A stretch of 63,179 nt of DNA. It comes from an uncultured bacterium. GTDB lineage: Bacteria; Oederibacteriota; JAAXVQ01; JAUVAV01. The notes under the pieces were generated by a model. That model did not search any database and was not told the DNA's origin. It worked only from the letters and a program-made list of their open reading frames with translations. Below, one piece after another: positions 1 through 63,179 of this stretch. Numbering within the stretch: the stretch's first letter is position 1; the number at the start of each line of letters is the position of its first letter. The DNA is taken from contig CBDUZI010000003.1 of the NCBI GenBank assembly GCA_965371665.1, positions 1 through 63,179 of the forward strand. The letters run 5' to 3'. The position numbers and the translations under genes are program-made.

Positions 1-95
1 GGGGAAACTTAGAAAAACTGCCTTTTGTTGTTAAGTCCGACAGGCTGCTAGGAGCCTGAGTATTTAGTGCGTTTTGTCATTCCGGCATGGTTTTA
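1..95. repeat. Partial composite repeat at the window edge (family-2 terminal repeat followed by family-1 end)
   Basis: 31-51 'ttaagtccgacaggctgctag' is similar to 32600-32620. 51-69 'ggagcctgagtatttagt' is similar to 10724-10742. 76-85 is 'gtcattccgg'. Confidence 0.6.
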
Positions 96-1264
96 TCCGG
101 AAGCATGAATATGAAGGGTATGGCTCCCAGCGCCAATACCGCTGACAGCTTGTATGTATTTCCCAGCCCTATCCAGTCGCTGAAAATCCCCACCAGCATA
201 ACCGCCAGAGCGCCCATTAAAAAGGTAATGGTCATATAAATTCCATTAATAAATGCCGGACGTCCGGAATTGATATCCTGAACAACGGCCAGCAAAACCG
301 GGCCGGACGCAAAAATTAAAAATCCCAGAACAATAAGTATGGGGATGGTAAAAAAACCGTTCCCCACAGCCAAAAGCCACATAAAAACCGGGGTAGTAAT
401 TGCGATTATCATCAAGGAAGGCTTACGCCCTATCCGGTCGGAAATCGATCCGAAGAACAAGGTTCCCCCGGCTCCGGCAAATTGAAGTATAACCAAAGCA
501 AGGCCGCCCATCCACAAGGATTTGCCTTGCACATGCATATACGTAGGCAGAAAGGCGGTTAGAGCCGATTTCATAAAACTTCTAAAAAGCGTAATGCCGC
601 CTAGGATGGCAAAAAAAGCCAGATGTTTTTCCAAGGTTGACTTTAATCCCATTCTTTGGTTCGCAACTTCACGGGGAATATTAATCCGGATCAATTTAAA
701 ATAAAGAACCAGGGAGGCAATAATTCCCAGAGGAATTAATCTATATGTTCCCTCCAGCCCCCATAAAGAAACCGCGCCTAATATGGTCAAAGGTCCCAGG
801 GTACGGGCCGTCTCTCCGCCAAGCATATACAGGCTCATGCCTTTTCCCACCTGGTTTCCGGCCAGCCGTTTAATGATAACCGGTGCCGGAACGTGAAATA
901 AAGTGGCTCCCATACCCATGGTAAGCAACAGGATTGCCAAGACCGTATAAGTCGGCGCCGCGCCTAACAGACTCATGCTGATAGCAGTTATGGCCGGAGC
1001 CGTAATAATAAAAAAACGCAAATATGCTTTGTCTACGATTATTCCTACGAAAGGATTTAAAAGTGCCGGCAATCTTTGCAGCACCGAAAGAAATCCGGCC
1101 TGCGAATAAGAGAGACTTAGTTTCTCGATTAGCAGCGGTAATAGGGGCGCTAAAAAAGAAGAGTAGATATCATGAACCAGATGAGCACAGGAAATCATCA
1201 GGATATTACCTGACTGGAATTTACCCGGCTGCTTGCTGGTATTATTATTCGGCAATTGCGGCAT
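77..1264 (-). CDS. MFS (major facilitator superfamily) transporter
   Basis: Multiple hydrophobic spans. MFS loop motif 'GSISDRIGRKPS'. Start moved from the track ORF (1369) to ATG 1264 (MPQLPNNN...), which has AGGAG ~7 nt upstream. The last codons and stop lie inside a dispersed repeat. Confidence 0.75.
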   Translation of the reverse strand: MPQLPNNNTSKQPGKFQSGNILMISCAHLVHDIYSSFLAPLLPLLIEKLSLSYSQAGFLSVLQRLPALLNPFVGIIVDKAYLRFFIITAPAITAISMSLLGAAPTYTVLAILLLTMGMGATLFHVPAPVIIKRLAGNQVGKGMSLYMLGGETARTLGPLTILGAVSLWGLEGTYRLIPLGIIASLVLYFKLIRINIPREVANQRMGLKSTLEKHLAFFAILGGITLFRSFMKSALTAFLPTYMHVQGKSLWMGGLALVILQFAGAGGTLFFGSISDRIGRKPSLMIIAITTPVFMWLLAVGNGFFTIPILIVLGFLIFASGPVLLAVVQDINSGRPAFINGIYMTITFLMGALAVMLVGIFSDWIGLGNTYKLSAVLALGAIPFIFMLPDKTMPE

Positions 1265-1579
1265 GATTTCTCTCCTAGGCAGACTGCAGGGCTTAAAGCA
1301 TTCGGGAAGGACATGCTTGGTTTTACGTAAGGGTGCTTCCGCAAAATAAAATTGACCACATCGTCCCATTTTCTACGTGCCTCACTATATCACCTTTTAC
1401 CTGAGAAAAGAAGGGCAGGCACATAAAAAGTTAGAGATGGCCGCGCTTTCTTCATCCGCTGGATCCCGGCCTATCCTGGTTGGAAGATTTTTTTAATCAA
1501 CTGCATTTTTTTTTGAAAGGATTTAGTCCGCGCCCTGTCGAACTATATATTGAACCAAATTACACCCGGGAGTGGATTA

Positions 1580-4500
1580 ATGTCTGTAAATAATCGCAGC
1601 CATCGCGGTATTTCCTGTTTGCTCTGTTTTTTACTGGTTTTTCCTGCACATTTCGTTCCCCTTTCAAGCCAGGGCCGGATAATTGGCCAACCAACCCGGT
1701 CCCGGCCTGAATATTCTTTTCGCCAATTGGTTATCTATATTCCTGATATTTTTGATAATGCCAAAGAAATAGCGAAAGCCCTTTCTCGCCTGCGCGCCAA
1801 AGGAATCCCGGCCCAGGATATAATAAATCTTGCCCAACATCCTGATTTTGATCCCAAATCAGGGCTGGCAGTGCAGGCCGAGCAGTTGGCACGAATCGCG
1901 GAAGTGGAATCCGCCAAGCGCAGGGGGCTCAAGGCCCATCTGATTGCCAAAGGCACTGGCGGCCTGGTGGCCCGTGCTTATCTGGCCGCGGCCAAAGAAA
2001 TCCGGCCCGCGGGAGCGCCTATTATTGATGTTATAGGCATCGGAGTTCCGCATAATGGAAGATTATGGGCCAAGTGGGCATATGCTCTGGCTCTTCCCTT
2101 GCCTGGAGTGGGCGCGCGTTCAGCCGCAGTACGCGACCTCTCACCGGACTCCCGGTTTATGCGTAAATTGAATCAGCTTAAAAACAAACGCGAAAAAATG
2201 GTTCATGCGGCCGAAGCAACGCTGACAAGCCTGTATGACCTCCCCTTCAATCAGAAACTTCAAGCCAAACTTACTGCCATTGACAGGGCCAAAGCCGAGG
2301 CTGCAGAACAGGTGGATCGGATCTTCAGTTCCCCGGAAAGTATTAAATTAGGTCCGCAAGACATGCAACACATTAATGAAATGAAAAGTTCGTGCCAGGC
2401 GCTGAAAATGGCATGCGAGAAATTTGACAATACGCTTGCCAAAGAGGCCAGGGTAAAGGAGCTGGCCAGGCTGGGGCATGATATTAATCGTGAACAGGTT
2501 AAAATCCGCCAAAAGATTGCCGAGCAGTCCCGGAAACCCGCTGACTGGCTGGAGCGCTCGCCCCTGGCCCAAAAGCTGTTGGAAATCAAGGATTTAAGCA
2601 GGGTAATTGAAACCAAATCTGATCAGGCTCAGGGCCGCTTGCTGGATATTCTTTATTCCCCGGAATTCTACCAATTAGGCCTGGTTCCCGGAAATCCGAA
2701 AAACCAACTCCTATCCACTATTGCCGGAAAGACCCAAGAACTGGGAGAGATTTTCTCGCAGGATAAGTGCAAAAAGGCCTTGGATGAGCTCGACCTCTTT
2801 TATGGCCGGACCACGCCGAGGCTGAGAAAACAATGGGATGATTTTACCGCCATGTCAGTCACTGTTTCCCAAAAGCCCCTGGGGCATAAGCCGGGGAGTA
2901 GATTTGCCCGAGCTGCGATCGCCTTAACCCGCCTGCAAACGGCCTGGGATGAGATGGAGGAATCCCGGCAAAAATGGCTGGCCGGGCTCAAGCAATACGC
3001 AGAGGCTGAATCGAATATCTTCCTGCGCGATAAATTTCAGGCCTATCAGGAAAATATAGAGCTGTCAGCGCAGCAACTTGAAAAAAGCGCTCCCGCGGAT
3101 TTTGCAAAAGCCCGGCAGATCATGGACAAGGCCAAACAGATTCTGACTCCAGCCCGGGATGAACTCTTTTCTTCTCCGAATATGCCCACGCTCACAGACG
3201 CGGTCCGGGCCAGGTATCAGGCTTTTAAAATCCACCAAGAAGATTTTTTGGATGCAGTAGAGTACGCGAGAGAAAAAGTTTCAAGCCGGATTGTTAAAAA
3301 GGAATACCTGCTGTATTTGGAGCGCGCGAATCATTTGGACCAACTGGTCATGGATAAAATGTCTCATCGCCCAGGGGAATTAACTCAAGCTATCATAGCC
3401 TTGGAAATGGGCTCCGCAGTCAAGGAAATGGAAATGTTTGCCCAGACCTCGCGCCAACGTCTGGATCGCGAGTTTGAGAAACTCTACCATAAGATGGAAG
3501 TTCCCCCTTCTTCTGACCCATTATTTTCCCATGACCCGAGCCAGTCTGACGGCCGGGTCTTGCATGAGAGCTTAAGTAAAATCAAGCAGAGCCTGAGCAG
3601 CTATAAATCACTCCGCGATCTGGATTATCTTAAGGGAAAATCCGACCTGCTCAAGTTGCACTTGCAAAAACAGACCCAGGCAGCAGAGCGAAGCCTGCCT
3701 GCCTTTGATGCAGTCCGGGCGCTGGAGAAAATGGGACATGCCGAGCAATGTATGAAAATGATATACTCCCGGAGCGCGGGGGATTTAAACCGAAAAGTTA
3801 TGCAAACTGATCTTGCCGCAGAACTATCTCAACTATCTCAAGAGCGCCGGGATCTGGTTATGGCTGTTCTGAGCATAACCGGCCAAGCCTTTGAACAAAC
3901 CAAAGCCTTTGATCTTACCCGCTTTGCCGCCCGTCTGGAAGCTTTTGGGCGGCTGCCATCGGCTAACCCGTTTTTTTGGAATCTCGCCCAACAGCAGATT
4001 AAATTGTATACGGAATCTAATAAGGCTTTGCGTCTCTACCGGAATTTGGCCAAGCTGGAAATAGCAGAGCAAGCGGCCAGGGATGCGGTATGGGATCATT
4101 TAAACAAGGCAGTTCAGCTCGATAAAGCCAGAAAACATATTGGCCACGCGGCCGGGGCATCGCAAACCATGACCTGCCTGCGTGAAAAATCTGATTTGCT
4201 GCAGCAACTTAACCTGAGAATAGAAAGGCTCTCCGCCTTGCAAGCTAAAACCCTTCCCTCTGCCCAGAATTTCCGGCTGCGTGATTGGCAAAATTTGAAA
4301 AAACAGATTGCAGCCGGGATAGCGCAAGAGAAGGAAATTCTTTTTAGCCGGCAGGCCTTGCTGACAAAAAGCTCTGCCCAAGTAAGCGCCTTTCTGCCTG
4401 CGCCATGGGATAGTCCGTTGAAACGTCAACATGACTTATATTCCGGCGAGACACTTGAACAAATTATGGAACACAAATATACGGAACATTTTAAAACCCT

Positions 4501-7500
4501 GGCTATCAAAGAGAAGCAAATAAAGCAAGACCTGCAAACTTGTATCCAGACCGTAAAGCAGGCCGGGCTTTTAGGCGAAATCAGGCAGGAACTACATGAT
4601 TTAAACAGCACCCAAATCCGGGCCCAGCATTACTTAAAGACTAATCTGCATCTGCTTAAGCAGCAGGTTTTGCTAAGCCGGCTCTTGCAGCAATTTGATA
4701 AGCCGCCTGATGAGGCAACGCATATGCCAGCCGCTTTGCATGGACCCGATATTGATAGGCAGCAAACCTTACAAAAGCCTGATGTCCAGAAAAAACTGGA
4801 AACATCCCGGATGGATCGGGAAAAAATAGCCGCGGCCCTGGACCTGATAAATATTGAAATATCCGCTCAGCTCATGAGCGCAGGGTTGAAATTTAATGCC
4901 GCCCAGGTCAAGTCAACCGCCCAACGCAGCCAGGCCCGGTTCAAAACCCGGCTGGTGGATATGGATAAGCAGTCCGGCCGGGAATGCCGGGATGCGCTTT
5001 TAAACATCAATCACCTGGCAGCCGGAGCTGCGCAGGATATCGGAGACATAATTAAGAATATTCATTTGGCATCTTTCACCTGCGACATTAGCCGGGCCCT
5101 GGCACGCGCTAAAGACCGGAGCAACCGGGCGGCCCAGGATATTGCCGCTGGCCGGGCACCGCCGGATTGGGATATCGCAGGAACACGAAGCGCCAAACCT
5201 CTACCGCAAATATACGAAAATGTTGTCAACCGTGCAGTGGATTTTATCCGGCAGCAGGCTATACGCACACAAGTCCAGCAATCCCTGGACCAGGTTGCCA
5301 TTCTGGGCAACGAGGCGCGCGCGCTGCTGGACCGGCATATTTTGAAAATTAGTGATCATTTGGCCAGGTTCATCTTTGCAGAAGCACGGCCCGCTATGCC
5401 CCTGCTCTCCTCTGCCAATCCGGCCCTGGACAGATTAGCTGAACAAATCGGCCTGGCAGGCTCCCAGTCTCAAATCCTTAAAGAACTCAATAAACTCCAA
5501 AACCTAAAAGACCATTTCAACGCCGGTCTGGAGCGCCAATTGCTGGAAATCCGGAGAGCGGATGCAGCCCTGGTTATGCAAGCTATTGCCGCAAAATATC
5601 AAACCCTGGGCGAGGAATTCCAGGAAGCATGCGGAAAAATTACCTGTCAGCTGAATTCCGGGAACCAGGCTTTGGATCCGGCCTTCAATTTCGTAAATCC
5701 GGGGCAGTTTAAGATTGATCAGGAACTCTTGCGAACCTTGCAGCAGGATGTTTTTACCAGGCTGGTGGAATCCCATCCCATCTTAAAAGAGCTTGAGAAA
5801 CCGAAGGATGTTATTGGCCTCTTGAATAACCTGGCAGCCCAAGGCGGGGCCCAGTTTTCTAAATGGCTGCATCGCACCGAGGCTTATAAACATGCAGAAA
5901 CTTTAGCCCGGCTGAGGCAGGAAGCCAAGCATCTGCTCGATCAGGCTGTTGCGCAAGGTACTATTGACTTGCTTAAAAACGACCTGGGCCGGCTCATGCG
6001 CGAGATAGGGCTCGAAACCAAACAGATCGAGACAATTTTCAGCACAGTCACCGGGCCTCTAAAAGATATGATCCTGCGTTCTGAGTTTATGCAGCAATTG
6101 GATGTTTTTCAACGCCTGCCGGACCTCATCACCGGCCAGATAGATTCTTTCATCGGCGATGTTCAGGCTTTGATAAGCAATAACGCTTTTATGCAATCCA
6201 TTAATGCCTTGGGTAAAAATGTCCTGGCTATCTGGGATCAGCTAAGCGGGGAAAAATCCTGGTCCCTGGCTGGGATGGGTCAAAAATTGGCAGCGCATTT
6301 TAGCGGAGCAGCCGGTTTCGGGCAGACGGCAATAAATCAAGTCCAGGCCTTGATCGCGGATATGGGCGGCTCCCACAACGCCCTTGGCCTATGGGCCGGG
6401 ATCTCGGAAGGTTTTAGTAAATTTGGCGAGAATCTAGCGGGCAGCCTAAAAGATTTCATTACCTCCTCCTGCAATATCGATCTGGGCGCGGCTTTTATGA
6501 ATTTCACTTTATCCCCCGGGCAATTCTTCACTAAAGCCGGAGATATGATCAGCGGATTTATAGCTGACAGTTTTGAGTTTCGTTTCGATTCCTCCGGCAG
6601 CTGGTTCCAGGCAGATCAGGTTTGGGATACAGTGGCCGATATTTTCAATTCCGAGAATTGGAAACTTGATTTTTTCCGGACCGCGGATGGATTTATGCAA
6701 TCCATTTCCGATGGTATCAGCTCATTGGCGGGCCGCGGCCTCGAGTGGGCTCAGAACTGCTGGCAGGAATACCTTGGCCAGGCGCAGGAGTATCTTGACA
6801 TCTTCACAAGCGGGCCGTCGCGATGGCTGGAAGAACTGACCAGCGGAAAGTGGGCGGACTCCATCAACGGTCTGATAGACAAATTCCTGCCCCCTGAGTT
6901 CCAGCCCGCCAAAAGCGCGCTGGAGAAGATTTATTTTACCTTTGACGCGGATTTTGATTTCTCGGCTGATTATATTTTCAGCGTGCTGGATGACTTGAGC
7001 GTTTATCTGAGTGATGATCTGCGCGGAATCTATGCGGATATTAGTGATCTATACGCGCAAGGACAAGAATACTCCCAAAGAGGACAAGCAGCCTGGGATG
7101 TCATCCAGAGCGGAGATTTAACATCCCTCGCTGTCATGGGCTCCCGGCTGCTTGGTTCCCTGGAAAACCCGGGTCCGGTGTACGTCCTGGGAAACGGCCC
7201 GGCTAGAAATAGAGGAGCGTATGCCAATCACACCGGACAAACCTATCAAAACTACATGGATGATTATCTTGCGCAACTCGACCCCAGCCTCCACAATCTC
7301 CCGGACATTTCGGCCGTAGGGGCGGCCTCCGGTATCCGCTCGAGCAGTTCAAATGTAGGGGCGGACCTCCGTGTCCGCCCAGGCAGTTCAAACGTAGGGG
7401 CGGACTTCCATGTCCGCCCGGGTATTTCCGACGCCGTCGCTGATGTCGATGCGCCCTTACTGGAAAAACCCGAATTATCTGCTCCGCGCGGCGGTATTCC

Positions 7501-8629
7501 CATGCCGCCGGGCAAAGGCCATTGGGAAATCGATCCCGCAACCGGAAGAAACGTCTGGGTGTCAGAAGAGGATTCAGAGACACCCTCCCTCCTTTCCCGC
7601 GTCGAAGGCATGCTCAAAGAAGGAGCCAAAACCTGGGCGGATCCCCGAAGATGGGGCCCCAAGGCGGAGAAAGTTAATGAGGCCATTATTGAAACAGCCC
7701 CTAAAGTCGGCGCCGTATTAAAAGAAGCCGGAAAGACCTGGGCTGATCCGAGGAGGTGGGAGAAAAAAGCGGAGAAGGTGAATAAGGCGGTGGGCCGCGG
7801 AGCGCCTGAAAAAGGTGAATATTTAAAAAAGACTGCTTATCAACTGGGCGATATTACAAAAGCCGGGATAAAAAGCTCCTTCAATTTAATGAAAAAAGGG
7901 GCAGCTAATTTTATTAATCCAAAAAAATATATTAAAACCACCAAAGACCTCTCGCGCTGGGGGTTAAACAAAGCAGGGCAAATTGGGAAAAACATTGGTA
8001 AAAAGGGGGCCGAAAATTTAAACAATGCCAGGATTTTCTGGAAAAACCCCAGCAAATTCAAGAATGGTCTTAAATTTTGGCAGGAACGCACCTTAAATAC
8101 TGCTTATAAACTAGATTTGGATTACGGCAAAACCGGCATCATCGATGGCACAAAATTCGGATTATGTGTAGGATACATGGCCAAATTTAAATTAGGAAGA
8201 CTTGGTCGTTTTAAAATCGGGTGTAAGAAAAGTGTTTTAAAAGAAGTAGTAAATGGCGAACTTATATTTAAAAAAGAAAATTATATAGGAGGTGAACTTG
8301 AATTTTTAGGAATGGGAGTTAAAATGGCCAAAGAGAACGGCAAGTATGACTTTGATTTCTATTGGAGCAAGGATTTTGTCGAAATTAACAAAGACGCTAT
8401 AGAAATAGGCGGCACATTTATTTTCCCAGGAACGCCTATAGGCGTAACCGGCGAAGGACACATTCATCTTGATAAATTACTAAAAAAGGCGATAATGCCA
8501 TTCAGGAGGAGAAAAAATGAAGAAAACAATCCAAAGAATAATGATACTGAATCTAGCTATAGGGAACTTGATTTCTATTTTTTCACCGATATCAGCTTCA
8601 GGAAGTTTGAAAAATATTACGTTTCCTGA
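1580..8629 (+). CDS. Giant secreted protein: lipase-like alpha/beta-hydrolase head with degenerate nucleophile motif, long helical region, Lys-rich C-terminal module
   Basis: Uninterrupted ~7.05-kb ORF. ATG 1580 is preferred over TTG 1550 because GGAG lies ~8 nt upstream, and it yields MSVNNRSHRG plus hydrophobic ISCLLCFLLVFPAHFV, which looks like a signal peptide. 'HLIAKGTGGLVARAYL' and 'GIGVPHNG' resemble the lipase/PGAP1 GHSxGG and GTPHxG motifs. More than 1,400 aa are Q/K/E/L/A-rich. Internal 35-aa duplication at 7613-7790. Confidence 0.8.
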   Translation: MSVNNRSHRGISCLLCFLLVFPAHFVPLSSQGRIIGQPTRSRPEYSFRQLVIYIPDIFDNAKEIAKALSRLRAKGIPAQDIINLAQHPDFDPKSGLAVQAEQLARIAEVESAKRRGLKAHLIAKGTGGLVARAYLAAAKEIRPAGAPIIDVIGIGVPHNGRLWAKWAYALALPLPGVGARSAAVRDLSPDSRFMRKLNQLKNKREKMVHAAEATLTSLYDLPFNQKLQAKLTAIDRAKAEAAEQVDRIFSSPESIKLGPQDMQHINEMKSSCQALKMACEKFDNTLAKEARVKELARLGHDINREQVKIRQKIAEQSRKPADWLERSPLAQKLLEIKDLSRVIETKSDQAQGRLLDILYSPEFYQLGLVPGNPKNQLLSTIAGKTQELGEIFSQDKCKKALDELDLFYGRTTPRLRKQWDDFTAMSVTVSQKPLGHKPGSRFARAAIALTRLQTAWDEMEESRQKWLAGLKQYAEAESNIFLRDKFQAYQENIELSAQQLEKSAPADFAKARQIMDKAKQILTPARDELFSSPNMPTLTDAVRARYQAFKIHQEDFLDAVEYAREKVSSRIVKKEYLLYLERANHLDQLVMDKMSHRPGELTQAIIALEMGSAVKEMEMFAQTSRQRLDREFEKLYHKMEVPPSSDPLFSHDPSQSDGRVLHESLSKIKQSLSSYKSLRDLDYLKGKSDLLKLHLQKQTQAAERSLPAFDAVRALEKMGHAEQCMKMIYSRSAGDLNRKVMQTDLAAELSQLSQERRDLVMAVLSITGQAFEQTKAFDLTRFAARLEAFGRLPSANPFFWNLAQQQIKLYTESNKALRLYRNLAKLEIAEQAARDAVWDHLNKAVQLDKARKHIGHAAGASQTMTCLREKSDLLQQLNLRIERLSALQAKTLPSAQNFRLRDWQNLKKQIAAGIAQEKEILFSRQALLTKSSAQVSAFLPAPWDSPLKRQHDLYSGETLEQIMEHKYTEHFKTLAIKEKQIKQDLQTCIQTVKQAGLLGEIRQELHDLNSTQIRAQHYLKTNLHLLKQQVLLSRLLQQFDKPPDEATHMPAALHGPDIDRQQTLQKPDVQKKLETSRMDREKIAAALDLINIEISAQLMSAGLKFNAAQVKSTAQRSQARFKTRLVDMDKQSGRECRDALLNINHLAAGAAQDIGDIIKNIHLASFTCDISRALARAKDRSNRAAQDIAAGRAPPDWDIAGTRSAKPLPQIYENVVNRAVDFIRQQAIRTQVQQSLDQVAILGNEARALLDRHILKISDHLARFIFAEARPAMPLLSSANPALDRLAEQIGLAGSQSQILKELNKLQNLKDHFNAGLERQLLEIRRADAALVMQAIAAKYQTLGEEFQEACGKITCQLNSGNQALDPAFNFVNPGQFKIDQELLRTLQQDVFTRLVESHPILKELEKPKDVIGLLNNLAAQGGAQFSKWLHRTEAYKHAETLARLRQEAKHLLDQAVAQGTIDLLKNDLGRLMREIGLETKQIETIFSTVTGPLKDMILRSEFMQQLDVFQRLPDLITGQIDSFIGDVQALISNNAFMQSINALGKNVLAIWDQLSGEKSWSLAGMGQKLAAHFSGAAGFGQTAINQVQALIADMGGSHNALGLWAGISEGFSKFGENLAGSLKDFITSSCNIDLGAAFMNFTLSPGQFFTKAGDMISGFIADSFEFRFDSSGSWFQADQVWDTVADIFNSENWKLDFFRTADGFMQSISDGISSLAGRGLEWAQNCWQEYLGQAQEYLDIFTSGPSRWLEELTSGKWADSINGLIDKFLPPEFQPAKSALEKIYFTFDADFDFSADYIFSVLDDLSVYLSDDLRGIYADISDLYAQGQEYSQRGQAAWDVIQSGDLTSLAVMGSRLLGSLENPGPVYVLGNGPARNRGAYANHTGQTYQNYMDDYLAQLDPSLHNLPDISAVGAASGIRSSSSNVGADLRVRPGSSNVGADFHVRPGISDAVADVDAPLLEKPELSAPRGGIPMPPGKGHWEIDPATGRNVWVSEEDSETPSLLSRVEGMLKEGAKTWADPRRWGPKAEKVNEAIIETAPKVGAVLKEAGKTWADPRRWEKKAEKVNKAVGRGAPEKGEYLKKTAYQLGDITKAGIKSSFNLMKKGAANFINPKKYIKTTKDLSRWGLNKAGQIGKNIGKKGAENLNNARIFWKNPSKFKNGLKFWQERTLNTAYKLDLDYGKTGIIDGTKFGLCVGYMAKFKLGRLGRFKIGCKKSVLKEVVNGELIFKKENYIGGELEFLGMGVKMAKENGKYDFDFYWSKDFVEINKDAIEIGGTFIFPGTPIGVTGEGHIHLDKLLKKAIMPFRRRKNEENNPKNNDTESSYRELDFYFFTDISFRKFEKYYVS
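7344..7422. repeat. Two tandem 39-bp units with the hairpin core GGGCGGAC-N6-GTCCGCCC, inside the giant ORF
   Basis: 'cagttcaaa(t/c)gtaggggcggac(ctccgt/ttccat)gtccgccc' occurs twice. It translates as SSSNVGADLRVRPG / SSNVGADFHVRPG. Confidence 0.8.
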
Positions 8630-8846
8630 AATACTATTAGGCGTCTGGATATTCATTTCCATTATTTGCGCCATCTATATTTTGTTTTTTTCTTTTTCAC
8701 ATTGGAGCAAGCAATCATTTACCAGCGGCTTTATGAAATTTATCTGGCTTTTTGTAATCATTTTCGGCATGTTTATTCATTTTGCCGGACCAATTCTGTA
8801 TTATATTATGGTTGTTGAATTGAAGAAAACTTTAATAAAAATTTAA
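8517..8846 (+). CDS. Small integral membrane protein (about 3 hydrophobic spans), function unknown
   Basis: ATG preceded by 'AGGAGGAG' ~7 nt upstream. Hydrophobic segments include ILLGVWIFISIICAIYILFF and FIWLFVIIFGMFIHFAGPILYYIM. Overlaps the giant ORF's 3' end by 113 nt in another frame. Confidence 0.6.
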   Translation: MKKTIQRIMILNLAIGNLISIFSPISASGSLKNITFPEILLGVWIFISIICAIYILFFSFSHWSKQSFTSGFMKFIWLFVIIFGMFIHFAGPILYYIMVVELKKTLIKI

Positions 8847-8938
8847 CTTGTAATTCCCCGTAGATTGCTACGGGGTTACCTGATGGAGTTCCCCCTTTGG
8901 AAAAGGGGGCTAGGGGGATTTTACTGCGGGGAGAATTC
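8847..8938. repeat. Family-2b MITE-like element
   Basis: Termini 'cttgtaattccccg' / 'cggggagaattc'. Core 'ccccctttggaaaagggggctagggggatttt'. Its reverse complement aligns with 21985-22090. Confidence 0.75.
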
Positions 8939-8976
8939 ATTTAGTTTCTATTGCAAAAAGGTTGTTTTAGTTTTTT

Positions 8977-9058
8977 GTCATTCCGAGGAAGCGAAGCGAC
9001 CGAGGAATCTCCTTGAAAACTAGGGATTTTAGAGATTCCTCGCTGCGCTCGGAATGAC
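8977..9058. repeat. Family-1 palindromic element (GTCATTCCGAGG...CTCGGAATGAC)
   Basis: About 35-bp imperfect arms: 'gtcattccgaggaagcgaagcgaccgaggaatctc' and 'gagattcctcgctgcgctcggaatgac'. Confidence 0.8.
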
Positions 9059-9147
9059 AAAGTGTGAGAATTCCGTTAAAAATACTCTTCCCGCAACATG
9101 AGCTAATTGGGCATGGGTCAAAATCATCTTTAAAAGGAGAAATTAAA

Positions 9148-10002
9148 ATGAAAAAAAGCCTAAGCATTATAATATTATCTGCATTTTGTTGTATCCTGGC
9201 CGCATCAGCGCTGGCTACAGTCCCAAAGTTAATCAATTATTCCGGTAAACTAACGGATAAAGCTGGGAACGTCTTGCCTGACAAAGCTTATGACATACGT
9301 TTCTCCTTATGGACCGCGCAGACCGGCGGAACTGAGGATTGGTGGGAGGAACATTACATAACGCAAGTAAGAGGCGTCCAGACATACGGAGGCGGATTCA
9401 ATGTGGTTCTAGGCGGCACGAGACCTTTCCCGGTTTTTGATCAAAATTATTGGCTGCAATTAACCGTAACCATAAACAGCACGCCTGAGACCTTTTCCCG
9501 GCAGGAACTTATTACTGTGCCCTATGCAATGCGCGCGGAGTGGGCGAATGAAGCAAAAACTGTTGAAGATAATGCCATTACTCATGCTAAAATAGCTCCC
9601 GGCGCTGATCTGCCTATTGGTTCGATAATAGCTTGGCATAAAAATCTGGGCGGTGTCCCTAGCCTGCCTCCTCAATATGTCGAGTGTAATGGCCAAGCCT
9701 TAAATGATCCCTCAAGTCTTTTAAATGGTCAAATTATACCTAATTTGAATGGAGAAGGTAGATTTTTAAGGGGTAGTAATGTTGCCGGAACCATGCAAGC
9801 GGATGAATTGAAAAGTCATAATCATCAAGTTATCTCAAGTTGGCCTTCTGCTACTTGTACAGAATGGCATGTTGTCGCTGATTGGATGGATCCTGGAGAA
9901 GGTGTGACTTGGGAGAACTGGGGGCCCTCATTAACGCATACTGGCGGGTCTGAAACACGCCCTATTAATATGAGTGTAGTTTGGATCATGAAGATAAAGT
10001 GA
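9148..10002 (+). CDS. Secreted protein with phage tail-fibre/collar-like C-terminal domain
   Basis: Start moved to ATG 9148 (AAGGAG upstream; MKKSLSIIILSAFCCILAASALA looks like a signal peptide). C-terminal 'GSIIAWHK...PNLNGEGRFLRGSN...ELKSHNHQV...HTGGSETRPINMSVVWIMKI' follows the tail-collar pattern (G-I-x-W ... PDLRGRF ... HxH ... ETRPxN). Confidence 0.5.
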   Translation: MKKSLSIIILSAFCCILAASALATVPKLINYSGKLTDKAGNVLPDKAYDIRFSLWTAQTGGTEDWWEEHYITQVRGVQTYGGGFNVVLGGTRPFPVFDQNYWLQLTVTINSTPETFSRQELITVPYAMRAEWANEAKTVEDNAITHAKIAPGADLPIGSIIAWHKNLGGVPSLPPQYVECNGQALNDPSSLLNGQIIPNLNGEGRFLRGSNVAGTMQADELKSHNHQVISSWPSATCTEWHVVADWMDPGEGVTWENWGPSLTHTGGSETRPINMSVVWIMKIK

Positions 10003-10052
10003 TTCTTCTTTAATTTAAGACATTTTTTAAATGTGGAGATTAGTATTTAACC

Positions 10053-10682
10053 ATGGTTAATATACCAATACGGCATAAGTTTCTTCTGAAACAATTAATC
10101 AAAGCACAGGAAATATATTTCCCCAATAAAGCTATTAAGGCATTAGATATTGGAGCGTCTAATGGGAGTTTTATTACATTAGCAAGTAAACGCATTTGTA
10201 ACTTAGAAAGAATTGACGGCGTAGAAACAGATTCAACTTATGCTGATTATATTTCATCAATGGGCCATTTATTTATCCAAGACCTTCAGATTGACACCGG
10301 AAATATTCCATTGCATACATATAATATTATCACTATGTGGGAAATTATTGAGCATATTGAAAATATCTACGTTTTTTTAAGGAACGTTAAAAACCTCCTT
10401 GCTAAAGATTCAATTATTACAATTGCTACGCCCAACACAATGAGTTTCAGTAGACTATTTAAGGGTAATAACTGGATAGGAACGAGGGATAGAAGTCACA
10501 GAATCTTATATGATAAATTAACCTTGAAAATGCTGCTGGAAAACTCAGGATATTCCATTTTAAAGATATGCAATTATTTTTTCCCTAACAGATTACCGGA
10601 AGCATTTTCAGTGCTAAATAATATCACGTCACCTTTTCCAGGCGGAGGAATGCTGTTTGCTATTGCTAAGATAAAGCAGTAA
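10053..10682 (+). CDS. Class I SAM-dependent methyltransferase
   Basis: Motif I-like 'ALDIGASNGSF', 'ITMWEIIEHIEN', and 'SIITIATPN' post-motif. Confidence 0.7.
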   Translation: MVNIPIRHKFLLKQLIKAQEIYFPNKAIKALDIGASNGSFITLASKRICNLERIDGVETDSTYADYISSMGHLFIQDLQIDTGNIPLHTYNIITMWEIIEHIENIYVFLRNVKNLLAKDSIITIATPNTMSFSRLFKGNNWIGTRDRSHRILYDKLTLKMLLENSGYSILKICNYFFPNRLPEAFSVLNNITSPFPGGGMLFAIAKIKQ

Positions 10683-10721
10683 TCGGATTTCGTTTTTAAA
10701 TATATTTTTTCTTGACATAGC

Positions 10722-10811
10722 CCAGGAGCCTGAGCAATTAGTCGCTGGATTCCCGATACGATCATTCGGGAATGACAACCTAAAAAACAGACTAATTACT
10801 CAGGCTCCTAG
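10722..10811. repeat. Family-1 MITE-like element with 19-bp terminal inverted repeats
   Basis: TIRs 'aggagcctgagcaattagt' (10724-10742) and 'actaattactcaggctcct' (10791-10809) have 1 mismatch. Inner hairpin 'ggattcccga...tcgggaatgac'. Confidence 0.75.
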
Positions 10812-10860
10812 CAAGAATTGATAGCAAGCTTACTGATAATAATTTTAAATCCTGCAAAGG

Positions 10861-12399
10861 TTGAGGATTTTTATTTTGATATATTACTCTAAACTCCATA
10901 CACTCGGCCTAATTTCTATTTTTGCCTCCATCCTACTACTTGCCCTCCTGCATATGCTGCAATCCACAACAATTTGGGATGATGCATTTATTACCCTTCG
11001 GGTTGCAAACAACTGGGCTCAAACCGGCATTCCGGTTTATAATTTAGGTCAGACGGAATGGATTCCTACTAACTTTTTATGGGTGGCATTACTTGCCGGC
11101 CTTAACAAACTAACGCTAATCAATCTACCTCTGCTAAGTCAAATCACTGGAGGAATATGTGGAATAGGTATTATTATTTTATTATTAACAATTCCGTTTA
11201 AAGAAAACACCCGGACAGTAAATATTTTTGCAGCAATCTTATGCAGTTTATCGGCTCTTTGGGCAGCCTGGCCATTATCCGGCTTGGAAACCAGTTTGTT
11301 TTCTTTGTTGATAACAGCCGGGGTATTATTAATTATTATTTATTTTGATAAACCCAAAAAGGAAACATTAATCGCTTCCGCCATCTTGTTAGGCATGGCC
11401 TCACTAACTAGACCAGAAGGTATAGTATTTTTTATTATTTGCTCTTTTTTTATCCTTTTATATAAAAGAAAATGGCATTATCCAGGTTGGTTTGCATTGG
11501 TATTTGGAGCAATAATTTCATCTGGGATCCTGTATTTATTGCTGACTTTTAAAACTATACTGCCCACTTCCTATTTTGTAAAAATCCATGGACTCCAGAA
11601 TATTGCTCCTGGCATGGCATATCTGAAATCCTTATCCCAAATTTATAATCTTATCTGGGTTATGCCCATTTTTATTTTTCCTTTTCTTTTAAAAAACGAA
11701 AGGAAAAAAACCCTTTTTTTAACAATGATTCTATGCGGATGGTTTGCTTGCATTGGTATCATTGGCGGTGATTTCATGCCTTATCACCGTTTTATATCTC
11801 CAGTCTGGCCGCTGCTCTGCTTTTATATAGCTTTTAGTCTTGGTTCTTTAATGGATTACTGGCAAAAAAAACAGCCAACTTATGAATTATTGTTCAAACT
11901 TGGTATTTATGTTATATTGGGTCTCATTTCTTTGAACTTTATACTTCCTACTTTCCATGGTAAAGATCACACTCGGGTTCAATCCTGGAGCCGCGAAGAA
12001 GCTGACAGGACCGCCATCGGCAAATGGTTTAGAGGCCGTTATGAACACACGGACTGGGTAGCTGTTAAACCTGCAGGCATCATACCTTTTTATTCGAACA
12101 TGAATGCCCTGGATTTTTATTGTCTTTCTTCCCGTCAGGCTGCTCAGACCGGCCAATTTGTGCCGCAACATTGGGTGGGACATCAAAAAGTGAATGTGGA
12201 TTGGGTGCTTAAGCAGCGTCCGCGCATTGTCATCCTGGACGAGCATTTATATTCCTTCGAAAATCTTCCAGAACCTGATCAGGGAGAAGGTATTATTGAA
12301 CGAGAATGGCGAAAAAGCCCGCTACGACAGAATTATAAATCTTTTCAGATTGAATTACAGGCTAACAGATGGCTTCAATATTTTGAACGAATTGATTAG
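10861..12399 (+). CDS. Polytopic membrane protein, GT-C-type glycosyltransferase-like
   Basis: About 10 or more hydrophobic spans followed by a soluble C-terminal domain. N-terminal 'WDDAFITLRVANNW' loop resembles GT-C (arabinosyl/mannosyl-transferase-like) first-loop acidic motifs. The TTG start is uncertain. Confidence 0.45.
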   Translation: MRIFILIYYSKLHTLGLISIFASILLLALLHMLQSTTIWDDAFITLRVANNWAQTGIPVYNLGQTEWIPTNFLWVALLAGLNKLTLINLPLLSQITGGICGIGIIILLLTIPFKENTRTVNIFAAILCSLSALWAAWPLSGLETSLFSLLITAGVLLIIIYFDKPKKETLIASAILLGMASLTRPEGIVFFIICSFFILLYKRKWHYPGWFALVFGAIISSGILYLLLTFKTILPTSYFVKIHGLQNIAPGMAYLKSLSQIYNLIWVMPIFIFPFLLKNERKKTLFLTMILCGWFACIGIIGGDFMPYHRFISPVWPLLCFYIAFSLGSLMDYWQKKQPTYELLFKLGIYVILGLISLNFILPTFHGKDHTRVQSWSREEADRTAIGKWFRGRYEHTDWVAVKPAGIIPFYSNMNALDFYCLSSRQAAQTGQFVPQHWVGHQKVNVDWVLKQRPRIVILDEHLYSFENLPEPDQGEGIIEREWRKSPLRQNYKSFQIELQANRWLQYFERID

Positions 12400-12456
12400 C
12401 CAATAGTATAGAGATAATCATTTTCCGTTTTATTTTTTAAAAGGAGCAAAAAGTTT

Positions 12457-13977
12457 ATGAATGTTTTTAAAATTAATTTTGATCGTGTAAAGCGCATCAT
12501 TTTTACAGATGTTCGATTTTCATTATTGTCTATATTTATTCTTTCTTTAGGAGGAATATTACGTTTTTGGCATCTGAATCGCCAAAGTTTATGGCAGGAT
12601 GAAATACATACCGCCATCTATGTCAATGATCATCCTTCTCTATGGGAAGTAATTCATCGCGTAGCCACCTGGGATTTGCATTCCCCCTTGTTTTATGTCT
12701 TGCTCCGGGTCCAAGTATGGTTCCAGCAGTTGGTTAGTATTCCTTTAACCGACGGCAATCTCCGAATCATCTCCGCTTTATTAGGCTTTTTAGCCCTGCC
12801 CGTTCTATATTTTTTATTCCGAAGAGTATTCAATCATAAATTTTACGCCTTATCAGCTGTTTTCCTGGCGGTTATAAATATTTACGGTATTTATTATTCG
12901 CAAGAACTGCGTATGTATTCCTTAATTTTATTATTATCTCCCTCACTGCTTTACTTCGGTTTAAACCTTTGGGACAATGATAATAAACTAAACCTCGGCG
13001 CTGCTATGGGATATGTCACATGTAGTGTAATGCTTATTTATTCAAGTCTGGTTACTTTATTTTTTGTATTTGGTGTATGGCTAAGTGTTTTGGTAATAAG
13101 TGTTTTCCAAAGAAAAAACCATCCCCAGCAAATAACCGAGGTTATTAAGCTTGGTTTTATGATCTTCATCTGCTATCTGCCCTGGTTAGGTGTGATGTGG
13201 AAACAAAGCATGACACTAAAGGAGGGCGTTGGAACCGGGCTGGTTATTACTCACCCTCGCGAGTTATTTAAATTCGCTTTTGAGAAATTACTTTTCCATG
13301 ACTGGAAACTGGATATAAATTATGGCATCATTAATAAAATTGTCCGTAATTTAATCCCCTTCTCATTATTGAATCTTCTCGATCGCAAAAACCGCCAGAA
13401 ACACTTGCTGATCATTTCCAGTTTTTGCTTCGCGTTTATCTTGTATTATGTGATTATTTTTAACCGGGATTTTCAATGTTCCCGTTACTTTGCCCCCTGG
13501 TGGCCCTACGCTATATATTTCATTGTGGCGGGTTTTTCAGGTATAATTTACTGCTTAAATAAAATTAACCCTCGCCTGAAGTTAGCCGGTATTATTTTCA
13601 TGGCTCTATTTATGGGTTACTATACTTTTGTCCAGTCAAAACAAATACATTACTACTTTTCACAGTATGAAAAAGAGAATTGGCGGGGACTGGTTGAATA
13701 TCTAAATATCCACAAAAAAGCAGGGGATGTTTTGGTCACCGGCGGAGACTGGCATAAAACTAATTTAACCTATTATGGCGTTACTTTACCCTTTGTATAT
13801 ACCCATGATCTTAAAAATGATAAATATACCGCTAATTTCAAACGCTATATTTATATTGAGGTGAAAAATCCACAATATGATACAAAATTAAGACTTCCCC
13901 AAAATTTTAAAAAAGTCCCCTGGCCTATACATTGTAAAAATTATTATATCTGGGAGCCGGAAAGTAAATCGCATTAA
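12457..13977 (+). CDS. Glycosyltransferase family 39 (ArnT/PMT-like) membrane protein
   Basis: AAGGAG RBS ~10 nt upstream. 'SLWQDEIHTA' first-loop motif typical of GT39/ArnT-like proteins. Many TM spans plus a C-terminal soluble part. Confidence 0.55.
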   Translation: MNVFKINFDRVKRIIFTDVRFSLLSIFILSLGGILRFWHLNRQSLWQDEIHTAIYVNDHPSLWEVIHRVATWDLHSPLFYVLLRVQVWFQQLVSIPLTDGNLRIISALLGFLALPVLYFLFRRVFNHKFYALSAVFLAVINIYGIYYSQELRMYSLILLLSPSLLYFGLNLWDNDNKLNLGAAMGYVTCSVMLIYSSLVTLFFVFGVWLSVLVISVFQRKNHPQQITEVIKLGFMIFICYLPWLGVMWKQSMTLKEGVGTGLVITHPRELFKFAFEKLLFHDWKLDINYGIINKIVRNLIPFSLLNLLDRKNRQKHLLIISSFCFAFILYYVIIFNRDFQCSRYFAPWWPYAIYFIVAGFSGIIYCLNKINPRLKLAGIIFMALFMGYYTFVQSKQIHYYFSQYEKENWRGLVEYLNIHKKAGDVLVTGGDWHKTNLTYYGVTLPFVYTHDLKNDKYTANFKRYIYIEVKNPQYDTKLRLPQNFKKVPWPIHCKNYYIWEPESKSH

Positions 13978-14028
13978 ACGGCCGACGCGCTATGTTGACG
14001 ATGGCAACCGCAGCCCTGCGCCGAAAGG

Positions 14029-15498
14029 ATGAACATGCTGTTTTTAAAAATATCAACTATTGTTTTTTTATCTGCCGCGGGCTATTTTATAGATAAAAAA
14101 TGGCCCAATATAAAGCATACCATCTCCGGCAAAATCAACTGGAACCTGGCCGCTTTTTCTTTAATGGCCGTTTATTTTATCTTTTATCTCATCTTGAAAA
14201 TCACCCAGCATTATTCTTTTCATACCAATGCCTTTGATCTATCCATCTTTGACTACGCCGTGGCGAATACTCTGCGCGGCAAATTTCTTCATGTTCCCTT
14301 TTTAAACGGCTCGTTTTTAAAGGAGCATTTTAGCCCGATTCTGCTTTTACTCACGCCGTTGTATATGCTTAAAAAATCACCGATTAATCTGCTGGTGCTC
14401 CAATGCCTGGCCGTGGCCGGTGCGGCCTGGCCGTTATTCTTGTTGGCCAAAAAGCAACTGGCAAATAAAGCCTTGGCCCTGGTTATTGTTTTTGCATATT
14501 TAAATAACTGGTATCTTGTTCATGGATTGCTCTATGATTTTCATGTGGAAATGTTCGAACCATTGCTGATCATATTAATGGTTTGGGGATATTTGGAAAG
14601 AAAATATCCAATTTACTGGACTTCCCTGCTGCTGGCGCTTATGTGCAAAGAAGATGTAGGCATTTATCTCTTTTTCTTCGGTCTATTTGTATTAATTAAA
14701 GAAAAACGATTCAAGTTAGGTTTAATCACTTCCGCAGCATCGCTGTTATGGGTTTTAACTGCTTTAATAATCATAGCATTTATGAATAATGGCGCTGCTG
14801 CTTTCTCAGGCTATAAATTTTTAACCAATTGGATTCCCCCAGATACCAGTCTGTCGGAATATTTTTTCCATTGGGTTTCTCATCCTCATGAAGCCGCAAG
14901 TATCTTTTTGAATATGCGAGTCTGGCAACTGATTTATCCTCTGGCTTTTCTTCCGCTGTTTTCCTGGTGGGGCATTCTGCTCCTGGCGCCAATTGGATTG
15001 AATGCCGCCAGCGCCAATTCGCTGCAAGCTGGTTTTATGCTGTATTATTCCGCGCCCATAATTCCTTTTTTATTTGTGGGAATTATCTTCGGTCTGAAAA
15101 ACTTAATCCAACACAATACTAACAAATTCTGGATTTTGCTTGGTTTATGCCTCTATTTAGCAATCTTCAATGTACACCGCTATTCTCAGGATAGTATCGA
15201 GGCCCGGCATAAGACCGGGAGCGCAATGCTGCAGAGTATCCCGGAAAACGTCCCACTGGCTGCTCAAGGCAGCCTGGTGCCGCATATTTCCCATCGCGAG
15301 CACATTCACATTTTACCCAGGATGGAAGCCAGCGATGAATATATTGCTTTAGACCTGGCTGGCAACCATTTTCCCATGACCAGGAAAGAGCTTTTAGATA
15401 TTTATAAATCCATTAAAAACAATCCGAAATATCAGGAAATCTTTAACCAAGATGATTTTATACTATTTCAGAAATCAAGAAAGAATGACACCATTTAA
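14029..15498 (+). CDS. DUF2079-like polytopic membrane protein (GT-C-like)
   Basis: 'FHTNAFDLSIFDYAVANTLRGKFLH' matches the conserved N-terminal loop I recall for DUF2079. Polytopic. Confidence 0.55.
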   Translation: MNMLFLKISTIVFLSAAGYFIDKKWPNIKHTISGKINWNLAAFSLMAVYFIFYLILKITQHYSFHTNAFDLSIFDYAVANTLRGKFLHVPFLNGSFLKEHFSPILLLLTPLYMLKKSPINLLVLQCLAVAGAAWPLFLLAKKQLANKALALVIVFAYLNNWYLVHGLLYDFHVEMFEPLLIILMVWGYLERKYPIYWTSLLLALMCKEDVGIYLFFFGLFVLIKEKRFKLGLITSAASLLWVLTALIIIAFMNNGAAAFSGYKFLTNWIPPDTSLSEYFFHWVSHPHEAASIFLNMRVWQLIYPLAFLPLFSWWGILLLAPIGLNAASANSLQAGFMLYYSAPIIPFLFVGIIFGLKNLIQHNTNKFWILLGLCLYLAIFNVHRYSQDSIEARHKTGSAMLQSIPENVPLAAQGSLVPHISHREHIHILPRMEASDEYIALDLAGNHFPMTRKELLDIYKSIKNNPKYQEIFNQDDFILFQKSRKNDTI

Positions 15499-15632
15499 AT
15501 TCAGCTCCTCATTGCCATTGACTCACTGAACAAGATTTTGCTATACTTCCCTGAAATCGCCTTGCTCTTTGCGGCAAACTCAGCTACATTTTATGGCAAG
15601 TGGAATATACTAGTTCTAAAGGATGTAACTTT

Positions 15633-15980
15633 ATGGAAATTATTCAGGCTAAAATAACCAAAACCGAGCTCATGAAAAAACATATGAATTTTTTCCAATC
15701 CATGACCAAGGCAGTTGTGGATGTGGAAAAAGGAATCATGGCGCTTGACGCCGACTTGCATGCAGACCTGGAGGCCTTGCTATTGGACCAAGGCTCGCGT
15801 CAGGAATATTTGTGGGGAATCAACCTGCATCCTTTAAAGGACCAAAATGATTTCGTCGAATATACCGCTCTGATAAATATTCGCCCCTGGCAGGAAAATG
15901 CTTCAATGGAAATAGCCAATCCGGAGATCAAGCAACGCGTTAACCATATTGTGGAAGCACTGATGGACTATGCAGCTTAA
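15633..15980 (+). CDS. Hypothetical small protein (possibly DUF5674-like)
   Basis: Start moved to ATG 15633 (AAGGA upstream). 'AVVDVEKGIMALDADLHADLEALLLDQGSRQEYLWGINLHP...INIRPWQ' resembles a family common in uncultivated lineages, from memory only. Confidence 0.4.
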   Translation: MEIIQAKITKTELMKKHMNFFQSMTKAVVDVEKGIMALDADLHADLEALLLDQGSRQEYLWGINLHPLKDQNDFVEYTALINIRPWQENASMEIANPEIKQRVNHIVEALMDYAA

Positions 15981-16317
15981 AGAACACAAAACATTGACCA
16001 CGGATAAGTGGCGCCGGTTTCCGCTCGCTAAACAAATTCTCATGATTAGCAACGAACTTAACCGGGCTCAACATTGGATAGGACGGCAAGATACTTCTGA
16101 GGTCAATCATTGTTATGAAAGAGCCCTCGAACTTCTCTACCTGACCATTGCAGTGGCTGATAAATTCACACTCCGGAAGGAGCTTTTGCGCATGCGTGAC
16201 CAACTCGCGCTGCAGTACATCAATTCAAAGAAAAACGCCCGCGCCAATCAAGCCCTTTTCCGGATTCTTTTAACGCTGGACAAGGATAGCTATAATCTAT
16301 TAAAATACTCTTCCTAA
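15970..16317 (+). CDS. Hypothetical small helical protein
   Basis: ORF overlaps the upstream gene by 11 nt, suggesting translational coupling. No motif recognised. Confidence 0.4.
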   Translation: MQLKEHKTLTTDKWRRFPLAKQILMISNELNRAQHWIGRQDTSEVNHCYERALELLYLTIAVADKFTLRKELLRMRDQLALQYINSKKNARANQALFRILLTLDKDSYNLLKYSS

Positions 16318-16437
16318 AAGAGGTTGGGTAATTATATAGACAAACCGCTATCTTCTGATATTTTCCGGCGGATGACTGGCAGTAATTTATTTTTCCGGGC
16401 TGGTAAATCAGGCAATTAAAATCAGGTGAGTATTGCC

Positions 16438-16689
16438 ATGCCGCTTATTTCATTAAAAAAATTCAGTGTTGACGATCTCATTGATCTGATAGTCACTTTA
16501 ACGGTTTGTTTTGGAATTTTTGTAACTTTGATCGTGATTAACTTGATAATTTTTATCAATCCGGCTGCCGCCTCCCAACTTATCGGAACTGTCAGCGCAC
16601 AAAAAGGGGTAGGCGTTGGCGCTATATTATTTACTTCCTACCTTATATTGCGCTTAGTCTACCGCAGGAGAAAAAAAAATGCCGAATGA
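16438..16689 (+). CDS. Small membrane protein (2 hydrophobic spans, basic tail RRRKKN)
   Basis: ATG 16438 with AGGTGA ~8 nt upstream. Spans are LIDLIVTLTVCFGIFVTLIVINLIIFI and GVGVGAILFTSYLILRLV. Confidence 0.5.
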   Translation: MPLISLKKFSVDDLIDLIVTLTVCFGIFVTLIVINLIIFINPAAASQLIGTVSAQKGVGVGAILFTSYLILRLVYRRRKKNAE

Positions 16690-17221
16690 ACCTCTGGCCT
16701 ACCAGTCTAAATTCAAATATCTTTTAATGTTTCAAATAGTCCTGTTGCTTACGGCTTTGTCCGCCTTTGTTTATATTAGTTCCAAAGTGTCCAGTGAACT
16801 TAAGGCTTATAAAACCCTGAAAGAAACCCGCGACCAGGCTGAACAGGAATACCGGGCCTTAAGGTCTAATATTGAAAAATTCCATTCCTTAAAAATAACC
16901 TCTGCAAATGAGGTCTATGAAGTGAAAGCCACGGCCCGAGCCACTGGCGCTAAAACCCCGCAGGGATATCCCGTATACAAATTTTCCATGTATATTAATT
17001 CTCCTCCTGAACTATTGCATAGCATAACCAAAGTCACTTATGAATTCAATCATCCGACCTTTTCGAAGCCGCTGCATGAAGTAACCGATGCCCGCTCTAA
17101 ATTTGCCACCTTTTATACCGGATGGGGTTGCCTGAATTCGGTGCTAGTAAAAGTCTATCTTAGTGATAACACTTTACAAACCATAGATTTTAATATGTGC
17201 AAAAATATAGGCTGGGAATAA
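16679..17221 (+). CDS. Membrane-anchored coiled-coil protein with C-terminal prokaryotic-YEATS (pYEATS)-like domain
   Basis: AGGAG RBS. N-terminal TM LLMFQIVLLLTALSAFVYI, then a helical 'KAYKTLKETRDQAEQEYRALRSNIEKF' segment. C-terminal 'ITKVTYEFNHPTFSKP...SKFATFYTGWGCLNSVLVKVYLSDN' fits the pYEATS signature (V-x-Y-x-LHPTF ... GWG-x-F). Confidence 0.5.
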   Translation: MPNEPLAYQSKFKYLLMFQIVLLLTALSAFVYISSKVSSELKAYKTLKETRDQAEQEYRALRSNIEKFHSLKITSANEVYEVKATARATGAKTPQGYPVYKFSMYINSPPELLHSITKVTYEFNHPTFSKPLHEVTDARSKFATFYTGWGCLNSVLVKVYLSDNTLQTIDFNMCKNIGWE

Positions 17222-17275
17222 CCAGACAACTCAGCGAGTTTTACCTGCCAGTTCGCATCCACCCGCAGATTCGCT

Positions 17276-18022
17276 TTATCCTTTATTTCCTCCTGCCATT
17301 ATCCTTTCAGCCCGTCTCAGATCCTGGGGAGTATCTATGGAAAGCAGGGGTTTGGACACCCGCACGACGTGTATGGTTATTCCGTGCTCCAGGACCCGCA
17401 ATTGCTCCAATTCTTCGGTCTTTTCCAGGGGGGTGCGCGCTAGACCGGCGAAGCGCAGAAGGAAATCACGGCGGTAGGCATAAAGTCCGAGATGCAGCAT
17501 CTCCTGGGCAGGATGTTTGGTTTTTTTGCCGGAACGCGGATACGGAATCAAGGCACGGGAAAAATAAAGCGCGCTTCCGTCCCGGCTGCAGACCACCTTA
17601 ACCGCATTGGGCTCTTGCCTATCCCCGACCGGCAAAGGAGCAGCCAGAGTCGCCATCTGCAGGCCGGGTTCCCTGTCAAAAGGCTCTGCCAGTTTATCAA
17701 TATAGGCCGGAGGAATAAAAGGTTCATCTCCCTGGATATTGACAACTATATCGCAGGGAATGCGCGCCACGGCCTTAGCCAGCCGATCCGTGCCGGAAGC
17801 ACAGTTGCGCGGCGTCATGACCGCCTCTCCGCCGAATCCCTGAACGGCTTTGAATATTCGCGAATCATCGGTTGCCACCAATAGCCGGGAAAGGCTCCGG
17901 GCTTTGCGGGCCCGGCGCCAGACCTGCTCAATCAGGTAGTGTCCGCCCAGCTGTGCCAATGGTTTGCCCGGTAAGCGGGTTGATCCCCACCGGGCAGGTA
18001 TTATTCCGATTATATTCGGCAT
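17276..18022 (-). CDS. kdsB: 3-deoxy-manno-octulosonate cytidylyltransferase (CMP-KDO synthetase)
   Basis: 'IIGIIPARWGSTRLPGKPL', 'NIQGDEPF', and typical length of 248 aa. Confidence 0.9.
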   Translation of the reverse strand: MPNIIGIIPARWGSTRLPGKPLAQLGGHYLIEQVWRRARKARSLSRLLVATDDSRIFKAVQGFGGEAVMTPRNCASGTDRLAKAVARIPCDIVVNIQGDEPFIPPAYIDKLAEPFDREPGLQMATLAAPLPVGDRQEPNAVKVVCSRDGSALYFSRALIPYPRSGKKTKHPAQEMLHLGLYAYRRDFLLRFAGLARTPLEKTEELEQLRVLEHGITIHVVRVSKPLLSIDTPQDLRRAERIMAGGNKG

Positions 18023-18077
18023 AGGAATAAACCAACCTCCTGAATAGTTTCATTCCGTAAAGTAATGGGTTGAATAT

Positions 18078-18917
18078 TTATTTTTGGCAAACCGGACACC
18101 AATGCGTGCCGCGTTGCGCCACCACCGCTTTTTTAATTATACTACCGCACCGGCCGCATTGCTTACCCGCGCGGCCATAAACTTTAAGCATATTTTGAAA
18201 ACCACCCTGGTTATTATCCGGATCCCGATAATCCGATATACTGGTGCCGCAATATTTTATGGACTTTTGGAGAACATGTCTAATCGCCCGATAAAGATTC
18301 CGGGCCTGCCTCAGAGTTATTCTCTTTCCCGGAAGACACGGAGATATCCTGGCGGCATGGCAAGCTTCATCAACATATATATTACCTAAACCGGCCAGTA
18401 CTTTTTGATTTAGTAAAACCGCTTTCAAAACAGTGCTTCTCCGCTTTATACTTTGATAAAGATAATCTGATTTAAATTGTTTTTCTAAAGGTTCGGGACC
18501 GAGGTCTTTAAAATAATCGTACTCTTTATGATTTTCCAAAAACCTTACCCGGCCAAATTGCCGGATGTCTCTGAAATACAGGAAGATTTTACCGCTTAAT
18601 ATCAATTGGAGGTGCGTATGTTTATCCGGCAGCTTAAAAGGGTTTGTATTTTCCCTCTCCTTTGCTGACATAACAAATATCTGGCCGCTCATACCAAGAT
18701 GAAAAACCAATAATCCTTGATTTAACCTCAATATCAAATATTTGGCCCGCCGATCCACTGCCAGGATTTTAGTATTAATCACCCCTCGTTTAATTTTCAC
18801 GGCCTTTTGGCCCCTCAGCAATTTAGGCTTAGTCAGCTTAAAATCCAGGATTTTTCTTCCCGAAATACGTCGGTTTAATGATTTTCGTATGGTTTCAACT
18901 TCCGGCAACTCCGGCAT
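18078..18917 (-). CDS. mutM: Formamidopyrimidine-DNA glycosylase
   Basis: Start set at 'MPELPEVETIRKSL' (catalytic Pro2/Glu3). C-terminal zinc finger 'CGRCGS...WCPVCQ'. Confidence 0.9.
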   Translation of the reverse strand: MPELPEVETIRKSLNRRISGRKILDFKLTKPKLLRGQKAVKIKRGVINTKILAVDRRAKYLILRLNQGLLVFHLGMSGQIFVMSAKERENTNPFKLPDKHTHLQLILSGKIFLYFRDIRQFGRVRFLENHKEYDYFKDLGPEPLEKQFKSDYLYQSIKRRSTVLKAVLLNQKVLAGLGNIYVDEACHAARISPCLPGKRITLRQARNLYRAIRHVLQKSIKYCGTSISDYRDPDNNQGGFQNMLKVYGRAGKQCGRCGSIIKKAVVAQRGTHWCPVCQK

Positions 18918-19006
18918 CACGCATCTCTTCCGCAAATCGCCGCGTAACCAGCGTCAGCCCGCCGGTTGATTATTTCATGCCCTGCGCTCACGCCTGCCCT
19001 CCCACT

Positions 19007-20056
19007 TTAAAAACACCGCTGTTTATGGTTTTTTTTGCAATCTCCTCCGCAGCGGTAACAAACCTCGTTTTTTAAATAACCGCCCGTGAAATATTCCCGA
19101 ATATTCTCCATCGTGGTCTGGGCAATGTTGGTCATGGCTTCCCGCGTAAAAAACCCCTGGTGCGATGTAATCAACACATTCGGAAAAGTTAAAAGCCGGG
19201 CCAGCACATCATCATTTATCATATAAGACGAAAAATCCTCAAAAAAATACCCGCTCTCCTCCTCATAAACATCCAGACCCGCGGCCCCAATTTTTCGGCT
19301 CTTCAAACCATTGATCAGAGCCTCGGTTTTTATCAGCTTCCCCCGGCCGGCATTGATAATCATGACCCCGTCCTTCATCTTGGCTATGCTCTCTACATTA
19401 ATGATATACTGCGTTTCGGGAGTTAAGGGACAATTCAGGGATATTATGTCTGAGTGCCGGAAAATTTCGTCCTGACTTACAAAACGAATACCTTTTTCCC
19501 GGGCATAGGTTTCATCCGGCTTTTTGTCAAAAGCCAGGATGTTCATGCCGAATCCTTTTAGAATATCGATCAGGCAGCGCCCAATCCTTCCCGTGCCGAA
19601 AATACCGGCGGTCTTTCCGTGCATATCGAAGCCCAGCAATCCATTCAGGGAAAAATTTCCATCCCGCGTTCGGGAATATGCTTTATGAATTTTCCGGTTC
19701 AGGCTCAACATAAGCGCCACCGCATGCTCGGCCACGGCATAAGGCGAATATACCGGCACACACACCACGTGAAGATTATTATAAGCGGCTTTTAAATCCA
19801 CGTTGTTATATCCCGCGCTGCGCAAGGCGATTAATTTAATACCCTCCCGCTTTAGCTGGGCAATGGTCGCTTGGTCAATAACATCATTCACAAAACCGCA
19901 TACTACGTCATGTCCCGCCGCCAGATGCGCGGTATCATGATTAAGATGCCCGTTAAAATATTTTATGGCATAACCAAATTGGCGGTTGGTTTGATCAAAA
20001 AATTCCTGATCATACGGCTTGGCATCAAAAAAAAATATTTTTTTAGAATTTGCCAT
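19007..20056 (-). CDS. ldhA: D-isomer-specific 2-hydroxyacid (D-lactate) dehydrogenase
   Basis: 'GIFGTGRIGR' NAD-binding motif. 'KIFFFDAKPYD' N-terminus is typical of LdhA. Start set at MANSKK; 20062 is also possible. Confidence 0.8.
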   Translation of the reverse strand: MANSKKIFFFDAKPYDQEFFDQTNRQFGYAIKYFNGHLNHDTAHLAAGHDVVCGFVNDVIDQATIAQLKREGIKLIALRSAGYNNVDLKAAYNNLHVVCVPVYSPYAVAEHAVALMLSLNRKIHKAYSRTRDGNFSLNGLLGFDMHGKTAGIFGTGRIGRCLIDILKGFGMNILAFDKKPDETYAREKGIRFVSQDEIFRHSDIISLNCPLTPETQYIINVESIAKMKDGVMIINAGRGKLIKTEALINGLKSRKIGAAGLDVYEEESGYFFEDFSSYMINDDVLARLLTFPNVLITSHQGFFTREAMTNIAQTTMENIREYFTGGYLKNEVCYRCGGDCKKNHKQRCF

Positions 20057-20282
20057 AATCATCACACCCTTAGTTTGCGAATAATTCCGTCCCGTTTTCG
20101 AACTCACCCATCCCGGCAAGCCGTAGTTTGACTATATCATAAAACTCTTCCGCCGCAGGGGGGGGATTTCATGTTTTAATTTAACCTCGCCTCTGCCCTG
20201 AACCAAATGGTTCAGGGCCTGACTCTTTCTCGTAATCAATATCTAATGGAGAAAGGCAATTTTGGGCAAACACACCCCATTT

Positions 20283-20368
20283 CGTCACCCCGGCGAAAGC
20301 CGGAGTCCAGGCCCAAAGTTTACTTATAAAGTCGCTGGATTCCGGCTAAAACCATACCGGAATGACGG
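20283..20368. repeat. Family-1 element
   Basis: 'cgtcaccccggcgaaagccggagtccagg ... ctggattccggctaaaaccataccggaatgacgg'. Confidence 0.75.
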
Positions 20369-20558
20369 ACACTTGGAAACTTAGCGGTTGGCTCAGGTTA
20401 CTTGAATTTGTCGTTTCCGCACCAGAAACTTATTTCAACTCGTTATTATAGATAATAATTCAGGTTTGTTCAAGATTTGTATCCGATTTTGAATCTTTAC
20501 TTTCCGCCCGGATAATGTACAATATGCCCGGATTATCTTTCAAGGAGGATCAAAGCGT

Positions 20559-21422
20559 ATGCGCTTGCAATATATAATTTCAATCCTACTGGTCATGATT
20601 TGCTTGGCTGGCTGCGCCGGAACCCCGGCCCGCCCAGGTGATCAACTTCCCAAAGTGGCCCTGTTGCTGGGCGGGGGCGGGGCGCGCGGATTTGCGCACG
20701 TGGGCGTGATCCGGGAGCTCGAGAGCGCCCAGATTCCGATAGACCTGATCGTGGGCGTCAGCGTGGGCAGCTTGATCGGTGCGCTTTACGCGGATACTGC
20801 GGATTCATTCAAACTCGAGTGGAAGGCCTTTCAAATCCAGAAGAAAGACATCTTCGATTACAAGCTTTTCAATCTTAAGGACGGCCTGGCCAAGGGTGAT
20901 GCGATTAAAGCCTACATTGATAATAATCTCGAGACCAAATATCTTGAAAACATGAAAATCCCGCTGGCCATTGTGGCCGTAGATTTAAACAGTGGCTTGC
21001 CGGTTGTTTTCAAAACCGGTCCCATAAAAGATGCCGTGCGGGCCAGCACGGCCGTTCCGGGCATTTTCATGCCCATGCCCTTTGAGGGCAAGTTCCTGGT
21101 TGACGGCGGGGTCGTGGGCAACTTGGCTCCGCAGGTCGCCAAGGACCTGGGAGCGAGTGTGATTATCGGGGTTAATATTGCCAAGCCCCGTTCCAATCTC
21201 TCCGGCGGCATGCCTAATGTGCTTACCGTAATCATGGAAGCCATTAATATTATGGGTGATGAAATTGTTCGTCTGCGAAAAAATGATATTGATATTTTAA
21301 TTGAGCCCCAGGTCGGAAATATCGGCATTACCGATTTCAGCAAAAAACGCGAACTAATCGAGGCCGGGCGCCAGGCCGCGATAAAAGCCCTTCCGAAAAT
21401 CAAGCAGGTTCTGGGTTTATAA
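20559..21422 (+). CDS. Patatin-like phospholipase, lipoprotein-type signal
   Basis: GGAGGA RBS. 'LAGCAG' lipobox. 'GGGGARGFAHVGV' oxyanion motif, 'GVSVGS' (GxSxG) and 'VDGG' catalytic Asp. Confidence 0.85.
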   Translation: MRLQYIISILLVMICLAGCAGTPARPGDQLPKVALLLGGGGARGFAHVGVIRELESAQIPIDLIVGVSVGSLIGALYADTADSFKLEWKAFQIQKKDIFDYKLFNLKDGLAKGDAIKAYIDNNLETKYLENMKIPLAIVAVDLNSGLPVVFKTGPIKDAVRASTAVPGIFMPMPFEGKFLVDGGVVGNLAPQVAKDLGASVIIGVNIAKPRSNLSGGMPNVLTVIMEAINIMGDEIVRLRKNDIDILIEPQVGNIGITDFSKKRELIEAGRQAAIKALPKIKQVLGL

Positions 21423-22847
21423 GGTTATAAGGTTAAGCGACTTGAGGCGGCCCAGGGCCCGGCGGGCCGGAGCAATATTATATAAGGACCCGGCTACCAG
21501 AACCGTTCCCCGTATGCCGGCAGCCTGTACGGCCTTTTGCAGGGCTAACCGGAAGCTGCGTTGCGGTTCGGCTTTTACTCCTGCTGCCTGGAAACACTCT
21601 GCCAGTTCCTTGGCCGGCAAGGCACGCGGATCCGGCGGCGCAACTGTCCACACAGTTTTGGCTGCTTTGACAAATTCCCGGCACATGCCTTTTACGTCTT
21701 TGTCCCGGACTATGCCTGCCACTAGATAAACTTTTTCTGAACGGGAATGCCATTCCCGGATAAGCGCACGTACGGCTGCGGGATTATGTGCACCATCTAA
21801 ATATATTTTTGGCTTTTGGCTGACAATTTCCATGCGGCCGGGCCAGCGCGCGCATTTAAATCCTTGGCAGATGTCTTCTCCGGATATCTGATAACCCGCC
21901 TTTTGTAAATTATGCATTGCCAGGAATGCCAGCGCCGCGTTTAAAACCTGGAATTCACCCTGCCAGGGTATATGAATTTTAAATGAATTCTCCCCGCAAC
22001 AAGTTGCGGGGTATCTGACCGGATTGATTATTTGTAAAATCCCCCTAACCCCCTTTTCCAAAGGGGGCACTCTATGCGGGGAATTACAAGTTAAATCCCG
22101 TTGTTTCACGATTAATTCTATTTGCAACCCTTTTGGGGTTCTTTTCCAGGCCTTAACCTGCACCGCATCTTTGGAATTCATGCCGGCAAATTCTATCGGA
22201 AAGATCCTTTCGCGGGCTTGTGCCCGCATCAGGCCGCGGATTCCGGGATGCGCTTCGGCGCTAAGCAGTGGCACGCCTTTCCGGGCTATGGCGATTTTTT
22301 CCCCACAAATAGCGCTCAAACTGTTTCCCAGTTCCCGGGTATGTTCCAAACCTATATTAGTCAGGATAGAGAGTATAACGCGCTTCCCGGCTGAAGTGGC
22401 ATCCAGGCGGCCGCCCATGCCGGCTTCTACCAGGGCCAAATCTATTCCGTCCTGCCGGAAAACCTCGGCTGCCAAGACTGTCCAGGCCTCGAAGGTGGTG
22501 GCCGGAGTTCCGGCTTGTTGCAGGGCTTTTAGTCCCGGTAATAATTTCTGACCCGCCGCGGCAAAAGCGCGCTGAGAGACTTTTTTTCCATTCAGGGTTA
22601 TGCGTTCCCGTTCATCCTGAAGGTGGGGCGAGGTAAAGCAGCCCACCCTATAGCCGGACTGGGTTAAAACCGCGCTCAGCAGGGCCGCGACCGAGCCTTT
22701 GCCATTAGTGCCGGTAATCTGCACCGCCGGATAGGCGGCGTCAGGATGGCCGAGATATGCCAGAAGCTTGCGCGTTCTGGCCAGGCCGGGAAGAACCGCG
22801 CGGATGGTTAGTTGATGCAGCGCTGCCCGGACGCGGGCATAGTTCAT
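21417..22847 (-). CDS. folC: Folylpolyglutamate synthase / dihydrofolate synthase, carrying an in-frame repeat-element insertion
   Basis: 'VQITGTNGKGSV' P-loop and 'GEFQVLNAALA' motif. A 4-nt overlap with accD matches the classical accD-folC pair. Residues LTCNSPHRVPPLEKGVRGILQIINPVRYPATCCGENS are encoded by a dispersed repeat (21985-22090). Confidence 0.85.
   Translation of the reverse strand: MNYARVRAALHQLTIRAVLPGLARTRKLLAYLGHPDAAYPAVQITGTNGKGSVAALLSAVLTQSGYRVGCFTSPHLQDERERITLNGKKVSQRAFAAAGQKLLPGLKALQQAGTPATTFEAWTVLAAEVFRQDGIDLALVEAGMGGRLDATSAGKRVILSILTNIGLEHTRELGNSLSAICGEKIAIARKGVPLLSAEAHPGIRGLMRAQARERIFPIEFAGMNSKDAVQVKAWKRTPKGLQIELIVKQRDLTCNSPHRVPPLEKGVRGILQIINPVRYPATCCGENSFKIHIPWQGEFQVLNAALAFLAMHNLQKAGYQISGEDICQGFKCARWPGRMEIVSQKPKIYLDGAHNPAAVRALIREWHSRSEKVYLVAGIVRDKDVKGMCREFVKAAKTVWTVAPPDPRALPAKELAECFQAAGVKAEPQRSFRLALQKAVQAAGIRGTVLVAGSLYNIAPARRALGRLKSLNLITL
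21985..22090. repeat. Family-2b element inserted in frame in folC
   Basis: 'gaattctccccgc...aaaatccccctaacccccttttccaaaggggg...gcggggaattacaag'. Same termini and core as 8847-8938. Confidence 0.8.
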
Positions 22848-23689
22848 GGGCAGGAAATAGGCAGGAGCCGGGCAATAGTGTTCTTTAACTCTTGGCGCTT
22901 AACTATCATATCCAGCATGCCGTGCTCCAGGAGAAATTCGGCGCGTTGGAAGCGTTTGGGCAAATGCTGCCGGATGGTCTGCTCAATCACCCGGGGGCCG
23001 GCAAACATAATCAGGGCATTCGGCTCGGCCATTATGATATCTCCCAGCATGGCAAAACTGGCGGTTACTCCGCCGCCCGTGGGATTTGTCAGCACTGAGA
23101 TATAGAGCAACTTGGCCGCGGCCAGGCGCCCCAGGGCGGCCGCGGTCTTGGCCATCTGCATTAAGGAGACAATCCCTTCCTGCATGCGGGCGCCTCCGCC
23201 CGAGGCCGAAACAATAACCACCGGCAGGCGTTCTTTAATCGCCCGCTCAATCAGGCGGGCAATTTCCTCGCCAATAACCGAGCCCATGGAACCTCCCATA
23301 AAATCAAAATCCGTTACGGCCAGGACGGTCCGTTTTCCGCCAATTGTGCAAATACCGGCCTGGATGGCATCCTGAAGTCCGGTTTTTTTTCTCCCTTTTT
23401 CAATTTTTTCCTGGTAGCCGGGAAATTCCAATGGATTAGCCGCCTTGATCCGGCCCGTGGTTTCCTCCAGCAGCACGCCGTTATCCGCCAGTAATTGTAT
23501 ACGCTCCCGCGCCGGCATATTAAAATGATGATTGCACTTGGGACAGGTTCGGAGAGCCTTCTCACTCTCCTTGTTAAACACAATTTCACTGCATCCCGGA
23601 CAGCGGGTAACCAGGTTATCCGGTATATCCGCCTTCTTTTTCGTAGATACCCGGACAGTGGTATATTTAGGCTTTTTAAACCAATCCAT
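22844..23689 (-). CDS. accD: Acetyl-CoA carboxylase carboxyltransferase beta subunit
   Basis: N-terminal zinc ribbon 'CPGCSE...CPKCNHH'. 'GGSMG', 'GGARMQEG'. Confidence 0.9.
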   Translation of the reverse strand: MDWFKKPKYTTVRVSTKKKADIPDNLVTRCPGCSEIVFNKESEKALRTCPKCNHHFNMPARERIQLLADNGVLLEETTGRIKAANPLEFPGYQEKIEKGRKKTGLQDAIQAGICTIGGKRTVLAVTDFDFMGGSMGSVIGEEIARLIERAIKERLPVVIVSASGGGARMQEGIVSLMQMAKTAAALGRLAAAKLLYISVLTNPTGGGVTASFAMLGDIIMAEPNALIMFAGPRVIEQTIRQHLPKRFQRAEFLLEHGMLDMIVKRQELKNTIARLLPISCP

Positions 23690-23706
23690 TTATTACTTCC
23701 TTGTTT

Positions 23707-23853
23707 GTAACTACTCAGGTACCCCACCAATTAAGGAAATACGAGATGTTGTTTTAAGGCCGTCACCCCGGCGAAAGCCGGGGTCTAGATGAATCTGCCT
23801 TATAAAATCTTCTGGATTCCGGCTTTCGCCGGAATGACGACCTGAGTAGTTAC
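23707..23853. repeat. Family-1 MITE-like element with 14-bp TIRs
   Basis: TIRs 'gtaactactcaggt' (23707-23720) and 'acctgagtagttac' (23840-23853). Core 'cgtcaccccggcgaaagccgggg...ggattccggctttcgccggaatgacg'. Confidence 0.8.
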
Positions 23854-23882
23854 CCTTGTTTATTAATAAATTAATAATACTT

Positions 23883-24062
23883 GGAGCCTGAACATTTAGT
23901 CTGTTTTTGGTATTGTTCGTCACCCCGGTGAAAACCGGGGTCCAGAAAAGGCTTTAAAATTCAGATTCCTGGATACCGGCCTGTCCTGGATGGTTTAGTC
24001 CAGGGCTTCCGCCGGTATGACGGCAAAACAACAAATAAACAGACTAAATGCTCAAGCTTCCA
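23883..24062. repeat. Family-1 MITE-like element (long variant) with ~24-bp TIRs
   Basis: TIRs 'ggagcctgaacatttagtctgttt' and 'aaacagactaaatgctcaagcttcc'. Core includes 'cctggataccggcctgtcctggatggtttagtccagggcttccgccggtatgacgg'. Confidence 0.75.
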
Positions 24063-24083
24063 GCTCAATCAAAATATTTTACA

Positions 24084-24911
24084 TCATTTTAATGGTTTTT
24101 CCATACCTTTTTTACCCTTTACCGCCTTCGCTATCTCTTCCGCAAGATGACGCAAGCGGCGCAATGCGTCCTGGTCCGTGCTCCCCTGCTCCATCTCCCG
24201 GATTAAAGCGCTTCCCACAATTACTCCGTCCGCTATGCCAACTACGTCCGCTGCCTGTCGGGGAGTTGAAATTCCAAATCCCACCAGTATTGGCAAGGAG
24301 GAATATCTGCGTATCCGGGTCACGCCGGCCCGCACATCAGCGGGCAGTTTATCGCGCAAACCCGTGGTTCCGGTAACTGATACATAATAAATGTATCCGG
24401 TGGAGCATCGAATTATGGTTTTCAGCCGGGCCGGTGTGCTGTTGGGCGTGGTTAAAAAAACCGTGTCCAGCTCTTTTTTCCGGCAGATACTTATCCAGTA
24501 TCCTGCCTCTTCCGGGATTAAGTCCGGAATTATATAACCATCCACTCCCGCGGCTTGGGCAAGAGACGCGTTGCTTGACATGTCCGGTTGCAGAAAAGGG
24601 TTCAAATAGCCCATGAGCAAGATAGGTATATCCGTTTCCCGGCGCAGGTTCCTGACCAAACTGATAATTCCCGGCAGATTGGTCCCCTGCTCCAGGGCCC
24701 GGTGGGAGGACCGCTGTATGACTTTACCGTCAGCCAGCGGGTCGGAAAACGGCACTCCCAGCTCCACCGCGTCCGCGCCGGCCCGGGCAAGAACCATGAT
24801 GGCCCGGCGAGTAAAGTCCAGCCCCCGGTCACCGGCCGTTATAAATGGGACAAAAAGCTTGCGGCCGGCAGCCAGTTCCTGTTTGAACCGGTTTCTAAGC
24901 CGGGCACTCAT
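24084..24911 (-). CDS. trpA: Tryptophan synthase alpha chain
   Basis: '[13 protein letters not shown]', 'GFGIS'. 4-nt overlap with trpB. Confidence 0.9.
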
Positions 24912-26080
24912 AAGGCATCCTCGGGCTTGAGGTCTTTATCTCCCCGTCCGGAAACATTAATAATGATATTCGCAGACGGGCCCAGTTTTTTGGCCAAATC
25001 TTTGGCATAAGCCACGGCATGCGCGCTCTCTGTGGCTGGAATAATGCCTTCCAGCCGGGCCATCTGCTTCTGGGCTGCCAGGGCTTGCTTATCTGTGACC
25101 GAGGTAAACTTGGCCCGGCCGCTGTCTTTTAAAAAAGCCAGTTGAGGTCCCACTCCCGGATAATCCAGGCCGGCGGCCACGGAATGCGTCGTTAAAATCT
25201 GGCCGTATTGATCCTGCATTACATAACTCCGGCTGCCATGCAGAACTCCGACCCGGCCGCGCTGCAGGGGCGCGGCATGGCGTCCGGTTGAGAGTCCCTG
25301 CCCTCCAGCCTCCACGCCGTAAAGACGTACCTTTTCATCGTGAAGAAACGCGGAAAAAATTCCTATGGCATTACTCCCGCCGCCCACGCAGGCTATGATG
25401 GCGTTCGGTAGCCGGTGAATCCGCTTCAATATCTGCTGACGGGCTTCCTTTCCAATAATAGACTGAAATTCCCGGACCAGGGTGGGATAAGGGTCAAAAC
25501 CCGCTACGCTTCCCAAAAGGTAATAAGTATTACTTACATTGGTAATCCAGTCCCGGATAGCCTCATTCATGGCGTCTTTCAGAGTACGCGTCCCGGAATC
25601 CACCGGAGCGACTTGCGCTCCCAGCAGGCGCATACGGTAGACATTCAGCGCCTGGCGCTGCATATCCTCGGTTCCCATATAAACCCGGCAGGGAAGGCCG
25701 AAACGGGCGCAGACCGTGGCTGCGGCCACGCCGTGCTGACCGGCCCCGGTCTCGGCAATGATGCGCTGCTTTTTCATGCGCCGGGCCAGGAGTACTTGTC
25801 CCAGGCAATTATTAAGTTTATGCGAGCCGGTGTGGTTTAGATCCTCGCGTTTTAAAAATACCCTGGCTCCGCCCCAGGCCCGGGTAAGGCGCCCGGCTAA
25901 ATCCAGGGGCGTAGGACGGCCGGCGTAATTCCGGTATAACTCGCTAAGCTCACGCTTAAAATCGGGGTCGCGCCGGGCCTGATGGAAAGCCTGGTTAAGC
26001 TCTTCCACGGCCGGCATTAATACCTCGGGCGCATAGCATCCGCCGTAGTCGCCAAACCATCCTTTGCGTGATGATGTCAT
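24908..26080 (-). CDS. trpB: Tryptophan synthase beta chain
   Basis: '[11 protein letters not shown]' PLP-lysine motif, 'GGGSNAIG'. Confidence 0.92.
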
Positions 26081-26082
26081 CT

Positions 26083-26709
26083 TTAACCTCTTCCCGCTTC
26101 GCGCACAGCCTTTACAAAAGCCCGCATCCTCGCCGCGCTCTTAATCCCAGGCCGGATTTCCACGCCCGAGGAGACATCCACCATATCCGGCTTAACCGCG
26201 CGAATAGCCCGGCTGACATTGTCCGGATTGAGTCCTCCGGACAGGATAACAGGCTTGCCAAAACGTCGTAAGCCGCGGGCATATTTCCAGTTGGATAAAA
26301 TCCCGGTTCCGCCGCTGGTTCCCGGAACGCAGGCATCCACTAGAAAAGCCGCTGCCGCGGGTTCCGGATCCTGCCGGGCCAAGGCCCGGTCCGCAGAAGG
26401 GCGAAGGGCGCGGATCACGCGGCTGAAAGAAAAACGACGCAAAACGGTTTTTTTCTCTGAACCGTGAAATTGCAGCCGGTCCAGTCCCATAGTATCCATA
26501 ATCCGGCCTATCCAATCCGGATCCTGATCAACAAAAACCCCTATTCGTACAATATGGGGAGGGAGGGCAGCTATAATAGCTTTGGCCTGCCCTGGCAATA
26601 CCCGGCGGGGAGAAGGCGCAAATACCAGGCCAATAGCATCAGCGCCGGCCGCGGCTGCGGCCCGGGCGTCCTCCGGGCGCGTCAAGCCGCAGATTTTAAT
26701 TCCTGTCAA
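26083..26709 (-). CDS. trpF: Phosphoribosylanthranilate isomerase
   Basis: '[12 protein letters not shown]', 'LQFHGSE', '[11 protein letters not shown]'. Confidence 0.85.
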
Positions 26710-27503
26710 AGTTTTTCCGCTTTTTCCCGGATTTCCCGAATAAAAATCTCGGGCTGCTTATGGCTGATTAATGCCCGTCCCATCAATACGGCACGTACCC
26801 GGTCCGAGCCAATATCCGCCACTTCCTCTGCTGATGTATATCCGCTGGCCGCTATAATCATAATATCCCGCGGAGCCATCTTGGCCAGCCGTTCTACGGT
26901 TTGCATATTAATTTTAAGCGTGTTCAAATCCCGGTTATTGATTAAAATAACGTCAGCCCCGGCGCGCAGGACTCGCTTCATATCCAGAGCATTATGCACT
27001 TCTACTACCGGCGTCATTCCCATACCGACAGTCACTTCTATCATGCGGGGAAGTTCCTTTTTATTAAAAATTTCCGCAATGAGAAGCAAGGCGTCCGCCT
27101 GAGCCGCCCGGGATTCGTATATCTGATACATATCAACAATAAAATCCTTGCGCAGAACCGGCAAGCCGGCAAGCTTTTTGACCTCGGCAATTTGGGTCAA
27201 TTTCCCCCCGAAATGCTTTTCATCCGTTACCAGCGAAATCGCCACGGCTCCGCCTTGTTCATACGCCTTGATTATTTTGGGAAGCTGAATGCGGGGCTTC
27301 CAGGCCGAAGAACCGGGAACCTTTTTCTTAACCTCACCAATCACGCTGATGCGTTGGGCATGGTAAAGCGCTTCCCGAAAATTCCTGACCGGCGGCAGGG
27401 TAAGCATGGTATGGAGCAGCTTCTCCAGGGAAGTCCGCTTTTTAGCCCTTTCCACTTCCAGCTGTTTTTCTTTTACTACTCGTTTTAAAAATGAGCCCGC
27501 CAT
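26706..27503 (-). CDS. trpC: Indole-3-glycerol-phosphate synthase
   Basis: 'VIGEVKKKVPGSS', 'LRKDFIVD', 'INNRDLNT'. 4-nt overlap with trpF. Confidence 0.85.
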   Translation of the reverse strand: MAGSFLKRVVKEKQLEVERAKKRTSLEKLLHTMLTLPPVRNFREALYHAQRISVIGEVKKKVPGSSAWKPRIQLPKIIKAYEQGGAVAISLVTDEKHFGGKLTQIAEVKKLAGLPVLRKDFIVDMYQIYESRAAQADALLLIAEIFNKKELPRMIEVTVGMGMTPVVEVHNALDMKRVLRAGADVILINNRDLNTLKINMQTVERLAKMAPRDIMIIAASGYTSAEEVADIGSDRVRAVLMGRALISHKQPEIFIREIREKAEKL

Positions 27504-27519
27504 GAAGTTTTCCCCCTCT

Positions 27520-28917
27520 TTATTTGTTTTCCGGTTCTCCCAGTTTCTGATAGGGTCTTCCCCGGTACCGGACTCCCAAACCTTTAGCCAAGGCCTGCAA
27601 CTCGGCGGTTTTTACTTCCGGCATTTCCACGGCCGTCAAATTCACTCTATATCCGGCTTTTCCGGCCCGGGTAATAAAATCGATTACTGCGGCATGGGTC
27701 CGGTCCCCGGTGGCCGGCCGAACCATTTTAAAATACTGCTCAGGATCAACGGTATTTAAGGATATTGACCACTCATCCACAACTTCCCGGCACTGCGGCA
27801 GAATATCGCGTCCGAAAATCATATCCGCCTGGCCGTTAGTATCCACCCTCACCCATCCCCCCCGGGATTTAACCTTCCGGGCGATCTCCAGCATGGTAGC
27901 GAGCCGCAACAGGGGCTCTCCGAATCCACAAAATACAATCTCGGAATAGTCCCGGGGATCTCCTATGGCCGCTATAACCTCCTCAGCCCGGGGTTCCCGC
28001 TTCAGGGTCAACTCATAATTTTGGACCCGGCGATTAACCCGCCGGGGACAAAAAACACAATTCGCACTGCAGCGGTTAGTGAGGTTAATATATAAATGTC
28101 CTTGGATATTATATACCATCACGCCCGGATCGCACCCGCTGATTTTAAACAATTGGCGGGCATTCCGGCTGGTCTGCTCCGCCGCAACCGCGGGTGAAAT
28201 ATTTTTTATCCGGGCTACGGCTTCCGCCACTTTGAGAACATTAGCCGGTTCATTTCTCTTGCCCCGTTGCTCCTGGGGCGGCAGATAAGGCGAATCGGTC
28301 TCCAGCAAGAGCCGGTCATCCGGCAGGGCGCGCGCCACCGCACGCACGGATTCAGCGCGGGGATAGGTAATCGTTCCTCCGATCCCGGCGTGAAAACCCA
28401 AATCCAGAACCTCGGGCAGATGCTCTATTCCGCCATCATAACAGTGCAGCACCCCGCCGCCGGGAAAAGGGCCTTGCTGCCGGAGCAATTGCAGGCCATC
28501 ATCAAAGGCCTCCCGGATATGTATGATCAAGGGCAGTTCAAAAATTCTGGCCAGTTCAAGCTGCCGGCTAAAACCGGCCTGTTGAGCTTTTCGGTCCGGG
28601 GCCGGGTAATCCGGAAAAACATGATAGTCCAAACCAATCTCGCCCAGGGCTACAACTTTTTCCCGGCTCAGCCATTCGGGCAGTTCCTTAAGCTCCGGCT
28701 CGCAGCCCGGTTTAAATTCATGCGGATGCACGCCCATGGCCGCGTAAATACCACTATGCGCGCGGGCCAGTTCCCACCCCCTCTGGTTGGCTTCCAGGCT
28801 GGAACCGGCATTTAGCATGGTATGTACCCCAGCCTCTCCGGCACGCCTGATAACCTGCTCACGGTCCGGATCAAAAGCCTGTTCTTCAAGATGAACGTGC
28901 GTATCAATTAAATCCAT
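27520..28917 (-). CDS. Fusion protein: TatD/YabD-family metal-dependent hydrolase plus C-terminal radical-SAM-type domain
   Basis: N-terminus 'MDLIDTHVHLEE' and 'GEIGLDY', 'IIHIREA', 'LLETDSPYL' are TatD signatures. The C-terminal ~200 aa contain 'NLTNRCSANCVFCPRR' (CX3CX2C) and 'FCGFGEP'. Confidence 0.75.
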   Translation of the reverse strand: MDLIDTHVHLEEQAFDPDREQVIRRAGEAGVHTMLNAGSSLEANQRGWELARAHSGIYAAMGVHPHEFKPGCEPELKELPEWLSREKVVALGEIGLDYHVFPDYPAPDRKAQQAGFSRQLELARIFELPLIIHIREAFDDGLQLLRQQGPFPGGGVLHCYDGGIEHLPEVLDLGFHAGIGGTITYPRAESVRAVARALPDDRLLLETDSPYLPPQEQRGKRNEPANVLKVAEAVARIKNISPAVAAEQTSRNARQLFKISGCDPGVMVYNIQGHLYINLTNRCSANCVFCPRRVNRRVQNYELTLKREPRAEEVIAAIGDPRDYSEIVFCGFGEPLLRLATMLEIARKVKSRGGWVRVDTNGQADMIFGRDILPQCREVVDEWSISLNTVDPEQYFKMVRPATGDRTHAAVIDFITRAGKAGYRVNLTAVEMPEVKTAELQALAKGLGVRYRGRPYQKLGEPENK

Positions 28918-28940
28918 GGGGATATTTTAAACCTGCTTAA

Positions 28941-30515
28941 TTATTTTTGATTTCGGTCTTTCTTTTCCTTCTCTTTTTCAGCATCCACGATAATTCGTGG
29001 AAATAAGGGAGCCGCCTTGGCAATCGCCTGGCCGGGAGAGAGCTGTCCCCAGCCGCTGTCAGCAGGAAAACTCGGCGCACGGCCGGCTGCGGGATCACCC
29101 AATTGAGCTAAAATTTTCGGCGTAGTGTCCGGCATAAAAGGATAAATATACACCGCTACCAAGCGCAGCACTTCCAGCAAATTATACATCACGGTATTTA
29201 CCCGTCCAGCCTGCCCTTGTTTAAACAGGAGCCAGGGGGCCGAGACTTCAATATATTTATTCGCGCGATTCACCACTTCCCATACTCCGAAGAGTGCCCG
29301 CGAAAAGTTCAAGCTCGTCAGCGCCTGGTCAAAGGAACTATAAATTCCACTTGCCGCCTCGATTAAGGCCTGGTCCTCTGGCCCGGGCGCTTCTGTCACC
29401 TTTGGTACGCGTCCCTCGCAATATTTTTCCACCATAGTCAAGCTCCGGTTCAGAAGATTCCCCAGATCATTAGCCAGATCGCTGTTATAGCGTTCCACCA
29501 TTCCCTCCTCGCTGAAATCACTATCACCGGTAAAGTTGGTGGACGCTAACAACACATAACGAAAAGGATCAACCCCATATTCGCGAACCATGTCCAAAGG
29601 ATCCAGCACATTGCCCCGGGTCTTGGAAATTTTTTCTCCCTTGAGAGAGATAAACCCGTGCGCATAAATTTTTTCGGGCAGCGGCAATCCGGCGGACAGC
29701 AGCATGGCCGGCCAGATAATACAGTGAAAGCGGGTAATATCTTTGCCGATGATATGCATATTCGCCGGCCAGTAACGCTTAAACATCTCCATATCCTGCG
29801 GAAAGCCCAGGGCGGAAATGTAATTTATCAAGGCGTCAAACCAGACGTAAATAATGTGCCCGGGGTCATCCGGAAAAGGAATTCCCCATTGCGTGGAAGC
29901 GCGGGAGATGGAAATATCCCTCAATCCGCCCTTGATAATATTTACGATTTCATGGCGGCGGGTTTCCGGCTGAATAAACTCCGCATGCGTCTCAATATAC
30001 TGGAGCAGTTTTTCTGCATAACGCGAGAGCCTAAAAAAATAATTCCGTTCCGAAAGCCAAACCGGCTTAATGCTATGTACCGGGCAAACCCCGTCCCGCA
30101 ATTCGGTTTCGGTATAATAATTCTCGCACGAGTTGCAGTACCAGCCCTCATATTGTCCTGGATAGATATCACCCGCGGCCGCGGCCCGCCGCACCAGCTC
30201 TTGAGCGGCGGCGTGATGAATCGGTTCCGAGGTACGAATAAACCTGTCTAAGGAGATGTTGAGGGCTTTCCAGGTTTGTTGGAACACTTCCGCCATCCGG
30301 CCGCAATACTCCAGGGGAGTTTGGCCTTGCGCCTTGGCCTGGATTTCCACATTTGTGGAATGCTCGTCCGAACCGGTTACGAACTTCACGTCATATCCCC
30401 GGATCCGATGCCAGCGAGCCATAACGTCCGTAGCGATTTCCTCGTAGGCATGACCGATATGCGGTTTGGAATTGGCATAAGTAATCGCCGTAGTAATATA
30501 ATATTTATCACCCAT
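28941..30515 (-). CDS. metG: Methionine--tRNA ligase (short form)
   Basis: 'HIGHAYE' (HIGH), 'KISKTRGN' (KMSKS), and Zn knuckle 'CNSCENYY...CPVH'. Confidence 0.92.
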   Translation of the reverse strand: MGDKYYITTAITYANSKPHIGHAYEEIATDVMARWHRIRGYDVKFVTGSDEHSTNVEIQAKAQGQTPLEYCGRMAEVFQQTWKALNISLDRFIRTSEPIHHAAAQELVRRAAAAGDIYPGQYEGWYCNSCENYYTETELRDGVCPVHSIKPVWLSERNYFFRLSRYAEKLLQYIETHAEFIQPETRRHEIVNIIKGGLRDISISRASTQWGIPFPDDPGHIIYVWFDALINYISALGFPQDMEMFKRYWPANMHIIGKDITRFHCIIWPAMLLSAGLPLPEKIYAHGFISLKGEKISKTRGNVLDPLDMVREYGVDPFRYVLLASTNFTGDSDFSEEGMVERYNSDLANDLGNLLNRSLTMVEKYCEGRVPKVTEAPGPEDQALIEAASGIYSSFDQALTSLNFSRALFGVWEVVNRANKYIEVSAPWLLFKQGQAGRVNTVMYNLLEVLRLVAVYIYPFMPDTTPKILAQLGDPAAGRAPSFPADSGWGQLSPGQAIAKAAPLFPRIIVDAEKEKEKKDRNQK

Positions 30516-30517
30516 AA

Positions 30518-31207
30518 TTATTTCCGTATCTTCCCCTTGTCTTTTACTTCCGAGGAGGAGCGCTTTACCCGGCGGCCTTCACACTCGTAGGAAAGGCAGC
30601 ACATTAACCGTCCGCAGATCCCTGATATTTTGGCAGGATTCAGGGACAAATTTTGATCTTTTGCCATACGGATCGAAACCGAGACAAAATCCTTTAAAAA
30701 AGTACAACAGCACATCGGACGGCCGCAGCATCCCACCCCGCCCAAACGCCGGGCTTCATCCCGAACGCCTATCTGCCGCATTTCGATCTTTATCTTCAGC
30801 GCCTGGGCCAGCTCTTTTACTAATTCACGAAAGTCCACCCGATTCTCGGCCGTAAAATAAAAAATCGCCTTCCGGGCATCCAGAGTATAGCTGACATCCA
30901 CCATCTTCATGGAGAGACCTTTTTCCTGGATTTTTTTCCGGCATATCCGGTTGGCCTCTCCTTCCCGGCGTTCATTATTCTTAAGTTGTTCCTGGTCGCG
31001 GATCGTAGCCGGACGTAAAATCCGGCGTATGGACTGCGCTATTTGGTTCCCGGGCACAACGCGTCTGGTTCTAACCACTCGCGCCATGTTCGGACCATAC
31101 TCTGTCTCCACCACGCAAAAGGAATCAAGTTCCAACCGTGTCCCGGACCAAAGACCGTAAAAAACTCTCCCGCCTTTTATCAATTGTACACCTATTGCTT
31201 CCGGCAT
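30518..31207 (-). CDS. ricT: PSP1 domain protein (RicT/YaaT-like)
   Basis: Conserved position between holB and metG. Cys-rich C-terminus 'GGVGCCGRPMCCCTFL...GICGRLMCCLSYE'. Start set at ATG 31207 (AGGAG ~8 nt upstream); 31228 is also possible. Confidence 0.8.
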   Translation of the reverse strand: MPEAIGVQLIKGGRVFYGLWSGTRLELDSFCVVETEYGPNMARVVRTRRVVPGNQIAQSIRRILRPATIRDQEQLKNNERREGEANRICRKKIQEKGLSMKMVDVSYTLDARKAIFYFTAENRVDFRELVKELAQALKIKIEMRQIGVRDEARRLGGVGCCGRPMCCCTFLKDFVSVSIRMAKDQNLSLNPAKISGICGRLMCCLSYECEGRRVKRSSSEVKDKGKIRK

Positions 31208-31276
31208 ATGCTTTTCTCCTTTAATCATGACCGGTTAATATAGAATCAGTTCCTGTTGCGAAAAACAAGTTAAGCT

Positions 31277-31439
31277 CGTCACCCCGGCAAAAGATGTTGT
31301 GTCATAATTCGGATTTTTACACTTTGCCGTCATTCCGGCGAAAGCCGGACTCCATAAAAACATTGTAATATAAGCAGTATGCGTCCTGGATTCCGGCCTG
31401 TCCTGGATGGTTTCGTCCAGGGCTTTCGCCGGAATGACG
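31277..31439. repeat. Family-1 element (long variant) in the holB-ricT spacer
   Basis: 'cgtcaccccggc...ccgtcattccggcgaaagccgg...cctggattccggcctgtcctggatggtttcgtccagggctttcgccggaatgacg'. Confidence 0.8.
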
Positions 31440-31446
31440 AGACTAC

Positions 31447-32433
31447 TTATTTTCTCCCGGCCTTTGCTCCCAGTTTCATAAAAAGAACTTCCAATAAAAG
31501 CTGGGGATTAATATTTCTCTTCATCTGATGGATAGCCTTTAAAACCGTTTGGCACTTCTCTCCCAGTGACTCCGGGCTTTCACCCGCAAGGGCGGCTTCC
31601 AGTTCTGTCAGGCGATCACTATTCATAATCAGTTCGCGGGACGCCCGGCAGGATAATATCGTTAAATCGCGGAACCAGGAGAGGAGTATGTCCAGCATTT
31701 CCGGCAGTTCAGCGCGATGTTCACCCCACTGGACCGCTGCCTCCGGCCAATCGCGGGGTCCCAAATTTCTCATCGTCTCGAGAACCCGATTCCGCAACGC
31801 CTGCGTATTTTCATCCGCCAGGCGCAAGGCTTTTGCCGGACGCCCCCCGGATTGCATCGCCAGCGCCAGCGCCTGGTCCGCCTGACAGGCCAGCCGATCC
31901 TTTAGCCAGGAGGACAAAACCCGGGCTTCCAGGGGCCGGAAGCGGACCGTCTGGCAGCGCGACCGAATAGTTTCCAATAGCGCAAAAGGCTGGGTGGTAA
32001 TCATTACCAGAATTACCGCCGGCGGCGGCTCTTCCAGGAGTTTTAATAAGCTGTTGGCCGCCTCCAAGGTAAGCGTTTCAGCTGAATCAAGTATATAAAG
32101 TTTGGTACTGCCTTCCATCGGTTTTAATATTGCATCCCTTTGTAATTGTTCGCGTATCTGGTCGATTTTTAAAAATTGTCCTTCCGGCTCTATAATTCTT
32201 ACGTCCGGATGAACGCCCTGAGTAATCTTGCGGCAAGCCGGGCATTTCCCGCAAGCCTCCCCTTCCTCGGGTTTGGTACAATTAAGGTCTTGGGCTAAAG
32301 CCAGGGCGGTGGCCCGCTTGCCGACTCCTTCCGGCCCGGTAAATATAAAAGCATGCCCCAGCCGTCTATTCCGCACCGAGCGCTTAAAATATTCAATCGC
32401 CCGTGGTTGTCCTTTTATATCCCGAAACGGCAT
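31447..32433 (-). CDS. holB: DNA polymerase III delta-prime subunit
   Basis: 'FTGPEGVGKR' Walker A, Zn module 'C...CGKCPACRKI', 'SRCQ' sensor motif. Confidence 0.85.
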   Translation of the reverse strand: MPFRDIKGQPRAIEYFKRSVRNRRLGHAFIFTGPEGVGKRATALALAQDLNCTKPEEGEACGKCPACRKITQGVHPDVRIIEPEGQFLKIDQIREQLQRDAILKPMEGSTKLYILDSAETLTLEAANSLLKLLEEPPPAVILVMITTQPFALLETIRSRCQTVRFRPLEARVLSSWLKDRLACQADQALALAMQSGGRPAKALRLADENTQALRNRVLETMRNLGPRDWPEAAVQWGEHRAELPEMLDILLSWFRDLTILSCRASRELIMNSDRLTELEAALAGESPESLGEKCQTVLKAIHQMKRNINPQLLLEVLFMKLGAKAGRK

Positions 32434-32452
32434 ACTTTACTCTCCCTACTAC

Positions 32453-32620
32453 CTAGGAGTCTGTCGGACTTAAGTCATTCTCCCCCTTTTGTAAAGGGGC
32501 AGGGAGATTTAATCAATAAAACGCCCGCTTTCATATGCAAAATCCCCCTCAATCCCCCTTTTTCAAAGGGGGAAGAGTGCTCAAAATCCGATTTTGTGCC
32601 TAAGTCCGACAGGCTCCTAG
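32453..32620. repeat. Family-2 MITE-like element with ~21-bp TIRs in the tmk-holB spacer
   Basis: TIRs 'ctaggagtctgtcggacttaag' (32453-32474) and 'ctaagtccgacaggctcctag' (32600-32620). Two CCCCCTTTT-N-AAAGGGG(G) hairpins inside. Confidence 0.85.
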
Positions 32621-32659
32621 TAGCCTGTGGCTGCCCCCCATTTACATAAGTTTTACCAT

Positions 32660-33322
32660 TTATGCAACATTAATATCCCTGGGGGCGGATTTTAACCTGT
32701 TCCACACTTCCTTCCAAACTTCTCCGGCTATTGACTTAACCGGGCGATCAGCCTGGATCAGGTGAACCCGACGCGGTTCTCGCCGCGCGATTTCCAGATA
32801 AGCCTGGCGAACGCGGCGGGCAAAAGCGGATGATTCTGATTCCATCCTGTCATGTCCCTGCTTGGCCCGGAAAGCCCGGCGCAAACCTTTAGTAACATTA
32901 ATATCAAATAACAACGTGATGTCCGGCTTGAGCCCGTTCGTAGCAAAACGATTGGCCGCCGTGACAAATCTCGGAGAAAGTCCCCGGCCGCCTACTTGGT
33001 AGGCATACGTAGAATCTGTAAAGCGTTCGCATAAGACAATACATCGGTTGATTAAAGCCGGTTGGATGAGCGTACGAACATGCTGGGCCCGGGCCGCCAG
33101 GAAAAGCAGAAGTTCGGTTTCAACCGTAGGCGGCGTTCCCTGGTTGGAGAGTAGCATTAAACGGATTTTTTCCGCCAATGGATGCCCTCCCGGTTCTCTA
33201 GTCTCAACTACCTTTAACCCGGCTTGCTTTAGGCTTTGCGCCAAACATTTAAATTGGGTGCTTTTACCCGATCCATCCGGTCCTTCCAAAGTTATAAAAA
33301 AACCGCGTTTTTTGGGACCCAT
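32660..33322 (-). CDS. tmk: Thymidylate kinase
   Basis: 'ITLEGPDGSGKSTQ' P-loop, 'TREPGG', 'CERFTDSTYAYQ'. Confidence 0.92.
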   Translation of the reverse strand: MGPKKRGFFITLEGPDGSGKSTQFKCLAQSLKQAGLKVVETREPGGHPLAEKIRLMLLSNQGTPPTVETELLLFLAARAQHVRTLIQPALINRCIVLCERFTDSTYAYQVGGRGLSPRFVTAANRFATNGLKPDITLLFDINVTKGLRRAFRAKQGHDRMESESSAFARRVRQAYLEIARREPRRVHLIQADRPVKSIAGEVWKEVWNRLKSAPRDINVA

Positions 33323-33469
33323 TTGGCATCAATTAATACCCCTGAACTAAATATCGCGGGGCGTCCTTTCATTCTTTTCCTTAACAAATACTATACAGAC
33401 ATTATACTTAACAATCTCTCATGCCTTTTATAAAACACTATATATAGAAAATCAAGTTTTGTTTAATTT

Positions 33470-33500
33470 ATATTTATCCACAGAGCCTGTGGATAAATAT
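33470..33500. promoter_or_regulatory. Perfect 14-bp-arm palindrome containing two inverted consensus DnaA boxes
   Basis: atatTTATCCACAg-agc-cTGTGGATAAatat. TTATCCACA at 33474-33482 and TGTGGATAA at 33488-33496, in an AT-rich spacer between fhs and tmk. Confidence 0.45.
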
Positions 33501-33599
33501 AAATTATTTGTGGGATTCAGCAAAACTCTTTAAAAACAGCCTTTTTTATAGAGACATATTTATCAGCCCAGTGGGTAAATAGTGCTTTCTGCCTAAAAA

Positions 33600-35318
33600 T
33601 CAAAACAATCCTTTTACTATTCCATCCTCCGTCAGGTCAATATTATTTCCAGCCGGCTGGGAGGGCAACCCCGGCATGGTCCGCATATCTCCCAGCAGGG
33701 GATAAAGAAATCCGGCTCCAACCGAAGCACGTACATCACGCACTGGTATACGGAAATTCCGGGGCCGTCCTTTAAGTTTGGGATCATGCGAAAGGGATAA
33801 ATGGGTTTTTGCCATGCATATCGGAAGCCGGTCAAAACCCATATCCGTATATAATTTTATTTTATTTTCCGCCATCGGCAAATAATCCACCCCATCGGCC
33901 CCATAGATTTTGGTGGCTATAGTCTCTATCTTATCCTTGACCGAAGCCTCCAAGGAATAGAGAAATTTAAAATTCGAGGTTTGATCAGCCGCCGCGACCA
34001 CGGCTTCAGCCAGTTCCCGTCCGCCGGCTCCTCCGCGGGCATGGACTTCCGAGCATACCGCGGCCTGCGCGCCGAATTGCAAGGCTTGCCCGCGCACCAG
34101 TTCTATTTCTTGTTCCGTATCAGTACTAAAACGGTTAATCGCTACGACTACCGGCACACCGTGCAGCCGTACCGCCTGGATATGCTGCTCCAGATTTTCG
34201 CAACCCAGTATAAGCGCTTCATCATTCGGAGCCGCCGCTACTGCCGAATCTAAAGGCTTACCGGGACGGACTTCGAAAGCATTCCCGTGCATCTTCAAAG
34301 CCCGTATCGTACAAGTCAGAATAACCGCGTCAGGCTTCAATCCTGAATAACGGCATTTAATATTCATGAATTTTTCGCATCCGCAATCCGCTCCAAAACC
34401 ACTCTCCGTCACTACATACTCCGCCAAACGCAGAGCCATCTGGTCGGCAATAATCGAAGAGTTTCCATGCGCGATATTGGCAAAAGGCCCGGCATGCACT
34501 AAAACCGGGGTATGCTCCAAAGTTTGCATAAGGGTCGGCATGATGGCGTCTTTCATCAATACGGCCATGGATCCGGCGCATTGCAGCGCCTCGGCCGTGA
34601 TTGGTTGTCCGCTGCGATTTGCACCGATAACGATAGCTCCCAGACGCGTTCGCATATCCTTTAAATCCCGGGCCAAAGCCAGAATGGCCATAACCTCCGA
34701 CGCTACGGCTATATCAAACCCGGTTTCCCGGACACAGCCGTTCTCCCGACCGCCTAACCCGATTACTATTTGGCGCAGGGCCCGGTCTGAAATATCCACC
34801 ACCCGGCGCCAGGTAATTGCGAAAGGATCAATATCCAGCTTATTACCATGCAGCAGGTGGGAATCAATATAGGCGGCCAAGAGGTTATTAGCCAGAGAAA
34901 CGGCATGGATATCTCCGGTTAAATGAAGATTGAAATCCTCCATGGGCACTACTTGTGAATAACCTCCGCCGGCGGCGCCGCCTTTAATTCCGAATACCGG
35001 GCCCAGGGATGGCTGACGAATACAGGTAACCACTCGTTTTCCGATCTTGGCCAGCGCTTGGGAAACCCCTATGGTAGTAACGGTCTTGCCCTCGCCCAGA
35101 GGCGTCGGGGTAATGGCGGTTACATCAATATATTTTCCCGGCGGCTGATCCGACCTGCGCTTGATAATATCCAGATGTACCTTGGCTTTGTATCTTCCAT
35201 AAAGTTCCAAATCCTCGCTGCCTAATCCAAGTTCTCCGGCTATCTCGGATATGGGGCGCAGGATCGCCTTTTGCGCAATTTCAAGATCACTGGGTATTTT
35301 ATGAAGCTTTACGTTCAC
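33600..35318 (-). CDS. fhs: Formate--tetrahydrofolate ligase
   Basis: 'TPTPLGEGKTVTTIG' P-loop; length 572 aa; typical FTHFS motifs throughout. Confidence 0.93.
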   Translation of the reverse strand: MNVKLHKIPSDLEIAQKAILRPISEIAGELGLGSEDLELYGRYKAKVHLDIIKRRSDQPPGKYIDVTAITPTPLGEGKTVTTIGVSQALAKIGKRVVTCIRQPSLGPVFGIKGGAAGGGYSQVVPMEDFNLHLTGDIHAVSLANNLLAAYIDSHLLHGNKLDIDPFAITWRRVVDISDRALRQIVIGLGGRENGCVRETGFDIAVASEVMAILALARDLKDMRTRLGAIVIGANRSGQPITAEALQCAGSMAVLMKDAIMPTLMQTLEHTPVLVHAGPFANIAHGNSSIIADQMALRLAEYVVTESGFGADCGCEKFMNIKCRYSGLKPDAVILTCTIRALKMHGNAFEVRPGKPLDSAVAAAPNDEALILGCENLEQHIQAVRLHGVPVVVAINRFSTDTEQEIELVRGQALQFGAQAAVCSEVHARGGAGGRELAEAVVAAADQTSNFKFLYSLEASVKDKIETIATKIYGADGVDYLPMAENKIKLYTDMGFDRLPICMAKTHLSLSHDPKLKGRPRNFRIPVRDVRASVGAGFLYPLLGDMRTMPGLPSQPAGNNIDLTEDGIVKGLF

Positions 35319-35416
35319 GATATCCTCCTTCCTCTCTTTCCCTGCTGTAAAAACAAAAAACGCGCCGAAGGCCTACGACGCGGTTTAAAAAATCTCCCCT
35401 CAATCTATATATTCCC

Positions 35417-35443
35417 AAGCAGGGGCACGCCGTGCCCCTGCTT
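35417..35443. repeat. Perfect 13-bp-arm GC-rich palindrome
   Basis: 'aagcaggggcacg-c-cgtgcccctgctt', between the HEAT-protein stop and the fhs start. Confidence 0.7.
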
Positions 35444-35458
35444 AATAAAGCAACCCCT

Positions 35459-36880
35459 TTATTTTTTCTTTTTACTGCTCTTCTTTTTGCTGCTTTTCTT
35501 GCTTTTTTTCGCCTCGGTCTTTTTCGAGACAGTCGCATCCGGTTTAGACTCCGGAGTAGCAACCTTGGTCAGGTCGTCCTGGGAAACTCCCGGTATTTGT
35601 TTTGCCGGCGCCCGCGTCCTGGTTTTGGCTTTTTGCCGGCTATCCATTTTCTCAAGTACATTCTGAATACGCCTTTTAATCCATCGGCTTTTTTCTTGTC
35701 CCAATGCCTGTTTAAGAATGCTTTTGGCTTGGGAATTCTTTATTTCCCCCAAGGCGGAAACCGCAGCCCAGCGCACGCGCTCTATTTCATCTTCCATCAG
35801 TTTACTTAAGGCCTTAATGGCCTGGTTACCTTTTATCCGGCCTAAGGCTTCCGCGGCCTCTTCCCGAACATACTCATCTTTATCTCCGGCCATTTTAAGA
35901 ATAATACCAATATTCCTGGCATCCGCTATTTGAGCCAGCGCATGCGCGGCCGCGGATCGGACTACCCGCTTCTTTTCCGTAAGCAAGGGAAGCAGTACCG
36001 GAATAGCTCTCTGGGCACCCAACCGGCCTAAGGCCAAGGCCGCCTCCCGGCGCATGGAACTATGCTCATCACTCAGCGCCCGGATTAAAACGTCCTCGGC
36101 CCGGGCATCACCGATATTTCCCAGCGCCATAATAGCGGAACGCTTAGGATAAAGTTCCTTTTTCCCGGTTAACTGGATTAAATCCGGTACTGCGGCCCGG
36201 GCTTTTATCCTTCCCAGGGCCATGGCAGCATCGCCCTGCAGCATTGGTACATTTGAACGGAGAGCGCGCCGAATATGATCAACTACTTGGTCACCTTTAA
36301 ACTTGGTCAAGACCCAAATAACCCGCCGCTGAACGAGAATCTCCTTGTCGTCCAGCGCTTTATATAAATCCGGCAAAACGCTTCTATCCGGGGATAAACC
36401 CAAGGCGATTACCGCCTGCTCCCGGACTTTGGTTGAAGGATCCTTAAGAAAACCCTTGATCGCCGGTATTTTCTCTTTTCCTCCCAATTTAACCGTGGTC
36501 AAAACCGCCGCCGCCCGGACCTCCCCGCTTTTATCTTTCAACAGAGGCTCAACCTGATCCAGTTGTGATTTGTCGCCCCACGCCCGCATGGATACTAAAG
36601 CATTGGCGCGTACTTTCTCGTCCTTATCCTGCAGGGCTTTAAGCAGCTTTGGCACTACGGATTTATCGCCTACGCCGCCTAGCGACATAACCGCCCGGCG
36701 CCGCTCGGCCGGATCATTGGAATCGAGCATGCGTGAATATTGACTGATCATGGATTTTCTTTTGTGTTTCCAAGAGCGAGGCGATTGTAGTTGCAGAGCC
36801 GCAATAATCGCTCCAGCCGCGGCCACCAGCACTACCATGATAATCCAGATGATCTTGGTTTTCTGAGTTGCCATCCCCAT
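35459..36880 (-). CDS. Membrane-anchored HEAT-repeat (PBS-lyase type) protein with poly-Lys/Ser tail
   Basis: N-terminal TM IIWIIMVVLVAAAGAIIAAL. More than 10 repeats of the form 'xxVRxxAxxALGxxGDxxAVPxLxxxL'. C-terminal 'KKSKKSSKKKSSKKKK'. Confidence 0.75.
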   Translation of the reverse strand: MGMATQKTKIIWIIMVVLVAAAGAIIAALQLQSPRSWKHKRKSMISQYSRMLDSNDPAERRRAVMSLGGVGDKSVVPKLLKALQDKDEKVRANALVSMRAWGDKSQLDQVEPLLKDKSGEVRAAAVLTTVKLGGKEKIPAIKGFLKDPSTKVREQAVIALGLSPDRSVLPDLYKALDDKEILVQRRVIWVLTKFKGDQVVDHIRRALRSNVPMLQGDAAMALGRIKARAAVPDLIQLTGKKELYPKRSAIMALGNIGDARAEDVLIRALSDEHSSMRREAALALGRLGAQRAIPVLLPLLTEKKRVVRSAAAHALAQIADARNIGIILKMAGDKDEYVREEAAEALGRIKGNQAIKALSKLMEDEIERVRWAAVSALGEIKNSQAKSILKQALGQEKSRWIKRRIQNVLEKMDSRQKAKTRTRAPAKQIPGVSQDDLTKVATPESKPDATVSKKTEAKKSKKSSKKKSSKKKK

Positions 36881-36990
36881 CCTCCTTATCGAATCAGGTA
36901 GATAATAATTTCATAAACAAAAAAGATTATAACATATCATTAAAAAACACGCATTAAAAAATATAAGCCGCATGTAATATTCAGCGTCGG

Positions 36991-37067
36991 CAGGAGACCG
37001 TCGGATTTAACAACTAAAGACGTTTTTCCGAATCCCCCCTTTTCAAAAAGGGGGCTGGGGGGATTTT
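36991..37067. repeat. Degenerate family-2 element
   Basis: 'caggagaccgtcggatttaa' is TIR-like. Core 'aatccccccttttcaaaaagggggctggggggatttt'. Confidence 0.55.
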
Positions 37068-37189
37068 ACAAATAATAAATCAGGTTGGCTACCCTGGGGC
37101 TTGTCCCAAGGCGGTTCATTCCAAAAAGGAATGAATTGATTGTCTGCTTTTCTTATTATCTCGTTTAGTATCACGTTTATATTTTAGTA

Positions 37190-37559
37190 TCACGTTTTAC
37201 GCCAGCAAGCGCTTCTGCCAGTTCCTAAAACCTTGACTTTCCCTTTGTCTCTCAACCCCTCCAAAACGTTGCGGATCATGGGACGGCTTACCCCAGGGCA
37301 AGCCCGTTCAATATCCGAGATGGAAAAGTCCCCCATTTGTCTTTCAATCGCCGCTATAACAATCTCCGTTTTGGCGCCTTTGGCCGGCTTGATATTTCGC
37401 GCCCGTGCTTCAACTTCTTTGTAAGCCTCCAGTTATGGTACCGAGAAAATAATTGAACCACGAAAAAACATCATGCTTGCCCTTATATTCAGAAATGGCG
37501 TTCATCAGCCACACCGAACCCAGCGGGAGCTTAACCGCATCATTTATGAATGAATTCAT
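37190..37559 (-). pseudogene. Degraded Fic/DOC-family gene remnant (N-terminal stub plus out-of-frame C-terminal winged-helix)
   Basis: My own translation of the minus strand. ATG 37559 gives 'MNSFINDAVKLPLGSVWLMNAISEYKGKHDVF...' and stops at 37410. A second frame (about 37425-37190) reads '...KTEIVIAAIERQMGDFSISDIERACPGVSRPMIRNVLEGLRDKGKVKVLGTGRSACWRKT*', which is like the C-terminal wHTH of Fic proteins. The central HxFx(D/E)GNGR core is absent. Confidence 0.35.
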
Positions 37560-37621
37560 TTGCTTTCTCCGTTCATATCAGAGGTATAGAAGCCCATATT
37601 CCATCTGCCCTTTCGCCCGGT

Positions 37622-37752
37622 CACTTCGACATGCTCAGTGACCGTGGGCGAATCAATCAAAAAACGGTCGTTGAGCTGTTTGTCGGGCTGGTGGCTGAGC
37701 TTGTCGATACAATAAAGTGTCGGGCCCGGTGGCTGAGCTTGTCGAAGCCACT
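37622..37752. repeat. Family-4 cluster (GAGCTTGTCGAA / TTCGACAAGCTC motifs)
   Basis: 'cttcgacatgctcagtgacc', 'ggtggctgagcttgtcgatac', 'ggtggctgagcttgtcgaagccac'. Confidence 0.75.
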
Positions 37753-37969
37753 CGGCCCCTTTGTGGGCGACATTAATCCCTCTTTTAAAACAACGTTTTT
37801 CTTATACCTGGCACCGTGCGCCCAGTATCTTTTTCTTTAATTTTAAATAAACCTCATAATGTGTCATTGCCAAGGTATTAGAAATTGGCGCAGATGCCGT
37901 TTGTCCTGGTTGTATGCGATGTTTAGATATATGAGTGGCCGAAATCCTTGCGCTTGGCCAAGCCACAAC

Positions 37970-39040
37970 TCATGGTATTACCTCAATCTCTCCAGATCGC
38001 GAAAATCCATATATCTTGTCAGTCAATCGGCATAAATAAGGTATTAGTCCATCTCCAAAAAGACCATGGTATTTCCCATTGAAACCAAAACTATCGCGCA
38101 CTTGTACATTCTTGTTAAAAGCTGATATTAAATTGCTGGCTTGCTGGTTGGAAATCCGTTTTATGAACGGTAACAGTTCAGACAAAGGGTTTGCGTCATC
38201 ATATTCTTGACAATCCCGGATAGCTTTGATGTATGCGTTCAACATCCGATCATGCGACATTAATATTTTTACGATTTCTTTTGCGGCCATATCCCACGAA
38301 CAGGAAATCGCTTGAGACTTTCCTAGAAAACCATACGGATCTTTCCCTAATTTAACAGAAATAATCGGCACGCTTCGTCCAAAAGCAAACCCCACTTCTT
38401 GATCCGTCCAATTACTACCATGGAAGTCTTCCGTCATAAGTGCCACAAACGCATCCATTGAAAAAAGGGCGTTCTCGATTTCACTTTGCCATTCTTCAGT
38501 AGGCCGAATGTCTTCATGCGCCACAAAACCAGATATTCCGAAAAGCTTTAGTTTTTCTTTTAATTCTGCTGTTTCTTTTTTAACTTCGGTTTTGTGGCTA
38601 AGAAACAATCTATACCCATCATTCCCCCAGATACGGTTCACGGCTTCGGGCAGAATAGCACGCTTGCCTGCCAAAAGCTTTCCGGATTCTTTTCGCCAAT
38701 CTCGTTCTTCTACGCGTTCCATCTCTAAAAAAACACTGTCGATAAACTCATCCTGAACATTATGAACTTTATTTAGATCATCCTTTATTTGCTTCTGTAG
38801 TTTATCCTTTTTCTTAGCAGCGCTAATATATAATATTTCTGGCATTACCAAATAAAGGGCATGACCATATGTAATACCGCCCATGTTCTCGTAACCACAT
38901 CCTTCATGGACCCTTATTTGAGAATTTACGATAATTTCCTGGAGTTCTTTTTGCCCATCATTCGCGTATAATTTTGAAAGCACCGCCAAATAATGCTCGA
39001 TATTCGAGGATAGTTGCAATTGAGATTCTTGTTCGCTCAT
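37970..39040 (-). CDS. TIR-domain protein with uncharacterised N- and C-terminal domains
   Basis: Central 'YRLFLSHKTEVKKETAELKEKLKLFGISGFVAHEDIRP...MDAFVALMTEDFHGSNWTDQEVGFAFG' fits the bacterial TIR/DUF1863 pattern (FISH ... S-x-W ... E). The gene is visibly lower in GC than its neighbours. Confidence 0.6.
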   Translation of the reverse strand: MSEQESQLQLSSNIEHYLAVLSKLYANDGQKELQEIIVNSQIRVHEGCGYENMGGITYGHALYLVMPEILYISAAKKKDKLQKQIKDDLNKVHNVQDEFIDSVFLEMERVEERDWRKESGKLLAGKRAILPEAVNRIWGNDGYRLFLSHKTEVKKETAELKEKLKLFGISGFVAHEDIRPTEEWQSEIENALFSMDAFVALMTEDFHGSNWTDQEVGFAFGRSVPIISVKLGKDPYGFLGKSQAISCSWDMAAKEIVKILMSHDRMLNAYIKAIRDCQEYDDANPLSELLPFIKRISNQQASNLISAFNKNVQVRDSFGFNGKYHGLFGDGLIPYLCRLTDKIYGFSRSGEIEVIP

Positions 39041-39165
39041 ATCGTTATCCTTACTTCTCCACTCATCAACTTTGGCAATAGCGTATCTTGCAAATTTCCA
39101 AGATTGACGGTGCTGCCAGTGTAATAAGTCCCGTCAGCACATTAAAGAATACACATATAAGGCAT
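39041..39165 (-). pseudogene. Truncated second copy of the GIY-YIG gene 5' end with a nonsense codon
   Basis: 39106-39165 is ~89% identical to 39531-39590. It reads MPYMCIL-TAA-CADGTYYTGSTVNL, against MPYMYILECADGTYYTGSTVNL in the intact copy (GAA to TAA at codon 8). Its ATG overlaps the intact gene's stop (TAATG). Confidence 0.65.
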
Positions 39166-39590
39166 TACTCGCGCCTCACATTAGTCGCTTCGACAAGCTC
39201 AGCGACCACTTTTATTTCTATCCTTTTCTTGCACTCTCCCTGAGCCGTTTGCTGAGCCTGTCGAAGCAGGCGACCGGTCCCTGAGCTTGTCGAAGGGACA
39301 TTTCTGGGATACTGTGTATAGTTTTTTGCCAATTCAGGTAATTTGTTATACTCCGCTTCAAACAATACCTTTTTCTTTGCATGACTCCAGCCCTGTACCT
39401 GCTTCTCCCGATAAAACGCCTCGTCAACTCTTGCGTATTCCTCCGCATAGACGAGTCTAACCGGATGTTTTTTCCTAGTATAGTTCGCTCCGAGCATATT
39501 TTTATGCTCCCAAAGCCGCTTTTCAAGATTGACGGTGCTGCCGGTGTAGTAAGTCCCGTCGGCACATTCAAGGATATACATATAAGGCAT
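39165..39590 (-). CDS. GIY-YIG nuclease-superfamily protein (UPF0213/YhbQ-like) with a repeat-derived C-terminal tail
   Basis: 'YMYILECADGTYYTGSTVNLEKRLWEHK' (GIY...YxG motif), 'RLVYAEEY...A..REKQVQGWS'. The tail 'PSTSSGTG..RLLRQAQ..VVAELVEA' is encoded by GAGCTTGTCGAA-type repeats. Confidence 0.8.
   Translation of the reverse strand: MPYMYILECADGTYYTGSTVNLEKRLWEHKNMLGANYTRKKHPVRLVYAEEYARVDEAFYREKQVQGWSHAKKKVLFEAEYNKLPELAKNYTQYPRNVPSTSSGTGRLLRQAQQTAQGECKKRIEIKVVAELVEATNVRRE
39184..39300. repeat. Family-4 cluster inside the 3' end of the GIY-YIG gene
   Basis: 'gtcgcttcgacaagctcagcgaccac', 'gctgagcctgtcgaagcagg', 'ccctgagcttgtcgaaggg'. Confidence 0.75.
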
Positions 39591-39640
39591 TATTCACAAG
39601 CTCCAATGCTGATTCTGGCCGTTTTTCGTTTGCTTCAACA

Positions 39641-39780
39641 GGGTCGTTTCGACAAGCTCAACGACCGGTTTGAATCCAAGCTCAACGACCGGTTTGACTG
39701 ACTGAACGACCTTGCCGACGCAGCCGAAGTACCGATCCCTAAGCTTGTTTAATTTCCTGTCCCCGAGCTTGTCGAGGGGC
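39641..39780. repeat. Family-4 cluster upstream of the GIY-YIG gene
   Basis: 'ggtcgtttcgacaagctcaacgaccgg', 'caagctcaacgaccgg', 'ccccgagcttgtcgagggg'. Confidence 0.75.
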
Positions 39781-39783
39781 CGC

Positions 39784-40074
39784 TCATTCAACACTCCTTA
39801 ATAACCCGGGCGCAATTTTCCAATTTTCATTGTCATCAGTTATAACCGAAACCGTTTTTTTATGCATTGCGTTAATAACCCCCGTCTTAACCAAGCCATC
39901 GGAACCGGTGAAACTAACCCGCTGGGTTAAATGGAATTTTGCCATTTTTTCGCTGCTTTGTACCTGGGAGAGAACTTTAAGGCGTTCACAAATCATACGG
40001 TTCAGATAAATGAGATCCTTCGCGCTCAAGGTCTTGATAAAATCTTCTATGCGGGGTATATCCAATTCTTTCAT
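39784..40074 (-). CDS. Hypothetical 96-aa protein
   Basis: Clean ORF with no overlapping alternative. No motif recognised. Confidence 0.4.
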   Translation of the reverse strand: MKELDIPRIEDFIKTLSAKDLIYLNRMICERLKVLSQVQSSEKMAKFHLTQRVSFTGSDGLVKTGVINAMHKKTVSVITDDNENWKIAPGLLRSVE

Positions 40075-40089
40075 TCTTTCCCTCCAGCA

Positions 40090-40168
40090 GTAGGGACCGG
40101 TCGCGACCGTTTCCTACGAAAAAATCAAATCCGCGTTGTCTGTAGGAACAGGCATGCCTGTTCCCTAC
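40090..40168. repeat. Two GTAGG...CCTAC-type palindromes (family 3)
   Basis: 'gtagggaccggtcgcgaccgtttcctac' (40090-40117) and 'gtaggaacaggcatgcctgttccctac' (40142-40168). Confidence 0.75.
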
Positions 40169-40193
40169 GAAACCGTCTATCCGGTCCGATGGT

Positions 40194-41300
40194 TTAACCG
40201 CCGGGATAAATTTCATCCAAATCCAAATACTGCTCCACCAGCATTGCGGCATGTTCTATCTTGTCATGCTCCAGCGGACGAATTTTAACCATCAAATCAT
40301 GGATCCGGGAAGCCACGGTATAGGTATCCTGGTTACAATTAATCACCGGTATTCTGGTGCGATGGATTAAATCCATAATAACCGGATGCGGCATGGTCTC
40401 TCCGGTCAGGACAATGCCGGCCACCATTTCGGGGTGGCTTTCTCCCTTGTAGAGCGCCATCCCAATAGCCGCCAAAATAATATCTTCCCGGTCTCCCGGG
40501 GTAATAATCAAAGAACCGGTTTTGAAATAATTCAGAGCCTGATGAACGCTCATGGCGCCCACCAGATTGTGCCTCACCGCCACCTCCAAGGCATTCTCCG
40601 GCAAGTCTCGGCTGATTAGTTCCCCTTCAATTTCTTCCAGAACTTCCTTTAGGGTCGGCGCCGAAAGCACATCATCGTAGGGCAGCACGCCTAAAACTTT
40701 AATGCCTCTCTGTTTGAATCCCTTAACTACCAGTTCTTTTATCTGGTCATATTTGTCCATCTTCACTTTATTAATTACCACCCCGGCTAATTCCACTCCC
40801 TCTTTCTGCAAAAACACACTGCTTAAGGCCACTTCATCAATCGGACGTCCTACCCCGCCGGGAGCCACTATTACCACCGGGGCCTTTAATAATTTAGCGA
40901 CCCTGGCATTGGAAAGCCCAAAAACCGAACCCACGCCCGCGTGCCCGGTTCCCTCGATTACCACAAAATTCCGGTCCTGGCTGACTCTCTCATATGCTTC
41001 CCGGATTTTTACTTCCAATTCTCCTCCCCGGCCGTGCTTAATATATTGGGCTGTAAATCCCCTTCCTACCTTTACCGGATTCATATCCTGCAAGTCAGCG
41101 CCGGTATTGAAAACCATCTCCATAAGCAAGGCATCTTCATCAACCGTTCCTTGCTCGCTCTCAACGGTTCTCTGTCCCACGGGTTTAATATAGCCGATAT
41201 TTTTTCGGCTATGATGCAAATTTCCCAAAATCCCCAAGGAGAGCATGGTCTTTCCCACGTTCTGGTGCGTAGCCGCAATAAAAATCTTTGGCGTACTCAT
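40194..41300 (-). CDS. Pta N-terminal-like protein (BioD/CobQ-type P-loop domain plus DRTGG domain), no acetyltransferase domain
   Basis: 'IFIAATHQNVGKTMLSLG' P-loop, 'IIEGTGHAGVGS', 'LIITPGDREDIILAA' (DRTGG-like). Confidence 0.65.
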   Translation of the reverse strand: MSTPKIFIAATHQNVGKTMLSLGILGNLHHSRKNIGYIKPVGQRTVESEQGTVDEDALLMEMVFNTGADLQDMNPVKVGRGFTAQYIKHGRGGELEVKIREAYERVSQDRNFVVIEGTGHAGVGSVFGLSNARVAKLLKAPVVIVAPGGVGRPIDEVALSSVFLQKEGVELAGVVINKVKMDKYDQIKELVVKGFKQRGIKVLGVLPYDDVLSAPTLKEVLEEIEGELISRDLPENALEVAVRHNLVGAMSVHQALNYFKTGSLIITPGDREDIILAAIGMALYKGESHPEMVAGIVLTGETMPHPVIMDLIHRTRIPVINCNQDTYTVASRIHDLMVKIRPLEHDKIEHAAMLVEQYLDLDEIYPGG

Positions 41301-41320
41301 GGAAACTCCTTTATGCCGAC

Positions 41321-43756
41321 TTAAGCGCCGCTTTTCCTCTGTTTTAATAATTGCTTAACAAGTTCCACGCATTTTACGGCATCTGACGCGTAACCGCCAG
41401 CCCCGATTTCATCGGCATACTGTTGGGTAACCACTGCTCCTCCCAGTATCACCGGAATCCCCAGACCTCTCCGGCGAACCAGCGAGACCACCTTTTCCAT
41501 TTCCAGCATGGTAGTAGTCATAAGGGCGGATAATGCGATAAATTTCGCCTTATTTTCGATGGCTTTCATTAAAATAGTATTCTCATCCACTGATTTACCC
41601 AAATCCACAATTTTATATCCGTTATTCCGTAATAGTAAACCCACTATTTTTTTTCCTATATCATGGACATCGCCCTTAACCGTCGCCAGAATGCCTACGT
41701 CCTGGGCGCCTTGGTTTTCTTGTTTAAGATAAGGCATAAGGCATTGCATGCCCTTTTCCATGGTTTCCGCCGAAGCAATCAACTGGGGAAGAAAGTATTC
41801 CCGCTGATCATATTTCTCTCCCACAATTTGAATGGCTGGAATCATTATCTTCTGAACAATATCATAAGCCAACAGGCCTTTTTTCAGGCCGGCTTGGACA
41901 AGTTCCTGGATTTGCGTCTTTTCTCCCTGGAGAATGTTTTCATATATTTCTCTATCCAGGGAAATTTCCGCTTCTATTTTATGGCGCTTTGCCCGAGACT
42001 CTGGTGCTCCCTTGCTCGTGCATTGATTAATGAATTCACGAGCGCCCTCATCCCGGCCGATTAAAACCTCGGAACTGCGCTTGATTTTCATTAATAACGG
42101 TTCCATGGGATTTGCTATCACCAGGGATAAACCGGCTGATGCCGCCATGGCTAAAAACGCGCTGTTCAAAAATTCCCGGCCCGGCAGGCCAAAAGAAATA
42201 TTGGATAGACCCATGATAGTATTAAGGCCCAGTTCCCGGGAGGCGTAACTTATAGTGCGGAGAGTAATATTAGGTCCGGCCGGATTGGCGGAAACCGCCA
42301 ATACCAGTCCATCCACTACGGCATTTTCGCGGGGAATACCGTGCCGCTCGCAGGCGGCCAAAACCCGTTCCAGCACCTTTTGGCGGCCTTCCCAGTCCGC
42401 TGCGATACCGTCTCCATCCAGCGGCAGTATAATGAAGGCTGCGCCGTATTGCCGAATCACGGGCAGCAGTTTGTTCAGTTTTTTTGCCTCTCCTGAGATG
42501 GAATTCACCAATATCCGGCCCGGATATAAGCGCGCCGCGGCCTCGATTACTTCCGGCTGATCAGAATCAATACATAGGGGCAGATCCGAAAAAACCGCTA
42601 ATTCAGAAACTACCTTGAGCATAACATCTTTTTCTCTAATACCCGGCATGCCCACATTAACATCCAGAATATCCGCCCCGTTTTCTTTCTGCTCTTTGGC
42701 GTAAGTTTTAAGGATATCTAATTTCCCGGCCTTTAATTCAGCTTGAAGCTCCGCCTTGCCGGTGGGATTTATTCTCTCTCCTACTACGCGAATTGGTTTT
42801 TCCGGATCGCATGCCACAACCATGGTTTTTCTGGGACTGGATAAAAGCAGGTGCTTGTTTTCCCGAAACCTTTTAATTCTGGTTTTATGCTTTAGCCGTT
42901 GGTTTAGTACCCGGATATGCTCCGGCGTTGTGCCGCAACACCCTCCCAAAAGGCTGACCCCCGCTTCCCGGAAGGCTTCGCCGTATCCGGAAAATTCCTC
43001 CGGCCCCATGGAAAAACGGGTTTCACCTTTTTCCACCACGGGTAAACCGGCATTGGGTTTTACCAGGATCGGAATTCTGGCGTAGGCATTGATCTTTTTA
43101 ACCATTTCCAGCATTTGCTGCGGCCCGGCAGAACAGTTGAACCCGAAACCGTCGGCTCCCAGGGATTGAAGAATATTCATGCATGTCAAGGGATCGCTGC
43201 CGGTTAAGGTTTTTCCACTTTCATCAAAAGTCATGGAAATGATTACCGGACGCGAAGCCGCCTGCCTGGCCGCCATTAAAGCTATTCTGGCTTCCTGGAT
43301 ATCGATCTGGGTTTCAATTACTATTAAGTCAACTCCGGCCGAATCCAAGGCTCGGATTTGCTCACTAAAGATTTCCAGCCCTTGGTCCAAGCCCGCCTCT
43401 CCGTAGGGTTGGTAAAAAATCCCGGTAGGCCCGACATTTCCCGCTGCCCATCTCCCTTGGGAATGAGCTGTTTCCAATGACAACTCAGCCAGCCGTTGAT
43501 TAATATCGGCAACTTGTTTTTCAAGCCCATAATCACGAAGTTTAATACGGTTGGCTCCAAAAGTCGGCGTATAGATGATCTCCGACCCGGATTCAAGATA
43601 TCCAGCCTGGATTTCCCTGATAATCTCCGGATGCTCAAGACAGTAAACCTCAGGCGATCCTCCGGAAGGCATTCCCATTTTTTGCAGCATGGTTCCGGTT
43701 GATCCATCCAGTAAAATAAGATTTTTATTTGAACTTAAATCTAATTTATTCTTCAT
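41321..43756 (-). CDS. metH: Cobalamin-dependent methionine synthase, short form (Hcy, pterin and B12 domains; no activation domain)
   Basis: 'LLDGSTGTML', 'GGCCGTTPEHI' zinc site, 'ERINPTG' pterin domain, 'GDVHDIGKKIVGLLLRNNGYKIVDLG' (DxHxxG B12 motif). Ends after the B12 domain. Confidence 0.88.
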   Translation of the reverse strand: MKNKLDLSSNKNLILLDGSTGTMLQKMGMPSGGSPEVYCLEHPEIIREIQAGYLESGSEIIYTPTFGANRIKLRDYGLEKQVADINQRLAELSLETAHSQGRWAAGNVGPTGIFYQPYGEAGLDQGLEIFSEQIRALDSAGVDLIVIETQIDIQEARIALMAARQAASRPVIISMTFDESGKTLTGSDPLTCMNILQSLGADGFGFNCSAGPQQMLEMVKKINAYARIPILVKPNAGLPVVEKGETRFSMGPEEFSGYGEAFREAGVSLLGGCCGTTPEHIRVLNQRLKHKTRIKRFRENKHLLLSSPRKTMVVACDPEKPIRVVGERINPTGKAELQAELKAGKLDILKTYAKEQKENGADILDVNVGMPGIREKDVMLKVVSELAVFSDLPLCIDSDQPEVIEAAARLYPGRILVNSISGEAKKLNKLLPVIRQYGAAFIILPLDGDGIAADWEGRQKVLERVLAACERHGIPRENAVVDGLVLAVSANPAGPNITLRTISYASRELGLNTIMGLSNISFGLPGREFLNSAFLAMAASAGLSLVIANPMEPLLMKIKRSSEVLIGRDEGAREFINQCTSKGAPESRAKRHKIEAEISLDREIYENILQGEKTQIQELVQAGLKKGLLAYDIVQKIMIPAIQIVGEKYDQREYFLPQLIASAETMEKGMQCLMPYLKQENQGAQDVGILATVKGDVHDIGKKIVGLLLRNNGYKIVDLGKSVDENTILMKAIENKAKFIALSALMTTTMLEMEKVVSLVRRRGLGIPVILGGAVVTQQYADEIGAGGYASDAVKCVELVKQLLKQRKSGA

Positions 43757-44412
43757 TTGCTCTCTTCCGTGGAGAAAACCGGCAGCAAAGCTGTCACGGT
43801 TTTTTCCGGAAAAAGAATACTTTTATCATTAATTTTTATCCCGTATTTTTCAAATTCCAGAATTTTATAAAAAAAATGTTGATATTGCAGAGAAAAATCG
43901 CTGTATCCGCATGAAAAGCGCCGGCCAATATATCTCCCGGTTCGGTTTAATTCAACGGTTACTTCTTTTTCTATAAAATCCAGGGCAAATTCTACTTTTT
44001 CTGATAAAACCGCGTCCAAAACTACGGCTTTTTCCATCTCCCCTTCATCCTGCAGCTTTTGAATATTATTAAAATCTTCGAGCAGAACCGAGGCGCCTAT
44101 AATAAACACGGATTCCGCTCCCACACACCTTTCTCGCACTAATCGGCCGACAAATCCATATTCGCTTATTTTAACCTCGTGTTGTTTTATTTCTATAGGT
44201 TTTTCCAGATAAAAAGTCCTTACCCGGGTCTCCTTAACCATTTGAGTAATCATGGTTTGATATTTAGCCCAGGCCTTAGCTTTTAACTCCCCGGCCTCAT
44301 CTGAGTTCTTGCCCTTTATAAAATCAGGGTTTTTTCTATAATTAAGTCGGTGAAAAACCCTGATAAGGGGCAGCTCACTGAAAAACAGCGTTTTAATGGT
44401 TAACGCCTTCAT
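43753..44412 (-). CDS. Stand-alone methionine-synthase activation (AdoMet-binding)-like domain protein
   Basis: 4-nt overlap with metH. 'RFSCGYSDFSLQYQHFFYKILEFEKYGIKINDKSILFPEKTVTAL' resembles the 'sPGYgdWpl..Q..lf.lL......gi.Lte..mm.P.kSvs' motif of the MetH activation domain. Confidence 0.55.
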   Translation of the reverse strand: MKALTIKTLFFSELPLIRVFHRLNYRKNPDFIKGKNSDEAGELKAKAWAKYQTMITQMVKETRVRTFYLEKPIEIKQHEVKISEYGFVGRLVRERCVGAESVFIIGASVLLEDFNNIQKLQDEGEMEKAVVLDAVLSEKVEFALDFIEKEVTVELNRTGRYIGRRFSCGYSDFSLQYQHFFYKILEFEKYGIKINDKSILFPEKTVTALLPVFSTEESK

Positions 44413-44957
44413 GTCTTGGCCAAGGTAATCCCCCGGCTGGCCTGGTACTTGCCCCCCTTATCCGCATAGGAAACCTTTGGCAGTCCCTCACTCTGTAAAA
44501 AAAGCACCTGGGCAATACCCTCTTGGGCGTAAATTTTTACCGGGGCCGGCGTAGTGTTTACAATCTGCATAGTTACATGCCCTTCCCATTCCGGCTCCAG
44601 AGGCGTAACATTGACTAGAACTCCGCACCGCGCATAAGTGGATTTCCCCGTGCAAATGGTAATAATATTACGCGGAATGCGAAAGTATTCCAATGAGCAT
44701 CCTAAACAAAAAGTATGCGGCCCAAGTTCCAGCACCGGACCCTGGTAATTCCGGAAATCATCCGGCCGGGCCAACTTGGGATCCACGGTTTTTTCCATAG
44801 CTGGTTGATATATTTTAAACTCATCGGTAAGACGCATATCATATCCATAGGATGATATTCCATAGGATACTACGCCGCCCGAAGTTGGCTCGGCGCATGG
44901 TTCAATCATGCCTTTTTCTTTTGCTAATTTGCGAATAATATGATCCGGCAGCACCAT
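44409..44957 (-). CDS. dcd: dCTP deaminase
   Basis: 'SYGYDMRL', 'GKSTYARCGV', 'PLEPEWEGHVTMQIVN'. Confidence 0.88.
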   Translation of the reverse strand: MVLPDHIIRKLAKEKGMIEPCAEPTSGGVVSYGISSYGYDMRLTDEFKIYQPAMEKTVDPKLARPDDFRNYQGPVLELGPHTFCLGCSLEYFRIPRNIITICTGKSTYARCGVLVNVTPLEPEWEGHVTMQIVNTTPAPVKIYAQEGIAQVLFLQSEGLPKVSYADKGGKYQASRGITLAKT

Positions 44958-44973
44958 TTTTGCTTCCTCCTGA

Positions 44974-46461
44974 TTATTTACTCACCTTCCGCAACAGCCA
45001 CTCCATAATCAAACGCACTCCGGAACCAGTGGCCCCCTTGGAATAGATTGCCCCGGCCTCGCCCCAAGCCGTGCCCGCAATGTCCAAGTGAACCCAGGGC
45101 GCTGAATTTATAAACTTCTCCAAAAAAGCCGCGGCCGTGATCGTCCCAGCGCCTGATTTGCTGCTGATATTAGCTACATCCGCAACCTCGCTTTTTATCA
45201 GTTCGCGGAATTCATCCCATAGCGGCAACCGCCATACCTTTTCTCCTGAATCCCGGGCCGCAGCCTTGATTTCATCTGACAATTTATCGTTATTTGACAC
45301 TAATCCAACCGCAACATGCCCCAAAGCCACGATGACCGCTCCGGTTAGAGTAGCCAGGTCAATAATACAATCCGGCTTAAAACGCTGGATATATGTCAGG
45401 GCATCTGCCAGAATCAGTCTTCCCTCTGCATCGGTATTAAGCACTTCTATGGTCTGGCCCGATAAACTGGTCAGAATGTCTCCCGGCCGATAAGCCGTGG
45501 CAGAAGGAAGATTCTCCGCCGCCGGAATAATCCCCGCCAGATTTAACGGCAATTTGAGCTCTGCCGCTGACTGGATTATGCCCAATACTGCTGCAGCGCC
45601 GCACATATCATAACGCATTTCGTCCATTTTGGCCGACGGTTTGATGGATATTCCGCCGGAATCAAATGTAATACCTTTGCCAACCAGCCCAACCGGCGCT
45701 TGTCCGGTTTTTCCTCCCCTATAAATGCACTCTATCAATACCGGTGGATTGCTACTGCCTGAACCGACTCCCAAGAGCGCTCCAAAACCCTGCTTGCTTA
45801 ATTCCGGTTTTTGCTTGACGCGGACCGTAACTTTGGGATATTTCCGTCCCAATCTTATAGCTTCCCGGGCTAAAGCCTGAGGAAAGAGCCGGTTCCCCGG
45901 ACGATTTCCCAAAGTTCGGGCGAAATTAGCTCCCTCGGCAATAATTTCTCCCTGTTTGATCTGTTTGATATTTGCAGCCTTCTCCCGCAAGGCCAGGTAT
46001 AACTTAAAAGGCAATATTTTTTCTTCAGCTTTGCGAGCCGGCTTATATTCACGATATTGATATGCGGCCAGAGTCCCGGCCAGGGCGGCTGCCTGCGACG
46101 CATTACCGATTTTCACGCTTCCGAGGGCAAAAGAATCCATGGCCACTGCCAAGTTCCACTGTTTAATTTCCAGGCATTTCTTTACTGCCCGGCCTATGGC
46201 TTTGCGGACTTTTTCAATATCCATATCCCGGCTTTTCCCCAGGCCGCAAAGAATCAATCGGCGCGGACCTTTTCCCGCCGGATAAACTACGTGCAATTCA
46301 TCTTTTTTTCCTTTTACATCCCCTATTCGGCGCAAACGTTTGATTTCAGCATTCAACACAGGCGGAAGCCCCCCGCTTCGGGCCGAACTATCCTCCGCAA
46401 CTCCTATTGCTATATTTTCAGCTTTTGATAGGTCCTTATAATCTATTATTTTAATAGCCAT
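44974..46461 (-). CDS. pepA: Leucyl aminopeptidase (M17)
   Basis: 'GKGITFDSGG', 'MKYDMCGAA'-like 'MRYDMCGAAAV', 'NTDAEGRLILADAL'. Confidence 0.92.
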   Translation of the reverse strand: MAIKIIDYKDLSKAENIAIGVAEDSSARSGGLPPVLNAEIKRLRRIGDVKGKKDELHVVYPAGKGPRRLILCGLGKSRDMDIEKVRKAIGRAVKKCLEIKQWNLAVAMDSFALGSVKIGNASQAAALAGTLAAYQYREYKPARKAEEKILPFKLYLALREKAANIKQIKQGEIIAEGANFARTLGNRPGNRLFPQALAREAIRLGRKYPKVTVRVKQKPELSKQGFGALLGVGSGSSNPPVLIECIYRGGKTGQAPVGLVGKGITFDSGGISIKPSAKMDEMRYDMCGAAAVLGIIQSAAELKLPLNLAGIIPAAENLPSATAYRPGDILTSLSGQTIEVLNTDAEGRLILADALTYIQRFKPDCIIDLATLTGAVIVALGHVAVGLVSNNDKLSDEIKAAARDSGEKVWRLPLWDEFRELIKSEVADVANISSKSGAGTITAAAFLEKFINSAPWVHLDIAGTAWGEAGAIYSKGATGSGVRLIMEWLLRKVSK

Positions 46462-46501
46462 TACTATTGATTTCCCCCTTTAATTCGATTTCCTTAAGTT
46501 T

Positions 46502-46588
46502 GTCATCCCGAGTGAAACGAGGGATCTCCAAGAAAACGCTTGCTTAACAAGTGGTCTATGAGATTCCTCGGCAGAGCCTCGGAATGAC
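46502..46588. repeat. Family-1 palindromic element
   Basis: 'gtcatcccgagtgaaacgagggatctcc ... gagattcctcggcagagcctcggaatgac'. Same architecture as 8977-9058. Confidence 0.8.
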
Positions 46589-46696
46589 ATACTGAGCGAA
46601 ATAACACGAAAACGCTCATTGGCGACACTACCCTAACGGAATGCTAGTTTACGCTCATATTAACATCGAGGCAAGATTAAATAGTTTTTATAGCCC

Positions 46697-47503
46697 CTAC
46701 TTTCCCAGGGCTGTCACTATCCTGGCAATCTCCCCCATATCAAGCGTCTCGGGCCGGCGCTTGATATCAATGCCGGCCCGATCAAGCGCCTCCTCCCAGG
46801 CTGAAAGCTCCGGCATTCCGGATATACCTTGTAAACATTTGCGCAGGGTTTTCCGGCGATGCGTGAACATGGCATGGACAAGAATAAAAAAATACTCCGG
46901 ATTAGAGAGTTCTATTAGCGGAGTGGGCCGGCGATCTAAACGGACTATGGCTGAACTGACCCGGGGCGGCGGCTGGAACGCGGAGGCCGGAACTTTTTCT
47001 ATAAATGACGGCTCGCCGTAATACTGTACTGCAATAGAATAAGCGGAATAATCCTTCCCGCCTGGCTGGGCGCACATGCGGCGCGCTACTTCTTCCTGTA
47101 CCATAACCACTATTCTTTCACAACCGTCTGGGGCGGCTAATAAATGGATAACCATTTGGGTAGCTAAATAATAAGGCAGGTTGGATATCATTTTTACTTT
47201 TTTATACCCCTTTTGGCGTAATTCCAAATTCAATGCCTCCCAATCCACTCGGCGGGCGTCTTGGTGGCGAATCTCCAGATTTTGATTATGCCCAAGTTTT
47301 TCATGCAGGCGATTTGCCAGGCGCTCGTCCAATTCCAAAGCCAAAACCTTTCCGGCATGAGCCAGCAGCGCCTTGGTTAAAACCCCCTTGCCCGGACCAA
47401 CTTCTATGACAGCATCCTCCCGGCTTAATTCAGCACTATTAATAATCGGACCCAAGAATGAGAGGTCAACCAGGAAATGCTGGCCCAATCGTGATTTTGG
47501 CAT
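46697..47503 (-). CDS. rsmA: 16S rRNA (adenine1518/1519-N6)-dimethyltransferase
   Basis: 'LGQHFL', 'VIEVGPGKGVLT', 'ISNLPYY'. Confidence 0.92.
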   Translation of the reverse strand: MPKSRLGQHFLVDLSFLGPIINSAELSREDAVIEVGPGKGVLTKALLAHAGKVLALELDERLANRLHEKLGHNQNLEIRHQDARRVDWEALNLELRQKGYKKVKMISNLPYYLATQMVIHLLAAPDGCERIVVMVQEEVARRMCAQPGGKDYSAYSIAVQYYGEPSFIEKVPASAFQPPPRVSSAIVRLDRRPTPLIELSNPEYFFILVHAMFTHRRKTLRKCLQGISGMPELSAWEEALDRAGIDIKRRPETLDMGEIARIVTALGK

Positions 47504-47509
47504 ACTGGA

Positions 47510-48550
47510 TTATCCTTTTTGACGCGAATTTACGATCATATCAGCTGCCAGCGACAAGGCGGCTGACATGGAACCAGCATGGGCCTGACCTTTGCCGGCC
47601 AGATCAAAAGCTGTGCCATGATCAGGAGAGGTACGAATAATTGGAAGTCCGGCGGTTAGGTTAACTCCCCGGTGAATCGCCTCCATTTTAAAAGGAATAA
47701 GCCCCTGGTCATGATACATACATACTATCAGATCAAAAGACCTCGTTATATCATTATTAAACAAAGTATCCGGAGAGTACGGCCCGGTGACTTTAATCCT
47801 TTTATTATGGGATAAATCCCGGATCGCAGGAATAATCTCCCGGATTTCTTCCCGGCCGAAAATACCGGCCTCTCCGGCATGCGGATTCAGTCCTGCCACT
47901 GCAATACGCGGCCGTCTAATATTGAAACTCTCCTGAAGCTCCTTGGCGGCAATATTTACTATTTTATAAATTCTCTTCCGAGTGATTAATTTCGGCACCC
48001 GGGCTAAGGGCTCATGAATAGTGACTAGTACGAGCCTGAACTTCCCATCCACAAACATCATGGCAAAATCCCTGGTTTTGGTTAACCGCCCGAGAAACTC
48101 GGTGTGCCCGGAAAAAATTACTCCGGCGGCACGCCAGGCTTGCTTGCAAATCGGCGCTGTTACTACGGCATCCGCTTCCTGGTTTAAGACAAACTTCACA
48201 GCGCGTTCAACCGCAGCATACGATATCCGGCCGGTATATGGAGTCCATCTTCCCGGTCTAATTCTGCTATCCCTCTCCCTGGAAAAGGAGAGAGCAATAG
48301 GCCAAACGGGTAAAATTTCCGGTCTGAACTGAACCTCGGATATTTCCTTGACCGGAAAAATCCGAATTTTAGAGCGGCAAATTTCAGCCGCCCGGCGCAT
48401 CACCTCAGGATCACCCACGACTAAAGGCCGAATTCTCTTGGCGATTTTATTATCCTGTAGTGCTTTTATAATAACCTCAGGCCCTATGCCGGCCGGATCT
48501 CCCATAGAGATTGCCAAACGCGGTTTATAAGTTTTATTTCGGATTGGCAT
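47510..48550 (-). CDS. pdxA: 4-hydroxythreonine-4-phosphate dehydrogenase
   Basis: Start set at MPIRNKTYKPRLAISMGDPAGIGPE. 'NPHAGE', 'RTSPDHGTAFDLAGKG'. Classical pdxA-rsmA pair. Confidence 0.9.
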   Translation of the reverse strand: MPIRNKTYKPRLAISMGDPAGIGPEVIIKALQDNKIAKRIRPLVVGDPEVMRRAAEICRSKIRIFPVKEISEVQFRPEILPVWPIALSFSRERDSRIRPGRWTPYTGRISYAAVERAVKFVLNQEADAVVTAPICKQAWRAAGVIFSGHTEFLGRLTKTRDFAMMFVDGKFRLVLVTIHEPLARVPKLITRKRIYKIVNIAAKELQESFNIRRPRIAVAGLNPHAGEAGIFGREEIREIIPAIRDLSHNKRIKVTGPYSPDTLFNNDITRSFDLIVCMYHDQGLIPFKMEAIHRGVNLTAGLPIIRTSPDHGTAFDLAGKGQAHAGSMSAALSLAADMIVNSRQKG

Positions 48551-49376
48551 AGCAATACACGCATCCTTGGGGACAGGCCATTTGATATGACCCAATATCC
48601 ACAGATAAAGTACATCCACAATCCGGACGCTGTCCGGAATCTTTTTTTAAAGCTGCTATTTCTTTTTGAGGATGCAATTCCGTCAGCAATTCACCATCTA
48701 TGCATTGGGCCGGCTTTATGCCATGGGGTATAAACTCAGAAGTACAACAAGACCTAACTTCTATTCCGTGTTTTTTCGCCTGTTCCTGAAGCCAGTCGGC
48801 TATTGCCCGTATACGGAACGCTCTGGGCTTGATCCAATTTAACTTATATTGGCGCGCCCGGCGAAGCGACTTCCGATACCACTGACATAGCGAGACTGTC
48901 ACTCGTCTCAAGCCGGCTTGAGATGCAACGGTGCAAATTCGTTTAAAGGCCGCCAGGTTGCTCTGAATATCGCCGCCCTCCCGCCAAAATACAATTGGAT
49001 CAAAACGCCAGTTTACGCGTCCGGGATCTCCGGCCAATTCGATTAATTTCCGGAATTGATATACCGCTTTTTCCCAGGGTATGATCCCGGGTTCCAGCAA
49101 AGTGCCGCCCAACCCGGTTATGGTAAAATGAAAAAAAACCTGATTATAGTGTCCCAACTGCTCACGCAATCCTCCGGCATTCTCCAAGAGTGGAGAATAG
49201 TCCTTAGACCATAGTACCAAGGTATGTACGAATGCCGGCTTAAGCTCGACCAGTCTTTCCCGGCCGTTAAAGGGATTTTGTACCTTAACCTGACCCGCTC
49301 GCAGCCAGGCCGCCAGAGTTTCCGGAAAACAGCGGGGTAGATCCGTACGTCGGGAAGCGGAAATAACTTGCCGCAT
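48534..49376 (-). CDS. DUF1848-like protein with C-terminal CX3CX2C (radical-SAM-type) cysteine cluster
   Basis: N-terminal 'VISASRRTDLP' matches the DUF1848 signature I recall. The C-terminus 'CPQGCVYCYANP' is CX3CX2C. Extra Cys pairs 'CCTSE' and 'CGC'. Confidence 0.6.
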   Translation of the reverse strand: MRQVISASRRTDLPRCFPETLAAWLRAGQVKVQNPFNGRERLVELKPAFVHTLVLWSKDYSPLLENAGGLREQLGHYNQVFFHFTITGLGGTLLEPGIIPWEKAVYQFRKLIELAGDPGRVNWRFDPIVFWREGGDIQSNLAAFKRICTVASQAGLRRVTVSLCQWYRKSLRRARQYKLNWIKPRAFRIRAIADWLQEQAKKHGIEVRSCCTSEFIPHGIKPAQCIDGELLTELHPQKEIAALKKDSGQRPDCGCTLSVDIGSYQMACPQGCVYCYANPK

Positions 49377-49378
49377 TT

Positions 49379-51805
49379 TTATTCCGGAGAACCGTAGTGT
49401 TTATCCAGGGGTGATCCCGGAAGAGCGACTTCGTAAATCCGGCAAGGTTGTTCAATCCCTTTCAACAAAACCGGTTCAGCCATCTCTCTTAGAATTATCT
49501 TTTTTTTCAACTGCATATCATAGTAAAAAAACAAAGTCTCATCCTTGAAATTGGATTCCCCGGAAGAAAGCGATTTCACCTCGACTTCCTGCTGAATCCG
49601 TTCAAATAATTCCTGGGTAATAACTATACCGCGGTTGTATAGCTTTTGATCCCAGGTATATGCATTAAAGGGAAATGGCGGGGAAAAGTGGGTTTCAAGA
49701 TAATTTTTTACCAGGTCCGAGGACCCAGAAAGACGAGCCGCCTGTGTCAAGCAAGGCGAGATCACTATGGGTATTTTATCTTCGTGATCCTCGCCCACCA
49801 GGGCATAAAATAGCTCCCCGTTAGTTAATGCTATCCCGATATCCACCCGCGGCATTGAAAATCCCAAGGCAACCTTGGATAAAATATTACGCAGAACGGT
49901 CTCTGATATTACCTCCGCATCGGACTGGGACAACTGCGTTAAGAATTCCAGCACTTCCGGTTTTATCCTGCTTTTCACCAGGCCGGACAGCGCTTGCCTG
50001 ATCTTTTTTGGCTGCCGCGGATTCACTCCCAGCTCGGCGGTGGATTGATAAATCTCTTTAGCCTTACGTACATGCCCCTCCCGGGATACAACTCTAAGCT
50101 TGTTAAAACGGAAGGCTACCAGATAAGCGGCACGAATTGCGTTCACGGCCCGCATATAGTATGCGGCATAGCCGTCGCCGGCAAAATAAATTCGTTGGCC
50201 ATGACAAGACAAAGCTGCGGTGTTAACCGCCGTAAGATATGGCGCTAAGTAAGAGGCGGTATCCTTGGTCAGTTTCATCGTGGTTTCCGTCGAATTGCGC
50301 AGATCGGCAAACATAAAAATCACATGATCTCTCCGCTGATCCGTCAGGGGATAAATCTCGCCTTCCGCCCGGCAGATAAAGAGATTGCCTTCCACAAAGT
50401 AGTTTTCCACCTTGACTTGCTGCGGGTTCCAGATCGATTTATAAACCCAACGGTTTTTAGCGCCCTGCTCCTGTTTTTCCAATATCAAATCATAGCTGCG
50501 CCATAGCCGGAGTCCCTGCCAATCCAGGACTTGGTTGGTATCCCGTCCGTAATGGGAACGCAACAGACGAAAATCTTCCGCCAGGGCAAGATATGTGCTG
50601 ATACGCTGGAGGGTCTTGTCTATCTCCATCAGCAATTCCCGCTTCCGAAGCGGGGCCCAAAAAGTCCTTCGGCTTCGGTTAACTTGCTTCACCCCTTCTC
50701 TTAGGCGGGTGCGCACCTTGTCCACTTCCGGGGAATGTTTTCCGCGCAGTATCTTTAGAAACCGCCTCCGCGCCGAAGACTTTATGAGCAATTCCCCCAT
50801 CTGTCTCTCGTTGGCCACAAAAGATATGATCTCGCCGGCATCCAGGGATGAGCGCAGGTATTCGCGCAGGCTGCTCCGCAGCCGTACCCGGGCGTTTTCA
50901 AAAATCAGTTTAGTGCGAAGCTCGCTTTGGCGGCGAACGGATTTCAGCAAACGCCGGCGTTCCTTGCGCTGCTGCCAAATCCAGTTTAAAGTAGCAGGCT
51001 CGGCCAAGGAGCGTTTAAGGTTCTTAGCCTCGATTTTTTTGCTTTTAAATACCAGTTGGCCCAGCAGGGTCATCAACTGGTTGCGCAGGGGTTGAGAAAT
51101 TTGGTAAGGATTCGGTCCCAACAAGCTTTCTTCCAACAATCCGGCATCCGCCGCATCTATAAATCCCCAGATGAAGGGATTTAGCAGACGTTGGCAGCCC
51201 TCATCCATTTCCGGATTTCCCAGTTTTTCCGCGCGCCAACTCCGAAGTTCGTCGCTCTTCTCGACTTGTTTGAAAACCAGTACCAGGGAACGTCCCAGAG
51301 TCAGACGCGCAGTAGTGGCCAACCGGCCTAAACTCTCGATATTTTTTTCAAAATGTTCCGAAATGATCTCTGCTATCAGAGTAGACAAGGCCAGCAACAC
51401 TAAATAATTAAGCCGGGAAATACCGGAAGCGTGCTCCTGAGTTATTGCATTTAAACGCAGACCGCGGAAGGCTTCGGCCACGGCCGCCAGTTCATGGTTC
51501 ACCCAGTGCTGAAAGCTTTGCACTTTCAGGCGGGGAGTTTCACACCATTGGTCGAAAAAGATATCCGCCAGTTCCGAATCCGGTATTGTAAACACCATAT
51601 CGGCTTTCGTTCCGGCTTCCTGCAGCATTTCTGAAAACCGCTCCACCGCCTGTAATACCAGTTTCTCAATCCCTCCCTCCCCCTGCTTGGGGGGCGGAAA
51701 AGCCGCTTGATGAAATTTCATTCGGCCGCCGTAATTAACTTCCGAGGAATGGTGTTCAAAAAGAAAGCAATCCAGGCGTTCAGGTAAAATATGCCGTGCC
51801 TTCAT
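49379..51805 (-). CDS. Large protein: ~470-aa uncharacterised helical N-terminal region plus class III adenylate/guanylate-cyclase-type catalytic domain with a long insertion
   Basis: 'VIFMFADLRNSTE' (metal Asp, F-x-D-i-x-g-f-T), 'YFAGDGYAAYY' (second Asp), 'IGIALTNGELFYALVG', 'ISPCLTQAARLSG', 'LKGIEQPCRIYEV'. About 90 aa are inserted between the second and third motifs. A start at 51721 (MKFHQ) is also possible. Confidence 0.65.
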   Translation of the reverse strand: MKARHILPERLDCFLFEHHSSEVNYGGRMKFHQAAFPPPKQGEGGIEKLVLQAVERFSEMLQEAGTKADMVFTIPDSELADIFFDQWCETPRLKVQSFQHWVNHELAAVAEAFRGLRLNAITQEHASGISRLNYLVLLALSTLIAEIISEHFEKNIESLGRLATTARLTLGRSLVLVFKQVEKSDELRSWRAEKLGNPEMDEGCQRLLNPFIWGFIDAADAGLLEESLLGPNPYQISQPLRNQLMTLLGQLVFKSKKIEAKNLKRSLAEPATLNWIWQQRKERRRLLKSVRRQSELRTKLIFENARVRLRSSLREYLRSSLDAGEIISFVANERQMGELLIKSSARRRFLKILRGKHSPEVDKVRTRLREGVKQVNRSRRTFWAPLRKRELLMEIDKTLQRISTYLALAEDFRLLRSHYGRDTNQVLDWQGLRLWRSYDLILEKQEQGAKNRWVYKSIWNPQQVKVENYFVEGNLFICRAEGEIYPLTDQRRDHVIFMFADLRNSTETTMKLTKDTASYLAPYLTAVNTAALSCHGQRIYFAGDGYAAYYMRAVNAIRAAYLVAFRFNKLRVVSREGHVRKAKEIYQSTAELGVNPRQPKKIRQALSGLVKSRIKPEVLEFLTQLSQSDAEVISETVLRNILSKVALGFSMPRVDIGIALTNGELFYALVGEDHEDKIPIVISPCLTQAARLSGSSDLVKNYLETHFSPPFPFNAYTWDQKLYNRGIVITQELFERIQQEVEVKSLSSGESNFKDETLFFYYDMQLKKKIILREMAEPVLLKGIEQPCRIYEVALPGSPLDKHYGSPE

Positions 51806-51849
51806 AAGTATGGTTTGCCTTTCTATAGTCTGCTGTATCCGATTACTGC

Positions 51850-53067
51850 CTATTGCATTTCCTGCTGCACACGCTGTATATTCGCCCGTGCCTTCTCATG
51901 CCCGGGATCAAGCTCCAGAACCTGTTTCCAGGCGGTCAAGGCCTCATCCACTTTCCCCCGTTGATAGGCGGTCAACCCGTCAGCATAATAGGTTTGGGCA
52001 CGGCGGCGATTAAATAATTTCTCTTCCGCCAATTCACGGCGGACCCGCGTCAACCATTCCCGGCACTCGGTATTTCCGGGATCCTCGGCCAAAGTGTTTT
52101 CCCATTCGCGGACCGCCCCGGTTAAATCGCCCTGGCAATACAAGGCCGCGCCGGCCTTAAACCGGCGACGGGATTCGAAACGGGAATTAGCCTGTTTTTT
52201 CTCTTGTTTAACCGCCGCCCATGCGCGGCGGCGGCCTTGGTTCGCCGATTTATGCAAGGGAAAAACGTGAAGAATTTTCTTAAAATAACTTAAAGCGCTG
52301 TGAAATCGTCCTGCCGCTAAAGCCCGTTCCGCCCGCCGCAGTTCCCTTTTCTCCCAGTTTTTCAGCTTGCCCGCGGTCCACAACAATCCGTTTTTCGCTT
52401 CTTCCAGCGCCGGCTCCCTGCGGGAAAGATCGCGCCAATGGCTATGCGCTTTAAACCACTGGTCTTGAAGCTCTGCCTCTCTGGCCAGGCTTATTAAATG
52501 CTTGGTTTTCTGCTCCCGCTGCCGCCCCGCCAAAGCCCGGTGGGTCATTTCCAGATATTTCTTCAATTGGGGCTGGTCCGGATTAAGTTTGGCCGCTTCG
52601 GAAAAACCAGCCTCAGCGCCGGCCCAGTCCTTTTTTCGAAAAGCACGCATACCCTGATGGTACAGATCCCTGGTCAGATTATCAAAAACGCTTTCCTGGT
52701 CTCCCACATAGGCTTCCTCTGCCAGGCGTTCCAGGCCGGCCCGCGCCGGCTGATTAGACGGCTCCCTGGCCAGAACCTGCTGCCAGATATTCTTCGCTTT
52801 TTTTATCTGGTTTTGGCAATAATACTCTTCGGCCTTCTCCAGTTCAGCACCGATTCTTTGGGCAAAATCCGGAGAGGTTTTTATATTCTTTGGCAAGACT
52901 GCATCGGCCGCATGCCGGTCAGCCGGACAAATCCGAGAACAGCTTTGCGCCGGCTCTGCCGCGCATGATCCGGTTATTCTTTGATGACAACCGGAGAGAA
53001 CTAATATTACTATAAAACACACTACTGGAATAAGGCTGTTCACGCCATGCTTACCATCCCTTACCAT
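51850..53067 (-). CDS. TPR-repeat lipoprotein
   Basis: Start set at MVRDGK. 'ILVLSGCHQ' lipobox. Several TPR units, for example 'ALTAWKQVLELDPGHEKARANI'. Confidence 0.7.
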   Translation of the reverse strand: MVRDGKHGVNSLIPVVCFIVILVLSGCHQRITGSCAAEPAQSCSRICPADRHAADAVLPKNIKTSPDFAQRIGAELEKAEEYYCQNQIKKAKNIWQQVLAREPSNQPARAGLERLAEEAYVGDQESVFDNLTRDLYHQGMRAFRKKDWAGAEAGFSEAAKLNPDQPQLKKYLEMTHRALAGRQREQKTKHLISLAREAELQDQWFKAHSHWRDLSRREPALEEAKNGLLWTAGKLKNWEKRELRRAERALAAGRFHSALSYFKKILHVFPLHKSANQGRRRAWAAVKQEKKQANSRFESRRRFKAGAALYCQGDLTGAVREWENTLAEDPGNTECREWLTRVRRELAEEKLFNRRRAQTYYADGLTAYQRGKVDEALTAWKQVLELDPGHEKARANIQRVQQEMQ

Positions 53068-53404
53068 TAATCTGCGCCAGCTGATCTCCCTTTTGACATG
53101 CCTGTCTCTCGCAGGTCCCGGCCGCCAGTTCGAGCACACCGCAACAGCGTAATTTATAGGGGCCTATTCTCCCTGGTAATAAGGTATATATCTCCAGAAC
53201 AAATCCGCTATTATTAATATAAACCGCATCAATCGCAAATCGCAAGCCCCAGGAATGCACTCCCTGGCAGGGGGTTAAATAGAGCCCTTGTTCCGGCCTG
53301 GGGCCGGCATGGTGGAGCCCTCCTGTCAGCCGCCCCATAAAACTCCGGGCCTCCCTTACCTCTGACGCCAAGATATTCCCACGCGTTACATTTTCAATTT
53401 GCAT
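53051..53404 (-). CDS. DUF192 (COG1430) domain protein
   Basis: 'GLYLTPCQGVHSWGLRFAIDAVYINNSGFVLEI...GVLELAAG' matches the DUF192 core pattern. Confidence 0.65.
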   Translation of the reverse strand: MQIENVTRGNILASEVREARSFMGRLTGGLHHAGPRPEQGLYLTPCQGVHSWGLRFAIDAVYINNSGFVLEIYTLLPGRIGPYKLRCCGVLELAAGTCERQACQKGDQLAQINGKGW

Positions 53405-53629
53405 GTGGTTGATTCTAGCAAATTTTCACTTTCTCTTCAATGATATGATGCACAAGTTTATATAATTGTTCGTTTTTTCATCTCGCTTTCTCTGATCGTG
53501 GTTTATGTAACAAATAGTAACCTCGCGCTTTCTTTCTCGACTAAATTTTATTTATCTGTTATATAAATAAATTAAGAAATTTCAGGAGCAATTCATGCCT
53601 TGCCCCTGCCCAAGTTTCAGGAGGACAAC

Positions 53630-55189
53630 ATGAGCAAAATCGCGTTCCCAAAAAACTGCTGTTTTCTGACTGCCAGAATACCTATGGTTGCCATCACCCT
53701 AGCCGGTCTCAGCCTAGGTTTCTGTCCTGTTTTTTCCCAGGCTGACTCTATTACCTTCAAGGCCGCTTTGAGCCACGCCCTTACAAATAATTCCAGCATT
53801 AAACAGGCCGTATCCGACCTTAATAAATCCCAGGCCTTGGTGGAGAAAACCTATGGAATGTTTGATCTCCAGCTGGACGGCAATCTCACTTATTCAGAAT
53901 CCAGGACCGCGCCTGCCTCCGCTCTCGCTCCTGAGGAAACCGAGGTTCTTTCGTACAAATTCTCTTTATCCGAAAAAATATTTACCGGCGGACGCTTAAC
54001 CCTGGATTACAATTCTTCCCGGACTAATCTCCTCTATCCGGAAATCGGGGCTGACCCGGGCTTGCCGGGAATGGACCTCTCTATGTTCACTTCCGGCGTG
54101 AATCCCGCTTATCAACCGGCCTGGTCCCTGGGATTTTCCCAGCCCCTGCTCAAGGATTTGCTGGGACGGCCGGATCAAGTTGCTATTCAGATCGGCGAGC
54201 ACACAATCCGGTTATCCCGCGAACAATTAAAAAACACGGTCCTCGAACAGGTCGCGGGATTAAAGAACGCTTACTTTTCCGTAACCCTGGCTGAGACGGT
54301 TTTAGACATTCAGAAAGAAAACTTGAAAGACGCGGAAGCTTTTTACCGCCAAACTCTCAAACTCAAGCAGATCGGCATGCGGGAAAAAAAGGATGTGCTT
54401 CAGACCAAGGCCTCGCTTTTGAATGCCCGGGCGGAAATCACGCCCGCGAAAAACCAGGTAAAAGCGGCCCAGGAAAACTTTTTCCAGTTAGCCGGTTTTC
54501 CTGCCGCGCAATGGGAGACCTTGTCTCTAATTATAGAAAAAAACATTCCGGAAATTGTATTCCCGCGCGAATTGTCGCCGGAACTGGAGACCTCTCTGAT
54601 TAAAGTCCAGCCAGCCGTGATCATCTCTCAATTAGGCCTGGAAATCGCTAAATTAAGTAAACGGATCGCGGACAACGCCGCCTGGCCGGCTTTAAACTTA
54701 TTTGGCAATTACGGGCTCAGCGGCCTGGATGAAAGTTTCAGCAGCGGCCATGATAAACTATTTTCGAATGACTACCCGGCTTTTGCCGTAGGTCTGAATT
54801 TCACCCTGTATCTTCCCGACCGCAACAGCTCCGGGGATATCGCTATAAAAGGCGAGGAATTGGCCAAGGCTGAAGAACAGCTGGCTTTTCTGGAAAAAAC
54901 CACCAGAGTTCGGATTCGCCATGCGCATCGAAGCTTATTATCCGCCCGGCAGAATTACGAATTGAAAAAATCCAGCCGCGAACTCCTGGAGCAATATCTC
55001 GAAATCCAGAATAAGCATTTCTCCCAGGGAAGAATCTCGACCCGGGAGCTCTTAATGGCACATGGGGATTATCATGGCGCTCAGTTTAAGGAAAACCAGG
55101 CCTTTTTCGAATACCACAAGGCTGTAAATACCTGGAATAACCTCACCGGCCAATACGACCAATATTATACTAGCTTGGTAAAGGAGTAA
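53630..55189 (+). CDS. TolC-family outer-membrane efflux protein
   Basis: AGGAGG RBS 6 nt before ATG 53630. Signal-like MVAITLAGLSLGFCPVFSQA. Two-repeat OEP helical/beta pattern. Confidence 0.75.
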   Translation: MSKIAFPKNCCFLTARIPMVAITLAGLSLGFCPVFSQADSITFKAALSHALTNNSSIKQAVSDLNKSQALVEKTYGMFDLQLDGNLTYSESRTAPASALAPEETEVLSYKFSLSEKIFTGGRLTLDYNSSRTNLLYPEIGADPGLPGMDLSMFTSGVNPAYQPAWSLGFSQPLLKDLLGRPDQVAIQIGEHTIRLSREQLKNTVLEQVAGLKNAYFSVTLAETVLDIQKENLKDAEAFYRQTLKLKQIGMREKKDVLQTKASLLNARAEITPAKNQVKAAQENFFQLAGFPAAQWETLSLIIEKNIPEIVFPRELSPELETSLIKVQPAVIISQLGLEIAKLSKRIADNAAWPALNLFGNYGLSGLDESFSSGHDKLFSNDYPAFAVGLNFTLYLPDRNSSGDIAIKGEELAKAEEQLAFLEKTTRVRIRHAHRSLLSARQNYELKKSSRELLEQYLEIQNKHFSQGRISTRELLMAHGDYHGAQFKENQAFFEYHKAVNTWNNLTGQYDQYYTSLVKE

Positions 55190-55193
55190 AAGC

Positions 55194-58100
55194 ATGGGTT
55201 TGATACGTTATTTCGCGCAGAAAAGCATTTTTGTCAATCTGTTGGCAGTATTTGTCATGGTAGCCGGCGGCCTGACTTTTTATAACAGCGCCAAAGAGGT
55301 TTTTCCACAAATTCAATTGGGCTACGTCGTCATCTATACGGTCTACAGCCAGGCCGGCCCCGAAGAAATCGAGAAACTCATCACCATTCCCATAGAAAAT
55401 GCCATTGAGGATATCACGGACATCAAGGAGATCTCCTCCTGGTCCAGCGAGGGGCTTTCCATGATCGGTGTGGAACTCGAGCCCAACGTCGAAGATATTG
55501 ATAAGGTAGTCGATGATATCAAGGCCGAGGTGGAAAAACTCAAGGATCTGCCCCAGGAAGCCGAGAATCCCGAGATTTTTGAGATCTCCTCGGATATATT
55601 TCCTTTGATTAATGTCTCGCTCTCCGGCGGGGAAAACTACGCGCATCTGCGGGATGCCGCCAAAATCCTGGAAGAAGAGATATCCCGCATCGAGGGCGTG
55701 GGCCAGGGGGAAAAATGGGGATATTATGACAGAGCCATCTGGATCGACGTGGACAAGGACCGGCTGGAAAAATACGGTTTAACGCTTTTTAACTTTATTA
55801 GTGTGCTCCAGGACCGGGATATTTCCATGCCGGCCGGTAATAAAGTCTTCGGCCAGAAAGAATATTCCTTACGCTTTCTTTCTCCCATGGACAATGCCCG
55901 GGACGTTAAAAATGTTATTATCCGCTCCAATGAAGCAGGCCACCATGTCCAGGTCCGGGATGTGGCACGGGTCAGCGATGGGTTCAAGGACGAGGAGCTT
56001 TACATGCGCTCCCAGGGAAAGCGCGCCGTTATGCTGCAGGTCATGAAGCACCGCGGCTATGATAGTATAAAAATCACCCGGGAAGTGCGCCGGATCGCGG
56101 CCGAACTAAAAAAAGAATTCCCGCCGGATATTCAAATCGCTTTCTCGGACGATACCTCGGTTTATTTAAACAACCGGCTTAAGGTCCTTTATTCCAACGG
56201 CGCTTTCGGCGCTCTCCTGGTCGTGTTCATGCTGCTATTGCTCCTCCGCCCCTCGGTCGCCCTGGCAACCGCCATCGGTCTGCCCGTGGCCTTCACCATG
56301 GCCTTTTTCATCACCAAATCCGTAGGCCTCTCTTTCAATATGATATCTATTTTCGGCTTTATCATGGTCCTGGGCATGATGGTGGATGACGCCATTGTGG
56401 TGGGAGAGAATGTATACCGTCATTTGGAACACGGCGCCAAACCTTTTGACGCCGCGATTGCCGGCGCCAGTGAAATGATTATGCCGGTAATCGCCTCGGT
56501 ATCCACTACCATTGCCGCCTTTCTGCCCTTATTAATGGTAGGCGGCATGATGGGTGAATTTTTATCCAGCATTCCCAAGGTAGTTATCATCGCTCTGCTG
56601 GCCTCCCTGATTGAATGCTTTCTCATTCTGCCCTCGCACCTGGCTGACTTCGTAAAACCCAAAAAACATCTAATCTCCGAGGGGGTGCAGGAACACTGGT
56701 TCTCCATTTTACGCAATAAATATGGGCAAGCGCTTAATTGGGTTCTGCACCGCAAGCTGATTTTCGCTCTCATGATCCTGGTCCTGCTGGTTGCGAGCGC
56801 AGCGCTGGAGTGGAGAAACGGCCTGGTCTTTTCCGAGGCCCAAATATCCGAGATCACGGTAACGCTAAAAACCATTAAGGATTATTCTCTGGACGATACT
56901 GAAGCCGTGGTCAAAAAAATTGAAAAAAAGATCTTGCAATTATCCGACCAGGATCTGGAAGCGGTTAATTCCTACGTGGGCATGCAGGATGGCCAGCATG
57001 GCCCGCCCAAATTCGCTCCCAACCTGGCCCAGATCCGGGTAGTGCTGCATATTGAGGATGAGCGCCAGACCACGGATGCCAATAAAATTGTATCCCAACT
57101 GCGCGAATGGATTGGAAAACCCGCAGGCATCCAGGAGCTTAAAATCGACCTGGTTAAAGGCGGGCCGTCCTCCGGAGCGGCGATTGATATCGTACTTTCC
57201 GGCGCCAGTTATGTTGAACTGCAAAGCGTATCCAGTGAATTAATGGATCAGATCAGGGAAATCACCCTCCCGGCCAAGAAACCCGGTTTATTCTCCCGGT
57301 CATCCCCGGCCGAATCCATCAAGCCCGTCCAGGAGCTGTATACTGATTTTGAAGAAGGCAAAAAAGAGCTTAGGCTGATCGTAGATGAAGCCAAGGCCAC
57401 CCTGGCCGGAGTTAATTTAACCCAGGCCAGCACCCTGCTGCGGGCGGCCATTGCGGGCATTAAATTAAAAACCATTAAGAAGCTGGGGGAAGATATTGAT
57501 GTAATGGTCCGGGTGAATGAAAACAATATAACCAGCATCTCTGACCTGCTCCTCCTGAGAGTGCCGAACAATATGGGGAACCGGATTTTATTAAAGGAAA
57601 TTGTGCGCGTGGAAAAGGGCATTGCTTATTCCGAACTGAAGCATAAAAACGGCAAGAAGAGTTTATCCGTCCTGGGTACGATTGATAAAACCAAGACCAA
57701 CGTCAATGCCGTTAATCAGAAAATCAAGCCCCTGTTAAAGGACTTTCGTAAAAAATTCCCTCGTTTTAAATTCGAGACCGGCGGCGAACAAAAGGAAATG
57801 GTGGAAGCCTTTACCGACCTGGGAAAAGCCTTTGCCGTGGCCCTGTTCCTGATTTTCATTATTCTGGCCACTTTGTTCAATTCCCTGGGCCAGCCGGTCA
57901 TTATCATGCTGGCCATTCCTTTTGGTTTCATCGGCGTAATGCTGACCCTGATCTTTCACGGCATGCCCATCTCCTTTATGGCCTTCATGGGATTCATCGG
58001 CCTGACCGGAGTAGTGGTCAATGATTCGCTAATCATGGTTTCATTTATCAACAATCTTCGCAAGCAGGGAGTAAAAATCGAAAAAGCGATTATTGAGGGA

Positions 58101-58406
58101 GCTAAAACCCGTTTAAGACCGGTCATACTTACCACTGTAACCACCTCGGTCGGACTTTTTCCTCTGGCTTATGGCTGGTTCGGGGGGGATGATCCCATGA
58201 TCAAACCCATGGCCCTGGTCTTCGCCTGGGGTCTGATATTTGCCACCGGAATCACCTTGTTCATTATTCCCTGTTTCCTGGCTATCAGCATCAACGTAAA
58301 AACACTCTTAAAAAGGATTCTTAAAAAAGATTCCTCCGAGCCCTTGATTTTCAGGAAATTCCGCCCTCTGAAATCTCCGGTCTTGAAAAAATCCAGGAAA
58401 GCTTAG
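55194..58406 (+). CDS. RND-family efflux transporter permease (AcrB/CzcA type)
   Basis: 1,070 aa with 12-TM/2-large-loop organisation. 'MVDDAIVVGENV' and 'GVVVNDSLIMVSF' conserved TM4/TM10 motifs. AAGGAG RBS. Confidence 0.9.
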   Translation: MGLIRYFAQKSIFVNLLAVFVMVAGGLTFYNSAKEVFPQIQLGYVVIYTVYSQAGPEEIEKLITIPIENAIEDITDIKEISSWSSEGLSMIGVELEPNVEDIDKVVDDIKAEVEKLKDLPQEAENPEIFEISSDIFPLINVSLSGGENYAHLRDAAKILEEEISRIEGVGQGEKWGYYDRAIWIDVDKDRLEKYGLTLFNFISVLQDRDISMPAGNKVFGQKEYSLRFLSPMDNARDVKNVIIRSNEAGHHVQVRDVARVSDGFKDEELYMRSQGKRAVMLQVMKHRGYDSIKITREVRRIAAELKKEFPPDIQIAFSDDTSVYLNNRLKVLYSNGAFGALLVVFMLLLLLRPSVALATAIGLPVAFTMAFFITKSVGLSFNMISIFGFIMVLGMMVDDAIVVGENVYRHLEHGAKPFDAAIAGASEMIMPVIASVSTTIAAFLPLLMVGGMMGEFLSSIPKVVIIALLASLIECFLILPSHLADFVKPKKHLISEGVQEHWFSILRNKYGQALNWVLHRKLIFALMILVLLVASAALEWRNGLVFSEAQISEITVTLKTIKDYSLDDTEAVVKKIEKKILQLSDQDLEAVNSYVGMQDGQHGPPKFAPNLAQIRVVLHIEDERQTTDANKIVSQLREWIGKPAGIQELKIDLVKGGPSSGAAIDIVLSGASYVELQSVSSELMDQIREITLPAKKPGLFSRSSPAESIKPVQELYTDFEEGKKELRLIVDEAKATLAGVNLTQASTLLRAAIAGIKLKTIKKLGEDIDVMVRVNENNITSISDLLLLRVPNNMGNRILLKEIVRVEKGIAYSELKHKNGKKSLSVLGTIDKTKTNVNAVNQKIKPLLKDFRKKFPRFKFETGGEQKEMVEAFTDLGKAFAVALFLIFIILATLFNSLGQPVIIMLAIPFGFIGVMLTLIFHGMPISFMAFMGFIGLTGVVVNDSLIMVSFINNLRKQGVKIEKAIIEGAKTRLRPVILTTVTTSVGLFPLAYGWFGGDDPMIKPMALVFAWGLIFATGITLFIIPCFLAISINVKTLLKRILKKDSSEPLIFRKFRPLKSPVLKKSRKA

Positions 58407-58481
58407 GCTCGGTATGATACAATTTTGGCTGCAGGAAGGAAATATCCAGATATTTCAGAAAATAACCAGAAGGCATAAATA

Positions 58482-58811
58482 ATGAGAAAACTCAAGAAAA
58501 TTGAGGCAGGGATTATTTTCGGGGCTATTTTCGGCATAGTTGACATAATACCCATGTTAATTATAAAAATGACTTGGGATACTCTTTTGTCGGCATTTGT
58601 TATGTGTGTAATCGGGGGCTTTCTCATAGCGACATCAAATTTAAAACTTAGCCATACTTTAAAAGGAATAGTGATTTTCTTTCTGATAGCTGTTCCCATG
58701 ATAATCGTAGTCGGCGCAAGCGCGCCGAAAGAAATGATTCCCATGATATTTACGAATCTGGTTATAGGAAGTTTGCTGGGATATTTTATTGGCCGTTTTG
58801 GAAAAAATTAA
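58482..58811 (+). CDS. Small integral membrane protein (4 hydrophobic spans)
   Basis: Hydrophobicity pattern only. The antisense ORF 58403-58744 is rejected. Confidence 0.45.
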   Translation: MRKLKKIEAGIIFGAIFGIVDIIPMLIIKMTWDTLLSAFVMCVIGGFLIATSNLKLSHTLKGIVIFFLIAVPMIIVVGASAPKEMIPMIFTNLVIGSLLGYFIGRFGKN

Positions 58812-58849
58812 AAGCCCCCTTATCCCATCCTCCGTTTGGTTGCATGAAG

Positions 58850-58908
58850 CCTGGATTCCGGCATGCTTTCAGCCCTGCACTAAACCATCCAGGACAGGCC
58901 GGAATCAC
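58850..58908. repeat. Family-1 fragment (inner module, inverted)
   Basis: 'cctggattccggcatgctttcagccctgcactaaaccatccaggacaggccggaatcac' matches the inner module of 23883-24062 and 31277-31439. Confidence 0.65.
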
Positions 58909-59008
58909 AAGAATGTTTTAAGAACTTACTTTTTACGCAATTCAACCGATCCTAATAATGGATTAGATAGTTTTAAAGTAATATATAAACAATTCACAGG
59001 GGGGAAAG

Positions 59009-59818
59009 ATGGGCAAACTTTTACTCATACTTTGCATTTTAGTTTCGATGGTCTCAGTGGCCTTAGCCAAAGATATAGCAGATGCAGGGAGCATAAAAAG
59101 CCAAGAAGATTTAGATACAAATACTTCCACTGCTCAATCTAAAAAGACGATGCTGTTTGTTTTTGGAGCTCTTCATTCCGGACTAGTAACCAATCTGCCC
59201 TGTAAGCCCCTGGAAGGAACTTATGTTCCTGGTTCAGCATATATGATTGGTGCTCAGCCGTATGACTTCGCGTGGGGAGCCGGCTTCGGTATAGAATATA
59301 AGCTGACTGATTCCCTGGCAGTGTGTTTTGACGGCAGTATAAACCGGTGGGAAAAGCTTTTAGCCAAAGAAAATGGGTATGGCGTGGGAGCTTGGGTGTG
59401 GGAACAAAGCGGATATAATGACGCCCTAATTGGACCTTTCTCGATGGACACAACATATTATATGGATACCACGACGATGAAGCTGGGAGGAAAGTATTTC
59501 GCATCGAAAGGAACTTTCCAACCCTGGATAGGCGCTTCCTTAGGCATTTATAGATGGCAAGCAACCATAGGCAACAGGGAACTAGGCAAGAAATATAGCG
59601 AGATTTCTTCAGATATTTCTTTTTCACCCTCTTTTCAGGTTGGCATAGATTTCGTGTTTGATGAGTTTGCGATAAGGATATTTTCAGATTATGGTACCGC
59701 AACAGCAAATCCATACTTTGAAAATCTTTTCCAGGACGGATGGACCTTCGAAAACACCGGAGGCGAGCATGTCGAAGGGCCTTTCAAATTTGGACTTGCC
59801 TTAGGCATGGCAATTTAG
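59009..59818 (+). CDS. Secreted protein, possible outer-membrane beta-barrel
   Basis: Signal-like MGKLLLILCILVSMVSVALA. Alternating hydrophobic/aromatic beta-strand pattern (GAGFGIEYKL, WIGASLGIYRW, FQVGIDFVF, FKFGLALGMAI). Confidence 0.45.
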   Translation: MGKLLLILCILVSMVSVALAKDIADAGSIKSQEDLDTNTSTAQSKKTMLFVFGALHSGLVTNLPCKPLEGTYVPGSAYMIGAQPYDFAWGAGFGIEYKLTDSLAVCFDGSINRWEKLLAKENGYGVGAWVWEQSGYNDALIGPFSMDTTYYMDTTTMKLGGKYFASKGTFQPWIGASLGIYRWQATIGNRELGKKYSEISSDISFSPSFQVGIDFVFDEFAIRIFSDYGTATANPYFENLFQDGWTFENTGGEHVEGPFKFGLALGMAI

Positions 59819-60133
59819 TTATTCCTCCCTGTACTCTTTTGACACTTTCTTTTTATTTGATTCTACATATTTCCAGCCCGGCCGACGTTCCGGCGCTTGG
59901 GTTCTATCCGTACACTCCCATATCCTAAGATACTTATATTTTTCTCCCTGATCCATATCCTCTATTTCTGTATAACTTGCGGCGGTTACGGTTAAATTAC
60001 TATATTCACTCATTTCCGCCTCCTCCTTCAATATATCTTGGGCCTGGATGACTCCAGAAATTAAAACAAACAAAAAGAGAGAAATTATTATTTTGCAATA
60101 TTTTGGCCAATTGCCATTTAAAAGATTAATCAT
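59819..60133 (-). CDS. Small secreted hypothetical protein
   Basis: Signal-like KIIISLFLFVLISGVIQA. Charged mature part. AT-rich gene. Confidence 0.35.
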   Translation of the reverse strand: MINLLNGNWPKYCKIIISLFLFVLISGVIQAQDILKEEAEMSEYSNLTVTAASYTEIEDMDQGEKYKYLRIWECTDRTQAPERRPGWKYVESNKKKVSKEYREE

Positions 60134-60348
60134 CTTTTCATCATCTGCCTTTCATATTTACTTTTTTCCAAAAGAGTTAATATTATTTAGTTTATCATAG
60201 ACGCACTACAAAATCAAGACAAAGTGCCATATTGTGTATATATTATATTATTATAATAGTATTTGTGGCATTTTGCATCATTTGTATTGTCTTTTTTCTA
60301 TTTTAAATAGATCGTAATTAGTTGTTTATTATGGCCTTACCGGTTACT

Positions 60349-60385
60349 GTAGGGGCGACGCATGCGTAGCCCCCACCCGTAGGAA
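60349..60385. repeat. Family-3 palindrome
   Basis: 'gtaggggcgacgcatgcgtagcccccacccgtagg', downstream of comEC. Confidence 0.6.
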
Positions 60386-60427
60386 GCACCTTTCAGCTTT
60401 CCAGTAATTGAAAACGCCCCTCCCCGT

Positions 60428-62872
60428 TTATTTCCATGTTTGCCAGGAAATATTGCCCAACCGGAGAGTCACTTCCACCGCCCCCTGGCTTTTGGTATTC
60501 AGCACACTTCCGGAAAAATCCTTCAGGCGAGCTAATGTTTCCTGGTCAGGCAATCCAAAGGGATTGCGGTTACCCGGCGTCACTACTGCAACTCGCGGTT
60601 GGACTTGAGCCAATAATCCACATGAACTGGAATCCTGCGCGCCATGGTGTCCGGCTTTCAGCACGTCGCAAGTTTTATCCAAGCACCACTGAGCTTCTAT
60701 TTTATCCGGACTATCACCGGTAAAAAGCAGCCGGCCGGCCGGAGATTTTATCCATACTACCAGGCAGTGTTTATTATCCCCGGCCGCGCCTCCACGAGGA
60801 GGCCAGATACTTTCCATCTCCATGCCCGGGAATATTTTCAGGCACTCTCCTCTTCTTAAGATCAAATGCGAGACATCACGGCGCCTGATTGCCTGTTCTA
60901 TGGCTCTGACCTGCGGCCGGGCTGAAGATCCCAACCCGGCGCTGATCAATTTTGGGATACTAAAAAAGTCCAAAGCAGCCACTGCTCCGCCGGCATGATC
61001 CGCGTCCGTATGCGATAACAGTAATGCGTCCAAACGATTAATGCCCCGGCCGGCCAAATACGGTTTAACCCGCCATAAAAATTCCTGTTCCGTGCCGGTA
61101 TCGATCAGTATTCTGGCTCCCTGCCCATTCTCAATTAATGCGGACTCCCCGATTCCCAGGGAAAGAAATGTTACCCGGGTTTCCCCCGGCCTGGGACCAG
61201 GCGGCCTGAAAAGCGGGTAGACCAGTATTAAAATCATTATGAGTAAAAGGCCTCCCATAAACCTCCCCCCGGCCACTGAATAAGCTATGCCACAATACTC
61301 TTTTAAATCAATTTTAGTAACCTTGTCATTCCGAGGCAAAGCCGGGGAATCTCCGGGAACCTTTTTTAAAAAAATAATTTGATAAAGATTCCTCGTAAAT
61401 AAAGCCGCCGCAATGTAGAGACTCAAGGTCCACCAGCCGGCCCCGGGCCAAAAAAATATCCTCCCTCCCGGCAATCTCCCGGCTATCTGCGCCGCGCCGA
61501 TTAATCCCCGAACAGCCCAGCCGGCCAGCCAGCCGGCTGCCTCCGCTCCTCCCGGCCAGATCCACGCCAGCAAGGCGGCCAGCAATCCATTAACTACTGC
61601 GGCGCTTAGCAGCGGAATAGCTATCAAATTCGCAAGCAGGGATACCGGAACCAGGCTGTAAAAATGATAAATAGTCAAGGGCGCGGTTCCCAGCCCGGCT
61701 GCTCCCGAAATAATAATGGAACTCAGCGGCCAACGAATAAGCTGAGGCATTTTTTCTGTCTGTTGGATTAAAGGCAATATGGCCAGTATGGAGGCTGTGG
61801 CGGAAAAAGAGAGCTGAAATCCCGCATCCTGGCATGCCATGGGATTGTTGGCCAGAAGAACCAGCCCGGCCAGGGCCAGACCCGATCCCGGATCACCCCG
61901 GCGGTCGGCTAATCCGCTCAGTACCATGCAGGCAATCATGACAACAGCGCGAATCACCGGTGCTTTACCGCCGGTAGCCAGTGCCAATAAAGCTATTCCT
62001 ATAACCCCGGCTATTAGGGAAAAACTTTTTGGCGCCCGGAATACTCTGAGTAATCCGCACAAAGCCCCGAATACTATACCGACATGCAGCCCGGAAATCG
62101 CCAATATGTGCGCCAGGCCCGAGGCCGCCATATGTTCGCGCTCCAGCCCGGAAAGCCCGGAACGGTCACCCGCCACCAGCGCTCTAACCAGGCCTCTGGC
62201 ATCCGGTGGTATGCTGCGTCTTATACCTTCCACTAAAACACGATGCAGTTTCCCGGCTGTCCATCCGGGAGAAAACATCCCGGCCGGGCGGACGCGAACC
62301 GCGTCCCCGGATTGCATCCCCTTTAGGCGGGCGCGAATGCCGCAACGGGCCAGAAAAGCGGCGTAATCAAACTCTCCCGGATTCACCGGAGCATCTACTC
62401 CCTGCAGCCAGCCCCTCACTCTTATACGATCGCCGGGATTCCAGGCTTTGGCCTGACCCGGCATGGAAAAACGCACCCGGCCTGAGACATGATATTTTTG
62501 GCCCTGCCACTTGGCCTCATCACATAGCAGCACGCCGGTCCAGTACCGGCCCATTCGCGCCGGCTGAGTCAGGCCGCAGAGTCTTCCTTGTAGGACAATA
62601 TCCCTCCGGGGAACCCAGCGTGAAATATCATCAGGCGAAATATATCCCGCTTGTATGGCCAGCCCGGCATAAAGGCAAAAACCGGCACCCAGCAAAAACG
62701 GAAAGGCCTGTGAAGTATAGTGCCGCCAACGGGCGGCCAGGGCCGCAAGCAATGCCAGGCCGAACCAAATCCAGGAAGAGCCTTCACTTAGATACTGTCC
62801 AAACAGGCATCCCCCAAAAGCCGCTATTGCCAAAGGAATGAGAGGGCGCTGGATATATTGGTAAGCAGGCAT
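60428..62872 (-). CDS. comEC: DNA internalisation competence protein ComEC/Rec2 (membrane domain plus metallo-beta-lactamase domain)
   Basis: Polytopic competence domain ('SGLAHILAISGLHVG') and C-terminal MBL 'LLSHTDADHAGG', 'KAGHHGA'. A repeat fragment lies in frame in the linker. Confidence 0.88.
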   Translation of the reverse strand: MPAYQYIQRPLIPLAIAAFGGCLFGQYLSEGSSWIWFGLALLAALAARWRHYTSQAFPFLLGAGFCLYAGLAIQAGYISPDDISRWVPRRDIVLQGRLCGLTQPARMGRYWTGVLLCDEAKWQGQKYHVSGRVRFSMPGQAKAWNPGDRIRVRGWLQGVDAPVNPGEFDYAAFLARCGIRARLKGMQSGDAVRVRPAGMFSPGWTAGKLHRVLVEGIRRSIPPDARGLVRALVAGDRSGLSGLEREHMAASGLAHILAISGLHVGIVFGALCGLLRVFRAPKSFSLIAGVIGIALLALATGGKAPVIRAVVMIACMVLSGLADRRGDPGSGLALAGLVLLANNPMACQDAGFQLSFSATASILAILPLIQQTEKMPQLIRWPLSSIIISGAAGLGTAPLTIYHFYSLVPVSLLANLIAIPLLSAAVVNGLLAALLAWIWPGGAEAAGWLAGWAVRGLIGAAQIAGRLPGGRIFFWPGAGWWTLSLYIAAALFTRNLYQIIFLKKVPGDSPALPRNDKVTKIDLKEYCGIAYSVAGGRFMGGLLLIMILILVYPLFRPPGPRPGETRVTFLSLGIGESALIENGQGARILIDTGTEQEFLWRVKPYLAGRGINRLDALLLSHTDADHAGGAVAALDFFSIPKLISAGLGSSARPQVRAIEQAIRRRDVSHLILRRGECLKIFPGMEMESIWPPRGGAAGDNKHCLVVWIKSPAGRLLFTGDSPDKIEAQWCLDKTCDVLKAGHHGAQDSSSCGLLAQVQPRVAVVTPGNRNPFGLPDQETLARLKDFSGSVLNTKSQGAVEVTLRLGNISWQTWK
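61325..61356. repeat. Family-1 half-element embedded in frame in comEC
   Basis: 'gtcattccgaggcaaagccggggaatctccgg' resembles the left arm of 8977-9058. It translates on the minus strand as PGDSPALPRND. Confidence 0.65.
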
Positions 62873-62990
62873 ACTGGATTAGACAGAAAACCAGGTGGAA
62901 TATTGCTGATATTTTGCTTTTTTTATTTTCAGAGTGAATGTTTGCCCTAGGGCAACTCAAGAAGGGATGTTATCTCTCTGTAACCGATGA

Positions 62991-63125
62991 CTAGGAGCCT
63001 GTCGGACTTAGGCACAAAAGTGAATTTTGAGCACTCTTCCCCCTTTGAAAAAGGGGGATTGAGGGGGATTTTGCATATGAAAGCGGGCGTTTTATTGATT
63101 AAATCCCCCTGCCCCTTTACAAAAG
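62991..63125. repeat. Family-2 element, inverted near-identical copy of 32486-32620, truncated at one end
   Basis: My manual alignment of its reverse complement to 32486-32620 gives 4 mismatches in ~135 bp. It has the 'ctaggagcctgtcggactta' TIR but lacks the second TIR. Confidence 0.85.
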
Positions 63126-63179
63126 CTTTCTATTACCCATAACTATGTTTGGGAAAAAATATTCTCAGGCATTATTTCA

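Follow-up and report, generated by a model that had tools for sequence, protein, structure and literature searches.

In the 63,179-nt stretch of DNA analysed here (the window), from a diderm bacterium of candidate phylum FCPU426, a giant gene is probably the principal component of a polymorphic toxin-immunity system. The system would sit on an undescribed Sec-dependent scaffold whose C-terminal module (CT) is replaceable and is encoded next to a small membrane protein; the toxicity of the CT, its target and the export route are predictions drawn from the comparisons below.

The unbroken ORF covered 1550..8629 on the forward strand, and the likely start, ATG 1580, which has GGGAGTGG directly upstream, gave a protein of exactly 2,349 aa. 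An earlier note on this DNA had described a single unbroken 7-kb ORF and had raised a frameshift or chimeric assembly as a concern. A second contig (ENA ERZ25073602) encoded the identical 2,349-aa protein, a 2,278-aa orthologue (81% identical) was found in two more assemblies, and an FCPU426 MAG in GTDB carried a full-length orthologue of 2,438 aa. Comparison with the orthologue gave dN/dS values of 0.33 for the body, 0.15 for the head and 0.27-0.50 for the stalk, indicating purifying selection. Because the ORF recurs unbroken in independent assemblies and is under purifying selection, it is confirmed as real and not misassembled, and the concern was set aside.

When the whole 2,349-aa protein was searched against Pfam, NCBIfam and PDB sequences, no above-threshold match was obtained. 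The same whole-protein searches gave no match to RTX, RHS, Ig, haemagglutinin or autotransporter models, in agreement with the note, which had recognised none of these motifs, and no HMM placed the whole protein in a described adhesin or toxin family. Scanning the window for Rfam families and tRNAs gave no hit. The features of the gene and its downstream region are as follows.

1580..8629, forward strand: giant exported-protein gene, 2,349 aa, stop codon at 8627-8629
1580..1672, forward strand: predicted signal sequence (aa 1-31), basic n-region and hydrophobic core at aa 8-31
1673..2194, forward strand: head (aa 32-205), apparent lipase-type alpha/beta-hydrolase remnant
1946..1963, forward strand: nucleophile elbow AKGTGG (aa 123-128), with Gly125 in place of the catalytic Ser
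2195..6019, forward strand: stalk (aa 206-1480), about 1,275 aa, amphipathic-helical, its length differing among family members
6020..7294, forward strand: conserved C-domain (aa 1481-1905), acidic and aromatic-rich
7295..7798, forward strand: linker/pre-toxin region (aa 1906-2073), with the motif EKPxLSxPRGGIPMPPGKGHW and two TWADPRRW units
7315..7419, forward strand: 39-nt in-frame tandem repeat, 2.7 copies, translated as SNVGADxxVRPG
7799..8626, forward strand: CT (aa 2074-2349, 276 residues), candidate toxin, with the identity drop at aa 2073
8517..8846, forward strand: candidate immunity protein, a small membrane protein of 109 aa with three hydrophobic segments, overlapping the CT by 113 nt
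7797 to about 9135, no strand assigned: swapped cassette of CT, small ORF and spacer, bounded by blastn breaks against loci L001 and L087

Joint exchange of the C-terminal module and the downstream ORF

When the window was compared by blastn with L001 and L087, the match ended at 7796 and restarted at 9121-9131. Identity to L001 DNA was 91.6% over 1272-7796 and 84% from 9121, with none over 7797-9120. The left junction lay directly after KAEKVNKA-x-G, and the right junction coincided with the ribosome-binding site, TAAAAGGAGAA, that precedes the next gene. At the protein level, identity to the orthologue fell from 85-91% in the pre-toxin region to 26-32% in the CT; the small ORF was 40-46% identical and the next gene 85%. 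The earlier note had proposed that conserved and variable segments be mapped on homologues, and the break was located at aa 2073: L001 had the closest body (81-93% identical) and a CT only about 30% identical to that of the window. Loci L091 and L092 had more distant bodies (69-90%), yet carried the window's CT at 87% and 82% identity. The tip and the downstream ORF have been exchanged together, and the histories of body and CT are incongruent.

GC content was 0.36 in the swapped tip (nt 7797-8629) versus 0.51 in the body, and at every locus the GC of the CT and its partner was below that of the body. The low GC and the sharp recombination junctions support the view that the C-terminal module is foreign to the body, and they bear out the previous description of a Lys-rich, foreign-looking terminal domain (15% Lys over aa 2076-2349). 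AlphaFold2 (AF2) predicted Lys-rich helices and an 8-strand antiparallel beta core at aa ~2192-2295, with a pLDDT of 62 overall and 74-83 in the core. Searches of the CT against Pfam, PDB and BFVD by sequence, profile and Foldseek yielded no significant match, just generic beta-barrels. A member of the same CT family also ends the otherwise unrelated protein P0018, whose gene is likewise overlapped by the one downstream. We infer that the CT represents a new domain, predicted to be rich in beta-structure, and a toxin candidate.

The tips of the three closest alleles did not represent unrelated toxins, since they all belonged to a single, diverged CT family; divergence of this kind could also fit a diversifying binding tip. 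The third of them is represented by P0015, whose appearance as a stand-alone CT was rejected as an N-gap artefact in scaffold L087. An outer-membrane beta-barrel anchor was also considered for the CT and rejected, since homologues hold soluble enzyme-type modules at the tip position, the C-terminal aromatic residue is missing in most members, and the CT is swapped with the next gene.

The small ORF was preceded by AGGAGG 7 nt upstream of its ATG, and within the CT, at 8469-8496, a sequence resembling a promoter was found. A homologue of the small ORF followed each CT of the window's family at seven loci (the window, L001, L087, L089/L096, L090, L091 and L092), with an identical 113-nt overlap in L089, L091 and L092, and the nearest foreign CT (L089, 50%) was paired with the nearest small ORF (63%). 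Across 10 pairs, CT identity and small-ORF identity correlated with a Pearson coefficient of 0.78 and a Spearman coefficient of 0.09, one pair carrying the correlation. The small ORF did not match known immunity families; its sole hit was PLDc_N at 19.2 bits, under the cut-off of 23.3. These data make the product of 8517..8846 a new small membrane protein and a candidate immunity protein. Orphan CT/immunity cassettes were absent from the window and its closest loci, and tandem tip/ORF arrays with 5'-truncated modules were found in a related lineage (L088, L097 and L098), some of the relatives' arrays being read from low-coverage metagenome contigs.

Relatives, their tips and their neighbourhood

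A search of 1.84 billion representative proteins gave 16 hits, and 13 true relatives were recovered besides the protein itself; P0016 and P0017 were rejected as they matched the repeat linker alone. The family is very rare and so escaped annotation. A word-indexed homologue search returned only the orthologue and one head fragment, and the C-domain profile returned one fragment only; in GTDB, the whole-protein search was empty, and loci were found after reseeding with a tighter family alignment.

At the same site as the CT, the body homologue P0011 (L088) carried an Ntox46 tip, matched in Pfam at 40 bits (cut-off 25), and behind it lay a 97-aa ORF with a weak Tsi6 match (18.3 bits, cut-off 26.9). 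Ntox46 is the NAD(P)+ glycohydrolase domain of the T6SS effector Tse6 (PMC10763514). The likeness to the Tse6/Tsi6 pair belongs to this homologue and not to the window, and delivery here, unlike that of Tse6, would be without PAAR or T6SS. Other body homologues had tips containing AHSQG[ST] with signal-anchored partners of 163-166 aa, a GHSAG tip with a HEAT-repeat partner ORF overlapping the stop codon, or a further tip type with a lipoprotein partner ORF that likewise overlapped the stop codon; the AHSQG and GHSAG tips are called hydrolase-like by motif alone. Each different tip type was paired with a different downstream ORF. The other homologues' tips gave no match to PDB sequences, and those of L093/L094 none to Pfam. 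An NlpC/P60-like assignment of the P0012 tip, a motif reading that no tool supported, was dropped.

The best-surviving alternative is a surface fibril or adhesin, the attachment organelle of the earlier note, in which a variable binding tip, held out by the stalk, would diversify under pressure from phages, predators or changing receptors, the small ORF being unrelated or accessory. Such a protein would account for a layout in which a globular head and tip are joined by a long stretch of helix, and for the single CT fold family of the three closest alleles; the beta meander of the tip weakly and non-significantly resembles lipid- or ligand-binding barrels of the FABP/lipocalin type, and a neighbouring gene is tail-collar-fibre-like, with a C-terminal half that is also swapped between strains. 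We nevertheless consider an adhesin unlikely, as the body homologues carry Ntox46 above the Pfam cut-off or GxSxG hydrolase-like tips, each with a coupled downstream ORF, the ORF of the window swaps along with the tip, and the truncated tip/ORF arrays of relatives are typical of toxin loci.

The neighbours were an MFS transporter, the small ORF, the tail-collar-like gene, a methyltransferase and GT-C genes, and the giant gene consistently adjoined GT-C glycosyltransferase and methyltransferase genes. This neighbourhood hints at a cell-envelope context. It also gives some ground to a structural envelope protein, S-layer-like or periplasm-spanning, whose CT and small protein would co-vary with the strain-specific glycan produced by the low-GC glycosylation island next to them: GC is low throughout the 7.8-16 kb stretch, gene content there varies between strains, and even in relatives of only about 30% identity the giant gene lies among Methyltransf_23 and GT-C genes (PMT_2, with or without PA14). 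Against it, the cassette junctions enclose the CT and the small ORF only, without glycosyltransferases, and L091 has the window's CT but no match to nt 9554-14060, where the methyltransferase and two GT-C genes lie. Together with the Ntox46 tip in homologues, and with synteny inside one phylum that may be mere inheritance, this leaves an envelope role highly improbable. No dedicated secretion partner was found nearby, nor was a TpsB, T6SS, T1SS or T9SS signal found on the protein; CsgG, which lies upstream in L003, was rejected as an export partner as it is not kept in L001.

The constant body and its lipase-type head

The segment at aa 8-31 was the sole one with a Kyte-Doolittle hydrophobicity above 1.5 and, with the basic residues before it, makes the N-terminus look like a signal peptide, as had been noted previously. 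A possible cleavage site, SQG|R, was judged by eye; homologues kept the same N-terminal layout with clearer AxA-like sites, e.g., SWA|E, GWA|F and VQA|G.

An AF2 model of the head, with a pLDDT of 62, showed a beta-alpha-beta-alpha-beta-alpha-beta pattern with a parallel beta-alpha core. The top Foldseek matches of this model were B. subtilis LipA, the P. glumae lipase and PlaB, and the match to LipA had a probability of 1.0 and an rmsd of 2.4-2.9 Å over about 87 columns, with an E-value of about 1e-2 and a TM score of 0.3-0.4. When a profile of eight head sequences was searched against PDB, 7x2p, a 'putative lipase', was matched at E 1.5e-4, and the next eight matches were all lipases. Pfam alpha/beta-hydrolase families (Palm_thioest, DUF7379, PGAP1, DUF676 and Abhydrolase_6) matched the head in seven of eight members, always below the gathering score, with a best E-value of 1.5e-4. 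The HMMER register to solved lipases placed AKGTGG on GHSxGG (GHSQGG, AHSRGG) and GVPHNGR on GTPHxGS, the latter within GIGVPHNG at aa 153-160. Gly occupied the nucleophile position in all eight family members examined, and the elbow pattern x-[KHR]-G-[TS]-G-[GA] was kept in all of them. For the catalytic Asp and His, homology of the head stopped near aa 200, and the AF2 model (pLDDT 62) contained only helices after beta-6.

The head is thus supported as the apparent remnant of a lipase/PGAP1-type alpha/beta-hydrolase that lacks the Ser nucleophile. The earlier note had proposed both points, and both agree with the profile matches and the HMMER registers; its suggestion of an unusual Thr nucleophile is unlikely to hold, as Lys, His or Arg two residues before the Thr/Ser does not fit a nucleophile elbow and the part of the fold that would bear Asp and His is absent from the model. 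In the order of motifs (strand-PD, the xxGxSxGGLVAR elbow, GTPHxG and L-P-S-FL-LN) and in its predicted parallel beta-alpha core, the head resembles family I lipases (Burkholderia/P. glumae, B. subtilis LipA), PGAP1 and DUF676. Unlike these, it has Ser replaced by Gly in every member, has no Asp/His-bearing C-terminal third, is fused to a stalk and matches below the Pfam cut-offs. An active secreted lipase or esterase, whose nucleophile would be Thr126 or another residue and whose remaining segments would serve as a carrier, would explain why [TS] is kept directly after the lost Ser and why constraint on the protein is strongest in the head, but the Gly found in every register, the misfitting residue ahead of Thr, the strands missing from the model past beta-6 and the sub-threshold Pfam hydrolase matches make it extremely unlikely.

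The stalk was rich in Leu, Ala, Gln, Lys, Arg and Glu and low in Pro and Gly, and its hydrophobic periodicity of 3.5-3.7 residues stood 6-7 sd above shuffled sequences. No internal sequence repeats were found in it by self-BLAST. AF2 modelled aa ~192-250 as long helices. In the remote homologue P0010, the stalk was just about 240 aa long. A helical stalk had been described before at more than 1,400 aa; its helicity stands and its length does not, as the boundary drawn here gives 1,275 aa and the next domain also looks helical (periodicity z 7-8).

That domain, the conserved C-domain, corresponds to the G/S/F/W/D-rich region reported earlier after the stalk; it was rich in Ser, Gly, Asp and Phe, with 12.9% aromatic residues and a net charge of -28, and contained the motifs W(V/A)xDRW, GGPExW and YLPPEYQPAKSAL. 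It was the best-conserved part of the body (92-98% identity to the orthologue) and could be aligned in all remote homologues. Searches of the C-domain against Pfam and PDB, including profile versus PDB, gave no significant match.

The repeat-derived linkers previously described were assigned to the 39-nt tandem repeat and the two TWADPRRW units. The repeat has a hairpin core, GGGGCGGAC...GTCCGCCC, and one extra copy in the orthologue. The TWADPRRW units end just before the swap junction; TWADP(R/T)R also precedes the variable tip in the remote homologues P0010 and P0012, and no Pfam or PDB match was found for this junction motif.

Proposed action and comparison with known systems

In the toxin-immunity system that we favour, the protein would be exported by Sec via its N-terminal signal, and the constant body (the dead lipase-like head, the roughly 1,275-aa helical stalk and the acidic aromatic domain) would present a replaceable C-terminal toxin, marked off by the TWADPRRW...KAEKVNKA junction. 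The overlapping 109-aa membrane protein would be the cognate immunity protein, protecting the producer and its kin, and strains would diversify as the cassette of CT and immunity gene (nt 7797 to ~9135) is exchanged by recombination at the conserved junctions. The contact-dependent effector proposed in the earlier note came close to this scheme, although the downstream immunity gene had not been seen; the attachment organelle offered beside it found no specific support.

The nearest template is that of the Sec-dependent polymorphic toxins, in which lineage-specific or inactive-enzyme domains follow the signal peptide and a two-TM immunity family, Imm17, occurs (PMC3482391); the examples of Zhang et al. 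(2012) include Neisseria MafB with MAFB-N, Microscilla-N toxins and RHS proteins with an inactive transglutaminase after the signal (PMC3482391). The present system shares with them the signal followed by a conserved, lineage-restricted and in some cases catalytically dead domain, the constant body with a polymorphic C-terminal toxin (a candidate here) and an immunity gene directly downstream, the low-GC cassettes and, here in relatives only, the orphan arrays (PMC3482391). It differs in its lipase-type remnant in place of MAFB-N or transglutaminase, in its helical presenter of about 1,275 aa in place of RHS, FilH or other repeats, in a C-domain and TWADPRRW motif that match neither Pfam nor PDB, and in its lineage, FCPU426. 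The features of a polymorphic toxin found here are an export signal (by eye), replacement of the CT, a downstream gene that changes with it, and the sharing of tip domains with another scaffold (the CT family on P0018) and with a known toxin family (Ntox46, at the tip position of P0011). For the inactive transglutaminase and MAFB-N domains directly after the signal peptide, an anchor or adhesion role has been proposed (PMC3482391), and by analogy the dead head may be an anchor or adhesion module.

Like CdiA/CdiB/CdiI, the system combines a very long exported protein and conserved body with a short junction motif, a swappable CT and a downstream immunity ORF (a candidate here). The CdiA-CT of E. 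coli EC93 pairs with a small membrane CdiI, and that CdiI is a membrane-embedded immunity protein, as the candidate here would be. Unlike CdiA, the protein had no TPS domain, FHA/beta-helix repeats, VENN or PT motif in Pfam searches and no CdiB among its neighbours, and its stalk is predicted to be alpha-helical. Pore-forming colicins, whose immunity proteins have three to four TM segments, are alike in the elongated helical middle, the C-terminal killing domain (a candidate here) and the adjacent small membrane immunity gene (likewise a candidate), possibly with its own promoter. The likeness is confined to this logic. Colicin-like bacteriocins are marked by a T-R-C order of domains with no signal peptide, a known cytotoxic domain and a lysis gene, whereas the present protein has a Sec signal, and Pfam detected no colicin domain on it. 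It is also chromosomal and about four times larger, and its CT is predicted to be beta-rich where theirs is a bundle of 10 helices.

Membrane-embedded immunity proteins pair with membrane-acting toxins, as in pore-forming colicins and the CdiA-CT of E. coli EC93, and by this analogy we tentatively place the action of the CT at the cytoplasmic membrane. A fuller proposal, which is somewhat more doubtful, is that of an unrecognised delivery scaffold: the Sec-exported helical stalk would work independently of TpsB, T6SS and RHS, the head would anchor to outer-membrane lipid of the producer, interchangeable toxins would pass through the envelope of the target with the acidic aromatic domain, and the window's tip would belong to a new family of membrane-acting toxins, beta-barrel-like in fold and neutralised by a new PLDc_N-like immunity family with two or three TM segments.

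Polymorphic toxins shape competition between close bacterial relatives, and their modular tips are a rich source of enzymatic toxins. To our knowledge, almost all known toxin scaffolds are beta-rich filaments (CdiA, RHS), phage-like machines (T6SS, PVC) or T7SS helical leaders. To these the present system, which comes from a phylum without a cultured member, would add one that is Sec-dependent, long and alpha-helical and that starts with a fossil lipase head; it would also yield a new toxin-candidate domain and a new small membrane immunity candidate. The TWADPRRW...KAEKVNKA junction motif would be usable for mining further tips, and the dead-enzyme head would be another case of catalytic domains reused as anchors after signal peptides.

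The giant gene and its parts

The giant gene lies in a single ORF at 1550..8629 on the + strand, in which the first ATG, at 1580 with GGGAGTGG just upstream, gives exactly 2,349 residues (P0001). The identical protein is also encoded by L003 (ENA ERZ25073602), a contig from an independent assembly, and two contigs, one in ENA and one in Logan (L001, L002), carry an orthologue of 2,278 aa with 81% identity (P0002). Further orthologues were found in L091, a GTDB MAG of candidate division FCPU426 (2,438 aa), and in another MAG, L092 (partial). The dN/dS against P0002 (Nei-Gojobori) was 0.33 for the body; by segment it was 0.15 in the head, the most constrained part of the protein, 0.27-0.50 in the stalk, and 0.26 in the conserved C-domain. 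The recurrence in independent assemblies and the dN/dS values demonstrate that the ORF is a genuine, expressed-type gene and not a chimera, in agreement with the one unbroken frame described in the earlier note. The parts of the protein are as follows.

aa 8-31: signal sequence, the sole strongly hydrophobic stretch, with the n/h/c layout of a signal peptide (judged by eye)
aa 32-205: head, lipase-type by AF2, Foldseek and profile matches
aa 206-1480: stalk, L/A/Q/K/R/E-rich and Pro/Gly-poor
aa 1481-1905: conserved C-domain, net charge -28, 12.9% aromatic
aa 1906-2073: linker, with a 39-nt in-frame tandem repeat, the motif EKPxLSxPRGGIPMPPGKGHW and two TWADPRRW units
aa 2074-2349: variable C-terminal module (CT), 15% Lys, GC 0.36
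8517..8846 (+): small ORF of 109 aa with three hydrophobic segments, inside the cassette described below

By eye, SPase-type sites were clearer in homologues (SWA|E, GWA|F, VQA|G) than in the window protein. The AF2 model of the head, built from a 3-sequence alignment, had low-to-moderate confidence (pLDDT 62) and a beta-alpha-beta-alpha-beta-alpha-beta core. Its best Foldseek matches in the PDB were B. subtilis LipA (probability 1.0, rmsd 2.4-2.9 Å over about 87 columns, E about 1e-2), P. glumae lipase and PlaB. In the PDB, the putative lipase 7x2p was the top match of a head profile built from eight sequences (A5), at E 1.5e-4, and the next eight matches were all lipases. The Pfam matches, to alpha/beta-hydrolase families, were consistent and all under curated cut-offs: DUF7379 and Palm_thioest in seven of eight members, and also PGAP1, DUF676 and Abhydrolase_6. 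In every HMMER alignment, AKGTGG registered to GHSQGG or AHSRGG, GVPHNGR to GTPHRGS, and RDLSPDSRFMRKLN to the lipase L-x-S-x-FL-x-L motif. At the nucleophile position, each of the eight members has Gly (pattern x-[KHR]-G-[TS]-G-[GA]), and the strands bearing Asp and His had no counterpart after the core in the AF2 model. The head thus shares homology with lipases but fails their defining catalytic features, and is predicted from sequence and model to be a truncated, catalytically dead lipase relative; the register and the A5 match uphold the lipase-like head without the nucleophilic Ser that the earlier note had proposed.

The stalk showed a hydrophobic periodicity of 3.5-3.7 residues, 6-7 sd over shuffles, with no internal sequence repeats found within it, and its first ~60 residues were modelled by AF2 as long helices. 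Its length varies across the family, down to only ~240 aa in the homologue P0010. Helical periodicity was also seen in the C-domain, the body segment with the highest conservation, which carries the family motifs W(V/A)xDRW, GGPExW and YLPPEYQPAKSAL and had no match in Pfam or PDB. The 39-nt repeat of the linker (7315..7419, GC-rich hairpin core GGGGCGGAC...GTCCGCCC) is present in 2.7 copies in the window and one more in P0002, indicating a strain-variable copy number. Palindrome-derived 'VGA(D/N)L...' insertions are also scattered, in frame, through homologues (P0004, P0006 and the L084 ORF), as if linker regions tolerated REP-like elements.

A swapped C-terminal cassette

The identity between P0001 and P0002 was 72-98% per 50-residue window up to aa ~2050 and then dropped to 12-32%, coinciding with a fall in GC from ~0.56 to ~0.35. 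At the DNA level, the window and L001 matched at 91.6% over 1272-7796 and did not match over 7797-9120; the match resumed at 9121. In L087, the third allele, both breaks are at these positions. On the left, the junction directly follows ...KAEKVNKA-x-G; on the right, it falls at TAAAAGGAGAA, the next gene's ribosome-binding site. Identities among the three alleles were 85-91% in the pre-toxin region, 26-32% in the CT, 40-46% in the small ORF and 85% in the next gene. L001 has the closest body (81-93%), yet its CT is 30% identical, whereas L091 and L092, with bodies further off (69-90%), carry the window's CT at 87% and 82%, small ORF included. This incongruence argues against gradual divergence; the DNA from nt 7797 to ~9135 is a swapped cassette holding the CT and the small ORF.

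In the AF2 model of the CT (6 sequences), two helices of low confidence precede an antiparallel beta meander of eight strands (pLDDT 74-83); like the head model, the CT model is of modest confidence. Pfam, PDB and viral-structure searches gave nothing significant for the CT. The small ORF overlaps the CT by 113 nt and has a perfect AGGAGG 7 nt ahead of its ATG (within 8500..8516, inside the CT coding region). A sigma-70-like site, TTGATA-16-GATAAT, lies at 8469..8496, also inside the CT coding region, and is a consensus match only (10/12). With such a promoter-like site and AGGAGG, the small ORF, the immunity candidate, could be expressed on its own. Its only Pfam match was PLDc_N (19.2 bits, under the cut-off), and neither it nor the tip matched a known immunity or toxin family in the libraries searched. 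Across ten pairs, the correlation of CT and partner identities (Pearson 0.78, Spearman 0.09) was driven by a single pair.

Relatives and gene neighbourhood

An exhaustive phmmer search of aa 1400-2349 against 1.84 billion representatives yielded only 16 matches, 2 of them to repeats only, indicating a very rare family. P0012 (2,258 aa) could be aligned to the window protein from end to end, at 22% identity, and P0010 (1,252 aa) has a shorter stalk. The two share the signal sequence, Ser-less head, C-domain and TWADPxR motif, with wholly different tips whose partners, a 196-aa lipoprotein in P0012 and a HEAT-repeat protein in P0010, overlap the stop codon. In L093 and L094, from FCPU426 genomes, the tips contain an AHSQG[ST] motif, and the partners, 163 and 166 aa long, are homologous and signal-anchored. 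In one lineage the junction sequence DISELEKPDLTDRGMIGRVPMPPNCYWDADTQAWVEIG is identical, and what follows it differs: the window's beta-rich CT family, each with a small membrane ORF, in P0008 (L089/L096) and P0014 (L090); a Pfam Ntox46 tip (40 bits vs a cut-off of 25) and then a 97-aa soluble ORF with a weak Tsi6 match in P0011 (L088); and yet another tip with a partner of 131-142 aa in L097 and L098. Ntox46 is the toxin domain of Tse6, a T6SS NAD(P)+ glycohydrolase (PMC10763514). L088 and L098 contain tandem arrays, in which a complete CT/partner pair is followed by 5'-truncated modules beginning within the C-domain; no orphan cassettes were found in the window. An unrelated, hydrophobic-segment-rich protein of 833 aa (P0018) also ends in the beta-rich CT family, with an overlapping gene downstream. 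In every locus, the GC of tip and partner was below that of the body.

Two observations concern single relatives. In the L084 homologue (GCA_023139775.1, JAGLMY010000029.1, 8228..12725), one in-frame TAA breaks the ORF just beyond the head, after residue 383, and at least 1,106 aa follow without a change of frame. Possible explanations are a pseudogene, an error in the sequence, readthrough, or a true split into two genes. A weak match to Por_Secre_tail, the T9SS C-terminal sorting domain (E 2.8e-5, 24.8 bits, cut-off 27), was seen in the gene that follows the cassette in L089 (1511..2101) and L096 (2319..2906), the lineage whose copy of the window's CT is the nearest foreign one. It hints that these bacteria may have T9SS-type sorting; no such C-terminal tail is present on the giant protein.

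The MetRS of the window shared 66-72% identity with its counterparts in FCPU426 MAGs and ~50% with all others, and the encoded KdsB, TolC-like OEP and AcrB pump indicate a cell with an outer membrane. The giant gene is neighboured by a divergent MFS transporter, the small ORF and the following genes.

9148..10002 (+): 284-aa secreted protein with PHROG matches to 'tail collar fiber' families (E 6.6e-10)
10053..10682: Methyltransf_23 gene, in a low-GC island (0.33-0.40, ~10000..15500)
10861..12399, 12457..13977 and 14029..15498 (the last DUF2079): three GT-C-type membrane proteins, same island

The N-terminal half of the 9148..10002 protein is kept between strains, the C-terminal half is replaced in L087, and L001 has two copies of the gene; possibly the gene forms a further polymorphic locus beside the toxin cassette and independent of it. 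The gene content of the island is unlike between the window, L001, L087 and L091. No TpsB, T6SS, T1SS or similar export genes were found near the giant gene. The remainder of the window is ordinary chromosomal content, and includes, unrelated to the giant gene, a prokaryotic YEATS-domain protein (16679..17221, +), a TatD DNase fused to a radical-SAM domain (27520..28917, -) and a TIR_2-domain protein (37970..39040, -).

A probable polymorphic toxin system

The features described above match the hallmarks of polymorphic toxin systems: a signal for export at the N-terminus, a body that stays constant and presents the toxin, a junction preceding the toxin, C-terminal toxins exchanged by recombination, a cognate immunity gene directly downstream, and cassettes common to different scaffolds (Zhang et al. 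2012, PMC3482391). The same study reports that some Sec-dependent toxins carry, right behind the signal peptide, a domain that is lineage-specific or an inactive enzyme (MAFB-N, Microscilla-N, inactive transglutaminase), for which it proposes an anchor role, and lists Imm17, an immunity family of two TM helices; the dead lipase head fits the former and the small membrane ORF the latter. Based on these hallmarks and precedents, the giant gene is probably a polymorphic toxin and ORF 8517..8846 its immunity gene.

A diversifying binding tip that is not a toxin could mimic this pattern, as the three nearest alleles all carry divergent versions of one CT family. Adjacent GT-C glycosyltransferase and methyltransferase genes, found even in remote relatives (PMT_2 genes with or without PA14 in L084, L093 and L094; methyltransferase genes in L084, L085 and L086), leave room for a cell-envelope role or glycosylation of the protein, and suggest a possible functional link, e.g. 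that the exported protein is glycosylated.

Read as a polymorphic toxin, the system works like CdiA/CdiI, MafB/MafI and Rhs toxins but belongs to none of these families; TPS, FHA, VENN, RHS, DUF1020, PAAR, LXG and colicin domains were all missing from the giant protein in Pfam/NCBIfam searches. Full-text searches on FCPU426 and on polymorphic toxins of candidate phyla returned nothing on this family. New relative to the libraries searched are the scaffold, which combines a lipase head lacking Ser with a long helical stalk and the conserved C-domain; the TWADPRRW junction; and the beta-rich tip family with its PLDc_N-like membrane partner. In such a system, the dead lipase head would anchor the giant protein and the beta-rich tip would itself be toxic. 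Pore-forming colicins and the CdiA-CT of EC93 have membrane-embedded immunity proteins, and by this analogy we tentatively suggest that the tip might act on the cytoplasmic membrane.

Follow-up and report, generated by a model that had tools for sequence, protein, structure and literature searches.

A recombining, polymorphic two-gene cassette at the 3' end of a giant gene of candidate phylum FCPU426, with a possible role as an effector/immunity or recognition pair

Judging from the comparison of six DNA loci, the 3' end of a giant gene makes up one polymorphic two-gene cassette together with the next gene, which encodes a small membrane protein. The cassette types replace each other by recombination, with a fixed left breakpoint after the codons for ...KAEKVNKA (position 7796) and a right boundary just past the small ORF. 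Our best reading of this arrangement, which we hold tentatively, is that the two genes could encode a polymorphic membrane-active effector/immunity or recognition pair. The cassette was analyzed in a stretch of 63,179 nucleotides, referred to as the window, from an uncultured soil bacterium of candidate phylum FCPU426. Since the organism carries TolC-like and AcrB genes, it is a diderm.

Results

The giant ORF (1580..8629, + strand) encodes 2349 aa from the ATG at 1580, which is the start chosen in the database (P0001), while its reading frame is open from a TTG at 1550 (1550..8629, +), corresponding to 2359 aa. The protein begins with a Sec-type signal sequence (MSVNNRSHRGISCLLCFLLVFPAHFVPLSSQG), followed by a degenerate lipase-like region, a mostly helical body of about 1900 aa and, at the very end, the variable C-terminal module. 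Pfam and NCBIfam searches yielded no domain anywhere in the 2349-aa protein, including no trafficking domain of any known secretion route; the Sec-type signal was the only export feature seen. PADLOC and PHROGs matched neither the giant protein nor the module, and a metagenome scan with the alignment of the giant protein returned no match. Word-indexed protein searches with only the module or only the small ORF as query yielded no match either, and did not recover the query. Homologues of the giant protein are P0002 (81%) and the one encoded by locus L003 (79%), and omega values of 0.30 to 0.36 were obtained for the body. Directly 5' of the left breakpoint lies a conserved junction (7617..7795, +), composed of two copies of K(E)(G)AKTWADPRRW..KAEKVN.A. 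Further upstream, an in-frame tandem repeat (7315..7419, +) with a 39-nt unit in 2.7 copies encodes SNVGAD(L/F)(R/H)VRPG. Each unit contains a hairpin, GGGGCGGAC-N6-GTCCGCCC, and the copy number of the repeat varies among loci.

The replaceable cassette (7797..9120, +) comprises the module, the small ORF and downstream intergenic DNA, and its limits were derived from alignments of the window with L001 and L005, two of the five related loci compared. Relative to L001, the DNA was 91.6% identical over 1272-7796, lacked any alignable identity over 7797-9120, and resumed at 84 to 95%. The comparison with L005 gave 92% up to 7796, no identity until 9131 and 89 to 96% thereafter, so that the left limit of DNA identity falls at 7796 in both cases. 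Overall, close relatives are 86 to 92% identical in DNA up to this position, followed by unalignable DNA with about 25 to 30% protein identity. The cassette of the window is shared with L003 (88.7% identical), even though the body of the giant gene is nearer to that of L001. The same replacement pattern was found in a second lineage between L006 and L007, both alleles of which were recovered from one metagenome-assembled genome (MAG).

Among near-identical genomes, the module and the small ORF fall into at least four deep types. Identities between types were 25 to 37% for the beta domain of the module and 32 to 46% for the small ORF; within type A, they reached 52 to 82% and 62 to 91%, respectively. 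A small ORF of about 110 aa directly follows the giant gene in all six DNA loci, overlapping it by 8, 20 or 113 nt, and its start is always located within the last codons of the giant gene. No recombination boundary was detected between the module and the small ORF in the comparisons made, the nearest one being in the 3' part of the small ORF (L005 versus L001). A sequence-only reading of this DNA had predicted that homologous giant ORFs would share a conserved body and differ in their tips, with co-varying small ORFs downstream, and this is what the comparison revealed.

The variable module occupies the last ~245 residues of the giant protein before its tail (residues ~2068-2312) and can be divided into two parts. 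Part 1 (7796..8104, +) is a Lys-rich cationic helical segment of 103 aa with a net charge of +17 and a pI of 10.4, which differs in length and sequence among types. Part 2 (8105..8515, +) is a new beta domain of about 137 aa with a net charge of +8 and a basic C-terminal end, PFRRRK. It is the portion of the module that alignments showed to be conserved in all types as well as in the otherwise unrelated protein P0006. Residue counts agree with the earlier description of a Lys/Asn-rich terminal module: Lys accounts for 18.4% of the helical part and 14.6% of the beta part versus 6.5% of the giant body, and Asn for 10.7% of the module versus 3.4% of the body. A cationic character is common to the modules of all types, which we count in favor of a membrane-active role. 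Relative to L003, omega was 0.12 for part 1 of the module, 0.26 for part 2 and 0.13 for the small ORF, pointing to purifying selection on both module and small ORF within the type and showing that each of the two frames is a genuine gene.

In the AlphaFold2 model of the beta domain (pLDDT 76.6), eight antiparallel beta strands are preceded by a short helix and followed by an amphipathic one at the C-terminus. A model of the whole module, computed with two sequences, had a pLDDT of 35 and was unusable, and part 1 is accordingly described at the level of secondary structure only. The order of elements in the beta domain is lipocalin-like, a resemblance that goes with weak matches only: the best Foldseek match had an E value of 0.08 and a TM score of 0.35 or less, and a PDB profile matched a FABP at E 0.04. 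Nothing below E 1e-3 was retrieved from PDB or BFVD with the model. Invariant residues of the domain (Gly, Asp, Lys and Pro) look structural and do not form a catalytic-looking set. No toxin family or fold was assigned to the module by Pfam, NCBIfam, PADLOC, PHROGs, a PDB sequence search or Foldseek. The domain family is very rare, with 6 matches in 1.84 billion representative proteins.

The small ORF (8517..8846, +) encodes 109 aa in a frame different from that of the giant gene. Its Shine-Dalgarno sequence, AGGAGGAG (8504-8511, +), is located 5 nt 5' of the ATG and is itself encoded by Arg codons of the giant gene (FRRRK). In the related loci that we examined, an equivalent GGAGG or GGGAGG is found within the terminal Arg/Lys codons. 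Hydropathy analysis revealed three hydrophobic segments. The first of them, which resembles a signal peptide or may be TM1, carries a conserved P-x-S-x-S-G, and the other two are TM helices. The motifs HW.KQ and GP(I/V)LY(Y/H)I.VVE.K.TL are conserved. The position, length, frame, strong ribosome-binding site and multi-pass membrane character of this ORF had all been described correctly beforehand. Family libraries contained no known immunity family that recognized it. The C-terminal half shares a W...GP..Y pattern with the two-TM hairpins of PLDc_N (PF13396). Assignment to this family was rejected at 19.2 bits, below the gathering cutoff of 23.3 (E 1.2e-3), and the match was limited to two of the six small-ORF family members, the two closest relatives. 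A promoter-like site at 8469-8496 might allow independent transcription of the small ORF; the count of such sites is not above chance.

Outside these loci, the beta domain was found on one unrelated scaffold. P0006 (833 aa) has only this domain (residues ~636-830) in common with the giant protein, and on its contig a downstream ORF overlaps the gene by 8 nt. When all types were used as tblastn queries against the window, L001 and L003, only the resident copy was retrieved, with no orphan modules or extra small ORFs.

The GC content is 0.513 over 1550-7799 and 0.358 over 7800-8629, and GC3 is 0.55 in the giant body versus 0.36 in the module. The proposed switch to A+T-rich DNA at about 7.8 kb is thus borne out, down to the exact 14 G+C in line 8221-8280, and a GC step at the module was found in every locus compared. 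The idea that this DNA is a cassette-sized foreign insert did not hold, since the low GC content runs on to about 15.5 kb. The low-GC block that opens at the cassette contains cell-surface-type genes and varies in gene content from locus to locus. In the window, it encodes a secreted protein resembling a tail-collar fibre (phrog_1800, E 6.6e-10), a methyltransferase and three GT-C/DUF2079-type membrane proteins, giving it a fibre-like and glycosyltransferase-like character. The gene order giant gene, small ORF, fibre-like gene and large membrane protein is retained in the second lineage. Searches for a link to mobile elements (phages, plasmids and viral contigs) were all negative, as was the search for a credible Rfam match.

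In the window, the giant and small ORFs overlap by 113 nt (8517-8629), where the type-A-specific tail of the giant gene (8516..8629, +; 37 codons plus stop) and the first codons of the small ORF are read in different frames from the same DNA. One extra A in the A6 run at 8512-8517 would end the giant protein at ...RRRKK-TGA and leave an ATGA overlap, so that an assembly chimera or a homopolymer error might be suspected of having produced the long overlap, the step in GC content or a small ORF that is not real. The sequence-only reading had itself listed a true stop before 8517, hidden by a sequencing error, as a possible objection. The 113-nt overlap recurs in L003, an FCPU426 MAG, where the A-run is interrupted (GAGAAGAAATG), and in L004/L007 (~68% DNA identity), and L007 likewise lacks the A-run. 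L009, an independent assembly at 88x coverage, encodes an identical giant protein. With the overlap shared by three type-A loci and seen again in an assembly made independently, the GC step present in all loci and both genes under purifying selection, an artefact can be discounted for practical purposes, and the overlap is genuine.

We consider it very improbable that the overlap is functional, either as true dual coding or because ribosomes change frame at the A-run in a programmed manner, producing a fusion of the giant protein and the membrane protein. In its favor, the overlap shows reduced synonymous divergence between L003 and the window (dS of 0.08 versus 0.77 in the small-ORF frame and 0.056 versus about 0.3 in the giant frame) and a DNA identity of 96.5%, compared with 87 to 90% in the flanks, and one A fewer in the A6 run would join both frames. 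Against this, the more distantly related type-A locus L007 differs from the window by 29 substitutions in the overlap, of which 17 are silent in the small-ORF frame and only 3 in the giant frame, indicating that the giant tail evolves free of constraint on its protein sequence. Changes in the giant tail are radical, and its identity is ~51% versus ~76% for the N-terminus of the small protein (counted by eye). The A-run is broken in L003, types B, C and D as well as P0006 stop after an overlap of 8 to 20 nt, and the RNA structure at the junction is nothing unusual (z -0.16). An open frame is also expected by chance, being obtained in 25 to 42% of synonymous recodings of the small ORF; TM-coding xTx codons give no stops in the giant frame, which remains open to the first T-GAA. 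The type-A overlap probably arose through loss of the early stop that is usual elsewhere (ATGAxTAA in types B and D). Because the 37-aa tail evolves as a by-product free of constraint, the "translational entanglement" proposed for the pair is incidental and confined to type A.

Discussion

The earlier proposal of a toxin/immunity layout stands in part: conserved body, variable tip, co-varying partner and the presence of the domain on P0006 agree with it, and a recognized toxin or immunity domain does not form part of the picture. As no recognized toxin, immunity or trafficking domain and no orphan cassettes were found, the term toxin/immunity derives from the layout of the genes. In the effector/immunity or recognition reading that we tentatively favor, the module would be a membrane-active effector, and the small protein would be its cognate partner within the membrane, neutralizing the module in the producer cell. 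Each small-protein type would protect against its own module only. The outcome could be strain-level discrimination between self and non-self, as for pore-forming colicin/immunity or CDI ionophore/CdiI pairs. A ribosome-binding site and a start codon inside the last codons of the giant gene would keep the pair coexpressed. A more elaborate version, which we regard as speculative and somewhat doubtful, would be a new family of membrane-targeting polymorphic effectors made of cationic helices and a beta-meander, with type-specific immunity in the membrane and a Sec-exported giant helical scaffold without known secretion machinery. Its alleles would be ancient and balanced, and the cassette could be moved to the tape-measure-like P0006. 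Several observations count against the effector/immunity reading. All types belong to one domain family instead of a diverse toxin repertoire, the family is rare, and catalytic-looking residues, orphan copies and known families are absent. In addition, we know of no route by which a 2300-aa helical protein could reach another cell.

It is possible, though on the unlikely side, that the genes form a nontoxic docking or identity pair, in which the module would anchor the giant envelope protein to the small membrane partner or serve in kin recognition, like the variable regions of Proteus IdsD/IdsE. The two proteins would then co-evolve at their interface, and the polymorphism would result from diversifying selection on a variable cell-surface island. 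Because the cassette edges the variable low-GC block of surface genes, such surface diversification could explain the polymorphism without toxicity. The content of this block, its variation among loci and the synteny retained in the second lineage are consistent with docking, as are the lack of a toxin signature and the purely structural look of the invariant residues. On the other hand, a partner in the inner membrane is out of reach of phages and predators but has diverged as much as the module, and the occurrence of the beta domain with an overlapping ORF on an unrelated protein speaks more for a portable effector than for an anchor tied to one scaffold. That the functions of the two genes have nothing to do with each other, the small ORF being an independent membrane protein within the same recombining segment, appears improbable. 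In its favor, L008 has a stand-alone homologue of the two-TM half on a GC-rich contig without a module, and the weak likeness to PLDc_N hairpins and the promoter-like site, of a kind no more frequent than chance, point in the same direction. However, module and small ORF adjoin, with the start in the last codons of the upstream gene, in all loci that we examined and within two protein contexts that are unrelated, and no recombination boundary separates them in the comparisons made.

Polymorphic toxin systems, with CdiA-CT/CdiI, Rhs-CT/RhsI and MafB/MafI as examples, were defined by Zhang et al. (2012, PMC3482391). The cassette resembles them in its large conserved body, sharply bounded recombining C-terminal region, conserved peptide before the variable part, co-varying small gene downstream, C-terminal domain on unrelated scaffolds and low-GC DNA. 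It differs from them in that the giant protein has a Sec signal only, with no T5SS, T6SS, T7SS, Rhs or filamentous haemagglutinin repeats, and in that all variants belong to a single new, non-enzymatic-looking beta-rich family with no array of orphan cassettes. CDI ionophore toxins are homologous to each other, and their CdiI proteins are ~30% identical yet specific to the cognate toxin (PMC11630599). Our cassette shares with CDI ionophore and colicin pairs a homologous family split into types, here of putatively different specificity, and a small multi-pass membrane partner with ~30 to 45% identity between types that could act within the bilayer. The pore-forming colicins A, E1 and Ia have the integral-membrane immunity proteins Cai, Cei and Iia. 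Whereas those toxins and the CDI ionophores are helical bundles, the core of the module is a predicted eight-stranded beta meander after cationic helices, and no receptor or import domains are identifiable in the giant protein. On the basis of the predicted fold, the resemblance to helical pore-forming toxins and ionophores is one of logic only. In Proteus mirabilis, the delivered protein IdsD, a T6SS substrate, and its small inner-membrane partner IdsE have co-varying variable regions that set strain identity, for which killing is not required. The cassette differs from IdsD/IdsE by the absence of any similarity in sequence or architecture and of T6SS genes in the window. A literature search on FCPU426 and on PLDc_N found nothing relevant.

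If the cassette encodes an effector/immunity or recognition system, it would contribute a new delivery scaffold and two previously undescribed protein families to bacterial competition in a phylum that is known only from metagenomes, and would also provide a clean natural case of alleles being exchanged at fixed breakpoints. If it is only a docking pair, it still offers a well-defined co-evolving interface that can be used to test structure prediction. In the type-A loci L009 and L004, gene callers overlooked the small ORF. As the small gene escapes callers whenever a 113-nt overlap with the upstream ORF is present, similar cognate partner genes are probably under-annotated.

Composition and relatives of the giant ORF

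The giant ORF occupies positions 1550 to 8629 of the forward strand and, from the database start ATG at 1580, encodes a protein of 2349 aa (P0001). Its GC content in the window was 0.513 over 1550-7799 and 0.358 over 7800-8629, with 14 G+C within 8221-8280. Lysine accounted for 18% of the helical part (7796..8104) and 15% of the beta part (8105..8515) of the strongly cationic C-terminal module, the ~245 residues ahead of the small-ORF start, compared with 6.5% of the giant body. The sequence-only reading had thus described the AT-rich, Lys-rich end accurately, along with the 109-aa small ORF in another frame (8517..8846, forward strand), its 113-nt overlap with the giant ORF and its near-perfect Shine-Dalgarno sequence, AGGAGGAG (8504-8511, forward strand), 5 nt upstream of the ATG. 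What it described as a foreign C-terminal cassette, however, belongs to a larger low-GC block that runs past the small-ORF end to about 15.5 kb.

Relatives of the giant protein were few. P0002, which is 81% identical, was present on contigs L001 and L002, and a 79% identical giant in L003, an NCBI MAG titled "candidate division FCPU426 bacterium." In a full HMMER search of 1.84 billion representative proteins, the C-terminal module matched six only. Two of these, P0003 (L004/L007) and P0004 (L006), belong to a second lineage that is more distant. P0005 (L005) represents the C-terminal end of a further giant ORF, which an assembly gap interrupts, and P0006 (833 aa) has only its last ~195 residues in common with the giant. 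With its trp operon and genes for MetRS, FTHFS, MetH, ComEC and TolC-like plus AcrB proteins, the window is ordinary chromosome of a diderm.

Giant residues ~50-190 (window ~1730-2150) resemble a lipase/PGAP1-type alpha/beta hydrolase. The nucleophile elbow there reads AKGTGG, not GHSxG, and has no Ser; PDB lipases matched only at E values of 0.35 to 0.9. This region may be a degenerate, non-catalytic hydrolase fold. Further downstream, an in-frame 39-nt tandem repeat, SNVGAD(L/F)(R/H)VRPG, lies at 7315-7419 of the forward strand (15880-16116 in L003), every unit containing the hairpin GGGGCGGAC-N6-GTCCGCCC. The giants differ in length in part because the copy number differs (2.7 in the window, 6.1 in L003). 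A weak, sub-threshold match of the repeat to Rfam CRISPR-DR29 (E 0.37) was taken as spurious.

Replacement of the cassette

The sequence-only reading had predicted a conserved body, a variable tip and a co-varying small ORF, and comparison of the loci bore this out. Window and L001 DNA were 91.6% identical over 1272-7796, had no detectable similarity over 7797-9120 and were again 84 to 95% identical beyond; against L005, identity was 92% to base 7796, absent until 9131 and 89 to 96% thereafter. The left break thus fell at the same base against both, and at the protein level directly after a duplicated conserved motif, ...TWADPRRW..KAEKVNKA. The window has its cassette type in common with L003 (7316-8840, 88.7%), whereas its body is nearer to L001. 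The second lineage showed a comparable break: L006 and L007 were 90% identical as far as ...AWVEIG and divergent beyond. The two partial proteins carry locus tags of a single MAG (K8S19_13615 and K8S19_13670), which means that they are paralogues or that both alleles occur together in one population.

Four deep types were distinguished: A (window, L003 and L004/L007), B (L001), C (L005) and D (L006). Identity between types was 25 to 37% for the beta domain and 32 to 46% for the small ORF, compared with 52 to 82% and 62 to 91%, respectively, within type A. Synonymous sites were saturated between types, compared with a dS of 0.1 to 0.3 in the flanks. That a co-varying cassette exists is, on these data, very probable.

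An ORF of 108 to 111 aa stood immediately 3' of the giant in all six DNA loci, its Shine-Dalgarno sequence encoded by the giant's terminal Arg/Lys codons. The start codon of this ORF preceded the giant stop by 8 nt in types B and D, 20 nt in type C and 113 nt in type A; the contig of P0006 also has an ORF that starts 8 nt ahead of the P0006 stop. Gene callers had left the small ORF uncalled in the type-A loci L009 (an independent assembly) and L004. Omega within type A was 0.12 for the helical part, 0.26 for the beta part and 0.13 for the small ORF (giant body, 0.30 to 0.36), indicating that both genes are under purifying selection. We consider it improbable that module and small ORF are functionally unrelated.

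Features of the module and the small protein

Two unannotated protein families underlie the cassette. The first stretch of the module is helical, variable and rich in Lys (net charge +17 in the window); a ~137-aa domain kept in all types and in P0006 forms its end. An AlphaFold2 model of this beta domain from six sequences (pLDDT 76.6) predicted eight antiparallel strands in up-and-down order, preceded by a short helix and followed by an amphipathic helix at the C terminus. Foldseek searches of the model against PDB and BFVD returned nothing significant; the best matches (TM ≤ 0.35) were up-and-down barrels, namely, a designed transmembrane barrel, lipocalins, FABP and NspA, and a PDB profile search gave FABP at an E value of 0.04. 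The residues that never vary, Gly, Asp, Lys and Pro, offer no hint of a catalytic site.

The first segment of the small protein resembles a signal peptide and carries a conserved P-x-S-x-S-G motif; two further transmembrane helices follow, with conserved HW.KQ and GP(I/V)LY(Y/H)I.VVE.K.TL motifs. The two-helix half has a stand-alone relative in the GC-rich contig L008. A PLDc_N assignment (E 1.2e-3) was rejected; it was below the cut-off and seen only in the two closest members.

Residues 180-413 of the otherwise unrelated carrier P0006 (contig ERZ1426817), rich in Gly and hydrophobic residues, matched phage tape-measure families (phrog_58, E 4e-16). A phage-derived or tape-measure-like protein may therefore be another carrier of the cassette of beta domain and small ORF.

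The 113-nt overlap

The overlap is real. L004/L007 share it, as does L003 with its interrupted A-run, and the identical giant protein was found on an independent 88x-coverage assembly; a sequencing error is ruled out as its source, and the chance of an artefact is negligible. The sequence-only reading had also called the pair translationally entangled, which we consider incidental. In the overlap, every third position of the giant frame falls on the middle base of a small-ORF codon. The xTx codons that encode the hydrophobic first segment therefore cannot make giant-frame stops. The giant frame stayed open for at least 37 codons in 25 to 42% of synonymous recodings of the small ORF. Of the 29 substitutions that separate the window from L007 in the overlap, 17 were synonymous for the small ORF but only 3 for the giant tail (8516..8629), which carried radical replacements. 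No unusual RNA structure and no credible Rfam match were found at the overlap. The sole hint of extra constraint is a suppressed dS between the window and L003, based on four substitutions. The overlap does not look like a selected feature, and a function of its own is highly improbable; in our reading, the tail is a side effect of the loss of an early stop, ATGAxTAA, which is still present in types B and D.

Possible functions of the pair

In its layout, the cassette corresponds to the structural criteria for polymorphic toxin systems (PMC3482391): a conserved body is joined to a sharply bounded, recombining C-terminal region, the downstream gene co-varies with that region, and the C-terminal domain appears portable between scaffolds. 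CDI ionophores are a direct precedent, in that a single family of homologous toxins is divided into many specific pairs, with CdiI partners that are ~30% identical and protect against the cognate toxin only (PMC11630599). A cationic module with a small integral-membrane partner would fit a membrane-directed effector neutralised within the bilayer. Several points speak against membership, however: no toxin fold or trafficking domain was recognisable, and no orphan cassettes were found in the window, L001 or L003. The family is also extremely rare (six proteins among 1.84 billion), and the cassette borders a low-GC block whose surface-type genes themselves vary between loci. Because of these same points, a non-toxic docking or identity pair is a serious, if rather unlikely, rival. 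The toxin/immunity interpretation of the sequence-only reading is thus partly supported, and an effector/immunity function of the pair is possible, at somewhat short of an even chance.

Neighbouring genes and repeats

The surface-type genes of the low-GC block, which differs between loci, encode a tail-collar-fibre-like protein, a methyltransferase and GT-C/DUF2079 membrane proteins. Next to the cassette, 9148-10002 encodes a secreted tail-collar-fibre-like protein of 284 aa (phrog_1800, E 6.6e-10; weak Bdello_MAT_N match). Its N-terminal part (9131-9533) was 82 to 90% conserved in L001 (two copies), L003 and L005, and its C-terminal part was variable; it looks like a second mosaic gene. In the following region (10003-15600, GC 0.38) lie a Methyltransf_23 gene (10053..10682), which L001 lacks, and genes for three large membrane proteins with weak Glyco_transf_22 and PMT_2 matches and a strong DUF2079 match (14029..15498). 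Its gene content differs among the window, L001 and L003, and it looks like a variable surface-glycan island. A DUF5674 gene (15600..15980) and a prokaryotic YEATS-domain protein (16679..17221) are found at the far edge of the low-GC block. The gene that follows the small ORF in the second lineage (L007 2319-2909) gave a near-threshold match to Por_Secre_tail, a T9SS C-terminal sorting domain (E 2.8e-5, 24.8 bits; cut-off, 27).

A hairpin, CCCCGTAG-ATTG-CTACGGGG (8857-8876), lies just 3' of the small-ORF stop. The variable intergenic DNA also contains a long palindrome (8974-9061) with arms TTTGTCATTCCGAG and CTCGGAATGACAAA 60 nt apart, which is single copy in the window and had no Rfam match. 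Short intergenic sequences (32428-32620 and 62988-63125) are repeated within the window and match, at ~90 to 96% identity, stretches that lie upstream of the giant gene in L001 (9514-9699) and L003 (~9585-9705); they look like a dispersed repeat family.

Follow-up and report, generated by a model that had tools for sequence, protein, structure and literature searches.

A probably accessory, strain-variable islet behind a pta-like gene combines TIR, ORF96 and Fic cargo with small GIY-YIG genes and loop-conserved hairpins

Introduction

Defence islands and hotspots occupy fixed sites between conserved genes that are empty or differently loaded in relatives. The locus described here, an islet between a pta-like gene and a HEAT-repeat gene in a 63,179-nt stretch of DNA from an uncultured bacterium (the window), resembles them in this respect, as well as in its lower GC content, its pseudogenes and its repeat debris. 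It differs in being tiny (3.1 kb), in lacking an integrase or tRNA anchor, in having a single plausibly active defence gene, and in showing its turnover between genomes that are 85-98% identical. Type I restriction-modification (R-M) operons can harbour additional genes between hsdS and hsdR, the prototype being the PrrC anticodon nuclease. In six of nine lineages examined, homologues of the islet's TIR-domain gene fill this slot (between hsdS or hsdM and hsdR), five of them with a start that overlaps hsdS, and the window copy keeps an hsdS tail; unlike PrrC, however, the effector is a TIR domain rather than an anticodon nuclease, and the R-M genes are gone in the window. A further gene of the islet compares with class II Fic (Fido) proteins that have a C-terminal winged helix (PDB 8uqu). 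Its orthologue in a related genome, L107, has their motifs and the DIP2311-like_C domain, whereas the window copy lacks the catalytic core and is a pseudogene. With Thoeris ThsB and bacterial TIR defence proteins, the TIR gene product shares a TIR_2 domain with a conserved glutamate and weak matches to ThsB and ThcB4 models. In contrast to Thoeris, there is no ThsA/ThcA partner, the N- and C-terminal domains of the islet protein fall outside all models, and the scores are far under the cutoffs.

Free-standing GIY-YIG homing endonucleases, exemplified by the phage T4 Seg proteins and I-TevI, have a DNA-binding domain of their own and a defined target site that is cut in genomes lacking the gene. 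As in these, the GIY-YIG domain of the islet is found in a small gene amid unrelated genes, at varied sites and in many genomes; unlike these, it is conserved over ~95 residues only and comes without a recognisable DNA-binding domain. Another point of comparison is provided by REP sequences and RAYT transposases (REPtrons, REPINs; PMC3116915, PMC3733652), the palindromic repeats of which bear a conserved GTAG or CGTC tag (PMC3733652). The family-4 repeats of the islet are likewise short hairpins in which the stem covaries and another part is conserved; they, too, form inverted pairs and clusters around a small gene of nuclease type. The islet is not a REPtron, as it contains no Y1_Tnp and the hairpin-flanked gene encodes a GIY-YIG protein, not a Y1 (HUH) transposase. 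Nor do the hairpins carry the REP tag: the conserved part of family 4 is the loop, not GTAG or CGTC, and the two GTAGG..CCTAC palindromes at 40090-40168, which do contain GTAG, are the only ones of their kind in the window. Moreover, unlike REPs, the family-4 hairpins stay beside the gene in the DNA examined and are not spread genome-wide.

Results and discussion

An initial annotation had described the interval between the HEAT and pta-like genes as a low-GC accessory islet containing a Fic remnant, a TIR gene, GIY-YIG copies, a small ORF and repeats of families 2, 3 and 4. All of these were found, with the minus strand used throughout, and the gained block spans ~36985-40089 (3.1 kb). Low GC proved a moderate feature of the islet as a whole (43.9% vs 47.9% for the window). 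The TIR gene has a GC content of 39.8% (GC3 36%) and ORF96, the small ORF, one of 40.9%, compared to 48-52% (GC3 49-54%) for the genes flanking the islet. In the relative L001 (~85% nucleotide identity overall) the junction is empty, the pta-like gene being followed by 171 nt and then the HEAT gene, with ~45 nt where the window has 36985-40167. The same junction is also empty in L003 and L004 (~70% identity), which have spacers of 100-160 nt. Two further relatives carry other cargo: in L002 (~87% identity) it is shorter, consisting of hairpins, GIY-YIG, a GIY::hsdS chimera and TIR only, and in L107 (97.8% identity in the pta-like gene) it is less decayed, comprising ORF96, TIR and a Fic gene that is still intact (343 aa). 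The comparison of related genomes that the annotation had proposed as a check thus yielded both empty sites and alternative cargo, and synteny of the cargo conserved in distant relatives, named beforehand as the refuting outcome, was not seen at the relatives' junctions. These states support the idea of a defence or mobile-element hotspot in turnover. Given the empty junction in L001, L003 and L004, the other cargo states in L002 and L107, and the lower GC and GC3 of the TIR gene and ORF96, the islet is probably an accessory, strain-variable locus behind the pta-like gene, in which TIR/ORF96/Fic cargo is intertwined with a selfish GIY-YIG/hairpin layer. Considering the mean nucleotide identities (window-L002 87.0%, L001-L002 85.5%, window-L001 84.5%, outgroups ~70%), a single gain of the islet after the split from L001 would be the simplest history. 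The nearest MAGs of the lineage carry the labels Ca. Firestonebacteria and FCPU426.

As the region is rich in repeats and the window ends in family-2 repeats, an assembly artefact or a chimeric join of the metagenomic contig could be suspected, all the more since L107, a 5-kb scaffold, has an internal 10-N gap adjoined by a duplicated ORF96 3' end. However, GIY-YIG and TIR are found at the same junction, between colinear flanks, in three independent assemblies (window, L002 and L107), and islet identity tracks flank identity, making an artefact highly improbable.

Both borders of the islet are marked by repeats. At the HEAT-proximal end lies a family-2 dispersed repeat (GTAAAATCCCCCC..CCCCCTTTTTGAAAAGGGGGG..; 36985-37125), which is common to L002 and absent from L001. 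Its core, CCCCCTTTTCAAAAAGGGGG (37035-37054), has seven matches window-wide vs 0.03 expected, and the two ends of the window both lie in family-2 repeats. Near the pta-like gene, the two family-3 palindromes of the initial annotation are both present, and they are the sole GTAGG..CCTAC palindromes in the whole window (0.17 expected). For palindrome 1 (GTAGGGACCGGTCGCGACCGTTTCCTAC, 40090-40117), an intergenic hairpin, L001 offers a degenerate counterpart at its empty site and L107 a compensated version; in view of the L001 counterpart, the palindrome is therefore ancestral intergenic DNA outside the inserted block, which starts at ~40089. Palindrome 2 (GTAGGAACAGGCATGCCTGTTCCCTAC, 40142-40168), a GTAG-type hairpin located 25 nt after the pta-like stop codon, is absent from L001 and L002. 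On the 5-kb, internally gapped scaffold of L107, it belongs to a 115-nt unit, present as a direct repeat at the two islet ends, that consists of the last 54 nt of the pta-like coding sequence, the stop codon, the spacer and palindrome 2, with the first 56 nt being identical between the copies. The position of the second pta-like 3' end in L107 is taken by the family-2 element in the window.

Because this repeat in L107 reproduces the end of the pta-like gene, the islet may first have arrived by recombination at the pta-like 3' end. The identical 56 nt in a direct repeat at both islet ends are as expected for attL and attR, and one could take the islet for a stripped integrative element (a prophage satellite, ICE/IME or CIME-like cassette) that entered site-specifically at the pta-like 3' end, the GIY-YIG genes and hairpins being later passengers without a role. 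This scenario appears doubtful, as the three occupied versions (window, L107, L002) contain no integrase, recombinase or relaxase gene and the 115-nt repeat is found in L107 only, being missing from the window and L002. Furthermore, the four proteins tested matched no phage family, apart from Fic, which matched families of unknown function, and 2.9 million viral contigs contain no close relative of TIR or ORF96.

The TIR gene (37970-39040) encodes a 356-aa protein that matches Pfam TIR_2 over residues 146-253 (1.8e-13; 51.5 bits, cutoff 28) and is composed of an N-domain (1-135), the TIR domain (~143-253) and a helical C-domain. Glu215, which we take to be the catalytic residue from general knowledge of TIR NADases, is part of an SxWTDQE motif, of which S209, W211, T212, D213, Q214 and E215 are invariant in 32 aligned sequences, as are F146, H149 and K150 among homologues. 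More than 1,700 homologues align at full length with 59-69% identity, the named ones coming from Ignavibacteriales, Planctomycetia, Deltaproteobacteria and Nitrospirota. The N-domain accompanied TIR in all 10 proteins tested and was not found apart from it; two representatives have AbiJ_NTD3 in front of it. AlphaFold2 modelled the TIR part poorly, and neither Foldseek nor PDB searches gave a match. When nine lineages were examined for gene context, full-length homologues resided inside type I R-M operons in six, in five of them directly after hsdS with a 4-nt overlap, and one further context was beside a type II R-M system and HigBA. Some homologues stand alone, beside Bro-N or a Y1 transposase. 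There are no R-M genes near the TIR gene in the window, and the protein may be inert here if it needs an R-M partner.

Directly upstream of the TIR gene, the 3' end of an hsdS gene (~20 codons, reading GNLQDTLLPKLMSGEVRITI followed by a stop) is preserved as a fossil (39037-39099), the stop codon of which overlaps the TIR start codon as ATGA. In tblastn searches, five HsdS C-termini from the operons of TIR homologues found 39040-39102 as their unique best match (E 2e-6 to 1e-3), the next best match having an E of at least 0.43. Fused in frame to this remnant are codons 1-22 of a second GIY-YIG copy (39100-39165), 89% identical over 76 nt to 39520-39595. The initial annotation had seen here a nonsense-mutated GIY-YIG 5' fragment; the TAA at codon 8 (39142-39144) is real, but the ORF is a chimera with the hsdS 3' remnant, and it is open in L107 and L002. 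Since the hsdS 3' end is still on the TIR gene and fused to a GIY-YIG copy, and since homologues in six of nine lineages reside in type I R-M operons, the sequences show that the TIR gene was excised from such an operon. The gene now has a GIY-YIG 5' end on one side and a hairpin cluster on the other, within the frame of a GIY-YIG/hairpin unit. Neither the hsdS fossil nor the link between family-4 hairpins and GIY-YIG genes, nor the ancestral status of one palindrome, had been part of the initial annotation.

The spread of homologues, the invariant residues, the R-M contexts and the tie of the N-domain to TIR argue that the TIR gene is likely the functional, anti-phage defence gene of the islet. 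Its product would work as a stand-alone abortive-infection protein, with the private N- and C-terminal domains sensing infection and NAD+ then being consumed. It speaks against a defence role that PADLOC/NCBIfam defence models gave no full-length match to the TIR family, just weak ones to the TIR domain. One could instead regard the protein as the signal producer of a two-gene system like Thoeris, or as type I R-M-dependent like PrrC, and thus as an orphan that is non-functional here and decays like Fic. Its best family matches are indeed ThsB-type models and ThcB4, over the TIR region only, the tight coupling to hsdS in five of the nine lineages would suit R-M dependence, and the window is devoid of R-M genes. 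However, the score against the Thoeris type III ThcB4 model (NCBIfam NF058526) is 47 bits vs a cutoff of 220. A ThsA-type partner (SIR2, Macro, SLOG) was found neither in the islet nor in the nine homologue contexts, the neighbours of homologues differ in every context examined, and the solitary homologues also speak against a fixed partner. Finally, the TIR ORF is intact in the window, L107 and L002 (88-91% amino-acid identity), although Fic, its neighbour, fell into decay during that time. An orphaned, decaying TIR is therefore unlikely.

The intact small GIY-YIG nuclease gene (39165-39590) matches Pfam GIY-YIG over residues 2-73 (2.3e-16; 60.3 bits, cutoff 22.6), and scores 19.9 bits against NCBIfam grpIintron_endo (cutoff 56). 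Its catalytic core (~39303-39590) is followed by a 3' tail (39165-39302, residues ~96-141) that is made of three hairpins read through by the ORF (39276-39299, 39247-39270 and 39184-39207). Metagenomes contain 561 relatives, the best 80 of which are 57-80% identical over residues 1-95; in this family the catalytic core of ~95 residues alone is conserved. Each family-4 hairpin has a variable stem of 6-8 bp and a conserved loop, GAGCTTGTCGA (consensus GAGC-N2-4-GTCGA), and occurs in both orientations; outside the loop, only CG at -8 and -7 is conserved. Clusters flank the GIY-YIG core at either end, and a further one follows TIR. The first, upstream of the intact gene (39643-39781), has hairpins at 39643-39666 and 39758-39781 and a partial one at 39677-39697; the second lies in the translated tail (39184-39299); the third, downstream of TIR (37620-37751), has hairpins at 37620-37643 and 37729-37751 and a broken unit at 37691-37710, and is kept in L002 and partly in L107. 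Arms at 39273-39299 and 39643-39669, which are 85% complementary, bracket the core. The 14-mer TGAGCTTGTCGAAG has 13 matches with up to three mismatches vs 3.5 expected, and eight of nine loop matches with at most one mismatch are inside the islet. Within the lineage, the hairpins are confined to the islet and not scattered over the window.

The association extends to metagenomic loci. In 379 kb around 80 GIY-YIG genes we counted 254 loop matches vs a calculated expectation of ~6, at densities of 4.0 per kb within 200 nt upstream of the core, 6.9 per kb within 200 nt downstream of it and ~0.15 per kb farther away. A properly paired hairpin was present at 56 of the 80 loci and never in 364 kb of control loci; of 54 loci with at least 400 nt of sequence to each side, 26 lack a family-4 loop within that distance of the gene. 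Across 108 distinct hairpins, 186 cells were changed on both sides of a pair, as compared to 73.8 +/- 6.4 upon shuffling, a number reached in 0 of 500 shuffles. The covariation score was 0.533 vs at most 0.215 for slid registers, all eight stem pairs showed compensatory changes, and 34 distinct perfect 6-bp stems were seen.

Covarying stems, clusters at gene ends and the transcription of some hairpins within the GIY-YIG ORF might indicate that the repeats act as RNA, be it as terminators, as mRNA stabilisers or in regulating the flanking genes, and that they adjoin GIY-YIG genes for reasons of gene regulation only, with no link to DNA mobility. We consider such a role improbable. The two orientations are about equally common upstream and downstream of the GIY-YIG genes, G-T pairs are rare at inner stem positions (5-11 vs 224-237 Watson-Crick pairs), no T-run follows the hairpins, a terminator scan revealed no enrichment, and no Rfam family matches. 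The scarcity of G-T pairs and the presence of both orientations point to a structure that would act at the DNA level.

We infer that a selfish GIY-YIG/hairpin element invaded and reshaped an accessory defence islet, both its mobility and the TIR function being deduced. By analogy with Slx1-type structure-specific nucleases, the GIY-YIG nuclease might act on its own hairpin DNA, and breaks at hairpins could drive the capture, duplication, deletion and replacement of genes that distinguish the window, L107 and L002. Tentatively, small GIY-YIG genes with their cognate loop-conserved hairpins may form an undescribed class of selfish elements, REPtron-like but run by a GIY-YIG nuclease instead of a Y1 transposase, that here picked up TIR, with a piece of hsdS attached, from a type I R-M operon and brought it to a new site. 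The TIR capture counts as one evolutionary event, given the orthology of the window, L107 and L002 versions; a TIR homologue is missing from all 80 other GIY-YIG loci, and for the GIY-YIG/hairpin unit alone no site was found in both occupied and empty form. If the proposal is true, GIY-YIG/hairpin units can carry neighbouring genes, such as a TIR defence gene, to new chromosomal sites.

The remaining cargo consists of Fic and ORF96; judging by the genomic contexts of their homologues, these and TIR are genes of a defence or mobile type. The Fic pseudogene (37190-37559) matches the Fido-domain protein PDB 8uqu_A (E=3.5e-19) and the winged-helix DIP2311-like_C domain (2.6e-7), and, relative to the L107 orthologue, retains residues 1-33 and ~246-343. 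A 663-nt deletion at a 13-nt microhomology, ATAAGGGCAAGCA, removed the catalytic core with the HxFxDGNGRxxR motif that is present in L107, and a 1-nt insertion near 37434 shifts the frame of the remnant. In the L107 orthologue, HSFRDGNGRVSR is accompanied by an SxxxEG inhibitory motif near the N-terminus and by the DIP2311-like_C domain. The window's gene is a dead class II Fic AMP-transferase gene. Homologues of it occur singly on plasmids, among IS elements.

ORF96 (39784-40074), absent from L002, encodes a conserved small protein of 96 aa with 12 homologues besides itself (53-83% identity), encoded in accessory surroundings elsewhere. It is predicted to consist of a single long helix that leads into a C-terminal SH3/Tudor/KOW-like beta-barrel (AlphaFold2 pLDDT 87), and the model retrieved Tudor and KOW domains in Foldseek (E 7e-4 to 1e-2, rmsd ~1.2 A over ~50 residues). 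The homologues are encoded beside toxin-antitoxin pairs, helicases and Fic genes.

A lineage-specific accessory islet between the pta-like and HEAT-repeat genes

All genes across 33.6–43.8 kb of the window lie on the minus strand. The islet is bordered on one side by the genes for a MetH-type methyltransferase (41321–43756, −) and a pta-like AAA_26+DRTGG protein (40194–41300, −), and on the other by those for a HEAT-repeat protein (35459–36880, −) and formate-tetrahydrofolate ligase (33600–35318, −). Each item that the initial annotation had listed between the HEAT-repeat and pta-like genes was located there. The TIR gene (37970–39040, −) encodes 356 residues (Pfam TIR_2, 1.8e-13), the GIY-YIG ORF encodes 141 residues with a Pfam match over residues 2–73 (2.3e-16), and the GIY-YIG start recurs just downstream of the intact ORF as a 76-nt copy with 89% identity and a TAA as codon 8. 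The small ORF, ORF96 (96 codons; 39784–40074, −), proved to be a real gene, having 12 homologues besides itself at 53–83% identity. The low GC content noted for the islet was also borne out to a moderate degree, at 43.9% as compared to 47.9% for the window; the TIR gene has a GC content of 39.8% and a GC3 of 36%, the flanking genes a GC3 of 49–54%.

Scanning the pta-like protein against 185,579 species genomes yielded four loci, and looking up a TIR protein of 91% identity provided a fifth, L107. In relative L001, the HEAT-repeat gene follows the pta-like gene after 171 nt, with about 45 nt replacing window positions 36985–40167, and in L003 and L004 (~70% nucleotide identity) the junction is likewise empty, with spacers of 100–160 nt. 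The L002 junction carries hairpins, a GIY-YIG gene, a second GIY-YIG start and a TIR gene; it lacks ORF96 and Fic, the Fic remnant having been specifically searched for. In L107, which is 97.8% identical in pta-like, the cargo comprises ORF96, TIR and a Fic gene that is still intact (343 aa). Synteny of the cargo across the relatives would have marked these genes as core rather than accessory, but no such conservation was observed. Presence or absence together with alternative cargo in these five genomes identifies the stretch as an accessory islet, located at a site of quick turnover within the lineage. Given the mean identities (window–L002, 87.0%; L001–L002, 85.5%; window–L001, 84.5%), a single gain after the L001 split, followed by diversification, is the simplest history. 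As to its extent, the block between the two genes stood as described, but the palindrome at 40090–40117 falls outside the insertion: because the empty site of L001 has a degenerate counterpart of this palindrome, the inserted block starts at about 40089. Islets of this sort are not unusual in themselves; the parts deserving follow-up are the TIR gene, derived from a restriction-modification (R-M) system, and the partnership of GIY-YIG gene and hairpins.

An hsdS fossil points to the origin of the TIR gene

When translated in the same frame as the truncated GIY-YIG copy, the 55 nt that precede the TIR ATG encode GNLQDTLLPKLMSGEVRITI and a stop codon that overlaps this ATG as ATGA. GNLQDTLLPKLMSGEVRITI is the C-terminus conserved among HsdS proteins encoded ahead of TIR homologues elsewhere; these proteins end, for example, in ..HLRDTLLPKLMSGEVSVKL or ..HQRDLLLPKLMSGEVRVAL directly before the stop. 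When five HsdS tails were compared with the whole window, each returned 39040–39102 as its unique best match (E 2e-6 to 1e-3), the next-best match having an E-value of at least 0.43. Because the HsdS C-terminus follows in the GIY-YIG frame, the presumed nonsense-mutated GIY-YIG 5' fragment is a chimera composed of GIY-YIG codons 1–22 and the last ~20 hsdS codons. The nonsense mutation, here a TAA at codon 8, was correctly described, but the assignment to GIY-YIG only was not, since the 3' part is the hsdS tail. In L107 and L002, the chimera forms an open ORF of 42 aa; only in the window is it interrupted by TAA.

Judged by these sequence matches, we count the hsdS fossil among the established features of the islet. 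The TIR gene, which has the GIY-YIG::hsdS chimera on one side and a further hairpin cluster on the other, was thus excised from a type I R-M operon with the hsdS tail and joined to a GIY-YIG gene. Remnants of other R-M operon genes were found neither behind TIR nor before ORF96. The region behind TIR was also searched for the part missing from the truncated GIY-YIG gene, its 3' half, and hairpins alone matched. The fusion of the hsdS tail to a GIY-YIG start codon is direct sequence evidence of a cut-and-join event, and the islet is a frozen record of a defence gene moving from one genomic home to another.

The TIR family is frequently housed in type I restriction-modification operons

Homologues of the TIR protein number more than 1,700; the best of them are full length, 59–69% identical and named from several phyla. 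TIR hallmarks are invariant across 32 aligned sequences, including S209, W211, T212, D213, Q214 and E215, the last of which we take to be the catalytic glutamate from what is known of TIR NADases. Of nine homologues inspected for genomic context, six belong to type I R-M operons, where they have hsdR on one side and hsdS or hsdM on the other; in five of these six, there is a 4-nt overlap with the hsdS stop. The other three adjoin a type II R-M system with HigBA, a Bro-N gene within an LPS cluster, and a gene for a Y1 transposase of the IS200/RAYT type (L016, 5001–6601), respectively. As the remaining neighbours vary in every context, TIR has no fixed partner. In L016, the TIR homologue and the Y1 transposase gene are inserted between dxs and an ftsJ-like gene split in two. 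The hsd operons with a TIR homologue behind hsdS (L005–L010, L014–L015, L017–L020, L105, L106) hold varied extra genes before hsdR, including RhuM, AAA_13, AIPR+CSD, AAA_15/21, HamA-like, and DUF6978 with DUF1828/1829 and a RecQ-like helicase; these operons contain small defence islands.

The N-terminal 135 residues of the TIR protein define 191 representative clusters; all ten representatives tested also have TIR_2, two of them with AbiJ_NTD3 in front. The predicted structure has a pLDDT of 63 (below 50 for the TIR part); Foldseek against the PDB returned nothing at E ≤ 1e-3, nor did a profile search of PDB sequences. In PADLOC, NCBIfam and PHROGs, the TIR protein gave weak TIR-domain matches only, and ORF96 and GIY-YIG gave none. 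TIR relatives in viral contigs and on plasmids were distant only, and ORF96 was absent from viral contigs. The TIR protein may be an active, stand-alone abortive-infection NADase. This uncharacterised family of ~356-aa proteins could well represent a new single-gene anti-phage system, or else a guard of type I restriction. No paper linking this family to hsd operons was found in the open-access literature, and novelty is hence not proven.

Family-4 hairpins are linked to GIY-YIG genes

The family-4 repeat unit consists of a 6–8-bp stem of variable sequence around the conserved loop GAGCTTGTCGA. Eight of the nine loop matches in the window and all ten in L002 fall inside the islet; no match is present in L001, L003 or L004. 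The window's intact GIY-YIG core lies between inverted hairpins (39273–39299 and 39643–39669) that are 85% complementary. The tail of the GIY-YIG ORF (39165–39302; C-terminal ~45 residues, ..PSTSSGTGRLLRQAQQT..VAELVEAT..) is three hairpins translated, and such tails in database proteins are probably repeat read-through, not a protein domain.

A metagenome scan with the GIY-YIG core identified 561 relatives, of which we kept the best 80 loci (57–80% identity). These best 80 of 561 contain 254 loop matches in 379 kb, compared to ~6 calculated by chance. Loop density is 4.0/kb within 200 nt upstream and 6.9/kb within 200 nt downstream of the core, and ~0.15/kb farther off. Paired hairpins of the class GAGC-N2-4-GTCGA occur at 56 of the 80 loci, as opposed to none in 364 kb of control loci. 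GIY-YIG loci devoid of family 4 often have a sister loop, GAGCG[A/G]AGTCGA. Hairpins of this sister family, with the 12-nt loop GAGCG[A/G/C]AGTCGA, flank GIY-YIG genes at 14 loci and occur at 0.54/kb near the gene vs 0.032/kb away from it. Five of the 80 loci carry two GIY-YIG copies.

Among 108 distinct hairpins, two-sided changes occur at all eight stem pairs, amounting to 186 two-sided-change cells vs 73.8 ± 6.4 in shuffles (reached in none of 500). Their covariation score of 0.533 compares with at most 0.215 in slid registers. The hairpins are thus real, statistically and structurally, and linked to GIY-YIG genes. They occur in both orientations on each side of the GIY-YIG gene and have few G-T pairs, which points to a DNA-level structure rather than the structure of one transcript. 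Rfam gave no match for 36000–41000 at E ≤ 1, and promoter and terminator scans gave counts equal to shuffles.

The GIY-YIG nuclease may act on the hairpins, and such action could have led to the TIR capture and to local rearrangements. The link would explain a type of repeat, "LSLSK/FDKLS" in translation, which is strewn across many genomes of uncultured bacteria and leaves annotated proteins with odd C-terminal tails. Should the nuclease act on the hairpins, the two would form a new candidate enzyme-repeat partnership alongside RAYT/REP. In the open-access literature, we found no paper linking a GIY-YIG gene to REP-like repeats, which leaves novelty unproven.

ORF96, the Fic remnant and the islet ends

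The AlphaFold2 model of ORF96 (pLDDT 87) shows one long helix and, at the C-terminus, a barrel of five strands. This barrel can be superposed on Tudor and KOW domains with E-values of 7e-4 to 1e-2 and an rmsd of about 1.2 Å across some 50 residues. ORF96 homologues have accessory surroundings. In L021 (4828–6636) and L022, a 58-aa HsdM N-terminal fragment precedes the homologue with a 4-nt overlap, a Fic_N+Fic gene follows, and a group II intron reverse transcriptase and a WYL regulator lie nearby; another homologue adjoins ParE/Phd, a SEC-C protein and an SNF2 helicase. We checked for a pairing of ORF96 with Fic: the L021 Fic protein is unrelated to the window remnant, and elsewhere the ORF96 neighbour is the SEC-C protein.

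The Fic remnant matches the solved Fido protein 8uqu_A in the PDB (E=3.5e-19, chain residues 268–364) and aligns with residues 1–33 and about 246–343 of the L107 orthologue. Relative to L107, 663 nt (221 codons, including HSFRDGNGRVSR) are deleted, the deletion junction sits in the 13-nt microhomology ATAAGGGCAAGCA, and the frame is shifted by a 1-nt insertion near 37434. As read from this alignment, we regard the deletion as established. Plasmid-borne Fic homologues are solitary, among IS elements and with no R-M link.

In L107, the islet ends form a direct repeat comprising the last 54 nt of the pta-like coding sequence, its stop codon, the spacer and the palindrome corresponding to 40142–40168. 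The first 56 nt are identical, followed by a 16-nt indel and then ~50 nt at ~85% identity. This arrangement resembles attL/attR or, alternatively, an illegitimate join anchored by homology; the islet contains no recombinase gene. In the window and L002, a ~140-nt family-2 repeat stands where the second repeat copy would be. At 2160–2290 of L107, a 10-N scaffold gap directly follows a GIY-YIG start, and the ORF96 3' end is repeated past the gap, which could reflect alleles with and without an intact GIY-YIG copy in the population, or a scaffolding artefact.

Other repeats occur elsewhere in the window. Three tandem 39-nt units at 7300–7428, each with a GTAG-tagged hairpin (GTAGGGGCGGAC..GTCCGCCC), fall inside the span of a 2359-aa ORF (1550–8629). 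Another dispersed intergenic hairpin family, GTCACCCCGGCGAAAGCCGGGGTCCAG (20281–20310, 23759–23788, 23916–23945, 31275–31304 and 31326–31355), is accompanied by a 93% identical pair of 56-nt repeats (23967–24022 and 31384–31439). Family-2 repeats occur at 8890–8924, 22022–22068 and 32554–32627, and in opposite orientation near both window ends (23–68 and 62990–63072), where the contig, spanning the entire 63,179-nt record, probably broke at the repeat copies.
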